Shown here: one piece after another, positions 1 through 64,000 of the stretch
How positions within the stretch are numbered: position 1 is the stretch's first letter
Layout of the letters: each line of letters starts with the position of its first letter
Source: Candidatus Velesiimonas alkalicola
GTDB lineage: Bacteria; Omnitrophota; Gorgyraeia; Velesiimonadales; Velesiimonadaceae
NCBI GenBank assembly: GCA_013626165.1
Contig: NDHX01000004.1
Coordinates: 565-64,564, forward strand
Reading direction: 5' to 3'
DNA length: 64,000 nt
Translations under genes and position numbers: made by a program
The notes under the pieces: model-generated
The model's database searches: none
Told to the model about the DNA's origin: nothing
What the model saw: the letters and a program-made list of their open reading frames with translations, nothing else

Positions 1-128
1 GAAAGGTATTCAGTGAATATTTACACAGGAAAGGAGGTGAAAAAGGTAAGTTGGTCTTGAAGTTATAGTTTTTTTATGTTCATAAGGCTCTTTCTTGCAA
101 AGGAGCCTTTAAGAAGGAGGAAAAGAAA

Positions 129-764
129 ATGAAAATGCTTAAAGAATATGGAAAGAGGAGGAAAACAAAGATGAAAAACAAAATAGTGTTAGTCTCGCTG
201 GCTATGTTGTTAAGTCTGAGCCTGGTTACTATCGGTTATTCGGCGCCAGCACCTGATGCTATAGCGCGTATTAGAGCTGCGGCGATGAAAGATATGACCG
301 AGGCAGGGATTACGAGAGCTACCGCTAGGGCTATGCTTAGAGAAGCCATGAAGGCTGACCCAAGCCTGGAGGAAGTGACCACTATCACTGCGGCTATGGT
401 CGACATGCACGAAGCGGGACTGACCCCGGAACACAGCCTGGCTTTGATAAAATTGCACGGAGAGCTTGAAGGTCTCGGGATAGCGCGGGAAATCTTCCTT
501 GAGGAATTCAGCACCCTGGCCGCGGCAAAGATAGATATGCACGAGGCAGGGATTACGGGAGCCGCCGCTATGGCTATGATTAGGGAAGCCATGAAGGCTG
601 ACCCGAGCCTGGAGGAAGTAGCCACTATCATTGCGGATAAGATCGATCTCGTGGACGAACAGCCGGAGCCTCCAGTCGAACAGCAGGAGCCTCCAGTCGA
701 ACAGCAGGAGCCCCAAGATAATGTAGAACAGGAACTCCCAAAGGAACCAGAGGACGAGCGTTGA
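129..764 (+). CDS. Secreted Ala-rich tandem-repeat protein (signal peptide, two ~80-aa internal repeats, C-terminal PEPPVEQQE repeats)
   Basis: ORF with RBS aaggagg upstream. N-terminal hydrophobic signal sequence. Internal repeats AMKDMTEAGIT..REAMKADPSLEEV occur twice. GC-rich codons, unlike the surrounding DNA. No recognisable family. Confidence 0.5.
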   Translation: MKMLKEYGKRRKTKMKNKIVLVSLAMLLSLSLVTIGYSAPAPDAIARIRAAAMKDMTEAGITRATARAMLREAMKADPSLEEVTTITAAMVDMHEAGLTPEHSLALIKLHGELEGLGIAREIFLEEFSTLAAAKIDMHEAGITGAAAMAMIREAMKADPSLEEVATIIADKIDLVDEQPEPPVEQQEPPVEQQEPQDNVEQELPKEPEDER

Positions 765-922
765 TCCGGAGATTGAACAGACCCATAGGTAGGTACAGGG
801 TCTCGACCAATAGTGAGAAGATGCAGAGTATTACTCACCTTGAACACATCTCGACCAAAATGCTGATGGAGCGCCTGCCGAGACTACTTGGGGAGTTTGA
901 GTAGATTTTCCTCGGCCGTCTG

Positions 923-1255
923 CTACGCCGGGAAAGTGACAGGGAAACCCTTGAGAACCAAGCTCATCTGAAGCAGGTTATCGGAAGCGTATTCACAGGC
1001 TTTTGCTCTTTTGGTGTTTATAACATCTAATAAATTAACAGGTACTGAAAACTCTACATAAATAGTTACACTTCCTCTTGTTATTGACTTTTTCAGCAGA
1101 CTTCTTGCCTTTATCTCAAGAGAAGAAAGAAAGAAAGGCATTCTACAATTTAAGTCAAAGAAACGGTGATTACTGCTTTTAATCTCAACAAGCAAAGATC
1201 CCTGCTTTGGCAATTTTTGCACAACCCTGCCAAAACCTGTCATAGAGTTTATCAT
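923..1255 (-). pseudogene. Truncated YicC-family protein (N-terminal domain only)
   Basis: Translation begins MINSMTGFGR, the YicC_N signature. It covers only ~110 aa against ~290 aa for intact YicC. The C-terminal end runs into the GC-rich block at 200–1010 and loses similarity. Confidence 0.5.
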
Positions 1256-1524
1256 AACATTTTTAACCTTTGTAATTTTTACCTTGTCTTCAACTTTTAC
1301 AGTTGCTTTTTTAAGTTCTGGCAACAAAGCAGCAGCAGAGCTGTTTTCTCTTATTTTTTCAATCTGAATCTTTAACTGTTCAGGTAAACAGACTGTAAGA
1401 AGATAGGCTTTTAGACTATTGCCCTGGTGCTCTGGCGCTAACTGCTTACCTTGATTTTTGAACTTTCTATATGGAAAGTGTGGGTCGTTAATAATTTAAC
1501 TTTGATTTCGGGGCACCCGGGATA

Positions 1525-2499
1525 GTGGGCCGTTTGATTTTTGAACTTTCTTATAAGGGGGGCAAACTGAAGCGGGTTCTTGTTACAGGTGGGGCTGGAT
1601 TTATTGGCTCACATCTTTGTGAAAAACTTTTAAATAAAAGATGCGAGGTTCTTTGTTTAGATAGTTTTTATACAGGGATGCGTTCAAATATCCTGCATCT
1701 TCTTTCATATCCATATTTTGAGGTTATAAGGCATGATATATGCTATCCAATTTGTTTAGAAGTTTCTGAGATTTATAACCTTGCCTGTCCAGCTTCTCCT
1801 GTCCATTATCAGCATAATCCGATTCATACTATAAAAACATCTATCCTTGGAAGCATCAATATGCTTGGCCTTGCAAAAAGGGTAAAAGCAAAGATATTAC
1901 AGTCCTCCACAAGTGAGGTTTATGGGGACCCAACAATTCATCCACAGCCTGAAAACTACAGGGGCAATGTCAATCCCACAGGATACAGGGCATGCTATGA
2001 TGAGAGTAAAAGGTGTGCAGAGACACTATTTTTTGACTACCACAGACAGCACAAACTAAAAATAAAGGTTGCAAGAATATTTAATACATATGGACCCAAA
2101 ATGCAAGCAAACGATGGAAGAGTAGTGAGTAATTTTATAGTACAGGCGTTAAAGGAAGAAGCCATCACTGTATATGGTGACGGTAAACAGACAAGGAGTT
2201 TCTGTTATATAGATGATATGATAGACGGACTTTTGAAGATGATGGACAGTCCCGATGACTTTACAGGCCCTGTTAACCTTGGCAATCCTCAAGAATGGAC
2301 AATACTTGAACTTGCAAACCAGGTTATTAAAATTACCGGAACAAAATCAAAAATAGTTTTTAATCCTCTTCCTCCTGATGATCCGCTCCAGAGATGCCCC
2401 GATATAACACTTGCTAATAAAGAATTAAACTGGAAACCAGTTATCAGGTTAGAAGAGGGACTAAAAAAAACCATAGAGTATTTTAGGAAAATATATTAA
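1525..2499 (+). CDS. UDP-glucuronate decarboxylase / NAD-dependent epimerase-dehydratase (UXS-like)
   Basis: [14 protein letters not shown] Rossmann motif; YDESKR catalytic motif; [15 protein letters not shown] typical of UDP-xylose synthase. The true start may lie downstream of the ORF start. Confidence 0.8.
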
Positions 2500-2551
2500 A
2501 ACAGTAGATAATTGTAATAAAAATTGCTGAAATGGTTATACAAACACAGAA

Positions 2552-2893
2552 ATGCAGATTATAAAAATAAAAATTTCCTTACAAGAACTAAAAGAGATTT
2601 CACAAGAAACATTCGGGAATCTGGTTAAAGCAGTGGTTGATGTAAATAGACACATTATGGCAATTGGCGGCGATTTGCATTCGGACGAAGAGGCATTATT
2701 ACTTGGGGATGGTTCAAAACAAGAAGATATCTGGGGGATAAATATATATCCGGAGATTCAAGGTGAAGAGTGGATTGAATTTGATTCTGTAATAAATCTA
2801 CGCCCATTACAGGAAAACAATACTAAATATATAAATAATCCTGATATTAGGTTTAAAATTATAGAAATTGTAAATAACCTGATTGAAAAATGA
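2552..2893 (+). CDS. Conserved hypothetical small protein
   Basis: 113-aa ORF overlapping the next gene by 4 bp (ATGA), implying a coupled pair. No motif I can name with confidence. Confidence 0.4.
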   Translation: MQIIKIKISLQELKEISQETFGNLVKAVVDVNRHIMAIGGDLHSDEEALLLGDGSKQEDIWGINIYPEIQGEEWIEFDSVINLRPLQENNTKYINNPDIRFKIIEIVNNLIEK

Positions 2894-3237
2894 ATTATCA
2901 ACATAAACAACTGGCTTCGGGGAAATGGTTTAAATTAACATTTTACGAGCAGATGGCTAATATTGGAAGTGAAGTTGAAAGGGCGATACTGTGGAGAGAA
3001 AAAAACACACAATTCAGCCTTAAAGCCATTTACCGCGCTCTTGAACTTTTGGATCTTACTATCTCTGATACAAAAAATTGTGTGGTATCCAGGTTAAAGG
3101 AACTTTGCAGATTAAGAGAAATATTAGTAGATTGTTTTTGTTTTGATAATTATTATTCTTCCACAGATGAATTCTGGAGAAAATATTTCTATCCATTTTA
3201 TTATGCTGCTCGTAAGGTAACCAATAAATTTATGTGA
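2890..3237 (+). CDS. Hypothetical small protein (second member of a translationally coupled pair)
   Basis: 115-aa ORF with a 4-bp start/stop overlap with the upstream ORF. Followed by a bidirectional terminator. Confidence 0.4.
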   Translation: MNYQHKQLASGKWFKLTFYEQMANIGSEVERAILWREKNTQFSLKAIYRALELLDLTISDTKNCVVSRLKELCRLREILVDCFCFDNYYSSTDEFWRKYFYPFYYAARKVTNKFM

Positions 3238-3297
3238 GTACCACAGACGCAAGTAATAACATAGAAAGTGCAAAAAACTTTTCGCTCCATAAAAAAA

Positions 3298-3335
3298 GCC
3301 CCCGGACTTTAATTTTAAGTCTGGGGGCTTTTTTT
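3298..3335. terminator. Bidirectional rho-independent terminator
   Basis: A 10-bp GC-rich stem (gcccccggac / gtctgggggc, one G-U pair) with an 11-nt loop. Flanked by an A7 run on one side and a T7 run on the other, between convergent genes. Confidence 0.6.
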
Positions 3336-3354
3336 ATAAACTGCAACCAGGTGG

Positions 3355-4707
3355 TTAGAATACGAGCGTCACACCTCCAACTAGCTGGAAGGCATCTGTT
3401 GTTGACACGCGAGCACGAGGAACACGAAATTCAGCGGCATAAACATCTCTTACATAGTCATCTGGTATAAACCATGCACCAAGAACCCTGAATGTTACAT
3501 CCTCTGTGTATGCATATCGGACAATAAGATTCACTTCCTCTCCGATTCTCTTGTTTACACCTGGGGCTGTTTCATCGGCCTGGAAATGATAAAGGCTTGC
3601 ACCTAATGTAATATTCTCTATTGGTATTATAGAACCGCCAATTTTTGCAACCTTAAGGTTGCTGTTCCCGTAGATATAGTCCACGATGGAGCCCCATGTC
3701 TGGTCCTCAAAGAATGGGTTCCATGACCCTATTTTATGGTCCCTTGGATTATTATCACCGGAGAACCATGCAAGCGCTGCGCCAAGCTTTGGCGTGTACT
3801 CACCCTCAAATGTATATTCTGCGCCAACATTGGTTGCAAATGCTCTGCGGTCAAGGTCTCTCATACCAACTCTTTCTGTTGTACCAAACTGACGTGCATA
3901 CTCACCTTTCAGAAGCCATCCGTCTGCTGGTTTTGTACTTCCACGGATACCTGCAACTGCAATATTTTCTCTGAAAAGTGGTCTTTCCAACCTGTTGTGA
4001 ACATTAAGAAGGTATCCTTCTACTTCTGCATCATATTCGTCAAATTTATAACCAACATTTACTCCATAAAGGTCTGCATCTTTACTGTCTCTTTCCGGTC
4101 TTTCGGCTAACTTTGCAAGAATAAGGTCTATCGTCCACGGCTCATATAGCAATACAGCCGTTATGGCATCAAATGCTTTTCTTGATGATACATCATCATC
4201 CACATCCACGGTTGCTGCGTCCCGATCTATTCCCCCTACTCCTACTTCGCCTCTCGGATCTGGTATTCTGTGTAGAGCCGTCTCAATCCTGTTCTGACCA
4301 AGAACAAAGCCTTCTCCAAGGACAATATTCTGGCGACCCATTTTAAGCGTTAAAGGGGAATACAGCACCTCCTTTAGTGTTACATATGCAAGGTCAAGCT
4401 CAATATCTATTGTGCGTTCTTCTACTCCTCCCCAATCTCTCCTGTTTAAGAGTCTTATTACTCCTTCAACATTGTCCGTAAGGTCCACATAAGCCCCAAC
4501 CCTTGCTGTTGACTGATACCAATTTCTACCTTCGGTAGAAACATCAACACCCGCCAGTCTATCAACACCAGGATATGGCCTTTCATATCCCCACCTTGAT
4601 ATCCCATGCACTGAGATATCGCCAGAAACTCTTATATTCTGGACTGCTGCAAACAATGGCAAACCCATTAAAAGCAGTGCCATTGCAATAAAAAACATTT
4701 TTTTCAA
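3355..4707 (-). CDS. Outer-membrane beta-barrel protein (porin-like)
   Basis: N-terminal signal peptide MKKMFFIAMALLLMGLPLFA. Alternating amphipathic beta-strand pattern. C-terminal ...GGVTLVF with terminal Phe, typical of OMPs. Confidence 0.55.
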   Translation of the reverse strand: MKKMFFIAMALLLMGLPLFAAVQNIRVSGDISVHGISRWGYERPYPGVDRLAGVDVSTEGRNWYQSTARVGAYVDLTDNVEGVIRLLNRRDWGGVEERTIDIELDLAYVTLKEVLYSPLTLKMGRQNIVLGEGFVLGQNRIETALHRIPDPRGEVGVGGIDRDAATVDVDDDVSSRKAFDAITAVLLYEPWTIDLILAKLAERPERDSKDADLYGVNVGYKFDEYDAEVEGYLLNVHNRLERPLFRENIAVAGIRGSTKPADGWLLKGEYARQFGTTERVGMRDLDRRAFATNVGAEYTFEGEYTPKLGAALAWFSGDNNPRDHKIGSWNPFFEDQTWGSIVDYIYGNSNLKVAKIGGSIIPIENITLGASLYHFQADETAPGVNKRIGEEVNLIVRYAYTEDVTFRVLGAWFIPDDYVRDVYAAEFRVPRARVSTTDAFQLVGGVTLVF

Positions 4708-5011
4708 TTTTCCTCCTTATTTTTAAAACAAGGTGCAATCCGAAAAGATTTTTTTAAGTTAAGATATGTATTTCCCTTCTCGTTTCTCACCTTGAGAATT
4801 AACATGTGCTATATAGTAATCGTTGCATTTCCGACAACCTTTGACTGTTCAAGAAATCCCTCACCTCCTTCTTGTCATAGATTAAGGATGTCTGCAACGG
4901 TTAAGCCCGAAACACAAGATAGACACAGACTATCTGAATATCTCATTATACAACATATTTCAGTTTTGTCAAGTACTTTTTTTTAATTTTTTTTTACCCT
5001 GTTAAATTGAT

Positions 5012-5098
5012 ATCAGTGCACCAGGGCACCAGGGCACCAGTGCACCAAAGCATCAGTGCACAGGGCACCAGAGCACCAGGGCACCAGAGCACCAGATA
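5012..5098. repeat. Tandem octamer repeat (GCACCAGR)x~11, longest copy of a dispersed intergenic family
   Basis: Direct reading: gcaccagg gcaccagg gcaccagt gcaccaaa gcatcagt gcacaggg caccagag ... Intergenic. Followed by GC-rich palindromic sequence to ~5240. Confidence 0.8.
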
Positions 5099-5283
5099 TG
5101 ATATGAAAGAAGGGGAGATTTTCGCCCCCTTTTATAAAGGTGGACCCTTCCCCTCCCCCCCCATTTATAAAGATGGCGGGGCGCCCATCCAAAGGATGGG
5201 TCGGGGGATTATGTTTTCCCCACCCAAAGGGCGCTTGCCTTAAACCCTTGATATCTTGACGCCTATTTTTTCCCTATTCCCTT

Positions 5284-6438
5284 CTATAAAGAAGCAAATT
5301 CTTTTATAAGACCTGTTCCTATTATTGACCTCTGTATCTGATTTGTGCCTTCGTATATCTGTGTAATCTTTGCATCCCTCATAAACTTTTCAACAGGGCA
5401 GTCCCTCATATACCCATAACCACCAAATATCTGAACTGCATCTGTTGTAACCTTCATTGCTGTATCTGAGGCAAAAAGTTTTGCCATTGCAGACTCTTTG
5501 CTTACCCTGGTATTTCCCGAATCAACCATTCTTGCCACTGAATAAACAAGAGCTCTTGCTGCTTCAACCTGTGTTGCCATATCTGCAAGCATAAACTGTA
5601 TGCCCTGAAATGATATTATTGGTTTTCCAAACTGAACCCTTTTTCTTGCATATTCAACCGCAAGGTCAAGTGCCCCTTGTGCAATACCAACAGATTGTGA
5701 TGCAACACCCGGGCGTGATATATCAAGAGTTTTCATTGCAACAACAAAACCAAGCCCCTCTTTTCCAAGAATATTTTCTTTTGGAACCTCGCAGTCAGTA
5801 AAAACAAGTTCTTTTGTTGCAGAAGCCCTTATACCTAACTTTTTTTCCTTTTTACCAAATGTAAATCCCGGTGTTCCTTTTTCAACTATAAATACACTTG
5901 CACCTCTTGCTCCTTTGTTTTTATCCGTCATTGCAATTATTATATAGGTTTCTGCTTCCCCACCGTTTGTAATCCACTGTTTTGTTCCGTTTAATATATA
6001 ATAATCCCCCTGGTTTTTTGCGGTTGTTTGAATACCTGATATATCAGAACCTGCGCTTGCCTCTGTTAGTCCGAATGCAGCTATTTTTTTACCCGATGCA
6101 AGGTCTGGAAGATACTTTTGTTTTTGAACATCATTCCCGTAAAGTATTATAGGATATGTTCCCAACGCACTTGCTGCATAACATACTGCAATACCCCCGC
6201 ATGCACAGGAAAGCTCTTCTGTGACAAGACACAGATCCAGAACCCCTCCGCCTGTTCCCCCATATTTTTCCTCTATATACACACCAAATAAGTCGCTCTC
6301 TGAAAGAACCTTCATTATCTGCCAGGGAAATTCCTCTGTTTCATCATAGTATGCAGAAACAGGCTGTATCTTTTCCTTTGCAATCTTTCTTGCAAGTTCT
6401 TTTGCCATTATCTGTTGTTCACTTAAAAAGTAGTCCAT
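5284..6438 (-). CDS. Acyl-CoA dehydrogenase (short-chain/butyryl-CoA type)
   Basis: Full-length ACAD architecture. YGGTG..., the catalytic region and IYEGTNQIQR near the C-terminus. Confidence 0.9.
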   Translation of the reverse strand: MDYFLSEQQIMAKELARKIAKEKIQPVSAYYDETEEFPWQIMKVLSESDLFGVYIEEKYGGTGGGVLDLCLVTEELSCACGGIAVCYAASALGTYPIILYGNDVQKQKYLPDLASGKKIAAFGLTEASAGSDISGIQTTAKNQGDYYILNGTKQWITNGGEAETYIIIAMTDKNKGARGASVFIVEKGTPGFTFGKKEKKLGIRASATKELVFTDCEVPKENILGKEGLGFVVAMKTLDISRPGVASQSVGIAQGALDLAVEYARKRVQFGKPIISFQGIQFMLADMATQVEAARALVYSVARMVDSGNTRVSKESAMAKLFASDTAMKVTTDAVQIFGGYGYMRDCPVEKFMRDAKITQIYEGTNQIQRSIIGTGLIKEFASL

Positions 6439-6486
6439 CTAACCTCTCGGTTGCCAGAGCACCAGGCCACCGGAACACCAGTTTGT

Positions 6487-7719
6487 TTATATTTTTCTCA
6501 ACACAATACTTGCATTGTGTCCGCCAAAACCAAAAGAGTTTGACATCGCAATTTTAACATCCCGCCTTCTTGCGGTATTGGGAACATAATCCAAATCACA
6601 GTCAGGGTCTGGATATTCATAGTTTATTGTAGGCGGGATGACGCTGTGATATATTGACAGAACAGATGCAATAAGTTCAACCCCTGCTGCTGCACCCAAA
6701 AGGTGCCCTATCATAGATTTTGTTGAACTTATTGCAACCTTTTTTGCATAATCACCAAACACTTTCTTAACTGCAATTGTTTCTATTTTGTCATTTAACT
6801 GTGTGGATGTTCCATGTGCATTGATATACACAACTTCTTCAGGTGCGAGTTTTGCATCATTCAGTGCTGATTTCATACAGCGGAAAGCACCGTCCCCCAG
6901 CGGGTCGGGTGCTGTTATGTGATATGCATCCGAGCTTGCACCGTAGCCTATAACTTCTGCATATATTTTAGCATTTCTCTTCCTGGCATTCTCAATATCC
7001 TCAAGTATGACAATACCTGCACCCTCGCCGATGAGAAATCCGTCCCTCTCTTTGTCAAAGGGTCTGGATGCTTTTTCAGGTTGGTCATTTTTTGTGGTAA
7101 GCGCTTTAAGGGCACAGAATCCTGCAACACCCAATTGTGTGATGCAGGATTCTGTGCCTCCAGCAACCATAACTCTGGCATCTCCATACCGGATTGTGCG
7201 AAATGCCTGTCCAATGCTATGATTCCCGGATGCACAGGCACTGGCACAGCAAAAATTAGGGCCCTTTAGTCCATAATAGATGGATATCAAACCGGATGCC
7301 ATATCAGGAATCAACATTGGGATAAAAAAAGGAGTAACCTTTGAAGGTCCTTTTTCTATAAGAACGCGCATCTGCTCTTCCATAATAGGAAGCCCGCCTA
7401 TTCCTGAACCGACGAGCACACCAATAGTGTTTTTATCTTCTTTTTCCAAATCAAGACCTGCATCCTGAATTGCCATTTTTGAAGCGCATATAGCAAACTG
7501 TATAAATCTTTCCATTCTTTTTAATTCTTTAGGGTTTATACAGCCTGATGGATCAAAGCTCTTTACCTCTGATGCAATCTTTGTCGGAAAATTTGTCGGA
7601 TCAAAAAATGTTATAGGTCCTGCCCCGCTTTTCCCGTTTATAATAGAATCCCAGAATGCGGTTGTATTGTTCCCGACCGGAGATATAACACCCAAACCTG
7701 TAATAACAACTCTATTCAC
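6487..7719 (-). CDS. fabF: 3-oxoacyl-[ACP] synthase II
   Basis: MNRVVITGLGVISPVGN start; active-site ..ACASG..; HGTSTQLND and GHLLGAAG motifs. Sits directly downstream of acpP. Confidence 0.9.
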   Translation of the reverse strand: MNRVVITGLGVISPVGNNTTAFWDSIINGKSGAGPITFFDPTNFPTKIASEVKSFDPSGCINPKELKRMERFIQFAICASKMAIQDAGLDLEKEDKNTIGVLVGSGIGGLPIMEEQMRVLIEKGPSKVTPFFIPMLIPDMASGLISIYYGLKGPNFCCASACASGNHSIGQAFRTIRYGDARVMVAGGTESCITQLGVAGFCALKALTTKNDQPEKASRPFDKERDGFLIGEGAGIVILEDIENARKRNAKIYAEVIGYGASSDAYHITAPDPLGDGAFRCMKSALNDAKLAPEEVVYINAHGTSTQLNDKIETIAVKKVFGDYAKKVAISSTKSMIGHLLGAAAGVELIASVLSIYHSVIPPTINYEYPDPDCDLDYVPNTARRRDVKIAMSNSFGFGGHNASIVLRKI

Positions 7720-7729
7720 AACCTATCCT

Positions 7730-7972
7730 TTATTTTTTCACAGATTTTTCTTCTATATATTTTATGGCATCCCCAACTGTTTTTAATTTTTCAGCCTCTT
7801 CATCCGGAATTTCCATACCAAATTCTTCTTCTAATGCCATAACAAGCTCAACCGTGTCAAGTGAATCCGCACCAAGGTCATTAATAAATGATGCCTCCGG
7901 TGTCACTTCTTCCGGTTTTATACCAAGTTGTTCAACAATTATCGCCTTTGTTTTTTCTACCAATTCTGACAT
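7730..7972 (-). CDS. acpP: Acyl carrier protein
   Basis: 80 aa with the [21 protein letters not shown] phosphopantetheine-attachment motif. Confidence 0.9.
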
Positions 7973-8029
7973 TTTTTCCTCCTTTTTAAGAATATTAAAG
8001 AGTTATCTTAAAATATAAAATAGTGGTTG

Positions 8030-9181
8030 TCAAGAGCCTGCTGTTTTTCTCACCACCTGTTCTATATCCTGTGTTGTGAACTTAAATCCAATATTTCTTA
8101 AAGACCTTTGTGAATTTTTTTCAATCCTTGTTATGAGGTTTTCTATATCTTTTTCTTCTATTCCAATAGTTTTCAATGAAGGTTTAAGATTTATTTTTTC
8201 CATAAGTTCAATAATTTTGCCTTCGGAATTTTCAACTTTTCTATTTGCAAAGTCTCCGACAAATGCTTTATCCAAGACCTCAACCCTCTGTGCATACCTT
8301 TCTCTGATAAGACTTATAATTTGGGGTAAGAACATTAAACTTGCATAGCCGTGATGCACACTCCAGTCAAGTGTAAGCGTATAACCCATACCATGCCCAA
8401 GCATTGTGCCTGTACAATTCAAAGACACACCTGCAACAAGGGATGAAAGCATCATCTGTTCCCTTGCCTGTTTATCTTTTCCATCTTTTACCGCAACCGG
8501 AAGCCATCTAAATATCATTGCTATTGTTTCTTTATTTAATATGTCTGTTATAGGATTTGCCCTTACTGAAAGTATGCCTTCTATACAGTGTGAAAGAGCA
8601 TCCAATCCGGTAGAAGCGGTTAAATATGGATTAAGTGTATATGTCAAGGAAGGATCACAGAATGCAATATCCGGCATAATTGAAAGTGATGCTATTGTCT
8701 TTTTTGTATTATTATCTTCATCTACAATAACAGAAAATCTTGTTACTTCACTTCCTGTGCCGCTTGTTGTAGGAATAAGTGCGATAGGGCAGGGAGGATT
8801 TTGGACAAGTTCTTCCCCAAAATATTTGTTTAAACCCTGTGAGTTGCTTGAAAGGACGGCGACTGCTTTTGCAGTATCCATCGCACTTCCACCTCCGATG
8901 CCCAATACGAAATCACACCCTTGCCCTTTAAATGCCTGTGCTGCTTTTTCAACAGTTTTTACAGATGGATTTTCTTCAACATCAGAAAATATTGCCCACC
9001 TAATGGAAATATTTTCCAACTTTTTTTGTATTTTTTCTAAAAGCCCGGTAGAATAAACAAAGTGTTTTCCCGTTATAATAAGTGGTTTTTTGCCAAGCCT
9101 TGAAATCTGTGGAATACTTTCAAGAACCTCACATCCAAAATACACTTTGGTTTTTATATAAAACAAGAAAGGCGCTATCAT
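8030..9181 (-). CDS. Iron-containing alcohol dehydrogenase
   Basis: GGGSAMDTAKAVAV NAD-binding motif and conserved His cluster of the Fe-ADH family. Confidence 0.85.
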   Translation of the reverse strand: MIAPFLFYIKTKVYFGCEVLESIPQISRLGKKPLIITGKHFVYSTGLLEKIQKKLENISIRWAIFSDVEENPSVKTVEKAAQAFKGQGCDFVLGIGGGSAMDTAKAVAVLSSNSQGLNKYFGEELVQNPPCPIALIPTTSGTGSEVTRFSVIVDEDNNTKKTIASLSIMPDIAFCDPSLTYTLNPYLTASTGLDALSHCIEGILSVRANPITDILNKETIAMIFRWLPVAVKDGKDKQAREQMMLSSLVAGVSLNCTGTMLGHGMGYTLTLDWSVHHGYASLMFLPQIISLIRERYAQRVEVLDKAFVGDFANRKVENSEGKIIELMEKINLKPSLKTIGIEEKDIENLITRIEKNSQRSLRNIGFKFTTQDIEQVVRKTAGS

Positions 9182-9254
9182 AATATATTAGTTTCAACAG
9201 GGCGAACACCATAGGTTCGCCCCTACGCCATCTATATTGTCTTCTTTTTCCCCC

Positions 9255-9290
9255 ACCCACTATCTACTACCTACTACCTACTATCTTTTC
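9255..9290. repeat. TAGGTAGTAG-type tandem repeat (reverse orientation) immediately after the fabH stop
   Basis: Plus strand ctactacctactacctactatc, i.e. GATAGTAGGTAGTAGGTAGTAG on the transcribed strand. Confidence 0.7.
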
Positions 9291-10308
9291 AGTATTCCAT
9301 TACCACAGATGCAACGGAATATCCCCCGCCTACTGTTGTAAAAAGCAGTTTATCCTTACGCTTTATATTTTTCCCTTGAATTTTCCCGTGCACGGCCATC
9401 TCAAGAGTAATGGGGATTGTTGCGCTTGAGTTGTTCCCCATATCTTTTATTATTGATATTACCTTTTCTTTTGGAAAATTTAATTTTTCTGCAACACCAT
9501 CAATAATTCTTGCATTTGCCTGATGCGGGATAAGATAATCTATATCTTCTGCTGACCATGGACTTTTAGATAAGGCGCAAATGGCCGCCTCAGACATAGA
9601 ATTAACGGCCCTTCTTAAAACCTGCGGTCCTCCGGGCATTTTTAGGTAAGATTTCTTAATATAATTAATCCCACCTATATCTTTTGCAATCTGAAAATCA
9701 GAATTTAAGTATTCAAGATGGTCTGAATATAAGGACCCAATAAACGGCTGACTGCATATACCTGTTTCTGAAGAAACTTGCAAGACAGCAGCCCCTGCCC
9801 CATCCCCGAGCAATACTGCAACGCGAGGGTCATCGGGATCTATTGCTCTGGACAGACATTCGGCACTTACAATGAGGATGTTTTTGTACCAACCGGATTT
9901 TATAAAAGAATATGCTATCGCCATACCATACAGGAAACCCGCACAGGCAGTATTTAACGGAAACGCAGGGATTGTGTCAAGTCCCAGTCTATGTGCAAGG
10001 GAACAGGCAGAATTAGGTATCTCCCTTTTTTGTGTGAAACTTGTTAAGATTAAAAATTCTATGTCTTGTATTTTAAGGTTTGCATCTTCAATTGCCTTCC
10101 TTGAAGCCTCTTCACCCATTGTCTCTATATCTTCTTCTTCACTTATATAGTATCTTTCCCCGATGCCTGTCATATTTTCTACCCATTCTTCAAATGGCAT
10201 TCCGGCTTTTGCTTCATCAAAGCCTCTAATCATGCCTTTTAAGTGACCGTTTGATACACATCTTTTAGGAAGATAACTACCCACACCTGCTATTCTTGCC
10301 TTAAACAT
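9289..10308 (-). CDS. fabH: 3-oxoacyl-[ACP] synthase III (KAS III family)
   Basis: KAS III fold. N-terminal GVGSYLP. Active-site Cys context SACAGF-like (NTACAGFLYG). C-terminal GGGYSVASVVM. Lies in the fab cluster. Confidence 0.75.
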   Translation of the reverse strand: MFKARIAGVGSYLPKRCVSNGHLKGMIRGFDEAKAGMPFEEWVENMTGIGERYYISEEEDIETMGEEASRKAIEDANLKIQDIEFLILTSFTQKREIPNSACSLAHRLGLDTIPAFPLNTACAGFLYGMAIAYSFIKSGWYKNILIVSAECLSRAIDPDDPRVAVLLGDGAGAAVLQVSSETGICSQPFIGSLYSDHLEYLNSDFQIAKDIGGINYIKKSYLKMPGGPQVLRRAVNSMSEAAICALSKSPWSAEDIDYLIPHQANARIIDGVAEKLNFPKEKVISIIKDMGNNSSATIPITLEMAVHGKIQGKNIKRKDKLLFTTVGGGYSVASVVMEY

Positions 10309-10371
10309 ATTCTTTTTTCCCTTTTATTTTAACCACAGCTCTTTTTCAAGAAGGGCTGTGCCTTTTGCATC

Positions 10372-10854
10372 TTAGAGTTTGTTTTCATAAGACTTTACAC
10401 AGGGTTGAGTTTGCCCAAAAGACGCCCTGTCTTTTATCAATATACCATTCAGATGGTCTATCTCATGCTGTATGATTCTTGCTAAAAGTCCTTCTGCCTT
10501 AATTTTTATCTTCCGCCCCCTAACATTTATTCCATGGACAGTAATCTTCTTTGCTCTTTTAATTTTCCATGCTTCACCGGGAAGGCTTATACACCCCTCT
10601 TCTGCTGTCTCTTCGCCAGTGGTCCTTTCAATCTCGGGATTTATAATCTCAACAAGATTCTGATTGTCCATTACTATGATTATTCTTTTTGGTATTCCAA
10701 CCTGGTTTGCAGCAAGTCCTATCCCTTTTGAAGAATGCATTGTTTCTGCCATATCCTTAATCAGCACACATATACTATCGTCCACACAAGGAACCTGTTC
10801 TGCCTTTTTATAAAGGATTGGATCAGGGTATATACATATCTTTAATGCCGTCAT
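10372..10854 (-). CDS. def: Peptide deformylase
   Basis: GIGLAANQVG, EGCLS-like (EGCISLPG) and HEIDHLNG metal-binding motifs. Start taken at the internal MTALKI; overlaps the lipA end. Confidence 0.85.
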   Translation of the reverse strand: MTALKICIYPDPILYKKAEQVPCVDDSICVLIKDMAETMHSSKGIGLAANQVGIPKRIIIVMDNQNLVEIINPEIERTTGEETAEEGCISLPGEAWKIKRAKKITVHGINVRGRKIKIKAEGLLARIIQHEIDHLNGILIKDRASFGQTQPCVKSYENKL

Positions 10855-11701
10855 AATACATTTTTGCCTTATATGAACTTCGGACAAAAGGGCCCGACAA
10901 TACACGGGAAAATCCTATCCCGTATGCAACACATTTTAAGTATTCAAATATATGAGGTTCTATATATTCGAAAACAGGAAAATGTTCTTTGCTCGGAGAA
11001 AGATACTGCCCAATGGTTAAAACCCTGCATCCGCAACCAAAAAGAGCATTCATACAGTCAATAACCTCTTTCTGTTTTTCCCCTACGCCCAACATCATCC
11101 CTGATTTGGTAATAATGTTGCTTTTTTCTGAAACATATCTTATCACATCAAGTGACCTTCCATAATCTGCTCCTGGGCGAAGAACGGGATACATTCTTGG
11201 GACAGTTTCTATGTTATGACCGAACACATCAGGGTGTGCTTCTATAATTTTATCTAAAGAACTTTTAGAACCCTTGAAATCAGACGTAAGCACCTCAACT
11301 GTAACACCCTTCTGTGTTCTTCTAATTTCTTTTATGCATGAAACAAATTGCTCTGCTCCTCCATCTTCAAGGTCATCTCTTGTTACGGAGGTAATCACAA
11401 TATGAGAAAGTTTTAATTTTATTGTGGCCTGTGCAATCCTAGCCGGCTCAGTTTTGTCTATTTCTGCGGGGGTACCCTTTTGGACGGCACAAAACCTGCA
11501 ATTTCTTGTGCAAATGTTACCAAGTATAAGAAATGTTGCCACCCCATCATTAAAGCAAAGATTTTGATTGGGGCATTGGGCACTTGAGCAGACAGTATTT
11601 AGACCGGAGAGGATACTTCTTGTATGTTTAAATTTTTCCGATACATTAACAGTTCTTTTTATCCAAGAAGGATGGGAAGACTTAAAATGGGTTTTTTCCA
11701 T
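10823..11701 (-). CDS. lipA: Lipoyl synthase
   Basis: Two Cys clusters, CPNQNLC.. and CTRNCRFC (radical-SAM CX3CX2C). Lipoyl synthase length and layout. Confidence 0.9.
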   Translation of the reverse strand: MEKTHFKSSHPSWIKRTVNVSEKFKHTRSILSGLNTVCSSAQCPNQNLCFNDGVATFLILGNICTRNCRFCAVQKGTPAEIDKTEPARIAQATIKLKLSHIVITSVTRDDLEDGGAEQFVSCIKEIRRTQKGVTVEVLTSDFKGSKSSLDKIIEAHPDVFGHNIETVPRMYPVLRPGADYGRSLDVIRYVSEKSNIITKSGMMLGVGEKQKEVIDCMNALFGCGCRVLTIGQYLSPSKEHFPVFEYIEPHIFEYLKCVAYGIGFSRVLSGPFVRSSYKAKMYYDGIKDMYIP

Positions 11702-11729
11702 TACATACCTTCATAGAAAGTTCAAAAAA

Positions 11730-11918
11730 TTAAAAATATCTGTTTTTTCGCCTTGCCTCTCTTGCGTCTTTTGCCTTCCTTTTCTTTCTCTCGCTTGGCT
11801 TCTCATAATATCTCTTTATCCTTACCTGTCTGAGAAGCCCTTCTCTTTCTACTTTTTTCTTTAACTTTCTCAGGGCCCTTTCAAGGCTTCCTTCTTTTCC
11901 TACATCAACCCTTGACAC
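11730..11918 (-). CDS. rpsU: 30S ribosomal protein S21
   Basis: Basic C-terminus RKKRKAKDAREARRKNRYF. ERALRKLKKKVEREGLL matches S21. GTG start 8 nt after an AAGGAGG RBS. Confidence 0.8.
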   Translation of the reverse strand: MSRVDVGKEGSLERALRKLKKKVEREGLLRQVRIKRYYEKPSERKKRKAKDAREARRKNRYF

Positions 11919-11937
11919 AAAATACCACCTCCTTGCC

Positions 11938-11990
11938 CGTTCACCAGAGCACCATTCACCCACTACCTGTCACCAGAGTCACCAGTTCTA
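11938..11990. repeat. GCACCAG-type octamer repeats in the rpsU 5' leader
   Basis: caccagagcaccattcacccactacctgtcaccagagtcaccag. On the transcribed (minus) strand it reads CUGGUG... immediately upstream of the RBS. Confidence 0.7.
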
Positions 11991-12012
11991 TGGTAGTTGT
12001 GCAGAGGTTTTA

Positions 12013-12669
12013 TCATTCCTGCTCAATCTTTGTTATGGCTTCAGGCAGTATTACAATTTCAACCCTTCTGTTTTCCTGTCTTCCTTCAGGTGTATCATTG
12101 CTTGCAACCGGCGAAAACTCACCCCAACCTGTTGCTGATATTCTTGTTGGTTCCATTTCCTTTGCATCCACAAAATAATGAAGTACCGAAAGTGCACGGG
12201 CTGATGATAATTCCCAGTTTGACTTCCATCCGGAATATTTTATAGGTTCACTGTCTGTATGCCCTTCAATATCTACATTCCTATCTATAAATCTTGTATT
12301 AAGTATATCAGCAACTTTATCCAATGTCAGACGCGCCTCTTCTCTTATTGTTGCCCTGCCTGAATCAAACAGTATCCTATCTAAAAATGTTATAACAATC
12401 CCTTTTTCAAGATGCTTGATTGTGAGTATTCTGTCGTCAATTTCACGTTTAAGACTTCGTTCAAGCTCATTCTTTTCCTTCAATAATCTGTCTGCAATAC
12501 CTTCTTTCTCCTTCTCTCTTAAAGCAATCAGAGCACCTAATTTATCCACCTCTTTCTGAAGAAGTGCAATCCTGTGAAGATCGTCAGGATGATGTCTTTG
12601 AACACTTACACACCCTGATACAAAAATAACTGCTGATGCCAAAACCCCCATTGCCCAACTTCCCTTCAT
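12013..12669 (-). CDS. OmpA/MotB-domain lipoprotein
   Basis: Lipobox (FVSGC). Coiled-coil middle region. C-terminal OmpA_C domain (…NRRVEIVILPE). Confidence 0.8.
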   Translation of the reverse strand: MKGSWAMGVLASAVIFVSGCVSVQRHHPDDLHRIALLQKEVDKLGALIALREKEKEGIADRLLKEKNELERSLKREIDDRILTIKHLEKGIVITFLDRILFDSGRATIREEARLTLDKVADILNTRFIDRNVDIEGHTDSEPIKYSGWKSNWELSSARALSVLHYFVDAKEMEPTRISATGWGEFSPVASNDTPEGRQENRRVEIVILPEAITKIEQE

Positions 12670-12851
12670 ATTATCCTCCTGGTATAATCTTCACCCTAGA
12701 CATCCTAGAGCGAATTTGTTGATAATGTATTAAAATATTTTAACATGTTAAAATATTTCTGTGTTTGACACATGCTCCTTTTTAGAAAGGCAAACACTCC
12801 CTGCCCTTTTAGAACTGAACCTTCTTTCATATTTTACTACTATTATTTTAT

Positions 12852-14219
12852 TTGTCAATTATTTTTAAACAATATATAATAATACTTGTGGAAGAAACTT
12901 CTATCACCAATTGCATAGATGACCTTTGTATTGCTGTGGTCGGAGCAGGTTATGTGGGGCTTACAGTTGCAGGTTTTTTTTCAGAACTCGGAAACAGTGT
13001 AACCTGCGTTGATAATAATTATCAGAAAATAGAGAACCTTAAAAAAAATAAAATTCCTATATATGAGCCAGGAATTGAATATCTTATTATAAAAAATAAA
13101 AAAAGGGGAACGCTTTCATTTTCTCATAGCATAAAAGAGGCAACAAAAAAATCAGATGTAATATTTATCTGTGCAGGAACACCCTCACATTCTGACGGAA
13201 GTCCAGATCTTTCAGCAATAGAGAGTGTAGTTGAACAGATTGCAAAGGCAATGGACAACTCATATAGGTTAATTGTAGAAAAAAGTACTGTTCCGGCACA
13301 CACAGGTAAAAAAATAAAACAGACTATATGCAGGAACAATCCTGCCGCAGTTTTTGATATAGCATCCAACCCTGAATTTTTAAGAGAGGGAAGCGCAGTC
13401 TATGACATATTTCATCCAGACAGGATTGTAATAGGCGTTGAAAGCAAAAAAGCAGAACAAATACTTACACGGCTTTATGAACATATAAAAGCACCCATTA
13501 TTGTTTGTGACATTGAGACAGCAGAGATAATAAAGCATGCCTCAAACTCATTCCTGGCAACAAAGATATCTTTTATAAATGCGGTTTCAAACATCTGTGA
13601 AAGGTTGGGTGCAGATATCAGAAAGGTCTCAGAAGGCATGGGGCTTGATAAAAGGATTGGAAAAGACTTTCTTAACGCAGGAATCGGATTTGGAGGTGCC
13701 TGTTTTCCCAAGGATTTAGATGCATTTATACATCTTGCACATACTGTGGGATATGACTTTGGTCTGTTAAGGGAGGTAAAAAAAATAAATGAGGAACAAA
13801 GAAAATACATGCTGAAAAAAATAGAAGATACATTATGGATAATAAAAGATAAAACAATAGGTGTGTTTGGTCTGAGCTTTAAGCCGGACACGGATGATAT
13901 ACGAAATTCGGTTTCAATAGAAGTAATAAAGTTGTTACAAAAACAGGGGGCTAAAATAAAATGTTATGACCCCAGGGCAATGGATGTAGCAAAAATTGTA
14001 TTGGATAAATCTGTCCAATTTTGCAAAAACATATATCAAACAGCAAAAGATTCAGACTGTCTTGTTATAATGACTGATTGGGAAGAGTTTAAAAATATGA
14101 ACTTAAAAAAAATTAAAAAAGCATTAAAACAACCGGTAATAATAGATGGGAAAAATATCTTTGAACACCAGAGTATGAAAAATTTGGGATTCATATATAA
14201 ATGTATCGGAAAAGACTGA
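12852..14219 (+). CDS. ugd: UDP-glucose 6-dehydrogenase (nucleotide-sugar dehydrogenase)
   Basis: N-terminal AVVGAGYVGL Rossmann motif, catalytic GFGGACFPKD, UDPG_MGDP_dh C-terminal domain. The true start is probably an alternative codon just upstream of IAVVGAG. Confidence 0.85.
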   Translation: MSIIFKQYIIILVEETSITNCIDDLCIAVVGAGYVGLTVAGFFSELGNSVTCVDNNYQKIENLKKNKIPIYEPGIEYLIIKNKKRGTLSFSHSIKEATKKSDVIFICAGTPSHSDGSPDLSAIESVVEQIAKAMDNSYRLIVEKSTVPAHTGKKIKQTICRNNPAAVFDIASNPEFLREGSAVYDIFHPDRIVIGVESKKAEQILTRLYEHIKAPIIVCDIETAEIIKHASNSFLATKISFINAVSNICERLGADIRKVSEGMGLDKRIGKDFLNAGIGFGGACFPKDLDAFIHLAHTVGYDFGLLREVKKINEEQRKYMLKKIEDTLWIIKDKTIGVFGLSFKPDTDDIRNSVSIEVIKLLQKQGAKIKCYDPRAMDVAKIVLDKSVQFCKNIYQTAKDSDCLVIMTDWEEFKNMNLKKIKKALKQPVIIDGKNIFEHQSMKNLGFIYKCIGKD

Positions 14220-14465
14220 TGATCTTAATCCCACACCCAAGAGGGTACCCGAGGCACCAAACAATATTCAATAACCAAATTACAATAACCAAACAATATT
14301 CAATTTTCAAATCTTAAATTACAAACTTTGGAATTGAGGATTTTGGGATTTCGGGCACCCTCTGGGTGTGTCATTCGTTTAGTACTAAAATTTTGTTGCA
14401 AAAATTATAAATAAATGTAAGATATCATAATAGATAGGTTTTGATATTTCTTTAAAAGAGGGGTT

Positions 14466-15530
14466 ATGAAAAAAATATTACAAAACATTAAAAGTTGGGT
14501 CGGAAGATTCGCTGGGTTTTTATCAACAGATATAGGGATTGACCTTGGGACATCAAACACACTTGTCTATGTTAAAGGGAGGGGGATATTAGTAGCAGAG
14601 CCATCGGTCATTGCCCTTGACAAGGAGACAAATACTGTTCTTGCAGTAGGCGAAGAGGCAAAAAGGATGCTTGGAAAAACCCCGGGCAATATTATTGCAA
14701 CCCGTCCTATGAAGGATGGTGTAATAGCAGATTTTCAGGTTTCTGAGGCAATGTTAAGATATTTTATAAAGAGGGTTCATAAGAGTGGAATATTTGTTCA
14801 TCCGAGGATTGTGATTGCGGTTCCATCCTGTATTACAGAGGTTGAACGAAGGGCAGTTACAGACTCTACGCTTCATGCAGGGGCAAGAGCAGTATATCTT
14901 GTAGAAGAGCCGATGGCAGCAGCAATAGGAGCAGGATTGCCTGTGCAGGAGCCAGCAGGAAATATGATTGTTGATATAGGTGGGGGGACAACCGAGATTG
15001 CAGTTATATCTCTTGCGGGTATTGTTTTTACAAAAAGCCTCAGGATTGGCGGAGATGAGATGGATGATGCTATTATCCAGCATCTGAAGAAAACATATAA
15101 CCTTTTGATAGGTGAAAGAACAGCAGAACGGATAAAAATAGAGATAGGCTCGGCATTCCCCATTGAAAATGAAATGACGATGGAGGTAAAAGGAAGGGAC
15201 CTTGCTGTGGGATTGCCAAAAGCCATCACAATATCATCTAAAGAAGTAAGACAGGCACTTTCCGAGCCCATATCTTCAATTATTGAAATTATAAGGATTG
15301 CGCTTGAAAGAACACCTCCTGAGCTTTCTTCAGACCTTGTTGAAAGAGGGATTGTTATGGCAGGAGGAGGCGCCCTTTTAAGAGGGATTGATAAACTTAT
15401 TTCAGAAGAAACAGGACTTCCTGTTCATATTGCGGAGGACCCGTTAAGTGTAGTAGCGTTGGGTACAGGAAAAATATTAGAATCTCCTTACTTAAAAAAG
15501 GTAACAGTAAGTGCCCGCCTTGAAAGTTAA
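14466..15530 (+). CDS. mreB: Rod shape-determining protein MreB
   Basis: [15 protein letters not shown], the actin-fold phosphate loops, ~350 aa. Followed by mreC and mreD. Confidence 0.9.
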
Positions 15531-15532
15531 AT

Positions 15533-16315
15533 ATGACGCACACCAGGAGCAAGGGTTATGTTGTTCTGTTAATTTGTATCAGTATTTTTTTGATTGTGTT
15601 CCATAATAAAATCTTTTTTTTATCCCATCTGGATATTTTTTTTTATAAGATATCCCAAGGACCGCTTCTTTTTTTAAATAACATCTCCGCGCCGCTGAAA
15701 ATATTTAAACAAGTTCCAACCTTATACAAAGAAAACCAAAGATTAAAACAGCAGATAGCCGTTTTTAAAAATCAGGCGGTATTTTTACGGGAAATTGAAT
15801 CGGAGAATGAAAGATTGAAAGGGCTGCTTTCTTTAAAGGCCGGTTTCCCGAGGTTAACAACAGTTGCAAGGGTTGTTTCGCAGGAGCCATCTCTGTGGAG
15901 TTCTACGATTATCATTGATAAAGGGATAAAAGACGGGATTATAAAAAATTCACCTGTTTTAACATCAGCAGGATTGGTAGGATTTGTAAGCGAAAGTGGA
16001 GATAAAAATAGCAGAGTTATACTTTTACAGGATCCGAACTTTAGGGTTCATTCAATAGTTCAGAGAAGCAGAGTAACGGGGGTTTTTGAAGGAAAAATGG
16101 AAGGGCAAGGGATACTTAAATATGTCCCTGTTGATGCAGATGTCCAGAAAGGTGATTCTGTTGTAACATCAGGTATGGGGGGACTCTATCCAAAGGGGAT
16201 ATTTATAGGAACGGTTGAAGAGGTTGTGCGCCCCTTCGGGAGTAGATTTTGTCATATAAGGATTAAAATTGCAGTTGATTTTTCAAAGATAGAGGAGGTT
16301 ATCTGTATACGATAA
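15533..16315 (+). CDS. mreC: Rod shape-determining protein MreC
   Basis: N-terminal TM segment, coiled coil (LKQQIAVFKNQ...ENERLKGLL) and C-terminal beta domain. Position between mreB and mreD. Confidence 0.8.
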   Translation: MTHTRSKGYVVLLICISIFLIVFHNKIFFLSHLDIFFYKISQGPLLFLNNISAPLKIFKQVPTLYKENQRLKQQIAVFKNQAVFLREIESENERLKGLLSLKAGFPRLTTVARVVSQEPSLWSSTIIIDKGIKDGIIKNSPVLTSAGLVGFVSESGDKNSRVILLQDPNFRVHSIVQRSRVTGVFEGKMEGQGILKYVPVDADVQKGDSVVTSGMGGLYPKGIFIGTVEEVVRPFGSRFCHIRIKIAVDFSKIEEVICIR

Positions 16316-16326
16316 GTAAGGCACGG

Positions 16327-16785
16327 ATGTATCACTTAAACCCTTTTTGGTTTGCGATATTTTCAATCTTGATTCTATGGTTTGATATATCTTTTTTTAG
16401 AACAACAGCAATTCTTTATCTATATTTTTTATATATAATACTGTTTCAGGGTAAAGATTATGGGTTATGGTGTGGCGCCTGGGTTGGTTTTCTTATAGAT
16501 ATTTCTTGCCCAGATCCTTTGGGAACACATACAGGGACATTGGGAACGGTAGGACACATATTGGGAAAATATGCAAGAGTATTAAAAAAAGATGCCTGGT
16601 TTGTTCAAGTGTCCATTGCTTTTTTATCAATACTTGCGGCAAAAGTATTATCCCTGTCTTTGCTTTTTATATTTACAGATACCGTTGTTCTTTTAAGAAT
16701 TTTAGAAAATGTTTTTATTAAATCTTTTGGTATAGCCCTTTTGACGCCGTTTGTATTTTATATCTTTGGAAGGCTTAAAAAATAG
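16327..16785 (+). CDS. mreD: Rod shape-determining protein MreD (polytopic membrane protein)
   Basis: 152-aa multi-TM protein between mreC and PBP2. Assigned mainly by position. Confidence 0.55.
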   Translation: MYHLNPFWFAIFSILILWFDISFFRTTAILYLYFLYIILFQGKDYGLWCGAWVGFLIDISCPDPLGTHTGTLGTVGHILGKYARVLKKDAWFVQVSIAFLSILAAKVLSLSLLFIFTDTVVLLRILENVFIKSFGIALLTPFVFYIFGRLKK

Positions 16786-16786
16786 T

Positions 16787-18475
16787 ATGAATAACAGAAT
16801 TAAATATTTTGGTTTAGGAATATTTCTTTTTCTTTTTACTCTTATTATTATTCTATGGCATATCCAGGTTTTAAAAAATGAAAAGTATCTATTGCTATCT
16901 GAGAAGAACAGGATAAGGCTTGTTCCGATTGTAGCCCCGAGAGGAAATATACTTGACAGAAACGGTGTGGTTTTAGCCTTTGACAAACATTTTTTTGAAC
17001 TTGTTGCAGTGCCTCAAGATCTGTCAAAGAACAGGGAAGAATTAAAAGAACTGGCAAAAATTTGTGGCGTGGATGTAGAATATTTTCATAAAAAGATAAA
17101 AGAAAGATTTGTTGCACCGTTTTATCCCGTTGTTCTTTTAAGAGATGTTGAATTATCAAAAGTAATAAAGATTGAAGAACAAAATATAAGATTTCCAGGC
17201 ATAAGAGTAAGAGAGGTTTTCAGAAGGTATTATCCACAGGCTGAAACCTTTGCACACATTATCGGATATACAGCAAGGCCCACCTTGCTTGAGATTCTAA
17301 CTACTGAAGAATTTATAACAGATGAGGATTGGATAGGAAGAAGTGGTTTGGAAAAAACAATGGATGATGTTTTAAGAGGGAAAAACGGAGGAACGCAGGT
17401 TGAGATTGATAACAGAGGAAGAATGATAAGAACACTCAGTTGGAAAGGACCTGAACCCGGAACAGATATAAGACTAACAGTAGATGCGGGGTTGCAAGAG
17501 TTTGGGAAAAACCTGCTTGCTGGCAGAAAGGGTTCAATAGTTGTTCTTGATTGTTCCAGCGCAAGTATTCTTGCAATGGTAAGCAGTCCGTCTTATAATC
17601 CGAATTATTTTGTATCATCCGATAATCGTGTTACAGAAATATTAAATGATAGAAGATCCATAATGTTAAACAGGAGTTTATTGCCTTATCCGCCCGGTTC
17701 AATATTTAAAATTATAACAGCAATAAGCGGACTTGATAAAGAAATTATAAGTCCGTCCCAAACATTTCAATGTAGCGGAAGTATAGATATCGGGAATCAC
17801 AGAGTTCATTGTTTTGGCGCAAGAGCACATGGCAATGTAAATCTTCATAAAGGAATAACAGATTCTTGCAACACATATTTTGTAAATATCGGAAAAATGA
17901 TAGGTGTAGATAATATATCAACATATGCAAGGATATTTAACTTAGGAAGCCCTACTGGTATAGAGCTTCCATTTGAAAAAGGTGGACTTGTCCCCGATAG
18001 AATCTGGAAGAAAAAGAAAATCAACGAAGACTGGTATACAGGAGATACCGCAAACATTAGTATCGGCCAGGGGTATGTTCTTACAACTCCACTACAGATG
18101 GCAAATATGGCTCTTCTTGTTGCAAACAATGGGATATCTTTTAAACCACGCCTGATAAAAACAGAAACCAATCAGAATAAAAAAGTATCTATATTAAGCC
18201 CGGAAGTTTTCTTACCCTTAAAAGGCGCTATGGAAGATGTTGTCCGAAGAGGGACTGGAAGACTTGCAGGGGGCGATGGGATTTCTGTTGCAGGTAAAAC
18301 AGGAAGCGCACAGGTTGATAATAACAGATCACATGCATGGTTTATAGGTTATGCCCCCGTAAAAAATCCGCAGATTGCATTTGCAGTGTTTCTTGAATTT
18401 GGAGGGCGTGGCGGAGAAGAGCCTGCAATAATTGCAAAAAAAATTGTCCAGTATTGGATGGAGAATAGTAGATAG
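16787..18475 (+). CDS. mrdA: Penicillin-binding protein 2 (peptidoglycan D,D-transpeptidase)
   Basis: N-terminal TM segment and PBP dimerisation domain. Transpeptidase motifs SIFK (SxxK), SCN (SxN) and KTGS (KTG). Start set at the MNNRIKYF that immediately follows the mreD stop. Confidence 0.85.
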   Translation: MNNRIKYFGLGIFLFLFTLIIILWHIQVLKNEKYLLLSEKNRIRLVPIVAPRGNILDRNGVVLAFDKHFFELVAVPQDLSKNREELKELAKICGVDVEYFHKKIKERFVAPFYPVVLLRDVELSKVIKIEEQNIRFPGIRVREVFRRYYPQAETFAHIIGYTARPTLLEILTTEEFITDEDWIGRSGLEKTMDDVLRGKNGGTQVEIDNRGRMIRTLSWKGPEPGTDIRLTVDAGLQEFGKNLLAGRKGSIVVLDCSSASILAMVSSPSYNPNYFVSSDNRVTEILNDRRSIMLNRSLLPYPPGSIFKIITAISGLDKEIISPSQTFQCSGSIDIGNHRVHCFGARAHGNVNLHKGITDSCNTYFVNIGKMIGVDNISTYARIFNLGSPTGIELPFEKGGLVPDRIWKKKKINEDWYTGDTANISIGQGYVLTTPLQMANMALLVANNGISFKPRLIKTETNQNKKVSILSPEVFLPLKGAMEDVVRRGTGRLAGGDGISVAGKTGSAQVDNNRSHAWFIGYAPVKNPQIAFAVFLEFGGRGGEEPAIIAKKIVQYWMENSR

Positions 18476-18510
18476 TAGGTAGGAGATAGTAGGTAGTAGG
18501 TAGGGAAAAC
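18466..18510. repeat. TAGGTAGTAG-type tandem repeat immediately after the mrdA stop
   Basis: tagtagatagtaggtaggagatagtaggtagtaggtaggg. Provides stop codons in two of three frames straight after the PBP2 stop. Followed by a GC-rich palindrome (18511–18535). Confidence 0.7.
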
Positions 18511-18642
18511 CCCCCTCCTTTTATAAAGGAGGGTAGGGGTGGATTATCCTTTCAGTTTTGTGATTCGGGTACTCTTTGTGTGTGTTTCTTTTGCGGCATG
18601 CGAAGTTCGGGCGAGGTCTATGATATACAGGATACGGAATAT

Positions 18643-19743
18643 ATGAAAAATTTGTTGAACCTTATAAAAAAATCTGACCCTGTGCTTATCAGCAGTGTTA
18701 TCCTAATTCTATTGATAGGATGTCTGACACTTTACAGTGCATCATACCAGAGAAGTCTTATAACAGGCAAGAGTTATATTCTTACGCAGGTTTGTTGGAT
18801 AGTGATAGGATTTATTGTTTGTTTTGTGGTTATTTCTGTCCCTTATAAAAAGTGGATAGCGGCGGGTCCTTATTTATATGCTGCCGGACTTTTACTTCTT
18901 ATAGCGGTTCTTTTTTTTGGTTCCGTAAGAGGAGGAGCAAGAAGGTGGTTTACCGTTGCAGGTGTTTCTTTCCAACCCTCTGAAATGATAAGATTTGGTC
19001 TTGTTCTTATTCTCTCCTCTTATTTAGGACAAAGGCTGAACGAGAAGCATTCCTACAAACTTATTATTTTAGGCTTTCTTATGGCAATCCTTCCCGCAAT
19101 ACTTGTTCTTAAACAACCTAACCTTGGAATTGCTGTTAGTTTTTTGTTTATTACAGGTGTAATGCTCTGGGTGTGGGGGCTCAAATGGAAGCACTTCCTG
19201 ACGCTGTTAATATCGGGAATTGTGTCCGTTCCGCTCATCTGGCCTTTTCTTAGAGAGTATCAAAAACAAAGAATATTTGCATTCTTGAATCCCGAAAAAG
19301 ACCCCCTGGGTTCAGGTTACAGTATTATACAGTCAAGAATTGCTATTGGTTCAGGTGAATTCTGGGGCAGAGGGTGGATGCATGGGTCACAGAATAGACT
19401 AAATTTCGTCCCTGAAAAACATACGGATTTTATATTTTCAGTATTAAGTGAGGAATTCGGTTTTTTGGGGGCATCTGTTCTTATATTGCTTTTCGTAATA
19501 TTTTTTTACAGGTGTATAAAAATAGCACTACAAACTCATGATGCTTCTGCAAGACTGCTTGTTTTCGGTATGGCTTCAAGTATTTTATATCAGCTGGTTA
19601 TAAATATATCTATGACCATAGGCCTTGTGCCTGTTGTTGGTATTCCTTTGCCACTTATAAGTTATGGCGGTTCTAATATGCTTGTGGTGTTAGCAGGTAT
19701 AGGAATGATATTGAATATATCGGCAAGAAGAACTGTGTTTTAG
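18643..19743 (+). CDS. rodA: Peptidoglycan glycosyltransferase RodA (SEDS family)
   Basis: FtsW/RodA/SpoVE multi-TM architecture. Sits directly downstream of PBP2. Start taken at the internal MKNLLNL. Confidence 0.85.
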   Translation: MKNLLNLIKKSDPVLISSVILILLIGCLTLYSASYQRSLITGKSYILTQVCWIVIGFIVCFVVISVPYKKWIAAGPYLYAAGLLLLIAVLFFGSVRGGARRWFTVAGVSFQPSEMIRFGLVLILSSYLGQRLNEKHSYKLIILGFLMAILPAILVLKQPNLGIAVSFLFITGVMLWVWGLKWKHFLTLLISGIVSVPLIWPFLREYQKQRIFAFLNPEKDPLGSGYSIIQSRIAIGSGEFWGRGWMHGSQNRLNFVPEKHTDFIFSVLSEEFGFLGASVLILLFVIFFYRCIKIALQTHDASARLLVFGMASSILYQLVINISMTIGLVPVVGIPLPLISYGGSNMLVVLAGIGMILNISARRTVF

Positions 19744-19744
19744 A

Positions 19745-21448
19745 ATGGAAAATTTTTTTGAAAAAATGTTGATTAATAATATAAGAAAGCCCGCTCGCTA
19801 TGTAGGAAACGAGTGGAACATAATAAGAAAAAATAATGCTTTTTTGAAGGTTGCACTGTGTTTTCCAGATATATATGAAGTGGGTATGAGCCATCTGGGT
19901 TTAAAGATTTTATATAGCATAGGAAATCTGAACTCTGATATATCCTGCGAAAGAGTGTTTGCACCCTGGCCGGATATGGAAGAGCTTATGAGAAAAGAGG
20001 GTGTAAAACTATATTCACTTGAAACATATACCCCTGTAAAGGATTTTGATATAGTCGGTTTTTCATATCAGTATGAGATGCTTGCTACAAATATCTTAAA
20101 TATGCTTGAACTTTCAGGTCTAAATATCCGTTCCGATAGAAGACTTGAAAAAGATCCTGTTATTATTGCAGGAGGCTCAGCCGTATACAATCCTTGTCCT
20201 ATTTCAAGGTTCATAGATGCTTTTGTAATCGGAGATGGCGAGATAGTATTTGAAAAAATATTAAAATTATTCTATCAATTAAAAAAACAGGGATTTTCAA
20301 AAAAAGCAGCCCTGGAAGAATTATCAAAAGTATCTGGTGTTTATGTTCCTTGTTTGCATAATACCGATACTGTTGCCATAGTTGCACAAAAGGTTGATAG
20401 CCTTGATGATGTTTTTTTCCCCACCTCTGTTGTTGTTCCGAACATATGTATTGTTCACGATAGAATTGCAATTGAGATTATGAGAGGATGCACCGGCGGA
20501 TGCAGATTCTGTCAGGCTGGTTTTGTGAATAGACCAAGAAGAGAAAGGTCTGTGGAAAAAATTATTCAGCTTGCAGAAGACTTATACCATACCACAGGTT
20601 ATGAAGAAATTTCGCTTCTTTCACTTTCGTCAGGATGCTACAGCTCTTCATACGGCCTTCTTCAAAAAATGATAGAGAAATTTAAAACCCTCGGCGTTGG
20701 AATATCTTTCCCGTCTCTTTGTATAGATAAGACTGTGCAGAAATTTCCCTCTCTTTTGAAGGAGATTTATAAAACAGGGCTTACATTTGCACCAGAGGTA
20801 GGAACAGACAGAATGAGGAGGGTTATAAACAAAGATATAAATGAACAGGTTTTGTTAGACTGCGTGGCATCTGCATATAAACAGGGCTGGGGGAAAATTA
20901 AACTGTATTTTATGATTGGACTTCCAACAGAAACAGATGAAGATGTGGAAAAAATTGCAGAGATTTCTCTAAAAGTTTCAAGAGAAGGAAAAAAAATTGC
21001 AAGGCAATCTACGAATGTTACAATAAGCGTTTCAACATTTGTTCCAAAATCTCATACACCGTTTCAGTGGGAAAAGATGTGTTCAGAAGAACAGATATAC
21101 CATAAAATAGACATCATACAGAAAAAATTAGTCGGAAGCAGAATAAAGACTGATTTCCATAATCCAAAGACAAGCATTCTTGAGGCTCTCATAGCCAGAG
21201 GCAATGAAAAGATTGCGGATGTAATTGAATGGGCATGGAAAAATGGCGCCAGATTTGATGCATGGAATGAACATTTTAAGCAGGACATCTGGGATATAGC
21301 ACTTAAAAAAAATGGGATTGATGTAGAAAGATGTTTATGTGAAAAAAACCTGGATGAAAAACTTCCGTGGGATTTTATTGACATTGGAATAAAAAAAGAA
21401 CATCTTATGGACATAAACCGTAGTATCGTCAGAACAGGTAATTATTGA
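19745..21448 (+). CDS. Radical SAM protein with N-terminal B12-binding-like domain (uncharacterised family)
   Basis: CTGGCRFC (CX3CX2C) radical-SAM cluster motif. 567 aa. Directly follows rodA with a 1-nt gap. Confidence 0.75.
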   Translation: MENFFEKMLINNIRKPARYVGNEWNIIRKNNAFLKVALCFPDIYEVGMSHLGLKILYSIGNLNSDISCERVFAPWPDMEELMRKEGVKLYSLETYTPVKDFDIVGFSYQYEMLATNILNMLELSGLNIRSDRRLEKDPVIIAGGSAVYNPCPISRFIDAFVIGDGEIVFEKILKLFYQLKKQGFSKKAALEELSKVSGVYVPCLHNTDTVAIVAQKVDSLDDVFFPTSVVVPNICIVHDRIAIEIMRGCTGGCRFCQAGFVNRPRRERSVEKIIQLAEDLYHTTGYEEISLLSLSSGCYSSSYGLLQKMIEKFKTLGVGISFPSLCIDKTVQKFPSLLKEIYKTGLTFAPEVGTDRMRRVINKDINEQVLLDCVASAYKQGWGKIKLYFMIGLPTETDEDVEKIAEISLKVSREGKKIARQSTNVTISVSTFVPKSHTPFQWEKMCSEEQIYHKIDIIQKKLVGSRIKTDFHNPKTSILEALIARGNEKIADVIEWAWKNGARFDAWNEHFKQDIWDIALKKNGIDVERCLCEKNLDEKLPWDFIDIGIKKEHLMDINRSIVRTGNY

Positions 21449-21681
21449 CCTTTGCATAAAAATATAAATAGGGTCAACTCTATTTTCTCTAAAAAACCAA
21501 TGTAGTATTATTAAAAAAGAAAATAGAGTTGACCCCATTTATCCCATTTATCGCTGAAGATATTTTTCCATTATTTATGCAAAGGTAATTAAAAGCCATC
21601 GTTTGTGTACCGTATTTCGTATATCGTAAAAAAATAGAATACGGAACACAGGCGAAGGCGTGCAGGTGACGGAACATCAGT

Positions 21682-21966
21682 ATGATAGATAAAAAAACAG
21701 TTTTAAGCGTGGCAGGTCTTGCAAGGCTTTCTTTAAAAGAAGAAGAGATTAATTTATATCAAAGACAATTAGCAGATGTATTATCATATATAGATAAACT
21801 GAATCAATTGGATGTAAGAGATGTTGAACCGACTTTCCATGCAATATCTGTTGAAAATGTTTTAAGGGAAGACAAATTGCAAGAAAGTCTTTCTGTTGAA
21901 AATGTACTATCAAATGCACCATCAAAAGAAAGAGGGTGTTTTAAGGTTCCTAAAATTATATCTTAA
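21682..21966 (+). CDS. gatC: Asp/Glu-tRNA(Asn/Gln) amidotransferase subunit C
   Basis: 94 aa; VAGLARLSLKEEEI...LDVRDVEPT typical GatC. Confidence 0.85.
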   Translation: MIDKKTVLSVAGLARLSLKEEEINLYQRQLADVLSYIDKLNQLDVRDVEPTFHAISVENVLREDKLQESLSVENVLSNAPSKERGCFKVPKIIS

Positions 21967-21977
21967 GGGCAAAGTAA

Positions 21978-23408
21978 ATGAAACCTGAATTTAGAACAAT
22001 AAAACAGATAAAAAATGACAAAGAAAAATCTTGCGTTTTAATTAAAAAAATGTCAGAAATTATAAAACAGAATGACATAAATATAGGGGCATATGTTCAT
22101 TTAAGTTTAGAATCTGCGCTTCTGTGTGCAAGGGTCGCTCCGAAAGATAAAACTCTATCCGGTATACCTGTTGCGATAAAAGATAATATATGTGAACAGG
22201 GCATTCCCACCTGTTGTGCATCAAAAATACTTGAAGGTTTTAAGCCTCCCTATAATGCGACTGTTATAAAGAAGTTAAAAGAAGCGGGTGCAATTCCGTT
22301 TGGGAAAACCAATATGGATGAGTTTGCGTTCGGCTCATCTACAGAAACCTCTTTTTATAAAATTACAAAAAATCCCTGGGATAAAACAAGGGTTCCCGGT
22401 GGTTCATCCGGTGGGTCTGCTGCTGCTGTTGCATCGGGAGAGGCAGTCTGTGCACTCGGTTCAGATACAGGAGGTTCTATCAGGCAGCCTGCATCATTTT
22501 GCGGTGTAGTTGGATTGAAGCCCACATATGGAAGGGTATCAAGATACGGACTTATTGCATTTGCATCTGGGCTTGACCAGATTGGGCCCATAACAAGAAC
22601 TGTTGAGGACTCTGCAATGCTCCTTCAGACAATTGCAGGGTACGATCCAAAAGATTCTACAAGTGTAGACATTCCGGTTCCGGATTATTCAAAGAGCTTA
22701 ATACAAAGCGTAAAAGGCTTAAAAATAGGTGTGCCCGAAGAATGTTTTGCTCAAGGACTTGATAAAGAAATTGAAGATTCTGTTAAAGAAGCAATAAACC
22801 TTTTACAAAAACTTGGTGGTAAAATTATCAAGATACAACTTCCGCATATGGAATATTCAGTTGCAACATATTGTATCATTGCAACTGCTGAAGCAAGTTC
22901 AAACCTTGCCCGATTTGATGCGGTAAGATATGGCTACAGGGCAGAAGAACCCGAGGGCTTAGGCGCCATTGAGATGGTTTCAAAAAGTAGAAGCATCGGT
23001 TTCGGCAGTGAGACAAAAAGAAGAATACTTCTGGGAACATATGTTCTTTCAAGCGGATATTATGAAGCATATTATATTAAGGCTCAGAAGGTAAGAACAC
23101 TTATAAAGGAGGATTTTGAAGATGCATTTAAGGTATGCGATTGTATAATTATGCCTACCTCTCCCACACCTGCATTTAAAATAGGAGAGAAAATAAAGGA
23201 CCCTCTTTCAATGTATCTTTCTGATATATTTACTATCTCAATAAATTTGGCGGGCCTTCCTGCGATCTCTGTTCCTTGTGGATTTACTTCTTCAGGACTT
23301 CCCATTGGTATGCAGATCATAGGCAGGGCATTTGATGAGGAGATGTTGTTTAAGATAGGCTTTGCATACCAGTCTAATACCAGGTGGCATACCATGAAAC
23401 CGGAATAA
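21978..23408 (+). CDS. gatA: Glu-tRNA(Gln) amidotransferase subunit A (amidase)
   Basis: Amidase signature [13 protein letters not shown]; KDNI..; [12 protein letters not shown]. The true start may be the internal MSEII. Confidence 0.9.
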
Positions 23409-23609
23409 AAAACAATTAACTGGTAATAGATACAAAATAAAGGGATGATGTGTTAGTTAAAAAATAAGAGTGGACTGTTTTTGCAGGTATAAAATCATTA
23501 CCCTGTTCTGAAAATTCAATTGTAGGGCAAATATGACGCTCTTTTTTCCGTTATTCCCACCCCCCACCCTTTAAGAAATTTTTTCGGCAAGGGTCTTTCA
23601 AAAATTTTT

Positions 23610-23638
23610 CTTGACTTTTCTTTCTTATTTCTGTATAA
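23610..23638 (+). promoter_or_regulatory. Consensus sigma70-type promoter driving the R-M island
   Basis: TTGACT – 17 nt – TATAAT, a perfect -35/-10 with ideal spacing, ~55 nt upstream of the HTH gene start. Confidence 0.5.
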
Positions 23639-23691
23639 TAATTAAGACAAAAGAGGATAGAAATGGATTTTAACATACAATTTTTATAAAT

Positions 23692-23895
23692 ATGAAAAAG
23701 AACAAAGCACCTGAAATATTGACTACTAAACAACTGGCTGAATATCTACAAATGGATAAAGCAACTGTCTATCGCCTCGCAAGAAAAAGAAAAATCCCTG
23801 CCATCAAAATCTTGGGTCAGTGGCGGTTTAAAAAAGATGTAATTGATAATTGGCTTGCTGAAGGAAGTTTAAAAAATTTTGATAAAATGGAGTGA
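23692..23895 (+). CDS. Excisionase/MerR-type helix-turn-helix DNA-binding protein
   Basis: 67 aa. LTTKQLAEYLQMDKATVYRLARKRKIPAIKILGQWRF is the HTH_17 / excisionase-family signature. Its stop overlaps the mod start. Confidence 0.7.
   Translation: MKKNKAPEILTTKQLAEYLQMDKATVYRLARKRKIPAIKILGQWRFKKDVIDNWLAEGSLKNFDKME
23698..23823. repeat. Left copy of a ~125-bp inverted repeat (5' part of the HTH gene)
   Basis: Near-identical, apart from a few mismatches, to the reverse complement of 29100–29225. Confidence 0.85.
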
Positions 23896-25822
23896 AAAGA
23901 TGAGTGAAAAAATTAATAAGTCGGTGAAGATAGATATTAAGGAAGGATTAAATAAAATTTATCCTGAAGTATTTGAGGATGGTAAAGTTAATTTTGAGAA
24001 GTTGAAGACATTGTTAAGTGGCGAAATCATTGAAAAGGAAGATGATAGGTTTTATTTTAACTGGGCTGGGAAAAGCAATTTATTTAAACTTATCCAAGCA
24101 CCTGCTTATGGAACTTTAAAACCAGATAAAGAGAAGTCAGTTGATTTTGATAGGACAGAAAATGTTGTAATTGTTGGTGAAAATTTAGAGACACTTAAAC
24201 TTTTGCTTAAACCATATTTTGGTAAAGTCAAGATGATTTATATTGACCCGCCTTATAACACAGGTAAAGATTTTATTTATCGTGATAATTTTAAGGAACC
24301 ATTAAAAGACTACTTAGAAAAAACAGGACAGATTGACAGTGAAGGGCAAAAACTCACTACGAATACAGAAGCAAGTGGTAGATACCATTCTGACTGGCTC
24401 AATTTTATCTATCCGAGATTATTTTTAGCAAGAAGTTTATTAAGAGATGATGGAGTTATTTTTATCTCAATTGATGACCACGAGGTTCACAACTTACGAA
24501 AAATTATTGATGAGATTTTTGGGGAGGAGAATGTAGAAATGATGATTTGGTATAAAATTCCTGAAACAGGAACAGCAGGGCAAGGGAAAATGAAAATGAC
24601 AACACGATTTAGAGTGGACAATGAATATATTTTAGTGGGATATAAAAATATAAATAAGATTCTATTTGGTAAGCCTTTAAGAATTAAGGAATTCAAAAAT
24701 GAATATGCTAATCCTGATAATGACCTTCGGGGGAATTGGATAAGTTGTGAATTATGTAAGTCTGAAGAAAAATCAAACCCTAAAGGTAAAAATTATTACA
24801 CTGTTACAACTCCAAAAGGGATAAATATAACGAGACAGTGGCATATAACAGAAGAAGAATTTAAACAATTGGATGGAGATAATAGAATATATTGGGGTGA
24901 CGGTACAATTATACCAAGATTGAAAAGATTTTTAAATGAACCACAGCCTGTAACTCCTTCTTCCTTAATTAAAAATATTTCCCAGACACAAGGTAATAGA
25001 GAATTGAAAAATTTATTCAACGGTAAATTAACATATGACAATCCCAAACCTCTTGAACTTATATCATGGTTGATTGAAATTTCTACTTCCTCAGATTCCC
25101 TCATCCTCGACTTCTTCGCCGGTTCAGGCACAACAGGACACGCTGTCTGGAACTTAAACAAAGAAGATGGAGGCAACAGAAAATTTATTCTTGTTCAACT
25201 TGATGAAGAAGTTTTAGATGAAGAAATTAAAAAACAGTTTCCAACTGTTGCAGATATCTGTATTGAAAGATTAAGGAGAGTATCAGAAAGGTATAAGAAA
25301 GAGAACACCCCGTCCCTGCGGGACACCCCTCTGAAAGAGGGGAATTCCCCTTCTATGAAGGGGTGGCAGGCGAAGCCTGACGGGGTAGTGTTTGGGTTCA
25401 AGGTCTTCAAACTTGATAAATCAAACTTCAATCTTAAAGATGAATTTGAATTTGACCCAAGTGAAAATAAAGAAGAGTTAAAAAAGAGATATTTAGAGTG
25501 GCTTGGTATGTTTGTTGAACAACCATTAGTTCCTAACTGGCAAAAGATTGATGTTATTTATGAAGTAATGCTGAAAGAAGGATTAAATCTAAACTCTAAA
25601 ATTGAAAAGATAAAGATTAAAAACGACGAATTTTATTATGTTAAGGATGAAGAACAAAACTTAGATTTTTATATCTCTCTTAAAGACAAATTTACTCCTG
25701 AGACCATAGAAGAAATAAGAACTTCAAAATATAAAGGAAAAATGTTTGTCTTTATAGACAAAGCATTAACAGATAACAACAAAATAAATTTGAGTGCTTT
25801 TGTGAGATTAAAGGTGATATAA
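23879..25822 (+). CDS. mod: Type III R-M system methyltransferase (Mod), N6-adenine
   Basis: DPPY motif IV; FAGSGTTG SAM-binding motif; ~640 aa; upstream of res. Carries a ~95-bp GC-rich palindromic in-frame segment (25305–25400). Confidence 0.85.
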   Translation: MIKWSEKMSEKINKSVKIDIKEGLNKIYPEVFEDGKVNFEKLKTLLSGEIIEKEDDRFYFNWAGKSNLFKLIQAPAYGTLKPDKEKSVDFDRTENVVIVGENLETLKLLLKPYFGKVKMIYIDPPYNTGKDFIYRDNFKEPLKDYLEKTGQIDSEGQKLTTNTEASGRYHSDWLNFIYPRLFLARSLLRDDGVIFISIDDHEVHNLRKIIDEIFGEENVEMMIWYKIPETGTAGQGKMKMTTRFRVDNEYILVGYKNINKILFGKPLRIKEFKNEYANPDNDLRGNWISCELCKSEEKSNPKGKNYYTVTTPKGINITRQWHITEEEFKQLDGDNRIYWGDGTIIPRLKRFLNEPQPVTPSSLIKNISQTQGNRELKNLFNGKLTYDNPKPLELISWLIEISTSSDSLILDFFAGSGTTGHAVWNLNKEDGGNRKFILVQLDEEVLDEEIKKQFPTVADICIERLRRVSERYKKENTPSLRDTPLKEGNSPSMKGWQAKPDGVVFGFKVFKLDKSNFNLKDEFEFDPSENKEELKKRYLEWLGMFVEQPLVPNWQKIDVIYEVMLKEGLNLNSKIEKIKIKNDEFYYVKDEEQNLDFYISLKDKFTPETIEEIRTSKYKGKMFVFIDKALTDNNKINLSAFVRLKVI

Positions 25823-25842
25823 ACAATGGAGATGATGTAGAT

Positions 25843-26133
25843 ATGAAGAATTTAGAAGAATTAAAAAGAATTATTAACCTGCATAAAAGAGAACTTGAAG
25901 AAAAATATAATGTAAAAAATATAGCCATATTTGGTTCTTATGTGAGAAACGAACAAGGTGCAGAAAGTGATATAGATATACTGGTTGAATTTAAGAAACC
26001 AGTAGGTTTACTTTTCATCCATCTTGCAGATTATCTGGAAGAAATCTTAGGCATTAAAGTTGACCTGTTAACACCCGAGGCTATAAAACCAAATCGCCGA
26101 AGATATGTAATGGAGGAATTGATCTATGTCTAA
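25843..26133 (+). CDS. Nucleotidyltransferase (MNT-type antitoxin)
   Basis: IAIFGSYVRNEQGAESDIDILVEF is the minimal NTase GS..DxD motif. Confidence 0.85.
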   Translation: MKNLEELKRIINLHKRELEEKYNVKNIAIFGSYVRNEQGAESDIDILVEFKKPVGLLFIHLADYLEEILGIKVDLLTPEAIKPNRRRYVMEELIYV

Positions 26134-26473
26134 AAGGGACTGGAAACTTTTTCTTGAAGATGTTTTGGAATCAATGGGTTTAATAGAGGGATATGTGAAA
26201 GATATGAATTTTGATAATTTCAAAAGCGACAGAAAAACAATTGACGCGGTTATCAGAAACCTTGAGATAATAGGAGAAGCCTCAAAAAATATTCCGCAAA
26301 ATATGAGAGATGCTTACAAGGATATTGATTGGAAAGGCATTATTGGCTTAAGAAATAGAATATCTCATGAGTATTTTGGTATAGATTTTTCTGTTATATG
26401 GAACATTATTAAACTTGAACTTCCTGCATTTAAAGAAAAATTTCAAAGGATACAGAAAGAAATTGAGCCATAA
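26126..26473 (+). CDS. HEPN (DUF86-type) toxin
   Basis: GLRNRISHEY carries the Rx4HxY HEPN motif. An 8-bp overlap with the upstream MNT gene gives a classic HEPN/MNT pair. Confidence 0.8.
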   Translation: MSKRDWKLFLEDVLESMGLIEGYVKDMNFDNFKSDRKTIDAVIRNLEIIGEASKNIPQNMRDAYKDIDWKGIIGLRNRISHEYFGIDFSVIWNIIKLELPAFKEKFQRIQKEIEP

Positions 26474-26474
26474 A

Positions 26475-29063
26475 ATGTTAAAGTTAAAATTTGATTCAAA
26501 ATTAGATTTCCAGATTGATGCAATAAATTCTGTTGTTGATTTATTTAAAGGTCAGAGGGAGAAGTCATTTGTTTATACATTCCAGATTATTCCTAATTTA
26601 ATAGATATACCTTCAGAAAAAATCCTTGAAAATCTACAAGAGACTCAAAAGAAAAATGGACTTCCATTATCTAACGCAGACGATTTGAAAGAACCTTATA
26701 ATTTTACTGTTGAAATGGAGACGGGAACTGGAAAGACCTATGTATATCTAAGGACAATCTTAGAATTAAATCAGAAATACGGATGGACAAAGTTCATTAT
26801 TGTAGTTCCATCGGTTGCTATAAAAGAAGGAGTTTTAAAAACTTTGGATATTACGAAAGAACATTTTAAACAGTTGTGTGAGAATTTACCTTATACCTAT
26901 TTTTCTTATAAATCGGACAATCTCGTAATGGTTCGGATGTTTGGTCAAGATACCAACCTTCAGGTTATGGTTATTACAAGAGATGCCTTTAATAAGGATA
27001 TAAATATAATCCATAATATTCACGATAAAATGGGAGATAAACCAATTGAGATTATCAAAGAGACAAAACCCATCGTTATTCTTGACGAGCCTCAAAAGAT
27101 GGGCGGAGAAGCAACTTTGTGGGGTTTATCTGAGTTGAATCCACTTTTTGTATTACGCTACTCTGCAACCCACAGAGATATTTATAATCTTGTTTATAAA
27201 TTAACTCCTTATGATGCGTATAATTTCGGATTAGTTAAAAAAATAGAAGTCCTGTCTATTACAGAAGAAGGAGACCCAAGCAGTAAAAAAATTATTTTAG
27301 AAAGAATAGAATCAACATCAAGTGGCTTAAGAGCAAAAGTCAAAGTTTTTGCTAATACAAAAGACGGTATAAAGTTTAAGATGATAACGATTAAACACGG
27401 TGATGATCTATCAAATAAGACAGATAATTCCTATTATAATGGCTTTATCACAAGTGAAATAAACAAAGGTGCAGGGTATATCTCTTTTCCTAATGGTGTG
27501 AAAATTTACGAAGGAAAATCTTCAATAGATGAAGATGAGATAATTCGTTTTATGGTAAGGGAAACGGTAAGGGAGCATTTAGACAAAAAGAAACAATTAA
27601 ATCCCAAAGGGATTAAAGTGTTAAGTCTGTTTTTTCTAAATAGAGTTGATGATTATCTATTGGAAGATGGGATTGTCCGACGAATTTTTGAAGAAGAGTT
27701 TAACAAATTTATTGAGAATCAATATTCCCCTCTTGTAGAGGGGTGTCCCGAAGGGACGGGGTGTTTTGATGTAAAGAAGGTTCATAGTGGTTATTTTTCA
27801 AAGATGAAAAGGGATAAAAGTATTGAAGAAGATGAGTCAGCATACGATTTGATTATGAAGGATAAAGAGAGATTGCTTTCGTTGGGGGAACCGGTAGAGT
27901 TTATTTTTTCCCATTCTGCTTTGAGAGAGGGCTGGGATAATCCGAATGTATTTAATATTTGCACTCTTGCTTACTCTTCTTCAGAAATTAAAAAGAGACA
28001 GGAAATCGGGAGAGGTTTAAGATTACCAGTTGACCAGAATGGGGATAGAATTCAGGATAGAGATATAAACTTATTGACTGTGATTACAAATGAAAGTTAT
28101 AGGGAATATTTAGAAAGATTACAGATAGAATACCGAGAAGAAGCAGGCGTTGAAGCACCACCTGTTGAAGAAAGAAGGCAAAGGATAAAAATAAAGCGTA
28201 AGGATGAGGTAATTCAAGGAGATTTATTTAAAAATTTATGGAATAGAGTATCTCCGAAAGCAAAGTATATTGTAAATATAGATGGTGGTAAATTCACAGC
28301 GCAATGTATCAAGGATTTACAAAAAATTGAAATAAAAAAGCCAGAAATAAGCATTAAAAAAGTTAGAGTAGATAAAATAAGCTATGAAGACATTGAAGAG
28401 GAATTTATTAGAAAAGCATCGGAAGAAACGGAGATAACCAAAGTCCTTAATCTTATACCCTGCATTGAAAGAGAAACCAGTTTAACTAAAAATACAATAT
28501 TTAAGATATTAGAAGGTTGTAATAATCTTCATCTTTTATTTGTGAATCCTCAAAAATATAAAGATATGGTCATAGAAGTTATTAAAGAGTGTAAAAAACA
28601 ATCTGAAGTTGAGGATATTAAATATATCAATTTGGAAGAAAGTTATGATGTTGGTCTTTTAAGGGAGGAAGTGGCGAGTTATGGTAAATATGTATTAAAA
28701 GTACAAAAATCAATTTATGATGGGATAATTAAAGAATCAAATATAGAAGAAGAGTTTGCTAAGGCACTTAATAAAGACTCCCGGATAAAATTATTCATAA
28801 AACTGCCTGATTGGTATTCAATAGAAACGCCTGCAGGGAATTACACACCTGACTGGGCGATTGTAATAGAAAAAGTTCAGAATGGTGTAACTTCCGAAAA
28901 AATTTACTTTGTAGTTGAAACCAAAGGAACTAATAATATTTATGAATTGAAATCCGATGAAAAAATTAAGATAAGAAGTGCTAAAAAGAGGTTTGAACTT
29001 ATAAGAGACTCAAAATTTGTGGCACCTGTTAAGGATTTTGATAGTTTTGAGAAGGAGTGGTAA
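26475..29063 (+). CDS. res: Type III restriction enzyme Res subunit (SF2 helicase-nuclease)
   Basis: ETGTGKT Walker A; VILDEPQ motif II; GWDNPNVF motif VI. ~860 aa. Start taken at MLKLKF, directly after the HEPN stop. In-frame GC-rich palindrome at 27726–27765. Confidence 0.85.
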   Translation: MLKLKFDSKLDFQIDAINSVVDLFKGQREKSFVYTFQIIPNLIDIPSEKILENLQETQKKNGLPLSNADDLKEPYNFTVEMETGTGKTYVYLRTILELNQKYGWTKFIIVVPSVAIKEGVLKTLDITKEHFKQLCENLPYTYFSYKSDNLVMVRMFGQDTNLQVMVITRDAFNKDINIIHNIHDKMGDKPIEIIKETKPIVILDEPQKMGGEATLWGLSELNPLFVLRYSATHRDIYNLVYKLTPYDAYNFGLVKKIEVLSITEEGDPSSKKIILERIESTSSGLRAKVKVFANTKDGIKFKMITIKHGDDLSNKTDNSYYNGFITSEINKGAGYISFPNGVKIYEGKSSIDEDEIIRFMVRETVREHLDKKKQLNPKGIKVLSLFFLNRVDDYLLEDGIVRRIFEEEFNKFIENQYSPLVEGCPEGTGCFDVKKVHSGYFSKMKRDKSIEEDESAYDLIMKDKERLLSLGEPVEFIFSHSALREGWDNPNVFNICTLAYSSSEIKKRQEIGRGLRLPVDQNGDRIQDRDINLLTVITNESYREYLERLQIEYREEAGVEAPPVEERRQRIKIKRKDEVIQGDLFKNLWNRVSPKAKYIVNIDGGKFTAQCIKDLQKIEIKKPEISIKKVRVDKISYEDIEEEFIRKASEETEITKVLNLIPCIERETSLTKNTIFKILEGCNNLHLLFVNPQKYKDMVIEVIKECKKQSEVEDIKYINLEESYDVGLLREEVASYGKYVLKVQKSIYDGIIKESNIEEEFAKALNKDSRIKLFIKLPDWYSIETPAGNYTPDWAIVIEKVQNGVTSEKIYFVVETKGTNNIYELKSDEKIKIRSAKKRFELIRDSKFVAPVKDFDSFEKEW

Positions 29064-29099
29064 GAGAAACTTTAAATTACCTGATTGTTATAAAAACAG

Positions 29100-29225
29100 C
29101 CACTGACCCAAGATTTTGATGGCAGGGATTTTTCTTTTTCTTGCGAGGCGATAGACAGTTGCCTCATCCATTTGTAGATATTCAGCCATTTGTTTAGTAG
29201 TCAATATTTCAGATGCTTTGTTCTT
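29100..29225. repeat. Right (inverted, degenerate) copy of the HTH-gene 5' segment
   Basis: Reverse complement matches 23698–23823 apart from a few mismatches. Lacks the ATG and diverges after ...GQW, so it is a non-functional partial copy. Confidence 0.85.
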
Positions 29226-29241
29226 TTTTTTATTTGTTGTT

Positions 29242-30201
29242 TTATTTTTCCTTCACTGTTATATATGATTGAGCCAAAAGTTCCCCTATAAATTCTGAAA
29301 ACCTGTCTTGTATTTTTTCTTTTTCTAAAGTCATTCTTATTTTGTCCTGTGCTTCTTCAAATAATATGGCATAGCCCGGACGGTGATCTTCTACTTTAAA
29401 GATATAATAATTAGAATTGATCTTGATAGGATTTGATGTCTGTTCCTGTTTAAGCGAAAAAACAATGTCTTCTATTTCTTTCAGCATCTTTCCTTTTTCA
29501 ATCCATCCCACACTTCCGCCTTCTTTTGCAAACGCATCTTTTGAATATTTTTTTGCAACCTCTGAAAAATCCTCTCCCTGCCTTAAAAGGCTTGATACTT
29601 CTTCTGCTGTTTTATTGAAAGAGTCCTCTGTCTGATTTTCTTCTTTTCTCAGTGTAATTTTTCTTAAATAAACTTCTTCATTTTTTTTAAAAAATTCCGG
29701 ATGCTGGTCATAAAAGTCTTTTATCTCTTTGGGTGTAACAATGGCTTTACCCACAACTTCTTTATCAAATATTATTCTTATTGCAGTCTGTTCTTTTAGT
29801 CTTTTTTTAAACCTTTTTTTCGTCCATCCCTGTGCTTTAAGGTTTTTCTCAAACTCTTCTGTGCCCCCTGCTTCTGATTCAAACATTTTAATCTTACCTT
29901 CAATGTGCGCATCCTGAACCTTTATATTCTGTCTTTGAGCCTCCTGATACATCATCTTTTCTTGTATAAGTTGTCTTATCACATTTTGTCTTAACTCTGC
30001 GAGCTTTTTTTCTAATTCTTCGCCCTGCACTTCCGGTTCCTGCAGGAAAAAAGGCAAGAGAGCCTCCTGTATATCGGATTCCATTATAATATCACTGTTA
30101 ACGATAGCAATTATTGCATCAAAATTACCCCGCTCAGGTGCAGCCGCACAATTCAGGCCTGCGAGCAAGATTATTTCTATCAAGAAAAGTAATTTTTTCA
30201 C
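29242..30201 (-). CDS. SurA-like periplasmic chaperone / PpiC-type peptidyl-prolyl isomerase
   Basis: Signal peptide. SurA_N-like helical region. C-terminal parvulin domain (GGSVGWIEKGKMLKEIEDIVFSL...). Confidence 0.7.
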   Translation of the reverse strand: MKKLLFLIEIILLAGLNCAAAPERGNFDAIIAIVNSDIIMESDIQEALLPFFLQEPEVQGEELEKKLAELRQNVIRQLIQEKMMYQEAQRQNIKVQDAHIEGKIKMFESEAGGTEEFEKNLKAQGWTKKRFKKRLKEQTAIRIIFDKEVVGKAIVTPKEIKDFYDQHPEFFKKNEEVYLRKITLRKEENQTEDSFNKTAEEVSSLLRQGEDFSEVAKKYSKDAFAKEGGSVGWIEKGKMLKEIEDIVFSLKQEQTSNPIKINSNYYIFKVEDHRPGYAILFEEAQDKIRMTLEKEKIQDRFSEFIGELLAQSYITVKEK

Positions 30202-32116
30202 TATCTGTTATTTCTCCTTTTTCTTTTACCTGTTCTATAGCATCTTTCAATAATCTACAGTAAAGGTCAAAGCCAACCGCACCTATATGTCCGCTTTGTT
30301 CTATCCCAAGAAGATTTCCGGCACCTCTTATCTGCAGGTCTTCCATAGCAACACGAAAACCAGAGCCGAGCTCTGTCCATTTTTCCATACAAGAAAGCCT
30401 CTCCTTCGCATCTGATGTAAGGATGCTCCTGTCCTGCACTAAAAGATAGCAGGTGGCTGGGATATCTGACCTTCCTACTCTTCCTCTTAATTGATAAAGG
30501 TCTGCAAGTCCGAACATATCTGCATTATCTATAAATATCGTATTTGCATTTGGTATGTCAAGCCCGGACTCTATGATACAGGTGCAAACAAGGACACTGA
30601 TATTTTTTTGTAAAAATTGTTTCATAACATCTTCCAGAACCCGCCCTGGCATCTGTCCGTGGGCAGATGCAATTTTTACACCCGGAACAATAGAAGAAAT
30701 TTTTTTAGCAACCCCTTCTATTGTTTCAACCCTGTTATGCACAAAAAATACCTGTCCGCCTCTTTTAATTTCTTTTAATATGCCTTCTCTTACAATGTCG
30801 CCTGAAAACCGGCAAACTGTTGTTTTTACAGGGATACGAGAAAGAGGCGGTGTATTGATAATAGACATATCCCTTACACCCGTAAGGCTCATATACAGTG
30901 TTCGTGGTATGGGTGTTGCGGTAAGCGTAAGAACATCTACAAGAAGTCTTAACCTTTTAAACCTTTCCTTATGCCTTACACCGAATCTTTGCTCCTCATC
31001 AATTATAACAAGCCCTAAATCTTTAAAACCCATATCTGATGAAAGAAGCCTGTGTGTTCCTATGACAATATCGGTTTTGCCTTCTGATGCTGCCAATACT
31101 GTTGCCTTCTGTTGATGCGGTGTCACAAACCTTGAAAGCATACTTATTTCAACAGGGAAATTCTTGAACCTCTGCTTGAATATAAGGCAATGCTGTTCTG
31201 CAAGAAGTGTTGTAGGGGTAAGTATTGCAACCTGTTTATTGCTCATCACAGCCTTAAATGCTGCGCGAAGTGCTACTTCTGTTTTACCATAACCAACATC
31301 TCCGCAGATAAGCCTGTCCATCGGCTTTTCCATTTCCATATCTTTTTTTGTTTCAAGCCACGACCTTATCTGGTCGGGCGTTTCTGTGTATGGAAACCCC
31401 GATTCAAACTCTTCCTGCCACAGACCATCTTTTGAAAATGCAAATCCTTTTTTTGAAATCCTTACTGCCTGAAGCATCACAAGTCCAGAGGCAAGAGACT
31501 GAACAGCTCTGTATGCTTTTTGTTTTGTCTTCTCCCAGAATTTTGTTCCCAATCTACTTAAGTTCGGAGCTCTTTTATCAATGCCGACATATCTTCTTAC
31601 CATTGAAATATCTTCAATTGGAACATAGAGCCTGTTTTTATCCCTGTATTCAACAACAAGATAATTCTTTAATTCTTCTTTTTCAGGACATTTAAGTTTT
31701 TTCCTCCCTAAATATTTTCCTATGCCATGCTGAAAATGGACAACAAAATCCCCCTCTTCAAAATCTGTAAATTTACTTATGTTTTCAGATTCTATGAAGG
31801 ACTTAAACTGCAAAGAACTAAGACTTTTTATCCCTGCAGGGACAATGATAACAACATTCAATTCTTCAATTATGTTGCCGTCTTTATGATTAAAAGCCGT
31901 GAGCCTTTCTATCCTGTTATCAAAAAGTTCAAACCTTACAGGATGTATTCTATCAAAGGCAAATATATCAATTATATATCCTCTGTGCGAAAAATCCCCG
32001 GGCAATTCAACACAATCTTTCCACCTATATCCTAAAATCACAAAACTGTTTAAGATATCTTCAAAATTAAATATCTGGTCCTTTTGAAATCTTAAAACTT
32101 CTGGAAACTCCGCCAT
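30134..32116 (-). CDS. mfd: Transcription-repair coupling factor Mfd, short form lacking the UvrB-homology N-terminal module and the D7 C-terminus
   Basis: CarD/TRCF RNAP-interacting domain (DFVVHFQHGIGKYLG). SF2 translocase motifs: GDVGYGKT, DEEQRFG, TATPIPRT, LRGRVGR. Only 660 aa against ~1100 aa for canonical Mfd. Confidence 0.8.
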   Translation of the reverse strand: MAEFPEVLRFQKDQIFNFEDILNSFVILGYRWKDCVELPGDFSHRGYIIDIFAFDRIHPVRFELFDNRIERLTAFNHKDGNIIEELNVVIIVPAGIKSLSSLQFKSFIESENISKFTDFEEGDFVVHFQHGIGKYLGRKKLKCPEKEELKNYLVVEYRDKNRLYVPIEDISMVRRYVGIDKRAPNLSRLGTKFWEKTKQKAYRAVQSLASGLVMLQAVRISKKGFAFSKDGLWQEEFESGFPYTETPDQIRSWLETKKDMEMEKPMDRLICGDVGYGKTEVALRAAFKAVMSNKQVAILTPTTLLAEQHCLIFKQRFKNFPVEISMLSRFVTPHQQKATVLAASEGKTDIVIGTHRLLSSDMGFKDLGLVIIDEEQRFGVRHKERFKRLRLLVDVLTLTATPIPRTLYMSLTGVRDMSIINTPPLSRIPVKTTVCRFSGDIVREGILKEIKRGGQVFFVHNRVETIEGVAKKISSIVPGVKIASAHGQMPGRVLEDVMKQFLQKNISVLVCTCIIESGLDIPNANTIFIDNADMFGLADLYQLRGRVGRSDIPATCYLLVQDRSILTSDAKERLSCMEKWTELGSGFRVAMEDLQIRGAGNLLGIEQSGHIGAVGFDLYCRLLKDAIEQVKEKGEITDSEKITFLDRNNLARRPELCGCT

Positions 32117-32149
32117 CCTCAGCCTTATCCTCTATCTTTACCTCTTACG

Positions 32150-32200
32150 CCAGTCACCAGGGCACCAGAGCACCAGAGCACCAGAGCACCAGGGCACCTG
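32150..32200. repeat. GCACCAGR octamer tandem repeat
   Basis: cagtcaccagggcaccagagcaccagagcaccagagcaccagggcacc, between the mfd start and the apbE end. Confidence 0.8.
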
Positions 32201-32211
32201 TTGCCCGTTGC

Positions 32212-33126
32212 CTATCTTATTATCCTAACCTCTACACCCTTTCTTGGGATAAACTCTATATCTTCTGAGATTAAAACATATGTTTTCCCGTGCTGTTTTA
32301 CTACACATATAATAGACACATCTTTTAAGTATTTAAGTCCTGAAAGTCCTGCTATTATGGGTACCTTTGCAAGTGCCTGTGCTTTTGCGCAATTATCTGT
32401 AATGATAGAAGAACTTATAACATCAGTGTTTGCAGATTCACCACTACTGGTATCTATGATGTGTTCTCTTAAATAATTCCCTGATGTTGCAATGCTGGAA
32501 GATAGGGAAAGTGTTCCTAATATTTTTTTATCGTCAATGGGATCCATTAAACCTATGTTCCACGGTTTTCCATTCCTGCCTTTTCCGACCACTCTTATAT
32601 CTCCTCCGCCATCTATAAGTGCGCTTTTTATATCTAATTTTTTAAGAACATCCACAGCACGGTCTATTGCATAACCTTTTGCAATCCCGCCGAGATCAAC
32701 TTTCACATCTTTGTCCTTAAAAAATACCGTCCTGTTTTGTTTGTCTAATATTATGTTTTTCCACCCATCCTTTCTTTTCAAAGATGTTGCTGTAATGTCA
32801 AATATGCCGTCAGTGCCTTTTGAAAAGTTTTGTGACATTTCAATTATTTTAAAAAGATCTTCACATACTTCCACCGGAAAGTTAGCACCGTCTCTGTTAA
32901 GTTTAGAGACACAACTTTCTGAGTCAAACCAGTTCATTATTTTTTCAATTCTTTTTATTTCTTCAAATGCAGACGCAAAGGCTTTTTGAGCAGTTTGCTG
33001 TTCTTCAATAATTGTTATTGAAACAGTTGTCCCTAACAAAACCCTTGTCTGCGTATAGGGATGTACAAACACAGGGAATGATAAACAACAAGCAGTAGAT
33101 AGAAAAAAAAATAAAAAACTTTTCAT
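32212..33126 (-). CDS. apbE: FAD:protein FMN transferase (ApbE family)
   Basis: DLGGIAKGYAID and LIDGGGDI motifs. N-terminal signal sequence/lipoprotein. Confidence 0.85.
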   Translation of the reverse strand: MKSFLFFFLSTACCLSFPVFVHPYTQTRVLLGTTVSITIIEEQQTAQKAFASAFEEIKRIEKIMNWFDSESCVSKLNRDGANFPVEVCEDLFKIIEMSQNFSKGTDGIFDITATSLKRKDGWKNIILDKQNRTVFFKDKDVKVDLGGIAKGYAIDRAVDVLKKLDIKSALIDGGGDIRVVGKGRNGKPWNIGLMDPIDDKKILGTLSLSSSIATSGNYLREHIIDTSSGESANTDVISSSIITDNCAKAQALAKVPIIAGLSGLKYLKDVSIICVVKQHGKTYVLISEDIEFIPRKGVEVRIIR

Positions 33127-33292
33127 TATCTATACCTCTTTTTAATCTGTTCCATACCAATAAATTTATAGTCTTTGCCTTTTGCCACTCTTATAACTGC
33201 ACCTGCAATATTTTTTACACATTCTTATTAAATATTCCTGGTATCACAATGCTTTTTGAAGTCTGCTTTTCTTAGTGCATTTGGTTTGTAAT

Positions 33293-34222
33293 CTAGAATT
33301 TTTCCATAATTTTAATTAGTTCTTCAACTGTGGCTGCGGATTTCTTTAACGCAGCATTTTCCTCTGGAGTAAGTCTCAATTGGATAATTTCTTCAATTCC
33401 ATTAGCTCCTAGTTTAATCGGTACGCCAACGAATAAGCCGTTGATACCATATTCCCCTTCCAGATATGCAGCGCATGGTAGAATTCGTTTTTTATTCAAA
33501 ATAATTGCTTCAACCATTTGTACTGCTGCACTTGCCGGCGCATAATAAGCGCCCCCTGCTTTCAGTAGTTTAACGATTTCCATGCCGCTATTCCGAGTCC
33601 GCTGAATTAACATATCTAATTTTTCTTTCGACAAAATTTCTGGTAAAGGAACTCCGGCTACCGTAGAATATCGCACCAATGGCACCATCGTATCTCCGTG
33701 CCCACCAAGAACTAATGCATAAACATCTTCAACAGAAACATTTAATTCCATCGCAATAAAAGTGCGGAATCGGGCAGTATCAAGAATTCCTGCCATCCCC
33801 ATAACTCGACTTTTCGAAAATCCGCTGGTTTTATATGCTAACTGCGCCATTGCATCTAACGGGTTCGCGACTATAATCAGGATCGCGTTTGGCGAATATT
33901 GTGCGACCTGTTCGGTCACCGGTTTAACGATATTATAATTTGCTTCCAATAAATCATCGCGGGACATTCCCGGTTTTCGCGGAACGCCAGCAGTTATGAT
34001 AACAATATCGGAATATTGCGTATCCGTATAGGAATTGGTTCCAATAACTTTTGTATCATAACTATCTATCGGACCGGTCTGGGTTATATCCAATCCTTTT
34101 CCTTGCGGCATCCCCTCGATAATATCAACTAAAATGATATCTGCAAAATCTTTTTCCGCTAATTTCATTGCCATAGTTGCACCAACATTACCCGCACCAA
34201 TTATACTTACTTTCTGACGCAT
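33293..34222 (-). CDS. mdh: Malate dehydrogenase (LDH-like MDH family)
   Basis: [12 protein letters not shown] Rossmann motif; [17 protein letters not shown]; IVANPLD; GGHGDTMVP. Codon usage is noticeably richer in CG than in the neighbouring genes. Confidence 0.85.
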
Positions 34223-34637
34223 AGTAATCTCTTTCTAATTTAATGTAGGAGCGACTCGGGGGTCGGATCTCCCAACCCAATCTTTCATAGTCTTCTTACA
34301 GAAACAGGAGATGTCATTATGAGGGCGAAGCCAGAAGTGACACTGTAATGTGTCATCTCTTCGCGGAAGTTCACCCTTGAGCAAAAGGAATGGTTCAGAA
34401 CGGCGCCTGAAAGAGCAATTACCCCTGCTTGAATCTATCAGGGGCTGAAGGAACTCATTAAAATGAATCTTTGCAGACTCTTTTAAGTAACACATATTCC
34501 CCTTCCCAGGCATCAGAGCACCAGGGCACCAGTTGCCACTTGCCCTTTTAAGTTGCTTCCCCATATTCCAAATCTTGTAATACTAAAATCATATTTTACG
34601 GGGTCATCGGCACATAATTTTATAAAGTTTTTCAAAG

Positions 34638-36266
34638 TTATCTTTCAAAACCTCTATATCTTTGTAATTTTTTGGGAACATACCAATAAATAAAATTATG
34701 CCCTATGCCTGCGGGTGCAACCTCTATGTTATGAAATCTTTTATGGACAATCGGCAATGAGTCTGGGTTAAACAGAAAACAGTACGGTTGTTCATCATAG
34801 AGGATTTTATGCACTCTGTGGTAGATTTGTTTTCTTTTTTCCTTATCAAAGGTTGCCCTTCCTTCTTCTATAAGTCTGTCAACTTCTGGATTCTTATATC
34901 CAACAAAATTAAATTCTCCTTCTTTTGTTTTTGATGAATGCCAGATATCATATAGGTCAGGGTCCCTGCTCAATGACCAGCCTAAAAGGACTGCATCAAA
35001 CTTTCTTTTACCAATAAACTCATTGATAAGACTTTTCCACTCAATTATATTTATTCTGACATCCATCCCGATTGCTTTTAACCTTCTTTGTATTATCTCA
35101 GATGCCATTCTTCTCGGCTCATTTCCCTGATTTGTAATGAGTGTGAACCTAAAAGGCATTCCATCTTTTCTTAAGACTCCGTTTTTATAAACCCAGCCTG
35201 CATCTTTTAACAATTCCTTTGCCTTTTCAGGGTCAAAGGCAGAGGGTTGGACATCTTCATTATATGCCCAACTTCCCGGTATAAAAGGCCCTGTGATCTG
35301 TCTTCCAAGCCCATAAAGAACTCCATCTATAATCTCCTGTTTGTCTATTGCTAAATTTATGGCCTTTCTTACTCTTATATCTGAAAAGAGTGGATTTGAA
35401 AGATTATATCCTAAGTACGTATATGTGAAAGCCGGATACCTAAATTTATTAAAATTTTCTTTAAAGAATTTTGTGCCAGTCTGTTTTGTGTATTGAAAAG
35501 GGTTAAGTCCCATCTGGTCAATACCGCCTGCCCGAAGTTCAAGAAACATAGATGCGGCATTAGGTATTACTCTGTATATATACCTGTCTATGTAAGGTCT
35601 TTTTCCAAAGTATGAATTATTTGCGACAAGTTCTATTTTTTCTGCTGTATCCCATAAAAAAAATCTGTAAGGACCAGTGCCAATGGGATTTCTTGAAAAT
35701 TCTGTTGCATTTAGGTCTTCTTTTTCAAGTAGGTGTTTTGGTATTATGGACATACCCCAGCTTTCAAGTGCTGGGGCAAAAGGTTCACTATATTTTACTC
35801 TTACAGTATATTTATCCAAAACCTCAAGGGATTTTACTCTTTCAAAATCTCCACTGTAAGGGGTCCTTACCTGTGGGTCCGTAAGTTTCTTAAATGTGAA
35901 CTGAACATCGTCTGCTGTAAAAGGAACACCATCATGCCATTTTACATCTTTTCTTAAATGAAAAATTATTGTAAGTCCATCGTCTAAAATCTCCCAGGAT
36001 TCTGCAAGATCTCCTGTAAGATTCAAATTCTTATCATATTTTACAAGACCATTAAATATAAGCCCACAGATCTCATGTGAGGCACCATCTGAGGCGATTA
36101 TCGGAACAAGATTTAAGGCATCTGCAATAGAACCGACTACAATTGCATCTCCATAGGATGGGGTGATAGGGCCAACCGGCTCTTGAATAGAAACTTCTTC
36201 ATTTTTTTTCTGGCAGGCTCCCAAGAACAAGGATGTTAGAAGTAATATCTTAAATATTAGTCTCAT
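34638..36266 (-). CDS. ABC transporter substrate-binding lipoprotein (peptide/nickel, family 5)
   Basis: Lipobox LGAC. SBP_bac_5 architecture of ~540 aa. Confidence 0.85.
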   Translation of the reverse strand: MRLIFKILLLTSLFLGACQKKNEEVSIQEPVGPITPSYGDAIVVGSIADALNLVPIIASDGASHEICGLIFNGLVKYDKNLNLTGDLAESWEILDDGLTIIFHLRKDVKWHDGVPFTADDVQFTFKKLTDPQVRTPYSGDFERVKSLEVLDKYTVRVKYSEPFAPALESWGMSIIPKHLLEKEDLNATEFSRNPIGTGPYRFFLWDTAEKIELVANNSYFGKRPYIDRYIYRVIPNAASMFLELRAGGIDQMGLNPFQYTKQTGTKFFKENFNKFRYPAFTYTYLGYNLSNPLFSDIRVRKAINLAIDKQEIIDGVLYGLGRQITGPFIPGSWAYNEDVQPSAFDPEKAKELLKDAGWVYKNGVLRKDGMPFRFTLITNQGNEPRRMASEIIQRRLKAIGMDVRINIIEWKSLINEFIGKRKFDAVLLGWSLSRDPDLYDIWHSSKTKEGEFNFVGYKNPEVDRLIEEGRATFDKEKRKQIYHRVHKILYDEQPYCFLFNPDSLPIVHKRFHNIEVAPAGIGHNFIYWYVPKKLQRYRGFER

Positions 36267-36290
36267 TGTGTGGTTTGTATAACAGGTTTT

Positions 36291-36632
36291 TTAAGGCTCA
36301 CCCTGAGGCGGTGGCTGGGTCGTTTCAGGTATTTCCGGACTTACAGGTCTTGTTTCTGGTACTGCAGGGACAGATCTTCTTCGTTGCATCAGTGAATCAG
36401 CGGCATTTTTCTGAACAACACCCATTGTAAGACAGGATATCAAAAAAAGACCTGCAAGAACAGCAGTAATCTTTGCAAGTACTACATTTGTCTGTGCACC
36501 AAAAAACTTCTGTGTAGAAGTTACTCCAAAAGCTTCTGAAAGCCCCTCTCCTCTCCCGGGTTGCATAAGAACAGAAATAACAAGAAGCACAGAAATTATA
36601 ATATGTAATGCAAGTAATATAGTATGTAACAT
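36291..36632 (-). CDS. secG: Preprotein translocase subunit SecG
   Basis: Two TM helices with the LMQPGRGEGLSEAFG motif between them. Pro-rich C-terminal tail. Confidence 0.8.
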   Translation of the reverse strand: MLHTILLALHIIISVLLVISVLMQPGRGEGLSEAFGVTSTQKFFGAQTNVVLAKITAVLAGLFLISCLTMGVVQKNAADSLMQRRRSVPAVPETRPVSPEIPETTQPPPQGEP

Positions 36633-36941
36633 TATATCCCCTTTTTATTCTTTTATTATATTACTAAATTAAACTTTTTTCAAGAAATATTTTTTCTTTT
36701 AGGTGTGGTGTGGTATTTATACTACTCCCCCACTTAAAAGTAGGTGAAAATTAGGAGAAAAACAGGTAATGCCGATAATAGCGATGGAAAAGAAGGTAGT
36801 GACAGTAATTACTGTGTATACATTTTATTTTTAAGAGATGATAAAATTGAACCTAACTCATAACGAAGAAATAGATGCAGTTTATATTGAATTTGAAGAA
36901 GCAAAAAAGGTAGTTAAATAACGATATGTTGTATGATATTA

Positions 36942-37697
36942 TTAATTTCTTTTCATCTCCCAGTATTTTGCATAGGAAAATATCTGGTAGAGACTGTCTT
37001 GAAAAGCCATAATAAAACCAATAAAGCCATCACGATAGCCCTTTTTGACAAAATATCTTCTGACAAATCGGTCTATTGCTCTATAGAGATAATGTCCCAG
37101 ACCAACTTTCTTTTTGTTTAACATCTTTTTTGCTTCCAAGTCACTCTGGCTATTTAACTTGGCAAAAAGGTGATTGAAATTTTTCCAGGAATAATGGATT
37201 AAATCACTTTTTAAATGCCCACAACTTCCTTTTAAGAAAGCACGGGGATGAACCGTCGTCTCTTCATAGGAAAAAACATCTTTCTTGAAAAGACGCAGTT
37301 GTCCAGCCGGATAAAAACCACCATGGCGAATCCAATAATTACCAATGTAATTTCTACGCGGTATAGAAAATCCTTTATGAAAAATATCTTTTCTCTTCAG
37401 AAGAGAAGTAATCTCTGTAACCAATTCTGGACTCACCCTTTCGTCAGCATCAAGACTCAAAACCCACTCATTTCTTGCCTGACCGTAGGCAAAGTTTCTT
37501 TTAGCCCCTTCGTTAGCAAGGTTTCCTTTTACCACCTTTGCCTCAAGTTCTCTGGCTATCTCCGCTGTTTTGTCGGTACTTCCATCGTCAAAAAGAATAA
37601 CTTCATCAGCCCATTTCACCGTAGAGAGACAATCTAACAGGTTCTTTTCTTCATTTTTAGCAATTACGACCACTGATACAGGCACTTTGTCTTTCAT
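36942..37697 (-). CDS. Family 2 glycosyltransferase
   Basis: VSVVVIAKNEEKNL...FDDGSTDKT...DADE, the GT2 DxD/DDGS signature. Confidence 0.85.
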   Translation of the reverse strand: MKDKVPVSVVVIAKNEEKNLLDCLSTVKWADEVILFDDGSTDKTAEIARELEAKVVKGNLANEGAKRNFAYGQARNEWVLSLDADERVSPELVTEITSLLKRKDIFHKGFSIPRRNYIGNYWIRHGGFYPAGQLRLFKKDVFSYEETTVHPRAFLKGSCGHLKSDLIHYSWKNFNHLFAKLNSQSDLEAKKMLNKKKVGLGHYLYRAIDRFVRRYFVKKGYRDGFIGFIMAFQDSLYQIFSYAKYWEMKRN

Positions 37698-37844
37698 CTT
37701 CTTGTCTCCTTTTTCTGAATTTATTCAAACGGCTTCTTGGAAAATGTAACGATTGAAGAATTGCCCCCTGAATCTCCCATCCATTCATCATGAAAAGTGT
37801 CAATTTTCACCTACGTCCCTCAGGGCAAAAATAATTTTTACTTA

Positions 37845-37918
37845 AAACAACCGTCCCTTTTTCCGTTTTCATTTCTCAAAAAGTAGCCCGTCCCCTTTTC
37901 TATACCATTTTCCTTTTC
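37845..37918. repeat. Copy of the hicBA-associated upstream repeat, orphan (no TA pair downstream)
   Basis: aaccgtccctttttccgttttcatttctcaaaaagtagcccgtccccttttctata matches the repeats at 38440–38580 and 39150–39270. Confidence 0.75.
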
Positions 37919-37951
37919 TATACCCTTTTCTATATACTGTGGAGTGAAATG

Positions 37952-38137
37952 TTATGGCTTTGGTATTTCAAGGTCTTTACATATTTTCGTGACAAGATAT
38001 TTATCAATTTCTCTGTGACGGGGAACGGTGCTCGCCTTCTTTTTTCTGCGATTTACATATACCGTATGATTTGCACCTTCTCGTAGGAATTCGCATCCGT
38101 TTAACTCAAGATGTCGGATTACATCTTTTCGCTTCAA
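37952..38137 (-). CDS. hicA: HicA-family toxin (mRNA interferase)
   Basis: 61 aa. ...LELNGCEFLREGANHTVY...TVPRH.EI is the HicA/YcfA fold signature. Overlaps the hicB stop by 4 bp. Confidence 0.75.
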   Translation of the reverse strand: MKRKDVIRHLELNGCEFLREGANHTVYVNRRKKKASTVPRHREIDKYLVTKICKDLEIPKP

Positions 38138-38358
38138 ACCGTTACTGCTCCGAAGTCTTCTTTTATAATTTCGAAACCCTTAAGTTCTTCTTCAAAAAGT
38201 TGTCTGTTGGCGTCCAAAATAAGCTGGACCGCTTCAATTAAATTTTTTCTTGCTTCTTCAAGTGTTTTGCCTTGAGTATTCGCTCCTGGAAGTTCTTCAA
38301 TAAAGCCAATATATCCGTATGGCGATTTTTGAAATATTGCCGTTAACTTTTCTTTCAT
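38134..38358 (-). CDS. hicB: HicB-family antitoxin
   Basis: 74 aa. YGYIGFIEELPGANTQGKTLEEARKNLIEAVQL is the HicB/UPF0150 RNase-H-like fold. Confidence 0.75.
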   Translation of the reverse strand: MKEKLTAIFQKSPYGYIGFIEELPGANTQGKTLEEARKNLIEAVQLILDANRQLFEEELKGFEIIKEDFGAVTV

Positions 38359-38439
38359 TTTTATTTTTCTCCTTTTTATCTATATTATGCCACAACGGCC
38401 AATCTCGCAGGGAGGGGTGCAGTTTCTCGCGATCCCTTA

Positions 38440-38580
38440 AGTCGCTTAAAGAGAACGGGTGTATTTATTATTCCCATTTTCTTGTTTGCATCTTTTTCAT
38501 TTAATTAGAACCGTCCCCTTTTCCGTTTTCATTTCTCAAAAAGTAGCCTGTCCCCTTTTCTATATGGAATGTCTTGTTTG
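38440..38580. repeat. ~110-bp conserved repeat upstream of hicB (copy 1), with internal 12-mer direct repeats
   Basis: tatttattattcccattttcttgtttgcatctttttcatttaattagaaccgtccccttttccgttttcatttctcaaaaagtagcctgtccccttttcta. On the minus strand AAAAGGGGACRG occurs twice ~35 bp apart. Confidence 0.8.
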
Positions 38581-38583
38581 GGC

Positions 38584-38772
38584 TTACTTTATTTGTTTTA
38601 TGCCAAGGTCCTTGCATATCTTTCTTGCAAGGTTATCGTTGATTTCTGTATGCCGCGGCACAGATGAACGTTTGTTTTGTTCTGGATTCCACCACCATGA
38701 GTGGCGACTTCCTTCTCTGATAAATTCACATCCTTGCGACCGTAGATGCTTCAGCAGATCATTGCGTTTCAT
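38584..38772 (-). CDS. hicA: HicA-family toxin (second copy)
   Basis: 62 aa; LRSQGCEFIREGSRHS...SVPRHTEI; paralogous to 37952–38137. Confidence 0.75.
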   Translation of the reverse strand: MKRNDLLKHLRSQGCEFIREGSRHSWWWNPEQNKRSSVPRHTEINDNLARKICKDLGIKQIK

Positions 38773-38981
38773 ATAGCAATTTTTTCTTCTACATATCCAG
38801 TTCCTATCGCAGAGAGCGCGTCTTGACGGTTAAATTCAAGTGCCTCTTTCAGAGTGGCTCGGAGGCTTTCCATTAACTCTTCACGAGTATGTTCTTGACA
38901 GTTTACCCCTGGAATTTCCCCTATCCATCCAATCCACCAATCACCCTCTTGCCTTACTATAGCCGTATATTCTGTATCCAT
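38769..38981 (-). CDS. hicB: HicB-family antitoxin (second copy)
   Basis: 70 aa; EGDWWIGWIGEIPGVNCQEHTREELMESLRATLKEALE; 4-bp overlap with the downstream hicA. Confidence 0.7.
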   Translation of the reverse strand: MDTEYTAIVRQEGDWWIGWIGEIPGVNCQEHTREELMESLRATLKEALEFNRQDALSAIGTGYVEEKIAI

Positions 38982-39149
38982 AATTTGCCCCCTTTCAGAT
39001 AATGTGATTATACCTTAAAATCCACTAATTCAGGCAGCTATATTTATTGACCTAACGATGAAACTAAAATAAAATTAAAGGGGCCTGTTGTTCTCGCTCA
39101 TTAATTCGGTAACTTTTTCAAGTTTATCAAAAGGTGTCATGGGGACTCT

Positions 39150-39270
39150 TAATGGACGATTCTATTTATTATTCACATTTTCTTGTTTGAATCATTTTCA
39201 TTTAATTAGAACCGTCCCCTTTTCCGTTTTCATTTCTCAAAAAGTAGCCTGTCCCCTTTTCTACTTTTCT
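39150..39270. repeat. ~110-bp conserved repeat upstream of hicB (copy 2)
   Basis: Near-identical to 38440–38580 (…cacattttcttgtttgaatcattttcatttaattagaaccgtccccttttccgttttcatttctcaaaaagtagcctgtccccttttcta). Confidence 0.8.
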
Positions 39271-40079
39271 ATTCCATATCTCGGCATGTCCTCTATGACA
39301 AACGTGTTTTCATAAGGTACATCAATTGTAAAAAACCACGCAAAATCAAATATTGTGAGGATGCGCTCTGCTATATTGGTTGGATTGCCGCTCATCTCAT
39401 TGATGATATTAACAAGCCCTTCTATATAAACATCCGTGTATGCAACCGTTTCTGGGGTTGTCGCCGGCGCTGCGGTAATGGTGAGAACACCGTTGACGAA
39501 TGTGATCGTATAATTCGTTGCTGTGCCATCTGCCGCTGTGATGGTATAGCTGCCGACATTTGAACCTGTAGTTGCTGCCGTGTTCAATGTTAATCCGCTT
39601 ACCACTGCTGATGTGTCAGTTCCCTTTAAACCGCTGTATGTTGCGGTCAATGCCGGATTTGCATCGCCATACACCTTGCTCTTATTATCCGCTGTTATGG
39701 TCAGAGGTGCAGGGTTCACAGTCAATGCGCCGTTTACATAGCTAATGTCGTAGCCCTGCTGGTTGGAGTAGTAGCCGCCGGGTGTGATGACATAGCTGCC
39801 GGCGTTGATTGCGCCTTGCGAGGTTCCGCCGTAAACCAGTGCGCCTGAGAGCACAGGAGATGGGATGCTGTAGGTTATGCCGCTGCCTCCGCTGTAAGCC
39901 AGTCCGTCATAGGTCTTGCTGTCGTTGTTTGCCGTAATGGTCAGCGGAGTCAGGAAGGACTTTAGCAGGGGATAGGTGTTGCCCTCGTAGATGCGCCATG
40001 TGCTGGTAAAATCCCAACTTTGTGCCGTTGCGGTCAACAGGGAATATATATTCAATTCTGCCGTATGAAAGTTTGTCAA
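39261..40079 (-). pseudogene. Fragment of a TpsA/large adhesin exoprotein (MBG-domain repeats)
   Basis: Repeated LTITA(N/D)N.SK.YG(D).. segments are the MBG domain. There is no signal peptide or TPS domain. It starts inside the tpsB-like ORF in another frame. Elevated GC. Confidence 0.5.
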
Positions 40080-40896
40080 GGTCTATCTTGTCAAGCCCTG
40101 TTACGCCCCTTAACATGAGGAGGTCTCCATCTGCGACAAGGCTGCCTGTATCAAACCATATTGATGCCCTGTGTTTGCTGATGACTTCTGATCCGAAGTT
40201 GTCATAGCTTATGCCTGCTGATATATATCGTGAGTCCGTTGCCGCTGCAATAATGTCGGCTGTGCCGGGCTCTTTGCCTGCCTTTAAGGATGCCTTTACA
40301 TTAAGGGACGGGTATTCGTTGAGGATGAGAAGCGCCCTTTCAAGTGTATCTTCTTTGAGGGACGGGTCTTTCCTTGCTGTTTCAAGGCGCTTCTGTATGA
40401 ATTCGGCGCTGTAATGTTTATTGCCTGTGACAGCAATGTCTCCTATTTTGCCCTCTATTATTCTAATTCTTACTATTTCCTTTTCTATATCCTGTGCAGG
40501 GATGAATGCATAGGCTATTATGTATCCCTTCTTACGGTATTCATTTGTGATTGCCTCTGCTATATTGCTGATTTCAGAAAGGGTAAGTTCTTTGTTTTCA
40601 TAGGGTGCGGTTATGGACCTGATTGTTTCGACATCAAGCAGTGTCGCACCTTCTACTTTGAATTCACTGACTTTAAACCTGACAGCATCCTTATCTTTTT
40701 CCTCAACCTTATCTTTTTCTATTTCTATGACAGGCGGTTCAGAAGGTTTTTCAGGCGGGATGAGTTCTTTTCTTTCAAGTTGCTTCAATACCTCGCCGCT
40801 CTTTTCCTGAGCGTGGACAGAAAAACAAAAGGCGCTGCAGATTGAGAAAAATGTTGAGAAAAACAATACAACAATCAAGCCCCTAAACCGTTTCAT
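39907..40896 (-). pseudogene. N-terminal part of a ShlB/FhaC-type two-partner-secretion transporter (POTRA domains only)
   Basis: Signal peptide, POTRA region and the beginning of the beta-barrel (ISYDNFGS...LMLRGVTGLD). Only 329 aa against ~550 aa; the barrel is missing. Confidence 0.6.
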
Positions 40897-41260
40897 ATAT
40901 GCATCCCCTTTTAATGATTAACAGCGGAAAACTTTAACAGCAAAAATGTTATCGCGTTTGAAAAATAAAAAGTCAAGCAAAATAAAAAGTCAAGCAAGTT
41001 TACAGGGGTCAGTTTTTACCTGCCCATTTACGTCCCCCTCTACGCCTTTTGGGGAAAACTTACCTATTACCAATATACCACATTTCATTAAACCTGTCAA
41101 GTACAATTTTTGGAAAAACTTAACTCGATTCATGGTGTAATTATCCTAACACATATCTCAGGTTCATGTCAAGCCTGTTAGAGAAACCAATATCTATAAA
41201 CACTTTTGGCATCAAGCAATTCTCTAACAGGGTCAAGTAACATGCAAACAGGCTGAATAG

Positions 41261-42355
41261 TTACGGTTTTTCTAAAATAAACCTTACTGTTTCAACTACT
41301 TCATTAACGGTTATGCTTTTAAGACATTTTCTATCTATTGGGCAACTTTTTAGTTTGCAGGGTGAACAAGGGAGGTTTTTATAGAGAACTACATTATTCT
41401 TTCCCAAGGGCCCGGATTTCAGAGGATTAGTTGGTCCATATATTCCAATTACCGGGCATTCAGCTAAAGTAGCTAGATGCAATCCTCCGCAGTCATTACC
41501 AATGGTTAATGAAGAAAATTTTAAAATACCAAGGCTGTAAACTGGGTCTTCTCCAAATCTTGCATCCTTCAAAAGTGGAATTATTGGTTCAAAAGTCATC
41601 TTTCCTTTAATTTTATGAAGAAGTTTTTTTTCTGATTCGTTCCCAATGAGAATCGTTTTGTACCCCATTTTAGAAAGATTATCAGAAAGCAAGGCAAACT
41701 TCTCTTCTCCCCAGGATTTATAAGGATTCCCAGCGCCCGGGATAATGGAGATGAAAGGACCTTCAAAATCATTCAGAAACTTTTTGGCTATAGAAAGAGA
41801 TTCTGGAGGGATGTTAAATTCTGGACCAAAGTTAACTTCTCCAAAGCCAAGAATGCGAGTTAAAGAGAGTAATCTGGCGGTTATGTGAACCTTTCTTTTA
41901 TAGTAAAACCGCCAGCAGGAAAAAAGTGGATTTATGGAAAGAAAATGTTTCGGCATCAGAAGCCAGATGTAAAATGAAGGCAAAAACTTTCTTTGTGTAT
42001 CTACAATAAGGTCAAATTTTCTAAAAAATCTTCTTAAAAATGAAAAATATGTTTTAAAATCCCTTTTCTTTTTTGGGCTTTCATAATGGATATATTCGTC
42101 TATATAGGGGATAGTTCTAAAAATTAAATCACAGGTCGGTCTCTGATATAAGCCAAGATAGATAATCTTTGCCTGAGGAAACATCTTTTTAAAACTGCGA
42201 AACAAAGGAACACTATGGACCAAATCTCCTAATCCTCCTCCACTTTTATATACAGCTATATTTTTTATTCTCTTCTGAAGCGTAAGATATGCCTTTTTAT
42301 GATATGCACGCTTAAACAAGGCATCTGAATAATCCCTAACCCTATAAAATTCCAT
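41261..42355 (-). CDS. Glycosyltransferase family 9 (heptosyltransferase-like)
   Basis: GT9 N-terminal motif KSGGGLGDLVHSVPL; C-terminal GNDCGGLHLA. Confidence 0.75.
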   Translation of the reverse strand: MEFYRVRDYSDALFKRAYHKKAYLTLQKRIKNIAVYKSGGGLGDLVHSVPLFRSFKKMFPQAKIIYLGLYQRPTCDLIFRTIPYIDEYIHYESPKKKRDFKTYFSFLRRFFRKFDLIVDTQRKFLPSFYIWLLMPKHFLSINPLFSCWRFYYKRKVHITARLLSLTRILGFGEVNFGPEFNIPPESLSIAKKFLNDFEGPFISIIPGAGNPYKSWGEEKFALLSDNLSKMGYKTILIGNESEKKLLHKIKGKMTFEPIIPLLKDARFGEDPVYSLGILKFSSLTIGNDCGGLHLATLAECPVIGIYGPTNPLKSGPLGKNNVVLYKNLPCSPCKLKSCPIDRKCLKSITVNEVVETVRFILEKP

Positions 42356-42358
42356 AAT

Positions 42359-43090
42359 CTATCTTTTTTGAGCCTTAATTATAAGATGGCGGCTATAAAG
42401 CATTTCGGGGGAAAGTAAAATTTTAAAAATGCGGCTGTAATCCATACCGCCTTTTTTCTTTCCACGTTGACACTTAAAATATGCGTGTAATTTCATTGTT
42501 GGAAAACAAACGATAGAAAGTATTCTTGCCTGTATAAGAGAGATGGAAGAAAATATCTTCTCAGTCTTAAATCCTGTGTCAAATAGAATATATTCTAATT
42601 CAGGATATTTATAGGCAAAAAGATGAATATTAAAAAGATTATGTTTGGAAAAGGCAGATAGCTCCAGGGGCGGCTCACGAAAGTAGTCATATGTGCCTTC
42701 AAAGAGAAATCTCAATCGAGATTTGAGGTTTAAAATGTTTGGTGTAGACAGTATTAAAACTCCTTCTGCTTTAAGAACCCTGTTTATTTCTCTCAATACA
42801 AAATAGGGATTCTTCAGGTGTTCAATTACCTCTAACATAACAACACAGTCAAAACTCTTTTCTTCAAAAGGTAAATCCTCGTTGTTTAAATCGCCCTGCC
42901 TGAACTCAATTTCACCTTTATACCGAAAGCGAGACTGGTCTGCATCTTGTGCTATAACCTCAAATCCTTTATCCTTGGCCTGCTTGGCTAAACTTCCTTC
43001 TCCGGTTCCCAAATCAAGCAACCTTGTTCTCGGTTGATTTTCCAAGATCTTAATTACTTTATTATGCAAATAATTAATTTTATATCCCAT
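42359..43090 (-). CDS. Class I SAM-dependent methyltransferase
   Basis: LLDLGTGEGSL motif I; D..LE.IEHL motif. Confidence 0.8.
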   Translation of the reverse strand: MGYKINYLHNKVIKILENQPRTRLLDLGTGEGSLAKQAKDKGFEVIAQDADQSRFRYKGEIEFRQGDLNNEDLPFEEKSFDCVVMLEVIEHLKNPYFVLREINRVLKAEGVLILSTPNILNLKSRLRFLFEGTYDYFREPPLELSAFSKHNLFNIHLFAYKYPELEYILFDTGFKTEKIFSSISLIQARILSIVCFPTMKLHAYFKCQRGKKKGGMDYSRIFKILLSPEMLYSRHLIIKAQKR

Positions 43091-43944
43091 TATATTTTCT
43101 GAGCATATATTTCCAGGACATTACCAAGACCGAAATAAACAAGCCATCGCCACAGAACAGGAGATATTTTTCTTGTTAACCTTCTCTTTATCTTAAATCC
43201 GCATTTTATCAATAAATCCGAGAGTGTCCTTGCACTGAAGAAGAAAATGTGCTCCCGACTCTCAGTAAATCCACGCCATTTATCTTTTTGCATCCAGTAT
43301 CTTTGACATCCGATATTGGGAGTAGAGATAGCAATCATCCCATTAATCTTCAATAACTGATAGGCTCTTTTTATGTCTGTTTTAGGATCTGCTACATGCT
43401 CAATTACATCAAACATAGTAATCAAATCAAATATTTCTTCTTTTTCAGAAAAATCCTCTAAAGTACCTCTATAGATAGGTAAGCCTGTCTTTTTATGTGT
43501 TATATCCGCAATAACAAACGAGGGCTCAATACCTTCTCCTTCCCATCCTGCAAGTTTAGCATAATGAAGAAATTCTCCCGAGGCACAGCCCACATCTAAA
43601 AGTTTCCCTGGTTTCATCATTTTCTTCAAAAAAGATAGTCTGAGTGGAATCCTTATATTTGGCGGATAAGGATAAAGTAGCTCTTCTGGAATCACCTTCT
43701 CAGGCGATGGGCTACTTATATCTTCGGAAGAATTTTCCTGGTATATTTTCAACAACTCTTTATACTCGGGTTGCGGATTCATATATACCAATCCGCAATT
43801 TAGACAACGCACAATAGTGCGAGGAAAATATTCAGAATTTGGCTGTTTCAATATTATCTTTGTTTCGTCCTTTCCACAGAGATTACAAGAGATATAATAC
43901 ATATTCACAGGGTAATATTTCTTAAAACTTATGCGAAGTTTCAA
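43090..43944 (-). CDS. Class I SAM-dependent methyltransferase with N-terminal Zn-ribbon
   Basis: CNLCG...CLNCG zinc ribbon; LLDVGCASGEF motif I; FDVIEHV. Confidence 0.8.
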   Translation of the reverse strand: MKLRISFKKYYPVNMYYISCNLCGKDETKIILKQPNSEYFPRTIVRCLNCGLVYMNPQPEYKELLKIYQENSSEDISSPSPEKVIPEELLYPYPPNIRIPLRLSFLKKMMKPGKLLDVGCASGEFLHYAKLAGWEGEGIEPSFVIADITHKKTGLPIYRGTLEDFSEKEEIFDLITMFDVIEHVADPKTDIKRAYQLLKINGMIAISTPNIGCQRYWMQKDKWRGFTESREHIFFFSARTLSDLLIKCGFKIKRRLTRKISPVLWRWLVYFGLGNVLEIYAQKI

Positions 43945-44195
43945 GGGATTTTTTAGTTTTCTCTATTTCGTTTTTGTTTAAAGTAGTTGAGACCGAAAAA
44001 GTGCCTTTTTTCATGATTACACAGATAAACTCTGTTAGGAATTTATTTCTAAACAGGATAAAACAACCTTTTAATCCCTGCCCCGTTAGATGTTTACTAT
44101 CTAACGGGGTGAATGTAATATTTTCAAAACTTGTCCTCGTGAAAACGGGGATCTGTGTTTCTAACAAAACGCAAGTATTTTCGGAAGTCTTACCC

Positions 44196-44543
44196 TTAGG
44201 TGAAGATACTTTTATGCAATAGAAGTGTTTTTTCTTTTTCTTTTGTCCAGCCGTTGTCAGGCATCAGAGGTTTATCTAAACCTGTATGGGGATATACGAT
44301 TGCTTTGCCATTAATCTTGCCCGATTTTACAAGACTTAAAAATTCAATACTGTGCGATAAATCTCCTACGATACTTATGTGATTATCAACATTGATTTCT
44401 TTGTTATATATAAATTCCAAAACTTTTTTTGTATCTGACCAATTGCCGCCAGATGAGCCTGTTATTATCATTTCATCATAGTGAACTTTTCTCATATCAA
44501 CACCGATGATGCTGTCTGCTAATTTCAATCCACCGAAAAGCAT
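44196..44543 (-). pseudogene. C-terminal fragment of a medium-chain Zn-dependent alcohol/polyol dehydrogenase
   Basis: 115 aa matching only the C-terminal ~third of MDR enzymes (…DEMIITGS…GKINGKAIVYP). The N-terminal catalytic domain is absent. Confidence 0.45.
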
Positions 44544-44657
44544 GGTGAGCAGGATGGAATCCTATTTTCAATCCCCATGTTGCTGCAGCCCAAGGGGCTA
44601 AAAGCCATCCACCTGTCAAAGAAGTTAAAGGGGTCAGACCCCTTTAATCTTTTCGCT

Positions 44658-44849
44658 TCATATTGCAATTTCTTTCATCTTGTGTTCTTCAGGTACATCA
44701 TCCATAGCCATCAATAGATAGGCATCCTTAATATTTTCTTCCAATTCCTCAAGAGTCTTTGCCTGGGTCATGATTTCCGGATGTTCGAGAAGTTTCCCAA
44801 GCCAAAATTTCTCTCCCTTCCAATAAATCATGGTCATTTTTGCATTCAT
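44658..44849 (-). CDS. HicB-like (UPF0150) antitoxin, apparently without a toxin partner
   Basis: 63 aa; KFWLGKLLEHPEIMTQAKTLEELEENIKDAYLL resembles HicB-family antitoxins. An aaccgtcccctttt motif lies upstream (44900–44950). No HicA-sized ORF is adjacent. Confidence 0.5.
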   Translation of the reverse strand: MNAKMTMIYWKGEKFWLGKLLEHPEIMTQAKTLEELEENIKDAYLLMAMDDVPEEHKMKEIAI

Positions 44850-45122
44850 GGTTCTTCTGATCGTTTAATTTCATCCGTACCATTCATAAAATTTGAAATC
44901 TCCTTTGGAGATAAAGGGGAGATAAAGAACCGTCCCCTTTTCCTGCTTTATAGGTAAGGATAAATTTATTCAAAAACCAAGACCTGACCCCATTAGCGTT
45001 CAAAAATGCATTTTGGAGGGACATGCTCTCTAGATGTGGATATTGATTCACAACAATAGCAAGTTTCTCCGTTTAAATCCATCATGCCCTCTTCCCCGTT
45101 AGAATGAAACCAAGCTAATCGT

Positions 45123-45530
45123 TCAGCTAATTTGACGCACTCTTTTGACTTTTATAATCGCATATCTTTTTTCTTTTTTTGAATCATAATTAACATTAAC
45201 CAATGTTATCATAATAACTCCCAATGCAATCGTGGAAGACCCTACGTCTATCCTTATCCCTTGGCTTTGCGTATCAAATTTCACATTAGCAATTACAGCC
45301 TCATCCCATATTGAAGTGAGTTCAATCTCTCTATATTCAAATTGATATTTTTCATTTAATTTAAGAGCATATTCTTTATCAGGTTCTAAAATCCCCATGT
45401 TTTTTGACTTTTGCTTATGATACCACCTATGGAAGCACGCCTTAATTTCAGGCCATTTTAAAATTATGATAAATACCATCATAATTATGTTAAGTATTAG
45501 ACTAATAGTCTCTATCATCATTAACCTCAA
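45123..45530 (-). CDS. Hypothetical membrane-anchored protein downstream of the type IIL R-M gene
   Basis: N-terminal TM helix. No recognisable motif. Co-directional with 45561–48698 after a 30-nt gap. Confidence 0.4.
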   Translation of the reverse strand: MRLMMIETISLILNIIMMVFIIILKWPEIKACFHRWYHKQKSKNMGILEPDKEYALKLNEKYQFEYREIELTSIWDEAVIANVKFDTQSQGIRIDVGSSTIALGVIMITLVNVNYDSKKEKRYAIIKVKRVRQIS

Positions 45531-45560
45531 TTTCAGATAAGATAATCGAACACGGTTCGT

Positions 45561-48500
45561 TTATCCACAACTGTAGATTACCGAGCATTCTACTTCTGGA
45601 TATAGATTGTCTATATTTTTTTGAATTTCTATTGTCTTTTTCAGGGCGGTGGCGATTTGGCAGTAGTGTTTTATGTCATTGAGGGAAAGGGTTTTCCCTT
45701 TTCTGTCTTTGAGCCATTTGTTGAGCACTTGATAACCACCGATTTGGTATTCCCAAACATCTTTTTCTATTCCCTCAAAACATTGGTCCTTGTTGATGTA
45801 GACCTTTTTTTCTTTTTCACTGTATTTCGGATTCTCCATTCTTCCACTGCCTCTTTCTGGAAACTGGGCAAGGGGATCATCTAACGCTATTGATTTCAAG
45901 AGATGCAAACCAACAAGGACTTTTCCATATCTTTCCATTTTGATGAACAAATCATAATCCTTCGTAAAAGGTATCCTCGGAAAGTCTACTTTTAAAAATT
46001 CAGCGTATTTCTTGCGGTAGACATTGGAATAGAGAGTGCCGTAAATATAAAAGAAAATTTCTTCGGGAGAAGGCTCCTGGCTATAAACTTGAGATAATTT
46101 TTCCACTAATTCAGGGTTGAGGTTGGGTTTCTTTTCGCCTGATTCTAAATGGCTGAACAGACCTTTCTTATCAGTATTGGGGTAGAGGTAGAGAGGACAA
46201 ATAGTATTGTTTGCGAAAGCACTTTCAAAAACACAACTTTCAACAATAAGATCTGACACAAACGTGTAAGAAAATGGTGTCATCTTATTCTGCCTTTTAA
46301 TAAGGAGGCCCAAATTCTCCTGTATCATATGCTGCATTACTTCTTTGCGTGAGCGTTCTATAACAGCATCATGATAGAAAATCCATTGTTTATCAAAAGG
46401 GCGGTAGAGAATTTTTGTAATTGCCTGCTCCCAATCGTCATCTTTTGCTAATTCTCTTCTAACTTCAGCAAACTTCCAGCCTCTTGTATCTTTTAATTTA
46501 AAAGTCTGTTTAACAAGTTCATCGGGCATTGATAGGTTTCTGAACATCGCTATCCGTCTTTTTAAGACATCTTTATCAAAATCAATTACAAATTTATCTC
46601 TTGCCGTAACAATGCCAACACAATTAACAGGAAAAATATCCGTTACTTTCCAGTATTTCTCATAAATTTCTCTCCCTTTCTCTTCTCGTGGGATAAAGAA
46701 GTAATAAGGACTTGTTGGGCTTAGCTTTTTCCATTGGGTCGTTTTTATATCATTCCTCAAAAGCCAATCGCTTTTCTTTTCTCTCAATCCCCAAATCTCT
46801 GAATGATGGACCTTACAGTCAAATCCCCCCTTACCCCCCTTTTCTAAAGGGGGGATGGGGGGCTTACTCTTTATAAACAAAGCAATAGCCACTCCTTGCT
46901 GAATATCAAATACATTATTATCTTTAGAGCCATCGGGGCATTTCTCTTTTTTCAAACTGTTACCATGTAAATCTAAAATATAAATTTCGTTAAAGCTCTT
47001 CATCAAAGACTGCCGCATACCTCTGAATGTGGGATTATCAAGATAACTATGATTGGTGATAAATCCTAAGACTCCTTCACCTGCCTGGTCTATCTTCCAC
47101 TGGGCAAAACGAATAAACTTAACATAATCGTCCTGAAGCCATTTTGGATTCTTCTCGCCAAGTGGTTTGCTGTCAACCTGAAAGTAAGCCTTAATCTCTT
47201 TTGATATCCAATTACCGATGTTAGAGGAATGACCTGAATACGGCGGATTGCCGAGGATTACCAGTATAGGCTGTTCTTTTTTAACTTTCCCGGCTAAATG
47301 GGATTCCTCGGAAAGAGAAGCCATGCCGGGAATCTCGGCCTGGGCAAGCTCCTCCATCTCTAAGGTATTAGTGAGATAGAGTTTGACCCTATCGTCCCTC
47401 TGGAGTCTATAACCAAGTCCTTCTAATAGAAAAGACATCTTTAAATGGCCAACTGCATAGGGCGCCATCATTAGTTCAAAGGCATAGAAATTTTTAAGGA
47501 TATGTTCCTTGATAAATTTTTCTTTACCCCCCTCACCATATTTGGAGACAAATTCTTCTACGGCTAATTTGGATGCCTCAGCCAAAAAGGTAAGCGTGCC
47601 GGCGGCCGGGTCTAAAACAGTAACCGAATCACTGGCAAATCCATCTGCTCTATTAAAATGTTCCTTCAAAATATCTTGTAAGGAACGGGCAATGTAGGAG
47701 ACCACAGGTTCGGGAGTATAATAGACACCCCTCTTTTCCCTCGTTTGTGGGTCATATTCAGCTAAAAAAGTTTCATAGAAGTGGACAATGGGGTCTTTGC
47801 CCTTGCCTTCATGGAAATACTGATGAAGGATATTTTTAACATCAGTAACGGCTAAGACTTCGGAAATATCGTCTATAATCCATTCCATCTGCGGGGGCAA
47901 CTTGCCGCGAGAAACAAACTCAAAAACATCTCGCAATATTCCGATAGTGCCGGGGATATTATCATAAGCCAATTTGCGGTTAAATCCATTTTGTGAGCGA
48001 GTGCGAGCCGCAAAAAGACCATAGGTGATAGTCTGAGCGTATAGATCGGCAAAATCTTCCCTGGTAAGCCCCTTGATGAGATATTCCTGAAATGCCTTAT
48101 AGAATCCCAGGATAAAACCTTTGCCTTTTTCTTCCTCTTCTTTTAATTCTTCTATGATGACTTGGTCTTTCAAGAAACGGGTTCTTTTGGCCAGTTCTAT
48201 AGCCAAAGACTCTGCGGTATAGGTTTGAGGAAGAGAGAAAGAGAAAAATTTGTTTAATAAGCCCAGGAAATCTTTTTCCTTCTCTACAGGGGGAATTGTT
48301 TTTAATGTGTGGATAATAAAAGGCCGGGCAATAAGAACTCTATCAATTAATTGCCCATTACGGTACAAGCGAAATTCAAAAAAGTTGGTCAGGATAAGAT
48401 TGGGAAAAGTTTTAAGGTATCTCTTAAGCTGCTCAGTGTCTTCTATAATATCAAGATTCTTCTCTATGGGCCTTTTTGCTTCTATGTATCCGACAATGTT

Positions 48501-48698
48501 TTGCTTCCCATCCCAAATTCTAAAATCGGGGTTGCCGGCATCAGTCTTTTTAGGCAAGGTAGTGATATAAATCCGCTTTTTATTGATGGAGTTAGAAAAG
48601 GTTTGGAGAAGTCCTTCCAGAGTAGAATAATAACTTTCCTCACGGGCATCTTCTCTTAAGGCTACCTCAAATATTTTTCTTAAATATGCCTTTAGCAT
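45561..48698 (-). CDS. Type IIL/IIG single-chain restriction-modification enzyme (MmeI family)
   Basis: N-terminal PD-(D/E)xK module (…PDFRIWDG…GYIEAKRP). Central gamma-class N6-A MTase: motif I VLDPAAGTLTF and motif IV GNPPYSG. Long C-terminal TRD. 1045 aa. In-frame GC-rich insert at 46822–46866. Confidence 0.8.
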   Translation of the reverse strand: MLKAYLRKIFEVALREDAREESYYSTLEGLLQTFSNSINKKRIYITTLPKKTDAGNPDFRIWDGKQNIVGYIEAKRPIEKNLDIIEDTEQLKRYLKTFPNLILTNFFEFRLYRNGQLIDRVLIARPFIIHTLKTIPPVEKEKDFLGLLNKFFSFSLPQTYTAESLAIELAKRTRFLKDQVIIEELKEEEEKGKGFILGFYKAFQEYLIKGLTREDFADLYAQTITYGLFAARTRSQNGFNRKLAYDNIPGTIGILRDVFEFVSRGKLPPQMEWIIDDISEVLAVTDVKNILHQYFHEGKGKDPIVHFYETFLAEYDPQTREKRGVYYTPEPVVSYIARSLQDILKEHFNRADGFASDSVTVLDPAAGTLTFLAEASKLAVEEFVSKYGEGGKEKFIKEHILKNFYAFELMMAPYAVGHLKMSFLLEGLGYRLQRDDRVKLYLTNTLEMEELAQAEIPGMASLSEESHLAGKVKKEQPILVILGNPPYSGHSSNIGNWISKEIKAYFQVDSKPLGEKNPKWLQDDYVKFIRFAQWKIDQAGEGVLGFITNHSYLDNPTFRGMRQSLMKSFNEIYILDLHGNSLKKEKCPDGSKDNNVFDIQQGVAIALFIKSKPPIPPLEKGGKGGFDCKVHHSEIWGLREKKSDWLLRNDIKTTQWKKLSPTSPYYFFIPREEKGREIYEKYWKVTDIFPVNCVGIVTARDKFVIDFDKDVLKRRIAMFRNLSMPDELVKQTFKLKDTRGWKFAEVRRELAKDDDWEQAITKILYRPFDKQWIFYHDAVIERSRKEVMQHMIQENLGLLIKRQNKMTPFSYTFVSDLIVESCVFESAFANNTICPLYLYPNTDKKGLFSHLESGEKKPNLNPELVEKLSQVYSQEPSPEEIFFYIYGTLYSNVYRKKYAEFLKVDFPRIPFTKDYDLFIKMERYGKVLVGLHLLKSIALDDPLAQFPERGSGRMENPKYSEKEKKVYINKDQCFEGIEKDVWEYQIGGYQVLNKWLKDRKGKTLSLNDIKHYCQIATALKKTIEIQKNIDNLYPEVECSVIYSCG

Positions 48699-48791
48699 CT
48701 GGGATTATTCCTTAAGCTAAATCTTATTTGCCTCTCTTACTCTTCTATGATAATGGTAAATTTTGTGTAATTATGTAGAATATGTAGCTGT

Positions 48792-49334
48792 TTATTGCAC
48801 TTTTGTAATTCTTTGAATTTCTGGGTCAGTAAATATATCAAATTCGTCCATTGATTTCGTAGAAAATTCTGATACTACTGCACCATCTTTTCCTGCCTGG
48901 AACCAGTGAAGTGTGTCTGGTTGCAATGTATATTGGCTGCCTGGACTGAGTTCTATCTGATTCCAGACCGTATAATACTTCTCTTTTCCTTTCGGAGGTT
49001 TTGCCTTTAACTTATGAGTTGGATTCCCAGGCACATAAAGATAAACTTTCCCCCATCTACACCGGAAGGTCTCCTCCTTTCCCTGCTTACTGCCAACAGG
49101 AGGATGCCTGTGTTCAGGACAGGTTTGATAGGGAAACATTACAATTTCTTTTGCACAACACCTGTCGGTATTTACATAAACAAGAATTTCAACCCCTGTA
49201 TCTTTCAGTCTTCCAAGACCAAGATCTGCAACCTCTATTTTTGTCTTTTCTTGCTCTGTAATAACTATCCCTGCTTTTTCAAGGTACTTAAGTGCTTTTT
49301 GTTGCGCCAGTTTTAATTGCATTTTTGTGAGCAT
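48792..49334 (-). CDS. Cupin-type sugar isomerase (D-lyxose/D-mannose isomerase-like)
   Basis: CCAKEI…FPYQTCPEHRHPP…GKEETFRCRWGKVYLYV matches the D-lyxose ketol-isomerase cupin family. Confidence 0.6.
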   Translation of the reverse strand: MLTKMQLKLAQQKALKYLEKAGIVITEQEKTKIEVADLGLGRLKDTGVEILVYVNTDRCCAKEIVMFPYQTCPEHRHPPVGSKQGKEETFRCRWGKVYLYVPGNPTHKLKAKPPKGKEKYYTVWNQIELSPGSQYTLQPDTLHWFQAGKDGAVVSEFSTKSMDEFDIFTDPEIQRITKVQ

Positions 49335-49343
49335 CTCATCCTC

Positions 49344-50363
49344 CTATATCTGTTCTATTCCTGCCTCAAGACTATATCTTCTGCTCTCACCTGGTTTTAA
49401 GAATTGCAATCTTCCTGATTTTCTTTCCTTTGCCCTTCCCTCAACAAGACAGTTAGATGGTTCAATACCGAGAACATACATACCCTGTCCCATCATCTTC
49501 CACTGGATAAGACAGGGAAGTTCGTTCTTGAAATACTTAATATAAAAACGAATACCTATATTCTTATTCTCAATGAATACCTGGACACTGCCATTTTTAT
49601 CAGGTTCTATATTGTGGTAGTAGCACTTTTCTTTATAGCCAGGGATAGGCAATGAGAACCTGTTCCATCTTTCTTTTTCTGCTTCACCATTCCTTGGCTT
49701 TGTCTTGCCGGGGGGTAGTATCAGTTTTACATTTTTATCAATAAGGGGAAATCCAAAATTGAAGTGATAAAGTATCATATGCTCTGTATTTTGATATCCT
49801 AAATTTTCTATTTTATCCTGGATAAAGAGTCTATTTTCGCCCATTTTCGCCTGGATTTTTCTTTCAAGGCAGATGTTTTCTTCAAAATTTGAAACCTCAT
49901 ACATTTTTCCTTTTACAGACATAATGTAATCATTGTTTTCCCATATCTCATCTACACAAACACTACCTGCAGGGATGTTAGATATTCTACCGTGAAGACC
50001 AAGTTTTTTACCTTTATCAACACAGGGCCTTCCAATATAAGTTAATCCGCAGGTTGTAAGAAGTCCGCCAAAAAAACTTCTTAAAAATCCTGTCCCCTCA
50101 GGTTCAAAATAATAGGGTGAAACAATCCCTGTGGGAGAAATCCATGCCAGGGGTATACTTTTGTATTCACAAGACGCTATATCCATCCCTCTTCCAGGAA
50201 GAACAGTAAATTTAAAACCTGTGCCGGTTTTAAAGTCAATAGCAGAAACACCCTTTTCCCTGCCGTCTTGAAGTTGATACTGTTTTATTCCTCCAATCTG
50301 AGAAATATTGCCAACCCTTTTAAGAAGTTCATCCTTTGTGAATTCTTTTCCCCAGAGTTTCAT
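49344..50363 (-). CDS. Aldose-1-epimerase-like (DUF4432-type) protein
   Basis: 339-aa beta-sandwich protein. Similarity to the mutarotase-like family is recalled from memory, not proven. Confidence 0.5.
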   Translation of the reverse strand: MKLWGKEFTKDELLKRVGNISQIGGIKQYQLQDGREKGVSAIDFKTGTGFKFTVLPGRGMDIASCEYKSIPLAWISPTGIVSPYYFEPEGTGFLRSFFGGLLTTCGLTYIGRPCVDKGKKLGLHGRISNIPAGSVCVDEIWENNDYIMSVKGKMYEVSNFEENICLERKIQAKMGENRLFIQDKIENLGYQNTEHMILYHFNFGFPLIDKNVKLILPPGKTKPRNGEAEKERWNRFSLPIPGYKEKCYYHNIEPDKNGSVQVFIENKNIGIRFYIKYFKNELPCLIQWKMMGQGMYVLGIEPSNCLVEGRAKERKSGRLQFLKPGESRRYSLEAGIEQI

Positions 50364-52209
50364 TTTTGTTATCCTCCGTAATATTAAACTTTTTTATATA
50401 TACATTTAATATTGATATTGCAGAAGGGGTTATGCCTGAGATTTTAGATGCCTGTGCAAGGTCTTCTGGTTGCCTTTTTGAAAGTTTTTCAACTATTTCT
50501 TTTGAAAGCCCTGATATTTTTGAAAAATCCATACCTTTAGGTATTTTTATTTTTGAAAGGTGTTTTGTTTTTTCAATTTCTTTTAAGTGTCGCTGTATAT
50601 ATCCCTCATATTTTACATCAGTCTGAACCTGAAACGCAACATCCTCTTCTAAATCTTCAGCTTTTTTATAAAGTATTTTTATATCTGAATATGTAACATC
50701 GGGTCTTTTTAAAAATTCATCAAGGCTTACAGGCCTGTTTATTGAACCCATATTTAAGGGAAGTATCATCGTTGTTTTCAGATGTTGTTTTTCTTCTTCA
50801 ATAATCTTCTTTTTCCTTTCTACTTCTCTATAAAAACCCTCTGATAAAAGTCCAAACCTGTAACCATATCTTGAAAGTCTTATGTGCGCATTGTCCTCTC
50901 TTAAAATAAGTCTGTACTCAACCCTTGATGTGAACATCCTGTATGGCTCGTCAGTTCCTTTTGTTACAAGGTCATCCATAAGAACACCGATATATCCCTC
51001 ATATCTGTGCATAATAAACGGCTCTTTTTCTTTTATAAAAAGCGCTGCATTTATGCCTGCTATAAGACCCTGTGCTGCTGCTTCTTCGTAGCCGGTAGTT
51101 CCATTTATTTGTCCTGCAAAAAAAAGTCCCCTTATATTTTTTGTTTCAAGTGTATGTTTTAATTGTGTTGGTTCTATAAAATCATACTCAATGCCATATC
51201 CGTACTGCAAGAATTGTGCCTTTTTAAGTCCCTCTATGCTATGAATCATTTTTTCTTGTACATCTTTCGGAAGGCTTGTGGATATTCCATTAAGGTACGC
51301 CTGGGGTGTGTGTCTTCCTTCCGGTTCTATAAATATGTGGTGTCTTTCCCTGTTTGAAAATCGGACAACCTTATCTTCTATTGAAGGGCAGTATCTTACA
51401 CCTTTTGCTTTTATTACACCTGTATAAAGCGGTGAACGGTTCAGGTTATTTAAAATAATCTGATGTGTGGTTTTGTTTGTGTATGTAAGATAACACAGGA
51501 TTTGTTCCTGTTTCATCGGTTTTGTTCTAAATGAAAAACCAGATGGCGGGGTATCACCTTCTATTTTTTTTAATTTTTCAAGGTTTATTGTTTTTATATC
51601 AATCCTGGGACAGGTTCCGGTCTTAAAGCGTCCCACACTAAAACCCATATCTTGAATCTGGATAGCCACTTTTGAAACAGCCTTTTCTTGCAATCTTCCA
51701 GAGGGAAAATTTTCAAGTCCGATATGTATAATTCCCCTGAAAAATGTCCCGGGGCAAAAAACAGCGGCCTTACATTCAATCTGTTCCTGATTATTAATTT
51801 CAATAGAACAGATAGAGTTAGCCCTTGTTTTTAACCCTGTAACCTCTGCCTCAATTATTTTAAGGTTTTTCTGATTTTCAAGAATCTGTCTTATATATAT
51901 TCTATATTCTTTCCTGTCTATCTGACACCTTGAAGACCTTACAGCAGGGCCATAAGATGTGTTAAGCCTTTTAAATTGTATGCCGCAAACGTCTGCTGCA
52001 AGTCCCATCTGGCCGCCAAGCGCATCTATTTCTTTTACAAGCTGTCCCTTCCCAATCCCGCCGATTGCAGGATTGCAAGAACATTCACCTATCTTATCAA
52101 GGCTTAAGGTTATAAGAAGTGTTGAGCACCCCATCCTGCTTGATGCAAGGGCTGCTTCTGTGCCAGAGTGTCCCGCCCCTACTATGGCTACATCAAACTG
52201 TTTTTCCAT
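50329..52209 (-). CDS. mnmG: tRNA uridine 5-carboxymethylaminomethyl modification enzyme MnmG (GidA)
   Basis: FDVAIVGAGHSGTEAA FAD motif; ~625 aa with a GidA-associated C-terminal domain. Confidence 0.9.
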   Translation of the reverse strand: MEKQFDVAIVGAGHSGTEAALASSRMGCSTLLITLSLDKIGECSCNPAIGGIGKGQLVKEIDALGGQMGLAADVCGIQFKRLNTSYGPAVRSSRCQIDRKEYRIYIRQILENQKNLKIIEAEVTGLKTRANSICSIEINNQEQIECKAAVFCPGTFFRGIIHIGLENFPSGRLQEKAVSKVAIQIQDMGFSVGRFKTGTCPRIDIKTINLEKLKKIEGDTPPSGFSFRTKPMKQEQILCYLTYTNKTTHQIILNNLNRSPLYTGVIKAKGVRYCPSIEDKVVRFSNRERHHIFIEPEGRHTPQAYLNGISTSLPKDVQEKMIHSIEGLKKAQFLQYGYGIEYDFIEPTQLKHTLETKNIRGLFFAGQINGTTGYEEAAAQGLIAGINAALFIKEKEPFIMHRYEGYIGVLMDDLVTKGTDEPYRMFTSRVEYRLILREDNAHIRLSRYGYRFGLLSEGFYREVERKKKIIEEEKQHLKTTMILPLNMGSINRPVSLDEFLKRPDVTYSDIKILYKKAEDLEEDVAFQVQTDVKYEGYIQRHLKEIEKTKHLSKIKIPKGMDFSKISGLSKEIVEKLSKRQPEDLAQASKISGITPSAISILNVYIKKFNITEDNKNETLGKRIHKG

Positions 52210-53429
52210 ATATTTAGTCTTATAAGATTCAGAGCATACTGGACAGTGGTGTGCTTTATATCTTCTCTAGGGCTTGAAAATATAAACCTATGTGTATGTA
52301 TATCTTTTTTGTCTGCGATTGAAATAAAAACAAGTCCGACAGGTTTTTGTTTTGTTCCGCCTCCGGGTCCTGCAATTCCGGTAATACCAATAGCATATGT
52401 GCTGTTTGAAATCCTCTTAACTCCTTCTGCCATCTGTTCTGCAATTTGTTCACTTACTGCACCATATCTTTTAATCAGTCTTTCTTGAACACCTAAAATT
52501 TTTATTTTACTTTCATTGCTGTATGATGTAATTCCTACCAAAAAATATTTTGAACTTCCCGAAACATTTGTTATCCTGTTTGACAGAAGCCCTCCTGTGC
52601 AGGATTCGGCAACCGATAGTGTTGATGAGTTTTTTAAAAGTAGAGCCCCTACAACCTCTTCAAGGGTTTCCTTGTCTTTCCCAAAGATGTTATTTTTTAG
52701 TCTTTTTTCTATTTCTTTTTCTACACTTTCAAATTTTTTGTTTGCCTGTTCTATATCTTTTGCCTTTGTTCTTATTCTTAATTCTACCTGTGAAAGATGA
52801 GCATAAATTCCAACTGTTATATCAGGGCCGAGGGTTAAAATATCTTTTACTTTTTCATTTACCTCTGATTCTCTGATGCCCATAGTTTTAATTGTTCGTG
52901 TAAAAAGACTCTGTTTAGAGTGCTTTTTAAGATAAGTCATCAGATACCCTTCTACCATCGTTTGCATTTCTCTGGAAACGCCTGGAAAAAGAAACACATC
53001 ACATGCTTTTATTTTTATATATATACCTGGTGCTGTCCCGATACTGTTTTCTATTACCCTTGAACCTTTTAGGACATATGCCTGTTTTATATCTAATGAA
53101 ACATCAATATTTTTTTCTCTTGAAAATCTTTTTATGTTTTTTAATGTTTTTTTATGTAAGACAAGAGGGATATTAAATATCTTTGAGACAGATCGGACTG
53201 TTACATCATCTACTGTGGCACCAAGTCCGCCTGTTGCTATTACTATATCAGACCTTTTGACCGCACTTTTAAAAACACTCCCAATTCTTTCAGGGTTGTC
53301 CCCGACATCGGTATGATAGTGGACATCTATACCCCTTTGAGCCATTTTTTCAGATACAAACCTTACATTAGTATTTAAGATATCACCTGTAAGAAGTTCT
53401 GTCCCTATACAAATAATTTCTGCTTTCAT
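52188..53429 (-). CDS. cinA: Competence/damage-inducible protein CinA (MoCF-binding + PncC nicotinamide-nucleotide amidohydrolase domains)
   Basis: MKAEIICIGTELLTGDILNTN N-terminal signature. C-terminal CinA domain (…SVAESCTGGLL…). Confidence 0.85.
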   Translation of the reverse strand: MKAEIICIGTELLTGDILNTNVRFVSEKMAQRGIDVHYHTDVGDNPERIGSVFKSAVKRSDIVIATGGLGATVDDVTVRSVSKIFNIPLVLHKKTLKNIKRFSREKNIDVSLDIKQAYVLKGSRVIENSIGTAPGIYIKIKACDVFLFPGVSREMQTMVEGYLMTYLKKHSKQSLFTRTIKTMGIRESEVNEKVKDILTLGPDITVGIYAHLSQVELRIRTKAKDIEQANKKFESVEKEIEKRLKNNIFGKDKETLEEVVGALLLKNSSTLSVAESCTGGLLSNRITNVSGSSKYFLVGITSYSNESKIKILGVQERLIKRYGAVSEQIAEQMAEGVKRISNSTYAIGITGIAGPGGGTKQKPVGLVFISIADKKDIHTHRFIFSSPREDIKHTTVQYALNLIRLNIWKNSLM

Positions 53430-54526
53430 AATAATAAGGCGCCTTTTGATGGTTCAAATCTGTATGTATCACAGTTTATATTAGTTTTCTTAAAATAGTT
53501 TTCTTTTATATATTTTGAAAATCCATCAAACCTTTCCCTTTTAAGAAGTGTAACGGTGCATCCCCCAAAGCCTGCACCTGTCATTCTGCTTCCATAAACA
53601 CCGGGAAAGTTTTTTGCAAGCCTTACAAGTATATCAAGTTCTTTACAACTTACCGAATAAAGATCACGAAGCGATGTATGCGATTCATACATAAGTTTGC
53701 CAAACCCAACAACATCATTTTTTTTAAGAAATTCAGCAGCCTTCACAGTCCTTTCTATTTCCCTTACAACATGTTCACATCTTGACCATATGTTTCCTAA
53801 AAACTTTTTTCTGTATCTGAGCAATACATCAGGGGTTATATCCCTGAGCGCTTTTATTTTTAATCCACTGGCATTAAGCATCCGAACACCCTGTTCACAG
53901 TCAGCCCTTCTTCTGTTATACTCTGAATCAACAAGTTGCCGTTTTACTTTGCTATCTACAACAGCAAAACAGAACCCATCCGGTACAGGAACATACTTAT
54001 ATTTAAGACTTCTGCAATCAAGAAATAGTGCATTCTTTTTTTTTCCCAGTGCAGATGCAAACTGGTCCATTATTCCACATCTTGTTCCTACAAACTCATT
54101 TTCAGCCCTCTGACATAACCTTATTCCTCTGATTGGGACAACATCAAAACCATTTAATTTCATCCACATCATTAAACCCGCAACCTCCATTGCAGCAGAT
54201 GAACTTAAACCAGAACCTATGGGGATATTTCCGTCAATCTCAGCCTCAATACCAGAAAGGGTCTTACCCTGTTTCTGCAATTCAAAACTAACCCCCAGTA
54301 TATAGTTTGCCCAATGGAACTGACTTTTTTCTATTTTTTCAATACTCCCTTCATATGTCTGGTCAAATAGCTTTGAATGAAGAATTATCTTCCTGTCGCT
54401 TCTTTTTTTCGCTCTTATTCTTATATATCTATCTATTGCCACAGGAAGGACAAATCCGTCGTTATAGTCTGTATGTTCCCCTATAAGATTTACTCTTCCC
54501 GGTGCTGCAACATTTATTTCAGACAT
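53426..54526 (-). CDS. galK: Galactokinase
   Basis: APGRVNLIGEHTDYNDG galactokinase signature; GHMP kinase motif GSGLSSSAA. Confidence 0.85.
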   Translation of the reverse strand: MSEINVAAPGRVNLIGEHTDYNDGFVLPVAIDRYIRIRAKKRSDRKIILHSKLFDQTYEGSIEKIEKSQFHWANYILGVSFELQKQGKTLSGIEAEIDGNIPIGSGLSSSAAMEVAGLMMWMKLNGFDVVPIRGIRLCQRAENEFVGTRCGIMDQFASALGKKKNALFLDCRSLKYKYVPVPDGFCFAVVDSKVKRQLVDSEYNRRRADCEQGVRMLNASGLKIKALRDITPDVLLRYRKKFLGNIWSRCEHVVREIERTVKAAEFLKKNDVVGFGKLMYESHTSLRDLYSVSCKELDILVRLAKNFPGVYGSRMTGAGFGGCTVTLLKRERFDGFSKYIKENYFKKTNINCDTYRFEPSKGALLL

Positions 54527-54539
54527 TTTAATCTCCTAT

Positions 54540-54580
54540 GTTAACAGAGCACCAGGCACCAGAGCACCAGGCACCAGATA
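54540..54580. repeat. GCACCAGR octamer tandem repeat
   Basis: cagagcaccaggcaccagagcaccaggcaccag, between the galK start and the upstream gene end. Confidence 0.8.
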
Positions 54581-54586
54581 TTGGGG

Positions 54587-55516
54587 CTATTCAATCACTA
54601 TTGTTATCTTTGTTCCGGGTTTTAATTTGTTTGGATCTCTTATTCTTGCTTTATTTAAATTATACAGTGTCCGCCACCTGTTCCCGTCACCTAAGTGTTC
54701 TTTTGCAATTTTCCACAGGGTATCGCCTTTTTTTACAGTGTATTCTTTTTGAAAAACTTTTTCAGCACTTTCTATATACAATCTTTCTTCTATGATATAT
54801 GTTTCTTCACCTGTTTTGATTGCCCGATGATCTTTCGGCACCTCCCCTGCTGGAAGCATTATCTCTTCTACCTCTGCAATAATAAAGTGGGCATTCCTGT
54901 CTCTTTGCATACCTTTGATATCTTTTACAGTCGCAACCGCATCAAGTTTGCCTCTGCTTATCATTCTTATCCTTTGTTCAGAGATCCCTCTTTCTATTAA
55001 AAACCTTTGGACAGATGCTGCTCTTCTTCTACCTAATCTATAATTGTACTCAATGGAGCCTCTTACATCACAGTTGCCTGTTATAAGTATATCTGTTTCC
55101 CTGTTGGCTCTTAATACTCTAGCGGCATCTTCTAATATTTTTATATGGTCTTTCCTTAAATCACTTTTGTCAAAATCAAAATATATCTTTACATTTCTAA
55201 GTATTTTCTTAACAAGAAGAGATGGTCTTAATTCCCCTGGTTCAGGTGGGGGAAGTTCATCTGCTTTGTAGTCATATATTATTTTATGTACAAAAATATA
55301 TCCCCTGTTTCCCCAGGGACGTGCCTCGCCCGGCTCCTTGGGCCACCACCAGTATCCGCCCCTTTCATCTCGGACAGGACCTGGCTGTGCATCTGTGGGC
55401 CACCATTGAAACTCTTTTTGCAGTTCTCTTAACTGTTCATCTTTACTTAGTCTGCCTGAAAAACCCTGAATTGAAAAAACTGTTAAAAACAATATTAAAA
55501 ATATTTTTGCTTTCAT
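54587..55516 (-). CDS. OmpA-family peptidoglycan-binding protein with C-terminal LysM domain
   Basis: Signal peptide. OmpA_C motif (…TGNCDVRGSIEYNYRLGRRRAASV…). C-terminal LysM (YTVKKGDTLWKIAKEHLGD). Confidence 0.8.
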   Translation of the reverse strand: MKAKIFLILFLTVFSIQGFSGRLSKDEQLRELQKEFQWWPTDAQPGPVRDERGGYWWWPKEPGEARPWGNRGYIFVHKIIYDYKADELPPPEPGELRPSLLVKKILRNVKIYFDFDKSDLRKDHIKILEDAARVLRANRETDILITGNCDVRGSIEYNYRLGRRRAASVQRFLIERGISEQRIRMISRGKLDAVATVKDIKGMQRDRNAHFIIAEVEEIMLPAGEVPKDHRAIKTGEETYIIEERLYIESAEKVFQKEYTVKKGDTLWKIAKEHLGDGNRWRTLYNLNKARIRDPNKLKPGTKITIVIE

Positions 55517-55697
55517 ATCTACCTCCTGGTATAATCTTCACTCTTTTTTATATTATCTCATAAAAATATTTAAATTCAATTCTTTGGGTATATTCCCCAT
55601 TTAGGAATAGGAACGAATATCATAATGCCATTGTTAGGCTCGGGTTTTTTAAAAATTTAATTTTACAAAAATATAAAGATGATGGTATAATAAGCCT

Positions 55698-57122
55698 ATG
55701 GTTTTAAGAATGCTGATATTATTGTGTTTTCTTGTTTTTCCTTTTAATCTTTTTTCAAATGCTTATATAATCCCTATCAAGGGCACAATAGACCTTGGAC
55801 TTTCCTCATTTGTAAAAAGAGCGATAGAAGAGGCAAAACAATCAAACGCTTCTGCAATAATACTTGATATAGATACCCATGGTGGAAGGCTTGATGCTGT
55901 TGACCAGATAAGTTCTTATATTTCAGGCGCAAAACCAATACCTGTTATTGCATTTGTAAGAGGAAAAGCCTGGTCAGCAGGGGCCCTTATCAGTCTTTCT
56001 TGTCAAAAAATATATATGGCTAAAGGCTCAAGCATAGGTTCTGCGGAACCAAGAAGGGTTAGTCTCTTCGGCTCTCCTGAGATTGACGAAAAATCAATAT
56101 CTGCTGTAAGGGCAAAATTTCGTTCAACTGCAGAAGAAAATGGACATAGTCCTGTTCTGGCTGAAAAAATGGTAGATAAGGATATATTGTTAAAAATGAT
56201 AGAGTATGAAGGAATTACAAGTGCAGTCAAGGAAGAAGAATATAATATTAAAAAGGAGCGGGTGGGTGAAGGAAAGATAAGGACTGTTCCTGCTCCTGTC
56301 GGATTTGGAAGAGGAAAGCTTTTAAATTTAAGTGCCGGTGAAGCAAAAACCCTTAAACTTGCATACAATGTTGTAGATACAGTTGATGATGTAATAAGGG
56401 GGGAAGGCTTCTCTGAATATGAAGTGATTAAAAAAACAATGAACTGGGCCGAGGCTATGGTAAGATTCTTTACCGACCCTATGGTTAGTTCTCTTCTTCT
56501 TACACTGGGATTTTTAGGGCTGTTGAGTGAATTACGGATGCCCGGGTGGGGAATTTCAGGAACAATTGGTGTAATATTCCTTATACTTTTTTTCTGGGGA
56601 CATTATCTTGTAGGACTTGCAAACTGGATTGAGATAATACTTTTTACAGTAGGCGTAGGGCTTTTAATTCTTGAAATTTTTATTACACCCGGATTTGGAA
56701 TTGCAGGTATTTCCGGTATAATACTCGTTGTTACAAGCCTGTTTCTTGCTATGGTAAAGCACCCATTCAAACCAGAGCAGTTTGAAATTACACAGGCATT
56801 TTATGTTATAACATATGCACTTGTTGGTTCCATTTTAGTATGGATATTGACTATGAGATTTTTACCAAGAACACATTTTTGGAAACGTCTTATACTTGCT
56901 ACAGAACAAAAAAAAGAGCTAGGCTATACATCGGAAGCAAACAGACTAAAAAAGTACGTTGGCAGGACAGGTATTGCAGATACATATTTAAGACCCAGCG
57001 GAAGAATAAGAATTGAAAACGAACTTATAGATGCAGAAACACAGGGTGAATTTATAGAAAATGGGAATCCTGTTATAGTAGTAAAAATTGAAGGCTCCAG
57101 GGTAATAGTTAAAGAGGTATAA
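55698..57122 (+). CDS. NfeD-family membrane-bound ClpP-class serine protease
   Basis: N-terminal ClpP-like domain (AIILDIDTHGGRLDA…). Multiple TM helices and a C-terminal OB-fold. Located upstream of an SPFH protein. Confidence 0.8.
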   Translation: MVLRMLILLCFLVFPFNLFSNAYIIPIKGTIDLGLSSFVKRAIEEAKQSNASAIILDIDTHGGRLDAVDQISSYISGAKPIPVIAFVRGKAWSAGALISLSCQKIYMAKGSSIGSAEPRRVSLFGSPEIDEKSISAVRAKFRSTAEENGHSPVLAEKMVDKDILLKMIEYEGITSAVKEEEYNIKKERVGEGKIRTVPAPVGFGRGKLLNLSAGEAKTLKLAYNVVDTVDDVIRGEGFSEYEVIKKTMNWAEAMVRFFTDPMVSSLLLTLGFLGLLSELRMPGWGISGTIGVIFLILFFWGHYLVGLANWIEIILFTVGVGLLILEIFITPGFGIAGISGIILVVTSLFLAMVKHPFKPEQFEITQAFYVITYALVGSILVWILTMRFLPRTHFWKRLILATEQKKELGYTSEANRLKKYVGRTGIADTYLRPSGRIRIENELIDAETQGEFIENGNPVIVVKIEGSRVIVKEV

Positions 57123-57160
57123 ACATAGATACACTACCAATAATATTTTTTATTTTATCT

Positions 57161-57616
57161 ATGCTCGTTTTAGGATTTGTTCTATTATTGATAGAATTTT
57201 TTATAATCCCAGGTTTGGGTATAGTTGGTATATCAGGACTCGGGCTTCTTGCATATGGATCCTGGCTAAGTTATACAGAACTAAATATATGGGCCGGCAG
57301 TGTAGTAAGTGCTGGAAGCTTGCTTGTTATTATACTTGGACTCAAATTATTACCAAAAACCAGTGCATGGAAAAAGTTGAACCTCTCAAAGACTGTGGAT
57401 TCTAAGTCCGGTTTTAAGTCGTCTCCGGAAGGGATTGAAAATCTTATTGGAAAAAAGGGGAAAACCCTTTCTGCTTTGAGGCCTTCTGGTATTGCAGAGA
57501 TTGAAGGACAAAGGACAGATGTTCAAGCAGAAGGGATATTTATAGAAAAGGACAAAGAGATAGTTGTTGTTTGTATTGAAGGAAGCACAGCGATAGTGAA
57601 GAAAGGCAATGGATAA
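57161..57616 (+). CDS. Short NfeD-family protein (TM helices + OB-fold)
   Basis: 151 aa with two TM helices and a C-terminal beta-rich OB-like domain (…EGIFIEKDKEIVVVCIEGSTAIV), paralogous to the C-terminus of the preceding gene. Confidence 0.6.
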   Translation: MLVLGFVLLLIEFFIIPGLGIVGISGLGLLAYGSWLSYTELNIWAGSVVSAGSLLVIILGLKLLPKTSAWKKLNLSKTVDSKSGFKSSPEGIENLIGKKGKTLSALRPSGIAEIEGQRTDVQAEGIFIEKDKEIVVVCIEGSTAIVKKGNG

Positions 57617-57624
57617 CAGAATAT

Positions 57625-57680
57625 AGGCGACTGAGCGACAGGCGACTGGTGCACTGGTGCACTGGTGCTCTGGTGCTCTA
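57625..57680. repeat. GCACCAG-family octamer repeat in reverse orientation (CTGGTGCW)
   Basis: gcgactggtgcactggtgcactggtgctctggtgctct, between short nfeD and floA on a plus-strand operon. Confidence 0.8.
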
Positions 57681-57698
57681 ATAATATAGGAGGAAAAT

Positions 57699-58697
57699 AT
57701 GCAAGTGCCACTAGTATTTATTGTTGTTGTAGCAGTAGTAGTAGTTTTCCTTTTTTTGTTTGTACATCTTATTCCTATAAGGCTGTGGATTGCAGCAGTT
57801 GCATCTGGGGTAAAGGTAAGTGTAATCAGTCTTGTTGGTATGAGGTTAAGAGCGGTAAGGCCTGAGATAATTGTTCCGTCTCTGATAAGTAGCCATAAGG
57901 CAGGTATTTCGCTTTCATCCGATGCATTAGAAGCACACTATCTTGCAGGAGGAGATGTTGTAAAGGTTGTATATGCACTTATTGCAGCAGATAAGGCGAA
58001 CCTAGGGCTTACATTTGAAAGAGCCTGTGCAATTGACCTTGCCGGGAGAGATGTCCTTGATGCTGTAAAAACAAGTGTAAATCCGAAGGTAATAGACTGT
58101 CCTGCAAAAGACAGTAGAAAAGAAAACATAGACGCAGTTGCTATGGATGGGATTCAATTAAGGGCCAAGGCAAGGGTCACTGTAAGAACGAATATTGAAA
58201 GGCTTGTTGGAGGAGCAACAGAAGAAACAATCGTTGCTCGTGTTGGAGAAGGGATAGTATCTACCATAGGTTCTTCGGAAACATATAAAAGGGTTCTTGA
58301 AAATCCTGATTCCATATCAAAAACGGTTCTTGCAAAAGGGCTTGATTCAGGAACAGCATTTCAGATACTTTCAATTGATATTGCAGATATAGATGTCGGA
58401 GAAAATATTGGCGCACAGTTGCAGGCAAAACAAGCAGAAGCAGACCTACAGGTTGCAAGAGCAAGAGCCGAAACAAGAAGGGCCCTTGCAGTTGCACAGG
58501 AACAGGAAATGAAAGCAAAAACACAGGAGATGAAAGCCAAAGTTGTAGAAGCAGAGGCAGAGGTTCCAAAGGCAATTGCATATGCATTCAGAGAGGGAAA
58601 ACTCGGAGTTATGGATTATTATAACTTAAAAAATATACAGGCAGATACACAAATGAGAGAAAAAATAGCAGGTCCTGAAAAAATAAAGGAAGAATAA
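57699..58697 (+). CDS. floA: Flotillin-like protein FloA (SPFH/band-7)
   Basis: Near-colinear with Bacillus FloA: …VGMRLR…HYLAGG…[18 protein letters not shown]…[15 protein letters not shown]…[12 protein letters not shown]… and a C-terminal EA-rich coiled coil. Confidence 0.9.
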
Positions 58698-59146
58698 TGG
58701 AAAATGCAGAGAAATGGATATACCTTATTGTTATTGTAATATTTGTTATATCAACAATAGCAAGCCTTCTTAATGCAATCAAAGAAAAAAAGTCTTCTGC
58801 TCCCGAGGGACATGAAGGGTGGACACTGAAAGATATTTTTAAAGTCATAGGTCAGGAAGAGGAGGTTGAAATTCCTCCTCAGAAACAGGTGCATAAATCA
58901 ACCCAACCTGTAAACACCTATCTGCAGGCTAAAGCACAAGGCACTGCCCAGCCTTCGCGCACAGAGGTTATGGCAGGTGGGATAAAAACTGAAGAAAAAA
59001 AAGAATACATACCTGTAAAAAAAGATTGTGTAGCACCTGTTCACTTAAAAGACTGGTTAGAGATTGAATCAGTAGAAAGTTTAAGGAAGTATATTATTTT
59101 TAACACTATATTGGGCAAGCCAAGGTGTAAAATAGGCAGGCTGTAG
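58697..59146 (+). CDS. Hypothetical single-pass membrane protein
   Basis: N-terminal TM helix. No known motif. Start overlaps the floA stop (ATGA). Confidence 0.4.
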   Translation: MENAEKWIYLIVIVIFVISTIASLLNAIKEKKSSAPEGHEGWTLKDIFKVIGQEEEVEIPPQKQVHKSTQPVNTYLQAKAQGTAQPSRTEVMAGGIKTEEKKEYIPVKKDCVAPVHLKDWLEIESVESLRKYIIFNTILGKPRCKIGRL

Positions 59147-59193
59147 GCTATTAGACTGATAGCCACCTACGGTTTAAATAACCTGAAAAGCAA

Positions 59194-61851
59194 TTGAAAA
59201 CCGATGAAATAAGAAGTATCTATTTAGATTTCTTCAAAAGCAAAGGGCACAGGATAGTTCCATCTTCATCTCTTATACCTTTTGATGACCCGACACTTCT
59301 TTTTGCCGGTGCGGGGATGAACCAGTTTAAGGCAGAGTTTACCGGTTTTGTAAAAAACTTTAAAAGAGCCTGTTCCAGCCAGAAGTGTTTAAGAACCAGC
59401 GATATAGACAATGTGGGGAAAACCCCCAGACACCATACATTTTTTGAGATGCTCGGTAATTTTTCATTTGGGGATTATTTTAAAAAAGAAGCAATAGAAT
59501 GGTCATGGGAATTCCTTACACAGAGGATGAATCTTAAACAAGAACTTTTATGGATTTCAACATACAAAGGTGATGACGAGACGGACAGAATATGGAATAA
59601 AAACATAGGTGTTCCTTCTTCAAGAATAATTCAGCGCGGAGATAAAGAAAATTTTTGGCCTTCTAATGTAATAAAAGAAGGCCCTGATGGCCCTTGCGGA
59701 CCCTGTTCTGAAATATATTTTGACCAGGGCACTTCAGAAGAATGCAATAATCCTTCCTGTAATATAGAGTGTTCCTGCGGAAGATATGTTGAGATGTGGA
59801 ACCTTGTGTTCACGCAATACAACAGATTGTCTAAAGAAGGTAATGGAATCCTTGAAGCCCTTCCGAATAAAAATATAGATACGGGTATGGGACTTGAAAG
59901 AATCGCCGCAGTTGTGCAAAGTGTTTCTTCAAACTATGAGATAGATATAATAAAACCTCTTATAGGGATGATAAAAACATATTCAAAAAAAAATGGTAAT
60001 GGACAGTTTAATGTTTCATCAAAAGTTATTGCTGACCATATAAGGGCGGTTTGTTTTGCAGTAGGAGATGGTGTTATGCCGTCAAACGATGGAAGGGGAT
60101 ATGTAATAAGAATGCTTATTAGAAGGGCAATGAGATTTGCAAACCAGATAGATATTAAAAAACCTTTTCTTTATAGGATGGTGCCTCTTATTGCAGAGAT
60201 TATGAAACAGCCCTATCCTGAACTCCAGCAGAAAAGAGAAAGTATATCAGGCATAATACTTGCAGAAGAAAAAAGGTTTATTAAGACTCTTGAAGAGGGC
60301 AGTGCCCTGTTAAACAACTATATTGAAGATACTGTAAAGGCGGGTGGGAAGGTTTTATCTGGTGAGGTTGTTTTCAAGTTATACGATACATGTGGCTTTC
60401 CTGTGGATCTTACAGAGACAATTGCAAAAGAAAAAAATATTCATATAGATTTTGAAGGCTTTAAGTTGTGTATGGAACAACAAAAACAAGCATCAAGAAA
60501 GGTAAGCAGTATGGCAGGACAGATATTTGCCACTTCTCTTCTTTCAGAAAAAATAAAAGATAAAGATATTATATCTTCTTTTGTAGGATATGAGACGCTG
60601 TTTTCAGATTCAAAAATTATAGGCATATTAAAAAATCAGGAATGGGTAAGAAAAGAAGAGTCTGAGGCAGAGGTTGAGGTTATATTAGACAGGACCCCTT
60701 TTTATGCAGAATCAGGCGGTCAGGTAGGAGATACTGGCTTTTTAAGGACAGAAAATTCTATAACAGAGGTTTATAATACATATAAAATAGCAGATACAAT
60801 CTTACACAGGTGTAGGGTCAAACAGGGAAGCATTGGCATAGGACAGTGTGTATCTTCAATTGTGGACAAACAAAGAAGGCTTTCTATTGCAAGAAATCAC
60901 ACTGCAACACATATCCTCCGGTCTATTTTAAGACAGGTTCTTGGAAGCCATGTTGAGCAATCGGGCTCATATGTGGGACCTGACAGGCTTCGTTTTGATT
61001 TTACACACTTTGAGGCGATAGATGATGAGGACATAGACCAGATAGAAAAAAAAGTAAATCAGGTTATACTGGAAAATATCCCGTTGGATATAAGAACGAC
61101 AACATTTGAAGATGCCAAAGAACAGGGTGCCACGACACTTTTTATAGAGAAGTATACTGAAAAGGTACGATTGGTAAGCATACAGGAAGTGTCAAAAGAA
61201 CTTTGTGCAGGGACACACATAGGGTCAACAGGTCAGACAGGGCTTTTTATAATTTTAAGTGAGACATCTGTTGCAGGCGGTATAAGAAGAATTGAAGCAA
61301 TTACAGGAGAAGAAGCATATAATTTTGTAAAAGAAAAACAGAAAAAATTATCAGAGATTTCAAAAGTGTTAAATACGCAGGAACAAAGGATTATTCCTGC
61401 CATTGAAAAGATTCAAATCTGTCTGAAGGATATTGAAAAAGAAAACTTTCTGCTTAAAACCAGAGGGACGGAAGATATATCAGATATTTTACAGGATTCC
61501 TGCAAGATACAGGATACACTTGTGGTAGTTAAAAATATTAAAGATGCCAATGATAAACAGTTAAGAGCCATATTAGACAGGATAAAAAGCAGTGTAAAAA
61601 GTGCAAGCGTTGTCCTGCTTTCTATAAAAGAAGACAGGGTAATAATTGCAACAGCTGTAAGCAATGACCTTACTTCAAAGATAAATGCCGGAAGACTTGC
61701 AAATGAGGTTGCAAAAAAGGTAGGCGGTGCCGGTGGAGGAAAACCAGGTTTGGGTCAGGCTGGGGGAAAAAACATAGAAAAGATAGACGAAGCAATTGCA
61801 TTTGCAAAAGAATATCTAAAAGCAACAATTATCAGTCAGAGAGAAAAATGA
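59194..61851 (+). CDS. alaS: Alanine--tRNA ligase
   Basis: FF.SKGH…FAGAGMNQFK class II motifs. Zn-binding editing domain HTATH…CAGTH. C-terminal DHHA1 with GGGKPGLGQAGG. Confidence 0.9.
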   Translation: MKTDEIRSIYLDFFKSKGHRIVPSSSLIPFDDPTLLFAGAGMNQFKAEFTGFVKNFKRACSSQKCLRTSDIDNVGKTPRHHTFFEMLGNFSFGDYFKKEAIEWSWEFLTQRMNLKQELLWISTYKGDDETDRIWNKNIGVPSSRIIQRGDKENFWPSNVIKEGPDGPCGPCSEIYFDQGTSEECNNPSCNIECSCGRYVEMWNLVFTQYNRLSKEGNGILEALPNKNIDTGMGLERIAAVVQSVSSNYEIDIIKPLIGMIKTYSKKNGNGQFNVSSKVIADHIRAVCFAVGDGVMPSNDGRGYVIRMLIRRAMRFANQIDIKKPFLYRMVPLIAEIMKQPYPELQQKRESISGIILAEEKRFIKTLEEGSALLNNYIEDTVKAGGKVLSGEVVFKLYDTCGFPVDLTETIAKEKNIHIDFEGFKLCMEQQKQASRKVSSMAGQIFATSLLSEKIKDKDIISSFVGYETLFSDSKIIGILKNQEWVRKEESEAEVEVILDRTPFYAESGGQVGDTGFLRTENSITEVYNTYKIADTILHRCRVKQGSIGIGQCVSSIVDKQRRLSIARNHTATHILRSILRQVLGSHVEQSGSYVGPDRLRFDFTHFEAIDDEDIDQIEKKVNQVILENIPLDIRTTTFEDAKEQGATTLFIEKYTEKVRLVSIQEVSKELCAGTHIGSTGQTGLFIILSETSVAGGIRRIEAITGEEAYNFVKEKQKKLSEISKVLNTQEQRIIPAIEKIQICLKDIEKENFLLKTRGTEDISDILQDSCKIQDTLVVVKNIKDANDKQLRAILDRIKSSVKSASVVLLSIKEDRVIIATAVSNDLTSKINAGRLANEVAKKVGGAGGGKPGLGQAGGKNIEKIDEAIAFAKEYLKATIISQREK

Positions 61852-63065
61852 AGGTCATTAAGTTTTCACAAAGAAGATTAGAAGAAATTTATAACAGGTC
61901 TATACAAAGAAGAAGGCGGGTAGAGTCTGTTGTATCAAAGATAATAGAAGATGTAAGGCTGAGCGGTGACAGGGCACTTTTAAGATACACAAGAAAGTTT
62001 GACAGGGTAAAAATTCATAGTAAGCAGTTACAGGTTTCAGAAAACGAAATAAACGGTTCATACCAGGACTTAAAACCCGATTTTCTTGATGCTCTAAAAT
62101 TTGCAATAAAAAATGTAAGAAACTTCTATGAGAAAAAACCTCTCAAATCCTGGAAGACAAAGCATCCTGATGGGATGGTGCTCGGAGAGATTATAACTCC
62201 GATAGAAAAAGTAGGCATCTATATACCAGGCGGAACAGCACCCCTTATTTCTACTGTTTATATGACAGTGGTTCCGGCACAGATTGCGGGTGTAAAAGAA
62301 ATTTATCTTACAACCCCTCCGGATAAAGAGGGATATGTAAATCCGTATATACTGGCTGTTGCAAACCTTTTGAAAGTAAAGGCTGTGTTTAAGGTAGGGG
62401 GAGCACAGGCAATTGCTGCGCTTGCACTGGGAACAAAAACCATACCCAGAGTAGATAAGATAGTGGGGCCCGGAAATGTTTATGTAACAGAGGCAAAAAG
62501 GCAGGTATTTGGTTATGTTGATGTGGATTCTTTAGCAGGACCCAGTGAAGTTGTAATAATTGCAAACCAACACACAAATCCAAAATATATCGTTGCAGAT
62601 ATGAAAGCACAGGCAGAACATTCTATGGGTGTTTCTATACTGATAACCCCTTCAAAAAGCCTTATAAGACAGGTAAAAGATAAAGATGTCCGAGGTTTTA
62701 TAATAAAGGTTAAAAATTTGGAAGAAGCGGCGGAGATTTCAAACAGGATTGCGCCCGAACATATTCAGATAATGGTAAAAAATCCTTACAATGTTTTAAA
62801 AAATATAAGAAACGCAGGTGCAATTTTTATAGGTCAGTATACTCCCACAGCAGTGGGAGACTATGTGGCAGGTCCGTCACATGTTCTTCCAACAGGAGGA
62901 ACAGCAAGATTTTTCTCAGGACTTTCTGTTCTGGATTTTGTTAAGAAGACCCATATCATTGGTATGACAAAAAAATCACTTGAGAATATAAGATGTGTTG
63001 TAGAGAAAATTTCAGAGGCCGAGGGTATGTCAAAACATTTAGAGTCTGTGAATGCAAGACTTTAG
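61848..63065 (+). CDS. hisD: Histidinol dehydrogenase
   Basis: ~405 aa; IPGGTAPL…, …AGPSEVV…, …HLESV… conserved HisD segments. Confidence 0.9.
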   Translation: MKVIKFSQRRLEEIYNRSIQRRRRVESVVSKIIEDVRLSGDRALLRYTRKFDRVKIHSKQLQVSENEINGSYQDLKPDFLDALKFAIKNVRNFYEKKPLKSWKTKHPDGMVLGEIITPIEKVGIYIPGGTAPLISTVYMTVVPAQIAGVKEIYLTTPPDKEGYVNPYILAVANLLKVKAVFKVGGAQAIAALALGTKTIPRVDKIVGPGNVYVTEAKRQVFGYVDVDSLAGPSEVVIIANQHTNPKYIVADMKAQAEHSMGVSILITPSKSLIRQVKDKDVRGFIIKVKNLEEAAEISNRIAPEHIQIMVKNPYNVLKNIRNAGAIFIGQYTPTAVGDYVAGPSHVLPTGGTARFFSGLSVLDFVKKTHIIGMTKKSLENIRCVVEKISEAEGMSKHLESVNARL

Positions 63066-63067
63066 AT

Positions 63068-63700
63068 ATGAAAAAACAAACTATAAAAATTCATAGAAAA
63101 ACAAAAGAAACCGATATAACACTAGATTTAAGATTATACGGAAAAGGAAGTGCAAGGACAGATACAGGGATACCGTTTCTTGACCACATGCTTGCACTTT
63201 TTTGTAAATTTTCATTTGTAGATATAAACTTAAAATCAGCAGGTGATTTAAGTGTAGATATACACCATACAAATGAAGATATAGGTATTGCGCTGGGCCT
63301 GGCAATATCGGATGCCTTAAAAAATAGGAGAAGTATAAAAAGATTTGGTAGTGCAATAGTTCCTATGGATGAGTCTTTGACAGGGGTCAGGGTCGCAGTG
63401 GATATAAGCGGAAGGTCTGGTTTTTACTGGACAACACCGAGGGGAGTAAAAAATATATCAATCCCGCAAGGCGCAATACAAACAGCAAAAGGTGCTAAAT
63501 ATTTATTACAGGATGTAAAACATTTCTTCAAGTCCTTTGCAGGTTCATCTCTTATTACTATGCATATAGATGTGTTAAAATCTGAGGACCCCCACCATAC
63601 AATTGAATCTATATTCAAGGCATGCGGTAAGGCATTTGCAGAAGCCGTAGCCATTGAAAAAAGGGCAGATTTTCCGTCCACAAAAGGAAGAATAATTTAA
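63068..63700 (+). CDS. hisB: Imidazoleglycerol-phosphate dehydratase
   Basis: R.T.ET.I…TGI.FLDHML… and the repeated HH motifs of IGPD. Start taken at MKKQTIKI, just after the hisD stop. Confidence 0.85.
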   Translation: MKKQTIKIHRKTKETDITLDLRLYGKGSARTDTGIPFLDHMLALFCKFSFVDINLKSAGDLSVDIHHTNEDIGIALGLAISDALKNRRSIKRFGSAIVPMDESLTGVRVAVDISGRSGFYWTTPRGVKNISIPQGAIQTAKGAKYLLQDVKHFFKSFAGSSLITMHIDVLKSEDPHHTIESIFKACGKAFAEAVAIEKRADFPSTKGRII

Positions 63701-63724
63701 GTCCACAGTCAACAGTTTACTGGT

Positions 63725-64000
63725 AAGAAAAATTATGCAGACAATAACACATATTGCGATACTTGGTTCTACCGGCTGTATCGGAACAGATACTCTTGAG
63801 GTTATAGATACTCTTGAAGAGGGTTTTAAGGTTGTTGCACTTGCAGCCGGAGAAAACATAAAACTTTTAGAAAAACAGTGCAAGAAATATGTTCCCAGTC
63901 TTGTGGTTGTCCAAGATGAAAAGAAAGCAGAAGAGTTAAAAAAAAGACTTACCCCTCTAAAAAAAACAAGTATATTATGGGGAGAAAAAGGACTGATAGA
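63725..64000 (+). CDS. dxr: 1-deoxy-D-xylulose 5-phosphate reductoisomerase (5' partial, runs off the window)
   Basis: IAILGSTGCIGTDTLEVI is the Dxr N-terminal NADPH motif. The ORF remains open to the window end. Confidence 0.8.

Follow-up and report, generated by a model that had tools for sequence, protein, structure and literature searches.

Tandem CTGGTGCY octamer arrays form a slippage-prone intergenic repeat family oriented with the neighbouring genes in a 64-kb window of a probable Omnitrophota bacterium

The short tandemly repeated repetitive (STRR) sequences of cyanobacteria are heptamers, and to our knowledge neither polarity with respect to transcription nor wobble self-pairing of one RNA strand belongs to their defining features. 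The REP/BIME elements of enterobacteria are dispersed at operon junctions and 3′ ends and may form stem-loops in the mRNA, and the Rickettsia palindromic elements insert in frame into genes. The closest described case to the repeats reported here is that of the TAACTGA heptamers of marine Beggiatoaceae, in which 147 of the 170 sets are oriented to the start codon and whose function is unknown (MacGregor 2015, PMC4679880). These sets end within a few nucleotides of the start codon, mostly without a ribosome-binding site (RBS) (PMC4679880). Repeats with units of 5–11 nt, termed 'long simple sequence repeats', were surveyed by Mrazek et al. 2007, as cited in PMC4679880. The literature yielded nothing specific on the octamer unit described below or on repeats of Omnitrophota.

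The window analysed here, a 64-kb stretch of DNA whose sequence is also present in two metagenome assemblies (BBPE01013375 and BBPF01001226), contains eight arrays of the octamer YCTGGTGC/GCACCAGR. All of them are intergenic, and CTGGTGCY is the gene-sense form of the unit. Seven of these sites had been listed by a first-pass annotation as tandem GCACCAGR octamers and are confirmed, and an eighth (1423–1438) is added. The host is probably a Candidatus Omnitrophota bacterium, judging from the best named homologues of its FloA and AlaS proteins. The unit, which falls in the 5–11 nt range, is repeated head to tail over lengths greater than expected by chance, and it turns up at numerous distinct loci, most of them non-coding (8 intergenic loci in 64 kb), whereas the genes of the window contain single isolated units only. 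Tandem Repeats Finder reports arrays at 5014–5095 (period 8, 10.4 copies, 82% matches), 32155–32198, 34509–34532, 54545–54578, and 57645–57676. In addition, the 16-mer GCACCAGRGCACCAGR has 19 matches in the window with up to two mismatches, against 0.01 expected and a count reached by no shuffle, and the 7-mer GCACCAG occurs 25 times where 3.5 occurrences would be expected. The genes around the arrays are ordinary and mostly housekeeping, comprising fabF, lipA, rpsU, mfd, mdh, galK, nfeD, and floA, together with genes for an acyl-CoA dehydrogenase, an ApbE-like protein, a peptide-binding protein, and a Pal-like lipoprotein. A search of Rfam 15 gave no family match at gathering score anywhere in the window.

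The octamer arrays are a case with a new unit within the class of STRR sequences and 5–11 nt long simple sequence repeats. As in other members of this class, tandem units of 7–8 nt are common to many non-coding loci and restricted to a lineage, several unit families occur per genome, and array length varies by slippage; the differences from STRR lie in the host, a probable Omnitrophota bacterium, and in the polarity and wobble self-pairing documented here. The arrays resemble the Beggiatoaceae TAACTGA sets in occupying many intergenic sites of one genome with short tandem units, in their scattered phylogenetic distribution, and in the functions of the downstream genes, which follow no pattern and include ribosomal protein genes. 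The two systems also share a strong start-codon polarity, seen in 7/7 arrays of the window yet broken in a sister genome and in the genome CAZVBB01 (both described below). They differ in the unit, here the 8-mer CTGGTGCY of other sequence, and in the end point, the window arrays stopping 20–45 nt before the start codon with a canonical RBS following. Moreover, related genomes carry the octamer in hairpin-forming inverted pairs, whereas the Beggiatoaceae genome has one inverted set among 170 (PMC4679880). The palindromic octamer form of the relatives also occurs in frame within genes, like the Rickettsia palindromic elements; unlike these and REP/BIME, its arms are built from tandem octamers of variable number, and the window holds single arms only. 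Slippage-prone repeats and strain-variable copy number are shared with phase-variable contingency loci, but the arrays lie outside ORFs and promoter spacers, have mostly housekeeping neighbours, and place one unit at many loci. A contingency locus was rejected as a description of the focal array as well, which is located upstream of a −35 box.

The focal array (5012–5098, minus strand) is composed of about ten CTGGTGCY octamers in the gene-sense reading with a degenerate centre, the plus strand showing GCACCAG(G/A/T) units. Its neighbours are the acyl-CoA dehydrogenase gene (5284–6438) and an alginate-export-like porin gene (3355–4707). On its sense-upstream side, a terminator-like hairpin (5110–5131, minus strand) is found 3′ of the acyl-CoA dehydrogenase gene. 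On the other side, a sigma-70-type promoter for the porin-like gene is located at 4945–4972 on the minus strand, with TTGACA and TATAAT separated by 16 nt (12/12 positions). The array is situated ~40–125 nt upstream of the −35 box, with an A/T-rich tract in between. Placed between hairpin and promoter, it therefore probably lies outside any mRNA leader, and the earlier statement that every copy sits on the local mRNA goes beyond the data and is doubtful at this junction. An intrinsic terminator, consisting of a G+C-rich hairpin and a T run, was rejected as an identity for the repeats: no terminator-like match overlaps any array, and the nearest one is the separate hairpin at 5131–5110.

The remaining arrays occupy spacers of various lengths. 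The two-unit array at 1423–1438 (CTGGTGCTCTGGCGC, plus strand) is located in a divergent spacer, where it reads CTGGTGC toward the plus-strand gene at 1525–2499, and its orientation is ambiguous. The array at 6444–6480 (minus strand) takes up most of the 48-nt spacer between fabF and the acyl-CoA dehydrogenase gene and ends just before a GAGAGG RBS. That at 11938–11990 (minus strand), which includes CTGGTGA and CTGGTGC units, ends 20 nt before the GTG start codon of rpsU (11730–11918, minus strand). The first-pass annotation had placed an array directly upstream of the RBS of this gene, and rpsU is indeed genuine, encoding ribosomal protein S21 (PF01165 Ribosomal_S21, Pfam E=4.8e-16). Five to six units are found at 32150–32200 (minus strand) in the 95-nt spacer between the apbE-like gene and mfd, and four units of mixed 7- and 8-base length at 54540–54580 (minus strand) in the 60-nt spacer between the pal-like gene and galK. 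The array at 57625–57680 (plus strand) lies in the 82-nt nfeD/floA spacer, where GGCGACNG-type units precede it and AGGAGG and ATG follow. The tandem arrays are real, but the picture of uniform GCACCAGR units does not hold throughout: 6444–6480 and 11938–11990 have degenerate units, among them CTGGTGT, CCGGTGG, and CTGGTGA, besides the mixed unit length at 54540–54580 and the degenerate centre of the focal array.

Five arrays (6444, 11938, 32150, 54540, and 57625) are operon-internal, sitting in short gaps between genes of the same direction; all of them stop 20–45 nt before the start codon, and each has a canonical RBS (GGAGG, AGGAG, or GAGAGG) downstream. These and the other stop and start distances were taken from direct reading of the sequence, automated distance output being noisy. 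A scan of the junctions at 32150, 54540, and 57625 gave no promoter-like or terminator-like sites. The three-unit array at 34508–34545 (minus strand) is located in the 415 nt that separate mdh from the peptide-binding-protein gene, 105 nt past the upstream stop codon and ~290 nt short of the next start, and it overlaps an unsupported 109-aa ORF. Next to the array at 32150, mfd appears as two overlapping minus-strand ORFs (30134–32116 and 29242–30201) with most of the usual N-terminal region absent; the split gene (29242–32116) may represent a frameshift, a pseudogene, or a short form.

According to the ORF map, the gene-sense strand reads CTGGTGC in all seven arrays between same-direction genes (two-sided binomial p ~0.016). 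This agrees with the annotated CUGGUGCY reading relative to the local genes, the eighth, divergent site being ambiguous. The hexamer CTGGTG occurs 27 times on the sense strand and never on the antisense strand in the same-direction spacers of the window, whereas inside genes it occurs four times in each orientation. Gene blocks and GC skew change strand at ~1.4, 12.7, 29, and 55.6 kb, and the array polarity flips with these blocks, none of which is long enough to be a replication arm. Polarity therefore goes with transcription and not with replication, and a replication-strand explanation is ruled out. The same flips led us to reject a Chi site, with which only the CTGGTG core is common (6/8 positions of E. 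coli Chi). The sense strand of the spacers has a GC skew of +0.12 and an AT skew of +0.13 (A over T), while on that strand the unit is rich in T and lacks A, so base composition alone does not predict the polarity. A resemblance to sigma-54 promoters was dismissed by reasoning, the GG-to-GC spacing being off by one.

The two strands differ in predicted RNA folding. The sense strand folds more stably than the antisense strand in 4/4 arrays tested, with a gap of ~6.5 to 11.3 kcal/mol. The focal array (5012–5098) reaches −39.9 kcal/mol in sense and −28.7 kcal/mol in antisense (sense z −3.98), and the corresponding values are −20.1 and −8.8 kcal/mol for 32150–32200 (sense z −1.55) and −13.1 and −3.5 kcal/mol for 54540–54580 (sense z −2.66). 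The gap is smallest, 6.5 kcal/mol, for 57625–57680 (−25.2 and −18.7 kcal/mol; sense z −2.08, antisense z −2.83). An idealised (CUGGUGCC)6 RNA folds to −23.2 kcal/mol in stacked 6-bp helices, whereas its complement reaches −3.0 kcal/mol. The sense strand folds better because GGUGCC pairs with GGUGCC via two G·U wobbles. The window arrays are direct repeats predicted to fold as RNA through G·U pairs only, and do not appear to be true DNA palindromes. This predicted asymmetry lends moderate support to an RNA-level reading and is the sole direct support for it, with the caveat that any G+U-rich strand outfolds its own complement and that some z-scores are modest (−1.55 at 32150). Masking or unmasking of the RBS was rejected, the predicted accessibility from −15 to +5 not differing consistently among native, flipped, and shuffled arrays. 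A two-tier G-quadruplex with one GG per unit was likewise set aside by reasoning, as the ViennaRNA energy formula disfavours two layers with 6-nt loops.

Related genomes show the octamer in further arrangements. In the sister genome (JGI 3300045482; FloA 85% and AlaS 63% identical), a divergent spacer carries a GCACCAG array and, 153 nt on, a CTGGTGC array, nested with other inverted repeats, and the hisD–hisB spacer holds a four-unit array whose sense strand reads GCACCAG. The latter directly contradicts a strict orientation rule. Nearly all copies in JACQEW01 are inverted pairs, laid out as stop codon, 1–12 nt, (GCACCAGR)n, an AT-rich loop, (YCTGGTGC)n, 6–12 nt, and start codon. CAZVBB01 contains single arrays in both orientations. 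There, arrays on the stop side only read GCACCAG and those on the start side only read CTGGTGC, while very short spacers show either reading. Both orientations are found directly upstream of RBSs in this genome, sense-GCACCAG arrays of 3–4 units among them. Arrays are also found in frame in genuine genes, encoding a CbiA/ferredoxin NTPase, a GltD-like oxidoreductase, an aconitase-family protein, LptF/G, and a radical SAM protein. These genic arrays encode (APEHQSTR)n-like linkers, and the copy in the aconitase-family gene (contig L021) is palindromic. The strict rule proposed by the first-pass annotation consequently fails beyond the window, given the sister-genome array, the two orientations of CAZVBB01, the inverted pairs of JACQEW01, and the in-frame genic arrays.

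Over all relatives' loci, the GCACCAG arm precedes the CTGGTGC arm in 13/13 inverted pairs. The JACQEW01 copies have AT-rich loops in common, and the loop of L015 is the exact reverse complement of that of L050, which marks them as homologous copies of a single palindromic element. The 13 pairs are therefore not independent, and their 13:0 order could come from common descent of this element. Orthologous junctions do not keep their arrays: the nfeD–floA junction of L125, the nearest relative, has no array, and its nfeD-upstream spacer has two. The density of arrays with a period of 7–8 nt is 2.3 per 100 kb in control FloA loci, as against 9.4 for the window and 52 for L125. FloA-anchored control loci, mostly from unrelated bacteria and totalling 897 kb, contain no octamer array, against eight in the 64-kb window. 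A universal cross-phylum motif was rejected: a scan of species-representative genomes matched many phyla, but in viral contigs the eight stretches of GCACCAG ×3 compare with counts of 1, 8, and 5 for octamers scrambled at constant composition. Since scrambled units are about as common as the real one, the broad matches are generic and only genomes with multiple matches are informative.

The arrays undergo slippage. In contig L121, which shares 99.6% identity with the window, the array upstream of galK (54540–54580) counts six units, compared with four in the window and in L123. This difference of exactly two units corresponds to a single 15-nt gap in that alignment, and because so close a strain differs in this way at one array, slippage is active at the arrays. 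The polarity had earlier been taken to argue against slippage, an argument that the whole-unit length polymorphism between close strains removes. The strain comparison of copy number proposed at that stage has in this way yielded a difference.

Several further repeats and mobile-looking features were observed. A second family, the heptamer AGGTAGT, is found on the sense strand of a same-direction spacer at 9255–9283 (minus strand), and an AGGTAGT/ATAGTAG array occupies 18465–18503 (plus strand, again sense), followed by a CCCC...TTTATAAA...GGGG palindrome. This heptamer family also occurs in the sister genome (L231, 3572–3609) and lies on the sense strand in 3/3 places. The G/C-run palindromes CCCC..TTTATAAA..GGGG are located near arrays at 5140–5200 and 18500–18540 in the window and at 7480–7500 and 11560–11980 in L125, and may constitute a second dispersed element. 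Whole intergenic regions of relatives (L125 7380–7683, L231 11960–12060, L065, and L091) are nested palindromes of differing 7–8 nt tandem units, for example TTTAGAG/CTCTAAA, GGACTATG, and CAGGATGC. In unrelated, apparently gut, bacteria, TAACTAA/AATAACT heptamer arrays resembling the Beggiatoaceae TAACTGA repeats lie immediately upstream of floA (L158 1451–1478, L159 5769–5796, L168 1768–1795, L163 9922–9966, and L172 3108–3152).

Within the window, three direct copies of ~108 nt (37795–37902, 38455–38562, and 39156–39263; 67–94% identical to the reference copy and 660–700 nt apart) bracket two small two-ORF cassettes resembling toxin–antitoxin pairs, in a layout like that of a cassette array. 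A 135-nt inverted duplicate of 96% identity (23695–23829 and 29094–29228), with an apparent helix-turn-helix, excisionase-like peptide, flanks a 5-kb block of four plus-strand genes (23879–29063) that could represent a mobile or invertible island. At 45561–48698, the minus strand encodes a Type ISP restriction-modification enzyme of 1045 aa (Pfam Type_ISP_C, N6_Mtase, and Eco57I), and over its first ~160 nt the gene matches a contig (L114) of the unrelated genome CAZVBB01 at 91% identity. In addition, a long-range inverted repeat, CACACCCAAGAGGGTACCCGAGG ... CGGGCACCCTCTGGGTGTG (14220–14465, 246-nt spacer), encloses A/T-rich short direct repeats.

Several explanations compete for these observations. 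As the main rival, the arrays might be a neutral or selfish microsatellite without a role, arising and varying by slippage in any untranslated spacer that can accommodate them, with the 7/7 polarity resulting from chance, shared descent, or a transcription-associated G+T mutational bias on the sense strand. The strain-variable unit number, the lack of conservation at orthologous junctions, the in-frame insertions within housekeeping genes of other genomes, the sister-genome counter-example, and the two orientations in CAZVBB01 all agree with such a microsatellite, as do a unit that is not unusually common by the viral-contig count (8 vs 1, 8, and 5 for scrambled octamers) and a sense strand with generally more G than C (spacer GC skew +0.12). 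We nevertheless consider it somewhat unlikely, as 27:0 hexamers and 7/7 loci are improbable by chance (p ~0.016 by locus), a T-rich, A-free unit in A-over-T spacers (AT skew +0.13) is not what composition predicts, one unit rather than many random ones is found at eight sites, and the stop-side/start-side polarity is seen again in several genomes. Alternatively, the arrays might be half-copies or remnants of a mobile palindromic element of the form [GCACCAGR]n-loop-[YCTGGTGC]n, REP-like or similar to the Rickettsia palindromic elements, of which one arm survives here. Thirteen palindromic copies in relatives, the reverse-complementary L015 and L050 loops, which indicate homologous JACQEW01 copies inserted both ways, and the in-frame, Rickettsia-like copy in the aconitase-family gene of L021 point in this direction. 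Such an origin appears fairly improbable for the window, where no array has a partner arm or common non-repeat flanks, and neither a transposase nor a RAYT is seen in the 64 kb plus short strain contigs; loss of the same arm 7–8 times would require selection anyway.

A sequence-specific RNA binding array would treat CUGGUGCY as the site of a multimeric protein (S1, cold-shock, or CsrA-like) or as a weak, Shine-Dalgarno-like GGUG 'standby' site that brings in 30S subunits ahead of the true RBS, GGUG being complementary to CACC in the 3′ tail of 16S rRNA. Evenly spaced sense-strand tandem units 20–45 nt before the starts at five sites fit this arrangement. So does the TAACTGA precedent, with 147/170 sets facing the start codon and a similar role proposed (PMC4679880). 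Nevertheless, several unrelated units show equal polarity in these spacers, relatives carry the opposite strand directly before the RBS, the arrays are predicted to be folded rather than single-stranded, the focal and 34508 arrays are distant from any start codon, and the analysis brought up no candidate protein; we judge such binding distinctly improbable. A role at the DNA level, as phase-variable contingency loci, upstream promoter elements, or Chi-like recombination or restriction-related sites, seems highly improbable. It would draw on the position of the focal array just upstream of a consensus promoter for an outer-membrane porin-like gene, on the strain-to-strain variation in unit number, on CTGGTG being the core of E. 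coli Chi (GCTGGTGG), and on the Type ISP restriction enzyme gene in the window. These points are opposed by a unit matching Chi at 6/8 positions only, by mostly housekeeping neighbours, by polarity with transcription and not with replication direction, and by the lack of any window array between −35 and −10 boxes or inside an ORF. Moreover, a head-to-head pair exists (54549 on the plus strand and 57646 on the minus strand), so inverted sites are not avoided.

We favour, at a probability of roughly 0.4, a lineage-specific, slippage-prone simple-sequence repeat family that provides structured junction spacers and owes its uniform polarity to RNA-level selection. Unit number would shift by slipped-strand mispairing. 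When transcribed, the G/U-rich (CUGGUGCY)n would fold on itself through GGUGCC/GGUGCC pairing, while the complementary (GCACCAGR)n would generally fold less well. The full form in relatives places a C-rich arm 1–12 nt past the stop codon and a G/U-rich arm 6–12 nt before the start codon, and the paired arms would give a junction hairpin of 25–40 bp. The window arrays would represent the start-side, G/U-rich half of this junction element, able to fold alone and acting as structured spacers in polycistronic mRNA that may affect transcript stability, processing, or the coupling of neighbouring cistrons. Long C-rich untranslated RNA with little structure is of the kind that loads the termination factor Rho. 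A reversed array would introduce a long, less structured, C-rich untranslated RNA of the Rho-loading type within operons, and transcription of the G/U-rich arm first would allow it to fold on itself and hinder formation of the long stem; uniform polarity could be maintained by RNA-level selection of this kind. Other unit families in these spacers (AGGTAGT, GGACTAT, and TAGACGG) also have their G-rich strand on the sense side, and since several unrelated units share sense polarity, a generic physical constraint is favoured over one sequence-specific binding protein. In this scheme we infer that the arrays are transcribed and folded in cells, that selection and not descent or chance sets their polarity, and that expression is affected.

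Some observations count against this preferred reading. The focal array follows a terminator-like hairpin and precedes a promoter, the polarity concerns seven sites only (p ~0.016), and sense-GCACCAG arrays are present both in the sister genome and, before the RBS, in CAZVBB01. In addition, the lack of conservation at orthologous junctions and the in-frame genic copies fit a selfish or neutral element. The function at the RNA or transcription level suggested by the first-pass annotation is thus upheld insofar as the polarity follows the genes and the two strands fold unequally, and weakened insofar as units slip, exceptions to the rule exist in the wider family, and the focal array itself probably lies outside an mRNA leader.

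A broader form of the junction-spacer reading, which we regard as a long shot, would be a two-part polar junction system across the Omnitrophota-related lineage, with C-rich (GCACCAGR)n after stops and G/U-rich (YCUGGUGC)n before starts. Paired arms, or the G/U arm alone, would form hairpins that survive the gain and loss of units and couple the translation, processing, or stability of cistrons, and unit slippage would amount to a heritable, genome-wide tuning of operon-internal expression ratios. New in the present case are the candidate-phylum host, the clear polarity with respect to transcription, and a physical reason for it in the stronger predicted RNA self-pairing of one strand, to which the related genomes contribute the stop-side/start-side hairpin form. 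Should the polarity not be genome-wide, the arrays would be ordinary microsatellites that also break metagenome assemblies. If it is genome-wide, the family would offer a tractable model for how repeats are tolerated or used in operons and whether slippage can tune the expression of neighbouring genes.

Follow-up and report, generated by a model that had tools for sequence, protein, structure and literature searches.

The locus analysed here raises the question of why a Type III restriction-modification operon, lying between housekeeping genes, should carry just beyond its last gene an inverted and start-less partial copy of its own first gene, and whether this copy is the end of a mobile element, a switch, a control element or a relic. 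By the window we mean the whole stretch of DNA that was analysed, 64,000 nucleotides in length (64 kb). The features of the locus are as follows.

23553 to 23691, + strand: 5' control module, outside the left arm, with promoter and leader mini-ORF and with homology to L014 and to the upstream region of L020
23688 to 23829, + strand: inverted repeat, left arm; spans the HTH gene from -4 to +138 (codons 1-46)
23692 to 23895, + strand: HTH_17 leader gene (excisionase-type, MAD1-like), 67 aa; Pfam HTH_17 1.2e-16
23900 to 25822, + strand: Type III mod (N6/N4 methyltransferase); Pfam N6_N4_Mtase 1.9e-37, PADLOC MTase_III 8.6e-168
25305 to 25392, + strand: GC-rich multi-hairpin element, in frame within mod, forming a second, internal 42-nt inverted repeat with 27724-27765 in res
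25843 to 26133, + strand: MNT (MntA-type nucleotidyltransferase, predicted antitoxin); Pfam NTP_transf_2 7e-19, GS-X10-DID in the translation
26126 to 26473, + strand: HepT (HEPN RNase, predicted toxin); Pfam HepT-like 2.8e-30, RNRISH (R-X4-H) in the translation
26475 to 29063, + strand: Type III res (SF2 helicase and C-terminal endonuclease); Pfam ResIII 9.6e-13, RE_endonuc 3.4e-30
29064 to 29093, no strand: 30-nt spacer from the res stop to the right arm; L015 and L028 have kept both it and the junction (alignments)
29094 to 29235, - strand: right arm, inverted pseudo-copy of HTH codons 1-46, with AAA for ATG, the changes P7S, L15M and R45L, and an LFL-stop end

A repeat search showed that the two arms, the right one read as reverse complement, are 142 nt long and 95% complementary, with 7 mismatches and with 5264 nt between them. 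The original prediction of an inverted repeat of ~125 bp, at 23698-23823 and 29100-29225, was right as to its existence and fell short as to its size. The repeat is the longest of any kind within the window, in which an arm 21-mer and an arm 64-mer occur exactly twice each (shuffles expect 0); the search for further copies that had been suggested gave these two only in the 64 kb, and no third HTH copy was found by tblastn. The arms include a 64-nt mismatch-free tract, which was considered as evidence of a conversion tract and rejected, being unremarkable among 7 mismatches (P ~0.12 by our own estimate). In the right arm the similarity to the HTH gene ceases after GQW, and L-F-L-stop follows. 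The view that the right copy has no ATG and is not a working gene is borne out by the AAA at the start position and by the stop shortly after 46 codons; the copy had also been said to diverge after the HTH region, which needs correcting, for it ends at residue 46, inside the HTH_17 match (residues 10-58). On the right the transferred unit ends with this arm, which leaves 7 nt to the stop codon of the surA-like gene. An assembly artefact is excluded by independent Cedars assemblies, of which L001 and L002 span the left arm and L008 spans the right. A scan of metagenome contigs with an arm 23-mer gave matches only in two Cedars contigs and L015, and the arm and junction patterns gave zero matches in viral contigs.

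The gene content first read from the letters, HTH-mod-MNT-HEPN-res, was confirmed by Pfam, NCBIfam and PADLOC searches, and Pfam likewise supports the housekeeping flanks, gatC/gatA on one side and surA-like/mfd on the other. The predicted TTGACT-17-TATAAT promoter was recovered by a promoter scan at 23611-23639 as a sigma-70-type promoter with 11/12 matches. It is followed by a leader mini-ORF, MDFNIQFL-stop, read from the sequence at 23663-23689, with AAGAGGA as Shine-Dalgarno and with its stop 2 nt ahead of the HTH ATG. Homology to L014 starts at ~23553-23558, with identical hexamers and the leader ORF conserved as MDFNIQFLHI-stop in an ATGA overlap, and the similarity of the control module to the upstream region of L020 is also significant (0/500 shuffles as good). 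The HTH protein is identical to MBA2123787.1 of bacterium Unc6, scores over the cut-off of TIGR01764 and is called mad1 by PADLOC, its NCBIfam MAD1 score being 64.3 bits, under the cut-off of 80; it is presumed to be the regulator of the operon.

As in Type III systems, mod precedes res in the same orientation and encodes an N6/N4 methyltransferase with a variable central region, the target-recognition region (~24533-25108), which is swapped among Cedars assemblies. Res combines an SF2 helicase (ResIII) with an endonuclease domain, with PADLOC REase_III at 7.8e-228 and NCBIfam PRK15483 at 310 bits, under the equivalog cut-off of 564. The MNT and HepT genes are adjacent with an overlap of 8 nt, and their products carry the motifs GSYVRNEQGAESDID and RNRISH, which conform to GS-X10-DXD and R-X4-6-H, with Pfam matches above the gathering scores, as in MntA/HepT (type VII, MNT-HEPN) systems; the NCBIfam equivalog scores of both, that of MntA included, are under cut-off. 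They represent a predicted toxin-antitoxin pair. MNT is a guest gene of the mod-res junction; L014 and L023 lack it, their mod gene being directly followed by res. The GC-rich multi-hairpin element of mod is missing from the homologous cassettes L014, L023 and L028. No Rfam match was obtained across the whole window.

The same cassette occurs at 82-94% nucleotide identity in other genomic contexts of other metagenomes, after a LarC-family (Ni_insertion) gene in L014 and with its right end abutting a glyoxalase gene in L015 (JGI 3300031463). Res homologs of 75-88% identity are found in Ignavibacteria, Omnitrophica, Atribacteria and two archaeal lineages, and more than 100 at 65-88% identity in many phyla. 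The G+C content of the cassette is 0.28-0.34 vs 0.37-0.43 in most of the flanks. Because the contexts vary, the Res homologs range widely and the G+C lies under that of the flanks, 23553-29235 (left end approximate) is a laterally transferred Type III restriction-modification operon, and the inserted mobile defence cassette of the original prediction stands as a laterally acquired one. The cassette family is modular, and the guest slot between mod and res holds MNT/HepT, YhcG, DarTG or nothing; L028, from an Ignavibacterium MAG, has the order HTH-mod-YhcG-res at ~84% nucleotide identity, and L023-L027 are cassettes without the HTH gene whose Res is 88% identical. The collections searched contain no near relatives of the host: the next homolog of the SurA-like protein in a protein search is 33% identical, and those in genome contigs reach at most 29%. 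Among plasmids, the Type III systems recovered were all distant (~69% identity over 13% of the query) and the HTH_17 genes were unrelated, and the related-locus searches with Res and HTH gave nothing useful among viral contigs. Insertions of ~120-130 nt in L002 and L008 were considered as MITEs and dropped; that of L002, the one inspected, is an N run at a scaffold gap.

Long imperfect inverted repeats have been surveyed around R-M systems of every type, target duplications being present in some cases (Furuta, Abe and Kobayashi 2010, PMC2853133), and the survey also lists inverted repeats embedded in genes of the R-M system itself. By this precedent the cassette might be a non-autonomous transposon, its arms acting as terminal inverted repeats for a transposase supplied in trans, and on the right the border of the shared DNA is indeed the arm. 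Like the surveyed units, it is a complete R-M unit without a mobility gene of its own, located between housekeeping genes and carrying a long (>60 bp) imperfect inverted repeat unique to it. Unlike them, it has only its right arm at the border: the DNA common to L014 and L020 begins at ~23553, so that the left border of the conserved unit lies ~135 nt beyond the left arm, with promoter and leader outside. No significant direct repeat, such as a target-site duplication would leave, was detected between the two outer flanks, no terminal inverted repeat was found at the true cassette ends, only two copies exist in the window and a transposase was not found there among the ORFs of 150 aa or longer. 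A further difference is that the arms are a partial copy of the leader HTH gene, a gene fragment decaying like a pseudogene, with the same breakpoint in a distant cassette. We regard a transposon as extremely improbable, and the earlier statement that the unit is bracketed by the repeats does not hold in that sense.

The right end is better understood by comparison with two other cassettes. L015 shares with the window, at 94% identity, the right arm, the res 3' end and the 30-nt spacer between them, with unrelated DNA outside the arm, and its homology with the window stops at 29228. L028 keeps the spacer and a 26-nt vestige of the HTH gene ending, as in the window, at HTH nt 138, the BLAST match reaching 29117; the vestige has a score of 32 (0/2000 shuffles as good) and matches its own HTH gene at 22/26 positions and that of the window at 19/24. 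The junction is missing too from the HTH-less cassettes L023-L027. Three right ends were compared in all, those of the window and L015 being close relatives. Because the same inner junction is present at these three different loci, the fragment is older than the spread of the cassette, and the right arm belongs to the cassette and travels with it. The suggestion that the arms are the footprint of a second cassette deleted here fails on this identical junction. Extension of the L015 right arm toward a leader or promoter remnant gave no significant similarity (247/500 shuffles as high).

The substitutions in these right arms suggest that they evolve like pseudogenes. Where the gene has its start codon, the right copy of the window reads AAA, that of L015 reads ATG and P0140 has a codon for Ile, and the right copies carry mostly amino-acid changes, namely the three listed above for the window and P7T, E8A, L15M, A30S and A37G in L015; in the HTH core, the functional L014 HTH gene differs from that of the window by five synonymous changes and one replacement. 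Between window and L028 the identity is 68.8% over HTH nt 1-138, 92.4% over nt 139-204 and 86% in mod, and all four combinations of HTH N- and C-terminal types are present among the homologs, a pattern that points to a recombination hot spot at the inner edge of the arm (HTH nt 138). The two arms of the window are 95% alike, each being only ~68-69% identical to the L028 HTH gene despite the common junction; thus the arms seem to co-vary with the resident HTH type.

Physical exchange between the arms, which such apparent co-evolution implies, could in principle also operate a switch, in which the 5.3-kb body is flipped by recombination of the arms, whether homologous or mediated by a trans-acting factor, with ON/OFF or promoter-swap phase variation as the result. 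As expected of an inverton, the segment is bounded by inverted repeats (142 nt, 95%), the promoter and start codon lie outside it and one arm is intragenic, and the 64-nt perfect tract could support a RecA-dependent exchange. The flip would join the promoter-leader-ATG-arm to 'CTGTTTTTATAACAATCAGG' and the surA-arm to 'CGGTTTAAAAAAGATG', the expected junctions being 23687/reverse complement of 29093 (...GGTCAGTGGC-TGTTTTTATAACAATCAGG) and surA-arm/23830 (...GGTCAGTGGC-GGTTTAAAAAAGATG). In the flipped state the operon's own promoter would drive only a truncated HTH protein of 47 aa and antisense res, and the operon, headed by a start-less HTH gene downstream of mfd/surA-like, would be expressed by read-through only; this is plausible since no terminator lies between surA-like and the arm, and the gene outside the arm points into it, in the sense direction, in 3/3 contexts. 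However, the window, BBPF-2011, BBPG-2012 and a Logan contig share a single orientation, with contigs continuous through both arms, an observation at assembly level in which minority variants would be missed, and contigs carrying the 23.8-29.1 kb segment inverted, which the original prediction had proposed to look for, were not found among these four assemblies. The chimeric 47-aa ORF does not appear in 17 HTH clusters or their members. A recombinase, expected near an inverton, is lacking as well: across the 64-kb window, the cassette included, none of the ORFs of 150 aa or longer gave a recombinase or transposase Pfam domain, and a tblastn search with the serine recombinase of L020 revealed no remnants in the window of that gene or its 73-aa neighbour. 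Furthermore, the right-arm start codon is unconserved in either direction, and the shrinkage of the arm to 26 nt in the distant cassette L028 implies that it is dispensable. The proposal of an invertible cassette is accordingly not sustained, and we consider the switch unlikely. Logan contig L029 ends inside the right arm at 29133, which we attribute to a repeat-induced assembly break and not to inversion.

Known inversions show what such a switch would resemble. Phase variation of R-M systems by inversion is described for the Type I hsdS shufflons, for example SpnD39III of S. pneumoniae (PMC4948785), and intragenic or partly intragenic invertons are also known (PMC10028968). The present arrangement is similar in that one arm occupies the 5' part of an expressed gene, its partner is a silent, start-less partial copy downstream and the promoter is outside the segment. 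It is different in having no adjacent recombinase gene and one orientation in the assemblies; moreover, inversion here would disconnect the whole operon, whereas that of hsdS exchanges specificity domains. To our knowledge, no Type III system varies by such an inversion.

The complementarity of the arms could instead act at the RNA level: with no terminator between res and the right arm, the operon mRNA, if transcribed in full, would carry at its 3' end ~140 nt complementary to its own 5' end (HTH start and codons 1-46). If the two ends paired, in cis or in trans, they would block re-initiation at the HTH gene after the leader ORF or form a target for RNase III, as a feedback once transcription reaches the end of res. 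HTH translation seems to depend on the leader ORF, and it is at the stop of this ORF, 4 nt ahead of the HTH ATG, that the arm starts. Scans of both strands of 29050-29250 gave neither a terminator-like site nor a stable local structure, three cassettes have kept the junction and spacer, and the co-variation of the arms with the HTH type would be compatible with such pairing. This proposal is, however, purely inferential; the seven arm mismatches are not wobble-compatible, L028 retains only 26 nt that do not cover the start codon, and the right-arm substitutions give no sign of constraint to match, all of which makes RNA control quite improbable. Equally doubtful is a role as homology handles, in which the HTH 5' segment and its inverted copy would be anchors for swapping the bodies of related HTH-led cassettes by homologous or homology-facilitated recombination, thereby changing TRD alleles or guest genes. 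The family is strikingly modular, with the Cedars TRD swap, the variable guest slot and the shuffling of HTH modules, and between window and L014 the arm region is 93.5% identical vs 82-88% for the body. The arm is nevertheless coding sequence, for which higher conservation is expected anyway, the comparison of window and L028 shows lower conservation in the arms than in the body, and inverted anchors are unsuited to replacing a body by a simple double crossover when the resident HTH gene is single.

Thus, we favour, with a probability of about one half, the explanation that the right arm is a pseudogene relic of recombination in the conserved core of the HTH gene. In an operon ordered as promoter, 8-codon leader ORF, MAD1-like HTH_17 regulator, Mod, MntA/HepT and Res, one old recombination event would have left the start-less, truncated and inverted copy at the right border. 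Its breakpoint at HTH nt 138 falls within the most conserved stretch of the gene, encoding GQWRFKKDVID, the same stretch at which N- and C-terminal HTH modules are reshuffled between cassettes. The right copy would afterwards have been carried with the cassette, decaying as a pseudogene and probably being re-homogenised on occasion through gene conversion from the functional copy. We infer, in short, a single origin, gene conversion and no dedicated function of the right arm. As a side effect, the 5.3-kb body could be inverted if the arms underwent homologous recombination, of which neither the assemblies nor the HTH homologs gave evidence. A comparable case is that of the inverted duplicates tufA and tufB in Salmonella, which undergo concerted evolution by gene conversion (PMC5485169): here too the inverted copies are far more alike than orthologues elsewhere, and RecA-dependent non-reciprocal exchange is the likely cause. 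Unlike the tuf genes, one copy is a non-functional fragment of 142 nt, and conversion is deduced from three cassettes.

Several points speak against a relic. A functionless fragment of 142 nt would be expected to be lost quickly, yet it is present at full length in two lineages; the co-variation of the arms could equally reflect selection for complementarity, be it for RNA pairing or as a recombination substrate; and only three right ends were compared, two of them closely related, the L028 vestige being short (26 nt). It is rather unlikely, though worth stating, that the inverted HTH fragment is a functional part of the system, serving as a recombinase-independent flip switch or as a 3' antisense segment gating translation of the regulator. 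If so, expression of the Type III operon would alternate, through the switch, between the HTH-controlled promoter of the cassette and read-through that originates in a host operon, or in the antisense case a 3' segment of the operon mRNA would pair with its own 5' end; either regulatory architecture would be one not described for Type III R-M systems.

The position of the HTH gene also recalls MAD1 of the methylation-associated defence system (MADS) and the C-protein controllers of R-M systems, in which a small HTH protein is likewise encoded first in a methylation-based defence operon, and it is to the MAD1 models that the window protein is most similar. Unlike MADS, however, the MAD1 score is 64 vs 80 bits, other mad genes are absent and the rest of the operon is classed as Type III Mod/Res with MNT/HepT, so that the locus does not qualify as MADS; unlike C proteins, which are of XRE type, the window protein is an HTH_17 protein of excisionase type.

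R-M systems flanked by inverted repeats have already been catalogued, and what the present locus adds is a repeat whose origin can be traced to a fragment of the operon's own leader gene, apparently broken at a recombination hot spot in that gene, carried across hosts and co-varying with the resident gene. The locus also displays the modularity of a Type III family that has been transferred widely: its HTH N-modules and Mod specificity regions can be swapped, and a guest slot separates mod from res. If the repeat drove inversion or RNA pairing, it would constitute a new mode of control for a Type III system; if it has no function, it is a well-documented relic of cassette recombination.

A repeat search of the 64-kb window gave as its longest repeat an inverted one, with arms at 23688-23829 and 29094-29235 (142 nt, 95% complementary, 5264 nt between them); the original prediction of arms at 23698-23823 and 29100-29225 was thus right about their existence but too short at ~125 bp. 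A 21-mer and a 64-mer probe from the arm each occur twice in the window against 0 expected, and no third copy of the HTH sequence was found by tblastn. In a 67-aa HTH_17 gene (23692-23895) the left arm covers positions -4 to +138. The gene product is listed for 'bacterium Unc6' as MBA2123787.1; its closest match is MAD1 of the MADS system, at a score below the threshold. The right arm, as predicted, has no ATG, and its similarity stops past ...KILGQW, followed by L-F-L-stop. This endpoint falls within the Pfam HTH_17 match (residues 10-58), and not after the HTH region as had been stated, and the right copy therefore lacks the last helix.

Features of the cassette
23611-23639: TTGACT-17-TATAAT promoter site
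23663-23689: leader ORF MDFNIQFL, 8 codons (SD AAGAGGA; stop 2 nt ahead of the HTH ATG)
23900-25822: Type III mod (Pfam, NCBIfam, PADLOC)
25843-26133: MNT (Pfam, NCBIfam, PADLOC)
26126-26473: HepT (Pfam, NCBIfam, PADLOC)
26475-29063: Type III res (Pfam, NCBIfam, PADLOC)

The four genes of the mod-MNT-HEPN-res unit said to be enclosed by the repeats were all upheld by the three resources, and both the flanks (gatC/gatA on one side, surA-like/mfd on the other) and the promoter were found as claimed. In the 2011 spring population the -10 hexamer is TATAAC instead of TATAAT (contig L002 ~9388, window 23639). The leader ORF has a strong Shine-Dalgarno sequence and the HTH ATG has none of its own, which suggests translation of the HTH gene by termination-reinitiation; a related cassette in another genome (L014) keeps the leader as MDFNIQFLHI with an ATGA overlap. 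The mfd ORF (30134-32116, minus strand) has the UvrB-interaction domain at its beginning and shares 68 nt with the start of the surA-like gene; it has only 660 aa, Mfd usually being ~1100 aa long. Neither a terminator nor a stable structure was found between res and the right arm, and so the operon mRNA may end in the antisense of its own 5' end, a reading that we hold to be improbable.

The serpentinizing-spring metagenomes from The Cedars GPS1, sampled in 2011 (BBPF) and 2012 (BBPG), contain contigs near-identical to the window. Two of these contigs, L001 from 2012 and L002 from 2011, extend from mreB into mod by way of gatA and the left arm, and a further 2011 contig, L008, runs from mod through res, the right arm and the surA-like gene into mfd; since these independent contigs read across the arms, the arrangement is real. 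A further contig, L029 from Logan, spans mfd-surA and ends at 29133 inside the right arm, as expected for a repeat exceeding the k-mer of the assembler. In a RecA-type inversion the operon would be stranded behind mfd and the surA-like gene, with the promoter left driving a 47-aa stub. The anatomy of the cassette is similar to that of the Type I hsdS systems, in which inversion-driven R-M variation is established (PMC4948785), and to the intragenic invertons on record (PMC10028968); however, the orientation here is identical in the window and in the 2011 and 2012 assemblies, no recombinase was detected among window ORFs of at least 150 aa, and the chimeric 47-aa ORF of the inverted state is absent from the HTH clusters of the protein collection. 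The proposed inversion is unproven and appears rather doubtful to us, and nothing points to a dedicated switch.

The cassette is laterally mobile, in agreement with the mobile defence unit originally proposed. L014 (GCA_975272155.1) has the promoter, leader, HTH, mod and res in common with the window, their nt identity being 82-88%; its cassette lies downstream of a LarC-family gene, and the homology starts at about window position 23553-23558. The gene order is HTH-mod-YhcG-res in an Ignavibacterium MAG (L028, about 84% identity), HTH-mod-DarT/Macro-res in L016, and tRNA-Asn, large serine recombinase and then HTH-mod in L020 and L021. Res homologs with 75-88% identity bear names from Ignavibacteria, Omnitrophica, Atribacteria, Aenigmatarchaeota and Micrarchaeota, and the host lineage is isolated, the next SurA homolog being only 33% identical. 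The G+C content is 0.28-0.34 in the cassette against 0.37-0.43 in most flanking genes. A tRNA-Asn(GTT) adjoins related HTH-led cassettes (L020 1932-3609; L028 6172-6246), its 3' end overlapping in L020 the end of the large serine recombinase gene beside the cassette; tRNA-Asn-targeted integrative elements may be carriers of at least some members of the family.

The arms are not transposon ends, contrary to the idea of a cassette bracketed by its repeats. The conserved unit reaches 135 nt leftward beyond the left arm, taking in the promoter and the leader ORF, the region upstream of HTH is, taken whole, significantly similar in L020, and no inverted or direct repeat was found at the true cassette ends. 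No recombinase or transposase domain was detected among window ORFs of at least 150 aa, nor any remnant of the L020 recombinase in the window, and a transposon mobilised in trans is highly unlikely. Furuta et al. (PMC2853133) compiled R-M units of all types with long imperfect flanking inverted repeats, some inside system genes; the window cassette is a case of this phenomenon, but is not transposon-like.

The right arm moves along with the cassette. The sole truncated HTH homolog among the 17 clusters of the protein collection (P0010) lies on a metagenome contig, L015, which carries a glyoxalase gene, the truncated HTH ending in GQWRFL-stop, the same 30-nt spacer as the window and the convergent 3' end of res; it is 94% identical to window 28984-29228, the homology ceasing at the outer edge of the arm, with unrelated DNA upstream. 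Downstream of res, L028 retains the spacer and, between it and the 3' end of tRNA-Asn, a vestige of 26 nt, which aligns to HTH nt 112-138 (score 32; 0 of 2000 shuffles as good); the breakpoint of the vestige is therefore that of the window arm. Cassettes without the HTH gene (L023-L027) also lack the arm junction, their homology to the window being limited to 23933-29050. That one and the same junction recurs at three loci argues for a single origin, which would have preceded the spread, and excludes the footprint of a second, deleted cassette at this locus.

The cassette is modular in other respects. The target-recognition region of mod (24533-25108, Mod residues ~205-400) is swapped for unrelated sequence in the 2012 assembly (L001 10562-11166; <=32% aa identity, flanks 95-100% identical), and the 2011 assembly has contig breaks in mod at 24399 and 25127, which suggests co-existing or alternating specificity alleles within one population. 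The mod-stop/res-start junction is a slot for guest genes (window 25823-26474; L014 ~12060; L028 2391-3480; L016 2855-4300). MNT and HepT occupy it in the window, L028 has a YhcG/DUF1016 nuclease there and L016 has DarT-Macro, and it is empty in L014 and L023 (..ATATAAAATG..); the TAAAATG stop-start junction ahead of res is formed anew in both the window and L028. A GC-rich element of a closing stem and four hairpins (25305-25392; MFE -46.3 kcal/mol, z -2.8) is inserted in frame in mod, with a 42-nt partial copy in opposite orientation in res (27724-27765, 93% inverted repeat). These are its only two copies in the window; it also occurs in the Cedars contigs but in none of the homologous cassettes L014, L023-27 and L028, and has the appearance of a small palindromic mobile element that is tolerated within coding sequence.

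Elsewhere in the window, (GCACCAGR)n intergenic tandem arrays with 8-nt units occur at five sites (4995-5116, 6444-6486, 32139-32221, 34503-34545, 57635-57683). The alignment with L008 breaks at or beside two of them (32147-32194, and 34266-34320, about 180 nt before the array at 34503), probably at scaffold gaps, which suggests length variation or assembly difficulty. A second defence-type gene (45561-48698, minus strand) encodes a Type IIG/ISP-like enzyme of 1045 aa, which contains N6_Mtase, Eco57I and Type_ISP_C specificity domains. A 108-nt unit is present in three direct copies close to MBG/POTRA-domain genes (37795-39263; spacing ~660-700 nt, identities 67-94%), and a 128-nt direct repeat pair lies at the window start (276-646); both are probably repeated protein domains.

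The right copies evolve as pseudogenes do: at the start codon the window has AAA, L015 has ATG and the homolog P0140 has an Ile codon, and the changes are mainly replacements, against five synonymous and one replacement between the functional L014 copy and that of the window in the HTH core. The window arms are 94.9% alike and each is about 68-69% alike to the L028 HTH, and the L028 vestige matches its own HTH at 22/26 positions against 19/24 for the window HTH. Combined with the shared junction, this pattern points to concerted evolution, presumably by gene conversion between the arms, which we liken to that known for inverted tuf genes (PMC5485169). Between the window and L028 the identity is 68.8% over HTH nt 1-138 and 92.4% over nt 139-204, the rise coinciding exactly with the inner edge of the arm, and all four combinations of N- and C-terminal HTH types are present among the homologs; the conserved GQWRFKKDVID core, inside which the arm breakpoint falls, is therefore a recombination hot spot. 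The arms might also act as homology handles in cassette exchange, to which we give little credence. The reading that we favour, with a probability of about 0.5, is that one old recombination event in this HTH hot spot left the right arm as a relic, which would have been carried along at the right border of the cassette, where it would decay and now and then be re-homogenised.

Follow-up and report, generated by a model that had tools for sequence, protein, structure and literature searches.

Restriction-modification genes and their GC-rich segments

The window, i.e. the whole 64-kb stretch of DNA that was analysed, contains a Type III restriction-modification (R-M) operon, in which mod and res are separated by an MNT-like ORF (25843-26133) and a HepT gene (26126-26473, Pfam match), as well as a gene for a single-chain Type IIG/ISP-like enzyme (Table 1). 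The same mod/MNT-like/HepT/res layout is found in locus L004, with the first gene annotated as NTP_transf_2/Polbeta. The start codon of res is uncertain, its ORF opening at 26415. An amidase-family ORF (Pfam Amidase, 476 aa) is located at 21978-23408.

Table 1. Host genes and palindromic repeats located in the window
Feature	Coordinates	Strand	Description
Type III mod (N6_N4_Mtase)	23900..25822	+	host gene; Pfam
Family A unit in mod	25305..25345	+	ACACCCCGTCCCTGCGGGACACCCCTCTGAAAGAGGGGAAT, translated TPSLRDTPLKEGN; pattern with 0 mismatches
Second family A unit in mod, reversed	25344..25388	-	hairpin-1 class GTCAGGC/GCCTG; translated SPSMKGWQAKPDGV
MNT-like ORF and HepT toxin gene	25843..26473	+	between mod and res, outside the repeat; ORFs, HepT Pfam match
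Type III res (ResIII helicase and RE_endonuc)	26475..29063	+	host gene; Pfam, EcoP15I Res alignment, orthologues
Family A unit in res, reversed relative to the gene	27724..27764	-	translated SPLVEGCPEGTGC; pattern with 0 mismatches
Single-chain Type IIG/ISP-like (MmeI-like) enzyme	45561..48698	-	host gene; Pfam N6_Mtase, Eco57I, Type_ISP_C
Family C nested palindrome in the Type IIG/ISP-like gene	46822..46865	.	translated KPPIPPLEKGGKGGF on the minus strand
Degenerate family C-like hairpin, intergenic	18511..18541	.	CCCCCCTCC-TTTTATAAA-GGAGGG-TAGGGGTGG; 2/20 mismatches; fold z -2.6
Degenerate C-like hairpin, intergenic, weak	5124..5144	.	GCCCCCTTTTATAAAGGTGGA; 3/20 mismatches

Each of the three R-M genes contains, in frame, a palindromic and stop-free segment, with the host ORF intact and of full length, and the positions and peptides which a preliminary description had given for these segments are borne out. 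Their GC content is 0.63 in mod, 0.61 in res and 0.58 in the ISP-like gene (58-63%), as compared with 0.31, 0.31 and 0.39 for the remainder of the respective genes (31-39%) and 0.375 for the window. When folded as single-stranded DNA and compared with dinucleotide shuffles, the mod segment reaches -25.4 kcal/mol (z -5.0), with z values of -3.4 for the res and -3.5 for the ISP segment. It had been allowed that the GC-rich stretches might turn out not to be palindromic or repeated; the copies are both. The Mod insert comprises residues 469-497 and directly follows the last helix aligning to solved Mod structures, the alignment with PDB 6K0W/4ZCF stopping at residue 468, and the ISP insert is positioned at a 3-residue gap after the strand GVAIALFIK in the alignment with LlaBIII (4XQK). 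An AlphaFold2 model of Mod, built from a 24-sequence alignment, has a mean pLDDT of 50.7, which is too poor to place the insert on a surface loop.

Structure of the family A units

The three segments had been taken for copies of one shared element, which is correct in part: those of mod and res belong to one family, here called A, and stand in opposite orientations, and that of the ISP-like gene belongs to a different, unrelated family (C), in which nothing beyond a generic 17-nt hairpin is picked up by the family A covariance model, at an E-value of about 0.5. The family A unit is a 41-nt double hairpin with the layout CACCCCGTC-[variable hairpin]-GACACCCCTC-N5-GAGGGGAAT, in which the first stem is free to vary, the second is fixed and the single-stranded motifs CACCCCGTC, GACACCCC and GGGGAAT are conserved. 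In mod, two units form a head-to-head doublet of 84 nt with the hairpins GTCCC-TGC-GGGAC, CCCCTC-TGAAA-GAGGGG, CCCCT-TCTATGA-AGGGG and CAGGC-GAA-GCCTG, and the single unit in res has the hairpins CCCCTC-TTGTA-GAGGGG and GTCCC-GAA-GGGAC.

The forward unit in mod (58.3 bits, CM R1) and the unit in res (59.9 bits) are themselves members of the training set of the covariance model; the reversed unit in mod, which lies outside it, scores 40.6 bits (CM R1, E about 1e-7) and is also present directly 5' of the DUF559 ORF, discussed below, in loci L001 and L151. A family A pattern with 28 specified bases matches the window twice with 0 mismatches against 0 expected, and the covariance model returns three units, each of them within the Type III operon, with no further significant match across the 64 kb. 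Rfam covariance models gave no gathering-score or E-value match in the window or in 15 loci, the sub-threshold ones (serC leader, mir-491, 6A) being chance matches only. Depending on the orientation, the same family A DNA encodes unrelated peptides (TPSLRDTPLKEG, SPLVEGCPEGTG and, in another frame, HPVPSGHPSMRGE).

A second palindromic family

The family C segment reads AATCCCCCC-TTA-CCCCCC-TTTTCTAAA-GGGGGG-AT-GGGGGG, in which the hairpin CCCCCCT-TTTCTAA-AGGGGGG is nested in CCCCCC/GGGGGG, and the consensus of the family is AATCCCCCC..CCCCCC-TTTWNWAAA-GGGGGG..GGGGGGATT. Copies in L147 and L148 match the element at 93-98% identity, with flanks of 57-85% identity, and the consensus was also encountered in 17 viral contigs; the family has yielded no partner gene. 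The ISP segment would be a second palindromic repeat, independent of family A, in a loop that is prone to insertions. Four intergenic sites had also been proposed as similar, two of which (18513-18533 and 5124-5144) are degenerate C-like hairpins, the latter folding no better than its shuffles (z -0.9). The other two are unrelated: 9201-9224 is a hairpin of another kind and 23555-23580 is C-rich and not palindromic, and neither was retained as a family member.

Filled and empty sites in orthologues

Alignment of orthologues supports the earlier suggestion that the segments are lineage-specific insertions, in that they occupy variable linkers or loops and are absent from about 110 of 120 Mod and 114 of 120 Res orthologues, with a short loop present in 87 of the 120 ISP orthologues. 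At the insert site, the Mod orthologue most similar to that of the window (P0003, 87% BLASTP identity) has KKEN-NN-LDFGF, and the empty sites can be read at the DNA level too, with the junctions AAAGAAAAC/AATAAT in Mod and GAGAAT/GAATTT in Res. Neither a target-site duplication nor an exact element boundary is definable from the comparison of filled with empty sites, the flanks varying among filled alleles; AAT/ATT is found at filled-site junctions, but it is also the element's own end. The Res orthologue of L150 carries a family A unit with a compensatory change from T:A to C:G in the stem, and the Mod orthologue of L001 contains, at exactly the site that is filled in the window's Mod, an entire DUF559 cassette with the layout [A][A][rcA]-DUF559-[A], L002 being the empty allele used for comparison.

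Family A across genomes

Exact matches to the 19-base core of family A were obtained in upwards of 120 genome stretches and span many phyla, with Bacteroidota, Cyanobacteria, Verrucomicrobiota, Atribacterota, Proteobacteria and others among those listed; as the distribution was read from a sample of listed matches, these figures are to be taken as "at least". The first hairpin occurs with 33 distinct arms of 4-12 bp, and its pair 12-24 is AU in 14, CG in 14, GC in 8 and UA in 3 units with zero mispairs; the covariation score is 0.281 as compared with 0.080 in shuffles, none of 500 of which reaches it. The sequence ACCCC+GTC (CCCCGTC) precedes this hairpin in 108 of 123 units. The units are usually stop-free, 38% of them being open in all six frames versus 10% of shuffles, and the encoded peptides are rich in Pro, Gly, Ser and Glu.

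Most genome matches are intergenic, 83% of those listed lying more than 400 nt from any DUF559 gene, and the units are abundant in the intergenic DNA of genomes such as Chryseobacterium. In the genome sample, R-M genes account for eight of the ORFs that harbour intragenic units. In 2.9 million viral contigs, family A was detected in 4 stretches from only 3 contigs, a DUF559 cassette being present in one, and phages are therefore not its main home.

The DUF559 cassette

When the ORFs within 400 nt of the units were clustered, DUF559 was the sole recurrent gene family, present at 23 of 120 loci among the matches listed, and no transposase family recurred within that distance in the 120 loci. The gene is arranged as [reverse unit]-DUF559-[forward unit], with doublets on both sides in some loci (L085, L009), and its approximately 115 codons encode, by family, a Vsr-like PD-(D/E)xK endonuclease (matches to PF04480, PRK09767 and PDB 3HRL). 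A DUF559 gene is not present in the 64-kb window by tblastn.

The association also holds when one starts from the gene. Protein patterns alone were used to draw an independent set of 80 DUF559 genes, in which the second hairpin was located upstream in 69 of 77 and downstream in 58 of 73, and the full unit in 46 of 77 and 44 of 73, respectively, against a background of 22, 9 and 6 of 704 windows. The spacing between unit and ORF varies out of frame (11, 13, 22, 23, 25...) and the conservation is therefore at the DNA level. About 26 of the 80 cassettes are free-standing with the same flanks and 52 are embedded in frame in large genes, all of the 17 hosts tested being R-M genes, so that the observation, made at first for the window, of intragenic copies confined to such genes is general for family A and the DUF559 cassette. 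The hosts have four architectures, i.e. Type III Mod-like, Type I HsdR, Type ISP/MmeI-like and Type IIG, and the position of the cassette is fixed for each host family, lying between HSDR_N and the ATPase in HsdR and at about profile position 182 of Type_ISP_C in ISP hosts.

Between hosts that share 28% identity in their methylase domains, the DUF559 proteins share 80%, and their similarity ranks by host family, which on sequence grounds would fit long residence in each host lineage and active homing equally. The ExDGxxH motif is kept in 79 of 80 copies, and the nearest structure, 3HRL, is titled an "endonuclease-like protein". We take DUF559 to be a large protein family of unassigned function that includes E. 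coli YcjD, and we know of no biochemical activity for it. VSR, DUF559 and the I-Bth0305I structure 3r3p have been placed in one PD-(D/E)XK group (PMC3424549). No mention of repeats was found in the papers retrieved that name DUF559, and a full-text literature search for the literal motifs retrieved primer coincidences only; the link between DUF559 and the repeat and the preference for restriction genes appear not to have been described before.

Relation to known repeats and mobile elements

In-frame palindromic repeats are already known, and for most of them we know of neither the enzyme that moves them nor the reason for their gene preference. Rickettsia palindromic elements (RPE) were reportedly described by Ogata et al. 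in 2000; RPE-1 is roughly 100-150 nt long and confined to the Rickettsia lineage. The mobile GC clusters of yeast mitochondria are likewise GC-rich palindromes, set against an AT-rich background and in some cases in frame in coding sequences; they are an analogy only, being organellar and eukaryotic and having no known nuclease cassette. The segments of the window had been likened to RPEs, and because they are lineage-specific, palindromic and repeated, the likeness to in-frame selfish palindromes holds in kind, as a way of working and not as membership, the present elements being 36-84 nt long, not limited to Rickettsia and associated with another candidate partner enzyme. Shared with RPEs and intragenic REPs are the short in-frame palindromes read through at permissive sites, the orthologues lacking them, the single units and head-to-head dimers, and a bias to genes of DNA metabolism. 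Family A differs from RPEs in its length (41 nt, or 84 nt as a doublet), its double hairpin, its presence in many phyla rather than one genus and its link with DUF559.

REP doublets with a flanked tyrosine transposase are said to have been reported by Nunvar in 2010 and by Bertels and Rainey in 2011. With such REPIN-RAYT systems, family A shares a conserved unpaired tag, a covarying stem, a non-autonomous head-to-head doublet and a single-copy enzyme gene bracketed by inverted units or doublets (L085, L009). It differs in that the gene encodes a PD-(D/E)xK DUF559 nuclease and not an HUH/Y1 transposase, in that the tag is CGTC-like and not GTAG, and in that the cassette is commonly translated within the host protein; no RAYT (IS200/IS605-like Y1) family takes the place of DUF559 as recurrent neighbour in the 120 loci listed.

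These systems are summarised in Di Nocera et al. 2013 (PMC3733652), which treats intragenic REPs as well as GTAG and CGTC REPs with doublets and intragenic copies. According to it, intragenic REPs favour uvr, rec and polymerase genes, as opposed to the R-M genes that host family A, and the CGTC superfamily has no dedicated transposase, a stem of 8-9 bp starting from A/T pairs, a loop of 4-5 nt and a 3-nt CCA tail. Set against this summary, the terminal CGTC beside the stem (108 of 123 units) is common to both, and the Chryseobacterium class of family A, CGTC-AAAAATTC... with an 8-bp stem starting with A/T (GTCAAAAATTC), is CGTC-REP-like, unlike the GTCCC class of the window; family A differs in that its GTC pairs with GAC, its stem has 4-12 bp, and it has a second, invariant hairpin and no CCA tail.

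As in MITEs and other IS derivatives, inverted units surround a nuclease gene and short cargo-less derivatives exist; DUF559 is not among the recognised transposase families (DDE, Y1 or serine). The cassette also resembles homing endonuclease genes, among them those of the Vsr-like/EDxHD type (Dassa 2009, PMC2677866; Taylor 2011, PMC3239194), in that a small nuclease ORF of the Vsr/DUF559 clade sits at a fixed host site with empty related alleles. It differs from them in having no intron or intein, its ORF being continuous with the host frame, and in avoiding host harm by hairpin-coded linkers that are read through in frame; no intein or Hint domain was found in 27 host Pfam scans.

Models for residence and spread

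The segments are probably read-through palindromic repeats located in permissive linkers or loops of R-M genes, with those of mod and res being cargo-less units of an element that brackets DUF559. According to this model, mod and res would carry one doublet and one single unit of a single pan-bacterial element, the complete form of which would consist of two inverted units bracketing the DUF559 endonuclease gene. As the units are usually stop-free, insertion of a multiple of three nucleotides would just lengthen a loop and leave the host gene intact, and the segments would persist at such linkers or loops of host genes that are themselves horizontally mobile. DUF559 may serve as a nuclease of the element itself, recognising a structure or a site, with the ends of the hairpin or cruciform, or else empty alleles, as substrate, and copies may spread between alleles of restriction genes through break-repair or gene conversion, with horizontal transfer of restriction genes as a further route. 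Units without cargo would be either non-autonomous relatives or what deletions have left behind, in parallel to REPINs and the RAYT transposase. Mobility and its mechanism are what we infer from these comparisons; excision, transposition or cleavage was not observed as an event in any locus examined.

A bolder version, which we put forward tentatively and consider doubtful, is that DUF559 proteins are the dedicated nucleases of an unrecognised selfish class, PD-(D/E)xK "hairpin-end" cassettes of R-M genes, whose six-frame-translatable termini would serve as protein linkers with no need for an intron or intein, with the window's segments as non-autonomous offspring and DUF559 as the missing enzyme of the CGTC REPs. 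What distinguishes the present case is that a repeat is tied to a specific conserved nuclease family by covariation and by co-occurrence statistics in both directions, and that the pair is concentrated in R-M genes of four architectures across many phyla. Should DUF559 act on the hairpins, a large orphan protein family would gain a function, a third route besides introns and inteins would exist for the harmless residence of a nuclease gene within a host gene, and R-M genes, themselves selfish and mobile, would carry parasites of their own. Annotators and classifiers of defence genes should expect Pro/Gly-rich loops of 12-30 residues and whole DUF559 domains in Mod, Res, HsdR and Type IIG/ISP proteins.

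The REP-like traits of the units, i.e. short imperfect palindromes, a CGTC-type tag, head-to-head doublets and intragenic copies (PMC3733652), together with the location of most listed family A matches away from DUF559, could instead indicate REP/REPIN-type elements moved in trans by a tyrosine (RAYT/IS200-like) transposase, with DUF559 as a frequent passenger or favoured landing site. We regard this as unlikely, given that no transposase competes with DUF559 as recurrent neighbour in the 120 loci (matches listed), that about 60-90% of the sampled DUF559 genes are flanked by inverted units at fixed distances, a pattern that is itself RAYT-like, and that the CGTC REPs, according to PMC3733652, lack a dedicated transposase.

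It is quite improbable that DUF559 is a domesticated nuclease or repair module of R-M enzymes, the hairpin peptides being linkers and the window's segments scars of its loss. The free-standing cassettes with the same flanks, the abundance of units in intergenic DNA of Chryseobacterium and others, the covariation of the stem, and the occurrence of units in every frame and either orientation, features for which a protein linker would have no need, all speak against it, as do the orthologues of every host, most of which lack the domain; this is so despite the constant position of the cassette within each host family, the ranking of DUF559 by host, its conserved catalytic residues and the layout in L001, from which a deletion could yield the [A][rcA] of the window.

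Host-selected cis elements, promoting inversion or recombination (phase variation, allele shuffling) or tuning expression through RNA or DNA structure, were considered in view of the Mod orthologues, in which central specificity regions are swapped between conserved ends, and of family C, which is more conserved than its flanks. Such a role is very unlikely: none of 33 non-embedded DUF559 loci had restriction-gene fragments on the opposite strand or an inverted cassette, which led to rejection of an invertible cassette, the doublet of the window has no cargo to invert, the insertion sites lie away from the borders of the variable specificity region, and the same units occur in unrelated intergenic contexts. 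It is hardly credible that the segments are ancestral parts of the proteins, that they arose there by convergent selection, or that they reflect an error of assembly, even though they are in frame in intact, full-length ORFs, given that they are absent from most orthologues, the closest included, that the same DNA gives different peptides by orientation and frame, and that inserts are present in independent assemblies or samples (P0001/P0002, L004, L005, L150, L147 and L148).

Three GC-rich segments in restriction-modification genes

The three in-frame segments, whose sequences and peptides in the preliminary description proved exact on re-reading, lie in the mod and res genes of a Type III operon and in a single-chain Type IIG/ISP-like enzyme gene (see table). 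They contain 58–63% GC against 31–39% in the host genes, the window having 37.5% GC and the operon 31%, below its surroundings. Their reported palindromic nature was borne out by a scan for GC-rich perfect hairpins, which returned clusters at exactly the three places: four hairpins in mod (GTCCC/GGGAC, CCCCTC/GAGGGG, CCCCT/AGGGG and CAGGC/GCCTG), two in res (CCCCTC/GAGGGG and GTCCC/GGGAC) and, in the third gene, a nested hairpin (CCCCCC..CCCCCCT-TTTCTAA-AGGGGGG..GGGGGG). All three segments fold far more stably in single-stranded form than their dinucleotide shuffles: the mod segment reaches −25.4 kcal/mol (z −5.0, equaled by 0 of 200 shuffles), and the res and third-gene segments have z of −3.4 and −3.5.

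The 41-nt repeat termed the A unit, ACACCCC-GTCCC-NNN-GGGAC-ACCCCTC-N5-GAGGGG-AAT, was defined from the DNA of relatives, namely the empty site L002, the similar filled site L004 and L001, the locus of the Mod orthologue P0028. The res insert is its exact reverse complement, and the pattern of 28 specified bases has two 0-mismatch matches in the window, one per strand, with 0 expected, so that the repeated nature claimed for the segments holds when the copies are compared. Another A unit, reversed and with a differing first hairpin (GTCAGGC/GCCTG), makes up the latter half of the mod insert; a covariance model trained on 40 units, this one not among them, scores that unit at 40.6 bits (E about 1e-7) and detects no significant A units in the 64 kb beyond three. 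The window thus holds three A units, all of them in one Type III operon.

The three segments had been taken as one kind, which is correct for mod and res, sharing family A, and incorrect for the third gene, whose element, AATCCCCCC-TTA-CCCCCC-TTTTCTAAA-GGGGGG-AT-GGGGGG, is of a distinct family, C. The orthologous loci L147 and L148 carry the C element at the identical site with 93–98% nucleotide identity, the flanks being 57–85% identical, and P0242/L149, which at 78% amino-acid identity is nearest to the window's protein among the orthologues, has an empty loop. The consensus AATCCCCCC-N2-3-CCCCCC-TTTWNWAAA-GGGGGG-N2-3-GGGGGGATT was found in 17 viral contigs; no partner gene of C was noticed. 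Of the similar intergenic palindromes also reported, what stands is two degenerate relatives of C only.

Positions of host genes, repeats and accessory features in the window and at loci of relatives
Feature	Sequence	Positions	Strand	Remarks
Type III mod	Window	23900-25822	+	Pfam N6_N4_Mtase
Head-to-head A doublet	Window	25305-25388		In mod
MNT-like/HepT toxin-antitoxin pair	Window	25843-26473		mod-res slot; also in L004
Type III res	Window	26475-29063	+	Pfam ResIII + RE_endonuc
Single A unit	Window	27724-27764		In res
Single-chain Type IIG/ISP-like enzyme	Window	45561-48698	-	Pfam N6_Mtase, Eco57I, Type_ISP_C
Third-gene loop with insert	Window	46822-46865		Family C
Degenerate C relatives	Window	5124-5144; 18513-18533		Intergenic
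C-like hairpin	Window	18511-18541		Includes the C relative at 18513-18533; adjoins (AGTAGGT)n array
8-mer tandem arrays	Window	5014-5095; 6443-6473; 32155-32198; 54545-54578; 57645-57676		Intergenic
(ACCTACT)n array	Window	9255-9283		Intergenic spacer
(AGTAGGT)n array	Window	18460-18504		Intergenic spacer
Higher-GC stretch	Window	1-1000		49.5% GC
21-nt tandem repeat	Window	656-712		
Type ISP-like gene pair	L009	684-5713		MAG
GmrSD-HNH nuclease	L002	7879-9165		mod-res slot
YhcG/DUF1016 nuclease	L001	8347-9417		mod-res slot
YhcG/DUF1016 nuclease	L150	1-999		mod-res slot

Insertion status among orthologues

For each protein, 120 homologues were gathered and aligned. The Mod insert lies in the linker between the helix ...ADICIERLRRVSEKYKKE and FGFKVFKL, anchors separated by 23 or 29 residues in about 85 orthologues of this alignment; the closest orthologue, P0003 (87% identity by BLASTP, 90% over alignment A1), reads KKEN-NN-LDFGF at the site. 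The window-type insert TPSxxxDTPLKEGN, with or without SPSMKGWQAKPDGVV, is carried by seven sequences: the window (= P0001, P0002), P0011, P0016, P0018, P0024, P0027 and P0028. Homology of Mod to solved structures (6K0W, EcoP15I 4ZCF) stops at residue 468, immediately ahead of the insert, on which the AlphaFold2 model (pLDDT 50.7) is too poor to inform. The short form ...NKLIKNGFKEFSNLDVKKVHSGYF is present in 114 of 120 Res orthologues, and SPL(V/L)EGCPEG(T/A)GC occurs in that alignment only in the window (= P0121), P0125 and P0131. In the third gene, 87 of 120 orthologues have a 26–28-residue loop, FIKKKGEKKECKVYHSEIWG, about 30 have inserts in it, whose GC-rich kinds number six or more, and the window's insert aligns opposite a 3-residue gap in LlaBIII (4XQK). 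The short form is commonest in all three proteins and, since most orthologues have it, the segments were gained in particular lineages, in linkers or loops that tolerate insertions, which agrees with the insertion reading of the preliminary description.

Other inserts occur in the same proteins. About 15 Mod orthologues (P0004, P0012, P0019, P0042-P0049, P0053, P0054, P0064, P0103, P0116, P0118, P0120) have a different GC-rich type, IASxxPRND, sometimes in tandem, in the very linker filled in the window; its repeat is unrelated to family A and, judging from the peptide, would resemble a classical CGTC-type REP (CGTC-ATTGCGAG...). Elements of several families have lodged in this linker, an insertion hot spot. 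An A-like unit (PRQTSSDTPLQKGN) occupies a different, N-terminal site of Res (alignment column 87) in P0130, P0153, P0155 and P0156, and P0133 has another GC-rich insert, PTYAEASAGR, at column 717, which is present in the methylase of locus L151 too. Inserts in the third-gene loop include VGQTFLSDHNRTDKNVCST, SPELVEGRK, TPLSSPLNKGGIKGG, ERISADYADYTDL and LPSARNDN, as well as longer ones that are not GC-rich.

Conservation of the A unit as a nucleic-acid structure

The 19-base core GACACCCCTC-N5-GAGGGGAAT, scanned against one genome per species, matched at least 120 genome stretches, the hosts listed including Chryseobacterium, Pedobacter, Flavobacterium, cyanobacteria, Verrucomicrobiales, Atribacteria, Cloacimonadota, Fibrobacter, Armatimonadetes, Proteobacteria and Actinobacteria; in viral contigs it is rare (4 stretches). 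The general form of the unit is (C/A)CACCCCGTC-[hairpin 1]-GACACCCCTC(C)-N4-5-(G)GAGGGGAAT. Hairpin 1, which lay outside the search pattern, is perfect and closed by GTC...GAC in 123 of 153 copies among the matches listed, with 33 distinct 5' arms of 4–12 bp (AT-rich in Chryseobacterium, GTCAAAAATTC...) and with ACCCC directly 5' of it in 108 copies. In an alignment of 40 distinct units, its first free pair is AU in 14, CG in 14, GC in 8 and UA in 3, with 0 mispairs; its covariation score is 0.281 vs 0.080 in shuffles (0 of 500 as high), and pairing falls from 97% to about 50% when the partner column is slid. Between the res copies of the window and the orthologous locus L150, the hairpin-1 stem shows a compensatory T:A to C:G change. 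The A unit is therefore conserved for nucleic-acid structure, and the peptide is not the target: frame and orientation decide whether one and the same unit yields TPSLRDTPLKEG, HPVPSGHPSMRGE or SPLVEGCPEGTG. All six frames are open in 38% of A units vs 10% of shuffles, which helps explain how in-frame insertions survive. No Rfam family matches the A units.

Association with a DUF559 nuclease gene

At exactly the Mod site of the window, P0028 contains a complete in-frame ORF of DUF559 (PF04480), a Vsr-like PD-(D/E)xK endonuclease family, in the layout [A][A][reverse A]-DUF559-[A]; immediately ahead of DUF559, the reversed A unit is nearly identical to the window's second mod unit. When all ORFs within 400 nt of an A unit were clustered across 120 genome loci, DUF559 was the only family recurring at unrelated loci (23 of 120; a hit within 400 nt of 25 of 148 A units, among the matches listed), usually with a reverse A unit upstream and a forward one downstream, sometimes with doublets on both sides. 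As an independent sample against bias, 80 DUF559 relatives were picked from metagenomes by protein patterns only, and the 200-nt regions on each side were scored. The second hairpin was found in 69 and the full unit in 46 of 77 evaluable upstream flanks, the downstream counts being 58 and 44 of 73; of 704 background windows, 22 had the second hairpin and 9 (reverse) or 6 (forward) the full unit. Family A and DUF559 are thus associated in both search directions. The upstream unit typically ends 11–28 nt before the conserved DUF559 N-terminus, at distances that are not multiples of three, and the start of the downstream one usually falls at −7 to +10 nt relative to the C-terminus.

The nuclease appears intact, ExDGxxH being kept in 79 of 80 copies, with a stop in only one. 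Its closest solved structure is 3HRL, an "endonuclease-like protein", and VSR, DUF559 and the homing endonuclease structure 3r3p have been placed in one PD-(D/E)XK group (PMC3424549). In the literature searched for DUF559, no description of its association with hairpin repeats was found. One survey has predicted inversion targets enriched in DUF559 proteins, listed beside restriction-gene families (PMC9881135), which fits a DUF559 gene bracketed by inverted repeats inside restriction genes.

Host preference and transfer

Open frames reaching at least 120 codons beyond DUF559 enclose 52 of the 80 genes, about 26 being free-standing, and all 17 scanned hosts of embedded copies are restriction-modification genes: nine N6_N4_Mtase proteins, four Type ISP/MmeI-like, three HsdR and one Type IIG. 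At the further DUF559 loci L178, L198 and L172, HsdR or Mod is interrupted. Among the genome matches listed, A units are mostly intergenic; the intragenic ones have as hosts eight restriction-modification ORFs, namely Type ISP (two ORFs in L009, and L056, L098, L112), HsdS (L014) and HsdR (L021, L038), along with a MeaB-mutase fusion, two RlaP genes and a cyclase C-terminus. In the remaining A-spanning frames of this sample, the unit lies at the extreme frame start or the frame has no Pfam hit.

The DUF559 of L151 is 80% identical to that of L001, both having the leader SPSxKGWQAKPDGVV, yet identity between the L151 host methylase and Type III Mod is only about 28%, a disparity that points to movement of the cassette, the DUF559 gene between inverted A units, between unrelated hosts. 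Orthologues of the window's Type III operon (Res 78–88%, Mod 63–82% amino-acid identity) lie on contigs labelled Omnitrophica, Atribacteria, Ignavibacterium, Caldisericia and Anaerolineaceae, and also on archaeal-labelled ones (Altiarchaeales, Parvarchaeota, Aenigmatarchaeota, Micrarchaeaceae). Such identity across these labels, together with an operon poorer in GC than the window, implies that the operon was recently transferred horizontally over a very wide range.

It has to be noted that in the MAG locus L009 the loading of a restriction gene with repeats reaches an extreme, its gene pair bearing four A doublets and a DUF559 cassette within tandem repeats of about 200 nt that encode NATTEKIQ... 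motifs.

Possible mechanism and relation to known systems

In-frame palindromic insertion is itself ordinary in principle, the RPEs of Rickettsia being known in-frame palindromic repeats; family A, its partner gene DUF559 and the preference for restriction-modification hosts appear undescribed. Intragenic GTAG/CGTC REPs, dimers included, are biased to DNA-repair genes, and CGTC REPs are reported to have no dedicated transposase (PMC3733652). The A units bear a CGTC-like tag but depart in part from the published stem and loop rules. The closest logic is that of REPIN-RAYT, whose enzyme gene likewise stands between its own hairpin repeats, although the enzyme here is a Vsr-like nuclease. Homing endonuclease genes are also close, except that the DUF559 cassette has no intron or intein.

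DUF559 may be the element's own nuclease, whose substrate would be empty alleles or the element's ends in hairpin or cruciform form, with spread by repair or gene conversion and by horizontal transfer of host genes. The A units of the window would be non-autonomous copies or deletion remnants; for instance, an L001-like allele would be reduced to the single-A form of P0016 and P0024 if its direct A units recombined. Against this mechanism count the lack of DUF559 in the 64-kb window, the lack of a definable target-site duplication for A elements, the ranking of DUF559 similarity by host family and the lack of any directly observed movement.

Other repeats and cargo

The cargo of the mod-res slot differs among relatives, as listed in the table. 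On the + strand, the 8-mer of the arrays is GCACCAGR, or ACTGGTGC if the neighbouring genes are + strand genes, and in mRNA sense the arrays are always (CUGGUGCN)n, in the spacer just 5' of the next co-directional gene; they look like a strand-specific RNA-level signal and resemble cyanobacterial STRR and Beggiatoaceae heptamer repeats. Two further spacers have 7-mer arrays. The first 1000 nt of the window, with a GC content well above the remainder, contain ORFs overlapping on both strands.

Follow-up and report, generated by a model that had tools for sequence, protein, structure and literature searches.

A predicted HepT/MntA toxin–antitoxin pair in a recurrent defence-gene slot between mod and res of a mobile type III restriction–modification operon of Candidatus Velesiimonas alkalicola

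The window analysed here, a 64,000-nt stretch of DNA from Candidatus Velesiimonas alkalicola, contains a type III restriction–modification (RM) operon in which mod and res are separated by a predicted toxin–antitoxin (TA) pair, composed of a minimal nucleotidyltransferase (MNT) and a HEPN protein. The genes and signals of the region are:

23611-23639, + strand: promoter-like site, TTGACT-17 nt-TATAAT, matching 11 of 12 consensus positions (the best in the scan), upstream of the HTH gene
23688-23829: left arm of an inverted repeat, 142 nt, corresponding to the first 46 HTH codons and 95% complementary to the right arm
23692-23895, + strand: HTH_17/excisionase-family DNA-binding protein, 67 aa, the first gene
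23879-25822, + strand: mod, type III Mod methyltransferase, 647 aa
25843-26133, + strand: predicted MntA-type MNT antitoxin, 96 aa
26126-26473, + strand: HepT, predicted DUF86-type HEPN RNase toxin, 115 aa
26475-29063, + strand: res, type III Res subunit, 862 aa
29094-29235: right arm of the inverted repeat, an inverted and truncated HTH copy whose start codon is lost in the window

These genes leave little room between them. In the open reading frame listing, HTH and mod overlap by 17 nt and the MNT and HEPN genes by 8 nt, whilst a spacer of 20 nt, with a GGAG 10 nt 5' of the MNT ATG, separates that ATG from the mod stop. At the other junction a single nucleotide intervenes between the HEPN stop (26471-26473) and the ATG of res. 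We take this ATG, at 26475, as the true res start because the N-terminus that it encodes, MLKLKFD, is conserved in all relatives, insert-free loci included; a TTG at 26415 was considered and rejected, as the N-terminus of the relatives starts at ATG 26475. The listing and our own reading of the sequence bear out the coordinates, motifs and gene adjacency given in the preliminary description, including an overlapping MNT/HEPN pair between mod and res and a HEPN stop at 26473 adjoining a res start at 26475. On either side lie housekeeping genes, gatC and gatA upstream and, on the opposite strand downstream, a rotamase gene (SurA-like), mfd, apbE and mdh; neither GatA nor the SurA-like protein had a match in exact-protein look-ups.

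The assignment of the RM proteins is straightforward. Mod matches Pfam PF01555 (N6_N4_Mtase, 2e-37) and, over residues 13-642, the PADLOC model MTase_III (558 bits). Its motif IV (IDPPYNTG, at about residue 113) precedes motif I (FFAGSGTTG, at about 425), the DPPY-before-FxGxG order of type III Mod proteins, and the central region between them, where the variable target-recognition region is expected, cannot be aligned even between near-identical strains. Res matches Pfam PF04851 (ResIII) and PF19778 (RE_endonuc) and PADLOC REase_III (757 bits), and combines an SF2 helicase (TGTGKT, DEPQ) with a C-terminal PD-(D/E)xK nuclease (PDW...ETKG), the architecture of a type III Res. It scores 310 bits against the NCBIfam equivalog PRK15483, below the cut-off of 564; as this is a narrow equivalog model, we place the protein in a different subfamily of type III Res. 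Type III RM enzymes cleave DNA in an ATP-dependent manner at two inversely oriented unmethylated sites, and Res is active only together with Mod. The first gene product matches Pfam HTH_17 (1e-16) and TIGR01764 (47 bits, above its cut-off) and is presumed to be the operon regulator; it is dispensable in relatives, since its gene is deleted, truncated or stop-bearing in L022/23, L037, L043, L052 and L063. The operon falls outside MADS (methylation-associated defence system): MADS1 scores 64 bits against a cut-off of 80, PADLOC mad1 scores 37.6 bits, and no other MAD components occur among the five operon genes.

From 23.6 to 29.2 kb, promoter, HTH gene, mod, cargo slot and res form a horizontally mobile type III RM operon. 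The GC content of this island (0.27-0.33) is lower than that of its flanks (0.34-0.43), and Res has thousands of relatives, many of them 65-88% identical, in metagenome-assembled genomes named Omnitrophica, Atribacteria, Ignavibacteria and DPANN archaea; at 78-88% identity they extend across Atribacteria, WOR-3, Clostridia, Kryptoniota and DPANN archaea. A scan of viral contigs found no relatives of Res.

The pair between the RM genes can be identified by family, motif and fold. The MNT matches Pfam PF01909 (NTP_transf_2, 7e-19), the PADLOC model PDC-S09 over its full length (98.6 bits) and PDB entry 1wot (9e-8), and carries an exact GSX10DXD motif, read from the sequence as G31-S32-x10-D43-I44-D45. 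The HEPN protein matches the HepT-like family PF01934 (3e-30) and bears the RX4HXY motif as R76-N-R-I-S-H81-E-Y83, in which, across 24 homologues, R76 and N77 never vary and conservation of H81 and Y83 is at least 90%. A single-sequence phmmer search of this protein against the PDB gave no match, and a profile was needed: built from its homologues, it matches the solved HepT toxins 5yep, 7aer and 6m6u. Its AlphaFold (AF2) model has a pLDDT of 90.4, and the top 23 Foldseek matches of the model in the PDB are all HepT chains of S. oneidensis or A. flos-aquae, with TMq values of 0.49-0.69 (22 of them 0.57-0.69) and probabilities mostly of 0.99-1.00, the lowest being 0.92. Both proteins score below the 60-bit cut-offs of the NCBIfam models (NF047751 HepT, 46.7 bits; NF047752 MntA, 44.6 bits), and HepT has no model in PADLOC v2.

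The RX4HXY and GSX10DXD signatures define class I type VII HepT/MntA systems, in which MntA oligo-AMPylates a tyrosine beside the HepT RNase site (PMC7641770). Both signatures and both Pfam families are present in our pair, with the antitoxin directly upstream, and by these marks it belongs to the class I type VII HepT/MntA modules, as a divergent member with both motifs complete and with a predicted fold and a predicted activity. It resembles the S. oneidensis SO_3166/SO_3165 and A. flos-aquae HEPN/MNT systems in having a PF01909 gene upstream of, and overlapping, a PF01934 gene, in both motifs and in predicted fold, at about 20% sequence identity to the solved HepT/MntA proteins. The setting is different: the pair of the window is no stand-alone two-gene operon with a promoter of its own, but lies inside another operon.

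To place this arrangement in context, we took 80 metagenome loci and 80 loci from species-representative genomes, positioned mod and res by tblastn, listed the mod-res intervals at 140 loci, and identified cargo by Pfam, PADLOC and BLAST clustering. A readable junction was present in 65 metagenome loci, and it was occupied in 42 of them. In the close clade (Res at least 64% identical, n=60) 42 loci were occupied and 18 empty, an occupancy of 70% that is approximate, as are all percentages from this set, because the metagenome loci include near-identical contigs (e.g. L007-9, L011/12 and L022/23). At an empty junction, GGTGATA-TAA-A-ATG, the mod stop is followed almost at once by res; without its cassette the junction of the window would read GGTGATATAAAATG. 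All cargo is confined to the interval bounded by the mod stop and the res ATG and shares the strand of the operon; it often uses a Shine-Dalgarno sequence in the last mod codons, and ends 1-9 nt before that ATG. At least eight kinds of cargo occur in the close clade, and in the metagenome set the following were found:

YhcG/DUF1016 PD-(D/E)xK nuclease: 25 loci, 23 intact and 2 broken
MNT + HepT (PF01934): 6 loci
MNT + HEPN (PF05168): 2 loci
57-aa MNT-HepT deletion remnant: 3 loci
Unknown + ThsB-TIR + TIR cassette: 3 loci
DUF262-HNH (NsnA-like): 1 locus
PIN-like: 1 locus
No family match: 1 locus

In the genome set, close relatives carry YhcG, broken YhcG, the TIR cassette or nothing. Further away, where Res is 37-48% identical, about 30 of the 40 loci with mod-res order are empty, three more have a gap of 117-151 nt with no ORF, and seven hold other cargo, among which are a full-length Shedu SduA (355 bits), PD-T7-4/DUF4145 HEPN, AbiU2-HEPN and RiboL-PSP-HEPN. 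As read from these comparisons, this type III family has at its mod-res junction a slot that regularly holds interchangeable defence-type genes, on one strand between two core genes and in probable translational coupling with them, recurrent and varied, as in other embedded-defence loci. MNT+HEPN pairs occupy the same junction in at least eight other related loci, belonging to at least three unrelated cassette lineages, and the arrangement in the window is for that reason not a chance one. The initial view that the split of mod and res by a toxin module is unusual does not survive this gene-neighbourhood comparison: homologous type III loci routinely carry inserts here, and eight of the occupied close loci carry MNT+HEPN.

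Defence genes nested within defence genes have been published for type I RM, BREX, DISARM and Hma. Already in 2013, the linkage of HEPN genes to R-M operons and their embedding within them were described, along with MNT-associated families and the PrrC paradigm (PMC3710099, PMC3632139), and DUF1016 has been documented between type I RM core genes (PMC9881135). The 'guilt-by-embedding' systems share with our operon a same-orientation cargo between DNA-modification core genes, and for genes embedded in this way in other DNA-modification systems a defence function has been found repeatedly; type III systems lie outside the set analysed in that preprint (bioRxiv 10.1101/2024.01.29.577857). The PDC families of PADLOC, described as candidates from the embedding approach (PMC12988326), match our cargo as well, with PDC-S09, PDC-S02 and PDC-M50 corresponding to the MNT, YhcG (DUF1016) and TIR cargos, respectively. 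A further likeness is offered by the RptR-type I RMS-DarTG2 island of enteropathogenic E. coli, where a small DNA-binding regulator comes first, a single promoter is used, and a TA module is embedded at a site noted by the authors as a possible recombination hotspot (PMC12255303). The two differ in that the E. coli island is a type I RM system, experimentally tested, with a DarTG that acts by DNA ADP-ribosylation, whereas ours is a type III system with HepT/MntA, known from sequence; RptR is also unrelated to the HTH_17 protein of the window. The locus is a further case of this known pattern, then, and not an oddity. As far as the literature compared here goes, what is new is a type III RM system as the host, together with the finding that a single, exact junction is so highly occupied across a widely transferred family.

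The contents of the slot change readily. In a neighbour-joining tree of Res the cargo types are interleaved: the sister of one YhcG locus, for instance, is empty, and an MNT-HepT locus has YhcG loci as its sisters. Three loci (L015, L016 and L070) retain a remnant ORF, a 57-aa fusion that keeps the first and last ~45 nt of an L018-type cassette, which indicates a clean internal loss of toxin and antitoxin together, and YhcG cargo is broken in four (L046, L063, L104 and L105). The HepT of the window is only 34-58% identical to other embedded HepTs, in contrast to 69-83% protein identity with many other clusters. All seven clusters sampled from these are free-standing MNT-HepT pairs, which lie among housekeeping genes, next to another TA, or near a type I RM/Fic/AbiJ cluster. 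At the nucleotide level, homology to the free-standing pairs (76-83%) starts at 25828-25842 and ends at 26445-26475, and so comprises the two ORFs and the ribosome-binding site and nothing else. This restriction of homology to the ORFs, taken with the closeness to free-standing pairs, points to the capture of a generic mobile TA pair, and by these comparisons MNT+HEPN pairs were captured at the mod-res junction at least three times independently, the window pair being one such case.

Such an origin raises the question of whether the pair could be a selfish hitch-hiker, a mobile addiction module lodged in a permissive and well-expressed site, which would contribute nothing to phage defence and at most stabilise the island. 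Its nearest relatives are free-standing, among housekeeping genes and without any RM system; the two ORFs alone were transferred; and the frequent turnover, the deletion remnants, the 18 empty loci among the 60 close ones and the often broken YhcG cargo speak of a dispensability that fits a hitch-hiker equally well. Moreover, type III Res requires Mod for activity, so that the RM system on its own would be only weakly addictive and might gain from a TA pair. The anti-phage role of HepT/MntA, for its part, has only been suggested in the literature (PMC13000451). Against this, the slot holds validated anti-phage Shedu and PD-T7-4 as well as effector nucleases, and no transposases or other genes typical of the mobilome, the identical position has captured MNT+HEPN pairs from at least three independent lineages, and embedded genes elsewhere have turned out to be defences time and again (bioRxiv 10.1101/2024.01.29.577857). 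On balance, we consider the purely selfish reading possible but somewhat unlikely.

How the pair is expressed bears on any role that it might have. Our promoter and terminator scans record consensus matches only, and on that basis the site upstream of the HTH gene is the sole strong promoter-like one, no + strand promoter-like site of at least 9/12 lies between 24888 and 26262, and no + strand terminator-like site between the promoter at 23611-23639 and position 27161, so none before res. The motif TTGAnT-17-TATAAT is retained upstream of mod in L033, L037, L043 and L052, even with a decayed HTH gene; in L063 just the -35 half survives, the deletion having also removed the 5' part of HTH. Upstream intergenic DNA amounts to 60-530 nt in the free-standing relatives, as against 20 nt in the embedded pair. 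Because the promoter is conserved, the cassette lacks an intergenic region of its own and no terminator-like site intervenes, we infer that the five genes are probably co-transcribed from one promoter, which is the best reading of these signals. This agrees with what had first been proposed from the layout of the genes, and over the intervals given above the consensus scan shows no separate promoters or terminators that would insulate the TA pair. As an alternative, an internal promoter in the 3' end of mod may be the source of the pair's transcript.

The position of the cassette could also suggest a regulatory cargo, in which the RNase and its modifier would tune the operon, for instance by trimming the polycistronic mRNA, and so delay or limit Res relative to Mod in a new host. 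The establishment of an RM system does need delayed restriction (PMC12707154), the cassette lies exactly between mod and res, and translation of Res appears to depend on reinitiation after HepT. However, relatives with an empty slot do without any cassette, and cargos such as DNA nucleases, TIR proteins and Shedu are unfit for tuning an mRNA; it would surprise us greatly if regulation proved to be the role of the pair.

Another parallel is PrrC, which in the type Ic EcoprrI system also represents a HEPN-fold RNase gene nested among RM genes, and which is thought to act as a second line once restriction fails (PMC3710099, PMC12707154). By analogy, Mod or Res could physically restrain HepT, or the MntA-HepT complex, until a phage anti-restriction protein frees HepT, and RM-linked HEPN proteins have been proposed to act in this manner (PMC3710099, PMC12707154); the single nucleotide between the HepT stop and the res start would couple the synthesis of HepT and Res. 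Yet PrrC has an ABC-ATPase domain, lacks an antitoxin partner and is kept silent by the RM proteins, whereas the type III system of the window contains a TA pair that is complete in itself, its antitoxin being an enzyme. Our HepT, at 115 aa, consists of a single HEPN domain and has a cognate MNT, unlike the PrrC/RloC guardians, and the Pfam search shows no ABC-ATPase sensor domain. Unrelated cargos, in addition, swap in on nearly identical Mod/Res backbones, and the closest homologues of the pair work without an RM partner. An antitoxin of its own, interchangeable cargo and RM-free homologues together make a specific co-adaptation with Mod and Res unlikely, and we judge a guardian of this type to be improbable.

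The interpretation that we favour, with moderate confidence, is that the pair represents a captured, co-expressed and self-contained second layer, of defence or addiction, which targets RNA from within a type III operon. That this layer would serve defence is argued from the slot that it shares with validated anti-phage genes, and the addiction-module or composite-defence role suggested at the outset seems a reasonable one. The slot would have been filled by a class I type VII pair drawn from the pool of free-standing MntA/HepT modules, and the pair, without promoter space of its own, would be made from the operon transcript. By analogy with characterised homologues, MntA would use ATP to oligo-AMPylate Tyr83 by the HepT RNase site, which would keep HepT silent. 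Should MntA, ATP or expression of the operon fail, perhaps when a phage imposes shut-off, when restriction is overwhelmed or when the operon is lost, unmodified HepT would be expected, again from its homologues, to cleave cellular RNA and arrest growth. The outcome could be abortive infection, post-segregational stabilisation, or both, on top of a DNA-targeting first layer. In all of this the pair would act independently, rather than through physical control by Mod or Res.

Regardless of which of these roles applies, the findings have implications beyond the window. Type III RM joins the defence operons known to carry nested cargo, and the slot of this family, with 70% occupancy and at least eight kinds of cargo in the close clade, and with several cargos that match no family, is a source of guilt-by-embedding candidates from uncultured bacteria and archaea. 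At 5.5 kb and five genes, the operon is a compact test bed for two questions on the very abundant HepT/MntA modules, namely whether they protect against phage and what sets them off. A note of caution also follows for annotation: mod and res genes that lie 0.6-2 kb apart can still form one system.

The inverted repeat that brackets the operon deserves separate consideration. Its right arm starts 31 nt past the last base of res (34 nt from the last res sense codon), and the same HTH fragment, codons 1-46, is found at identical spacing after res in five related loci (L001, L002, L003, L102 and L118). In L118 this copy has kept an intact ORF of 47 aa that faces res, and a duplicate of the operon promoter lies ahead of it. 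The 142-nt repeat may mark an invertible operon, a convergent antisense promoter or the old termini of a mobile unit; no target-site duplication was seen outside its arms. If inversion is real, restriction, methylation and the TA pair would be switched on and off together. A more elaborate proposal would combine a dedicated, translationally coupled cargo slot, an integrase-free cassette site where anti-phage effectors are exchanged as the near-invariant ends of the two genes (the last 30 nt of mod, the first 25 nt of res) recombine, with a MntA/HepT anti-phage cargo that fires when restriction fails, and possibly with an operon that may invert through the 142-nt repeat relative to its promoter. 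We think it rather unlikely that all of these elements hold jointly.

Both mod and res contain an in-frame insertion of a GC-rich double hairpin of 42 nt. At a permissive threshold, an Rfam search of 23300-29400 found no RNA family, and the hairpin and repeats match no curated RNA. We considered whether the two hairpins, which flank the cassette, could be the ends of a composite element that brought in the TA pair, and rejected this, as the homology of the pair ends at the ORF boundaries and as the res copy of the hairpin is also present in L017, which has different cargo. Lastly, two related assemblies have the cassette on a separate contig of 714 nt that ends 31 nt into mod and res, and another contig stops at the mod stop codon; such contig ends are expected if several variants in one community share conserved flanks.

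Assembly breaks coincide exactly with the borders of the slot, the junction between the mod stop and the res ATG that holds the cargo genes. L095 (L-numbers denote loci with relatives of the window's genes, and coordinates lie within each locus) is a 714-nt contig corresponding to window 25792-26505, that is, the MNT-HepT cassette with 31 nt each of mod and res, and the L181 contig ends at window 25823. Because assemblies break at these borders, we suggest that several variants with common slot flanks coexist in the same community. The L181 MAG is 99.5% identical to the window in its flanks, whilst the central Mod segment cannot be aligned (window 24532-25109 versus L181 4841-5445); the segment presumably represents a target-recognition domain that has been exchanged, so that a near-identical strain has another methylation specificity.

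In three relatives, the slot holds ORFs of 54-57 aa which are remnants of the MNT-HepT cassette after internal deletion, sharing their first and last ~45 nt with L018, L025 and L069. As only the cassette ends are retained, toxin and antitoxin were lost together.

Remnant ORFs in the slot
L015 4666-4839
L016 6823-6996
L070 852-1016

Further cargos found no family in Pfam, and are candidates for uncharacterised defence genes; for the first gene of the TIR cassettes, the sole model match was PADLOC PDC-M50A.

Slot cargos without a Pfam family
L065 2523-3389, 288 aa
L126 1074-1748, 224 aa
L149 5495-6992, 177+324 aa
L110 5904-6350, TIR cassette first gene, 140-148 aa
L003 1511-1954, TIR cassette first gene, 140-148 aa

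The closest relative of the window's HepT (83%) belongs to one of two tandem MNT-HepT pairs in a single genome (L081, 3706-4331 and 4700-5348).

The window's operon is bracketed by a 142-nt inverted repeat with arms matching at 95%, the right arm being a copy of part of the HTH gene, the first of the operon and its presumed regulator. Right-arm spacing is constant, at 34 nt past the last res sense codon, in the window and in all five loci with a counterpart.

Inverted repeat and right-arm counterparts
Window 23688-23829, left arm, 142 nt
Window 29094-29235, right arm, inverted copy of HTH codons 1-46
L001 3968-4109, counterpart
L002 4910-5041, counterpart
L003 5639-5755, counterpart
L102 3815-3946, counterpart
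L118 1367-1510, counterpart

The window's right arm has neither start codon nor promoter. At the L118 copy, the ORF (47 aa) is intact and the operon promoter is duplicated, pointing toward res; a TTGACA-17-TATTAT site is also found at the L102 copy. The repeat may serve as a switch that inverts the operon, supply a convergent antisense promoter, or mark the ends of the mobile unit.

The HTH gene 5' of mod is itself deleted, truncated or stop-interrupted in many relatives, and the regulator is therefore dispensable; the promoter is kept in most of these loci, with only its -35 half left in L063.

Decayed HTH genes
L022/L023 ~400-460
L037 4230-4344
L043 3846-4016
L052 4000-4110
L063 4290-4455

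Both mod and res in the window carry an in-frame insertion of a GC-rich double hairpin of 42 nt (ATTCCCCTCTTGTAGAGGGGTGTCCCGAAGGGACGGGGTGTT), with extra length over homologues of ~24 aa in Mod and 8 aa in Res.

Copies of the hairpin element
Window 25304-25345, mod copy, minus orientation, a third hairpin reaching ~25365
Window 27724-27765, res copy
L017 3013-3054
L104 5714-5755

The L017 stem is preserved by compensatory changes (GTCCC/GGGAC to GCCCC/GGGGC), and one copy, in an Atribacteria MAG, is not within the RM genes. Rfam, at a permissive threshold across window 23300-29400, returned nothing matching the element, which we take to resemble the palindromic elements tolerated within coding sequence (RPE- or PARCEL-like).

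Distant relatives, at 37-42% Res identity, show the reverse order, res then mod (L156-L159, L167, L168, L171, L173, L175, L176 and L178), with the two genes ~0.9-1.2 kb apart in L171 and L158.
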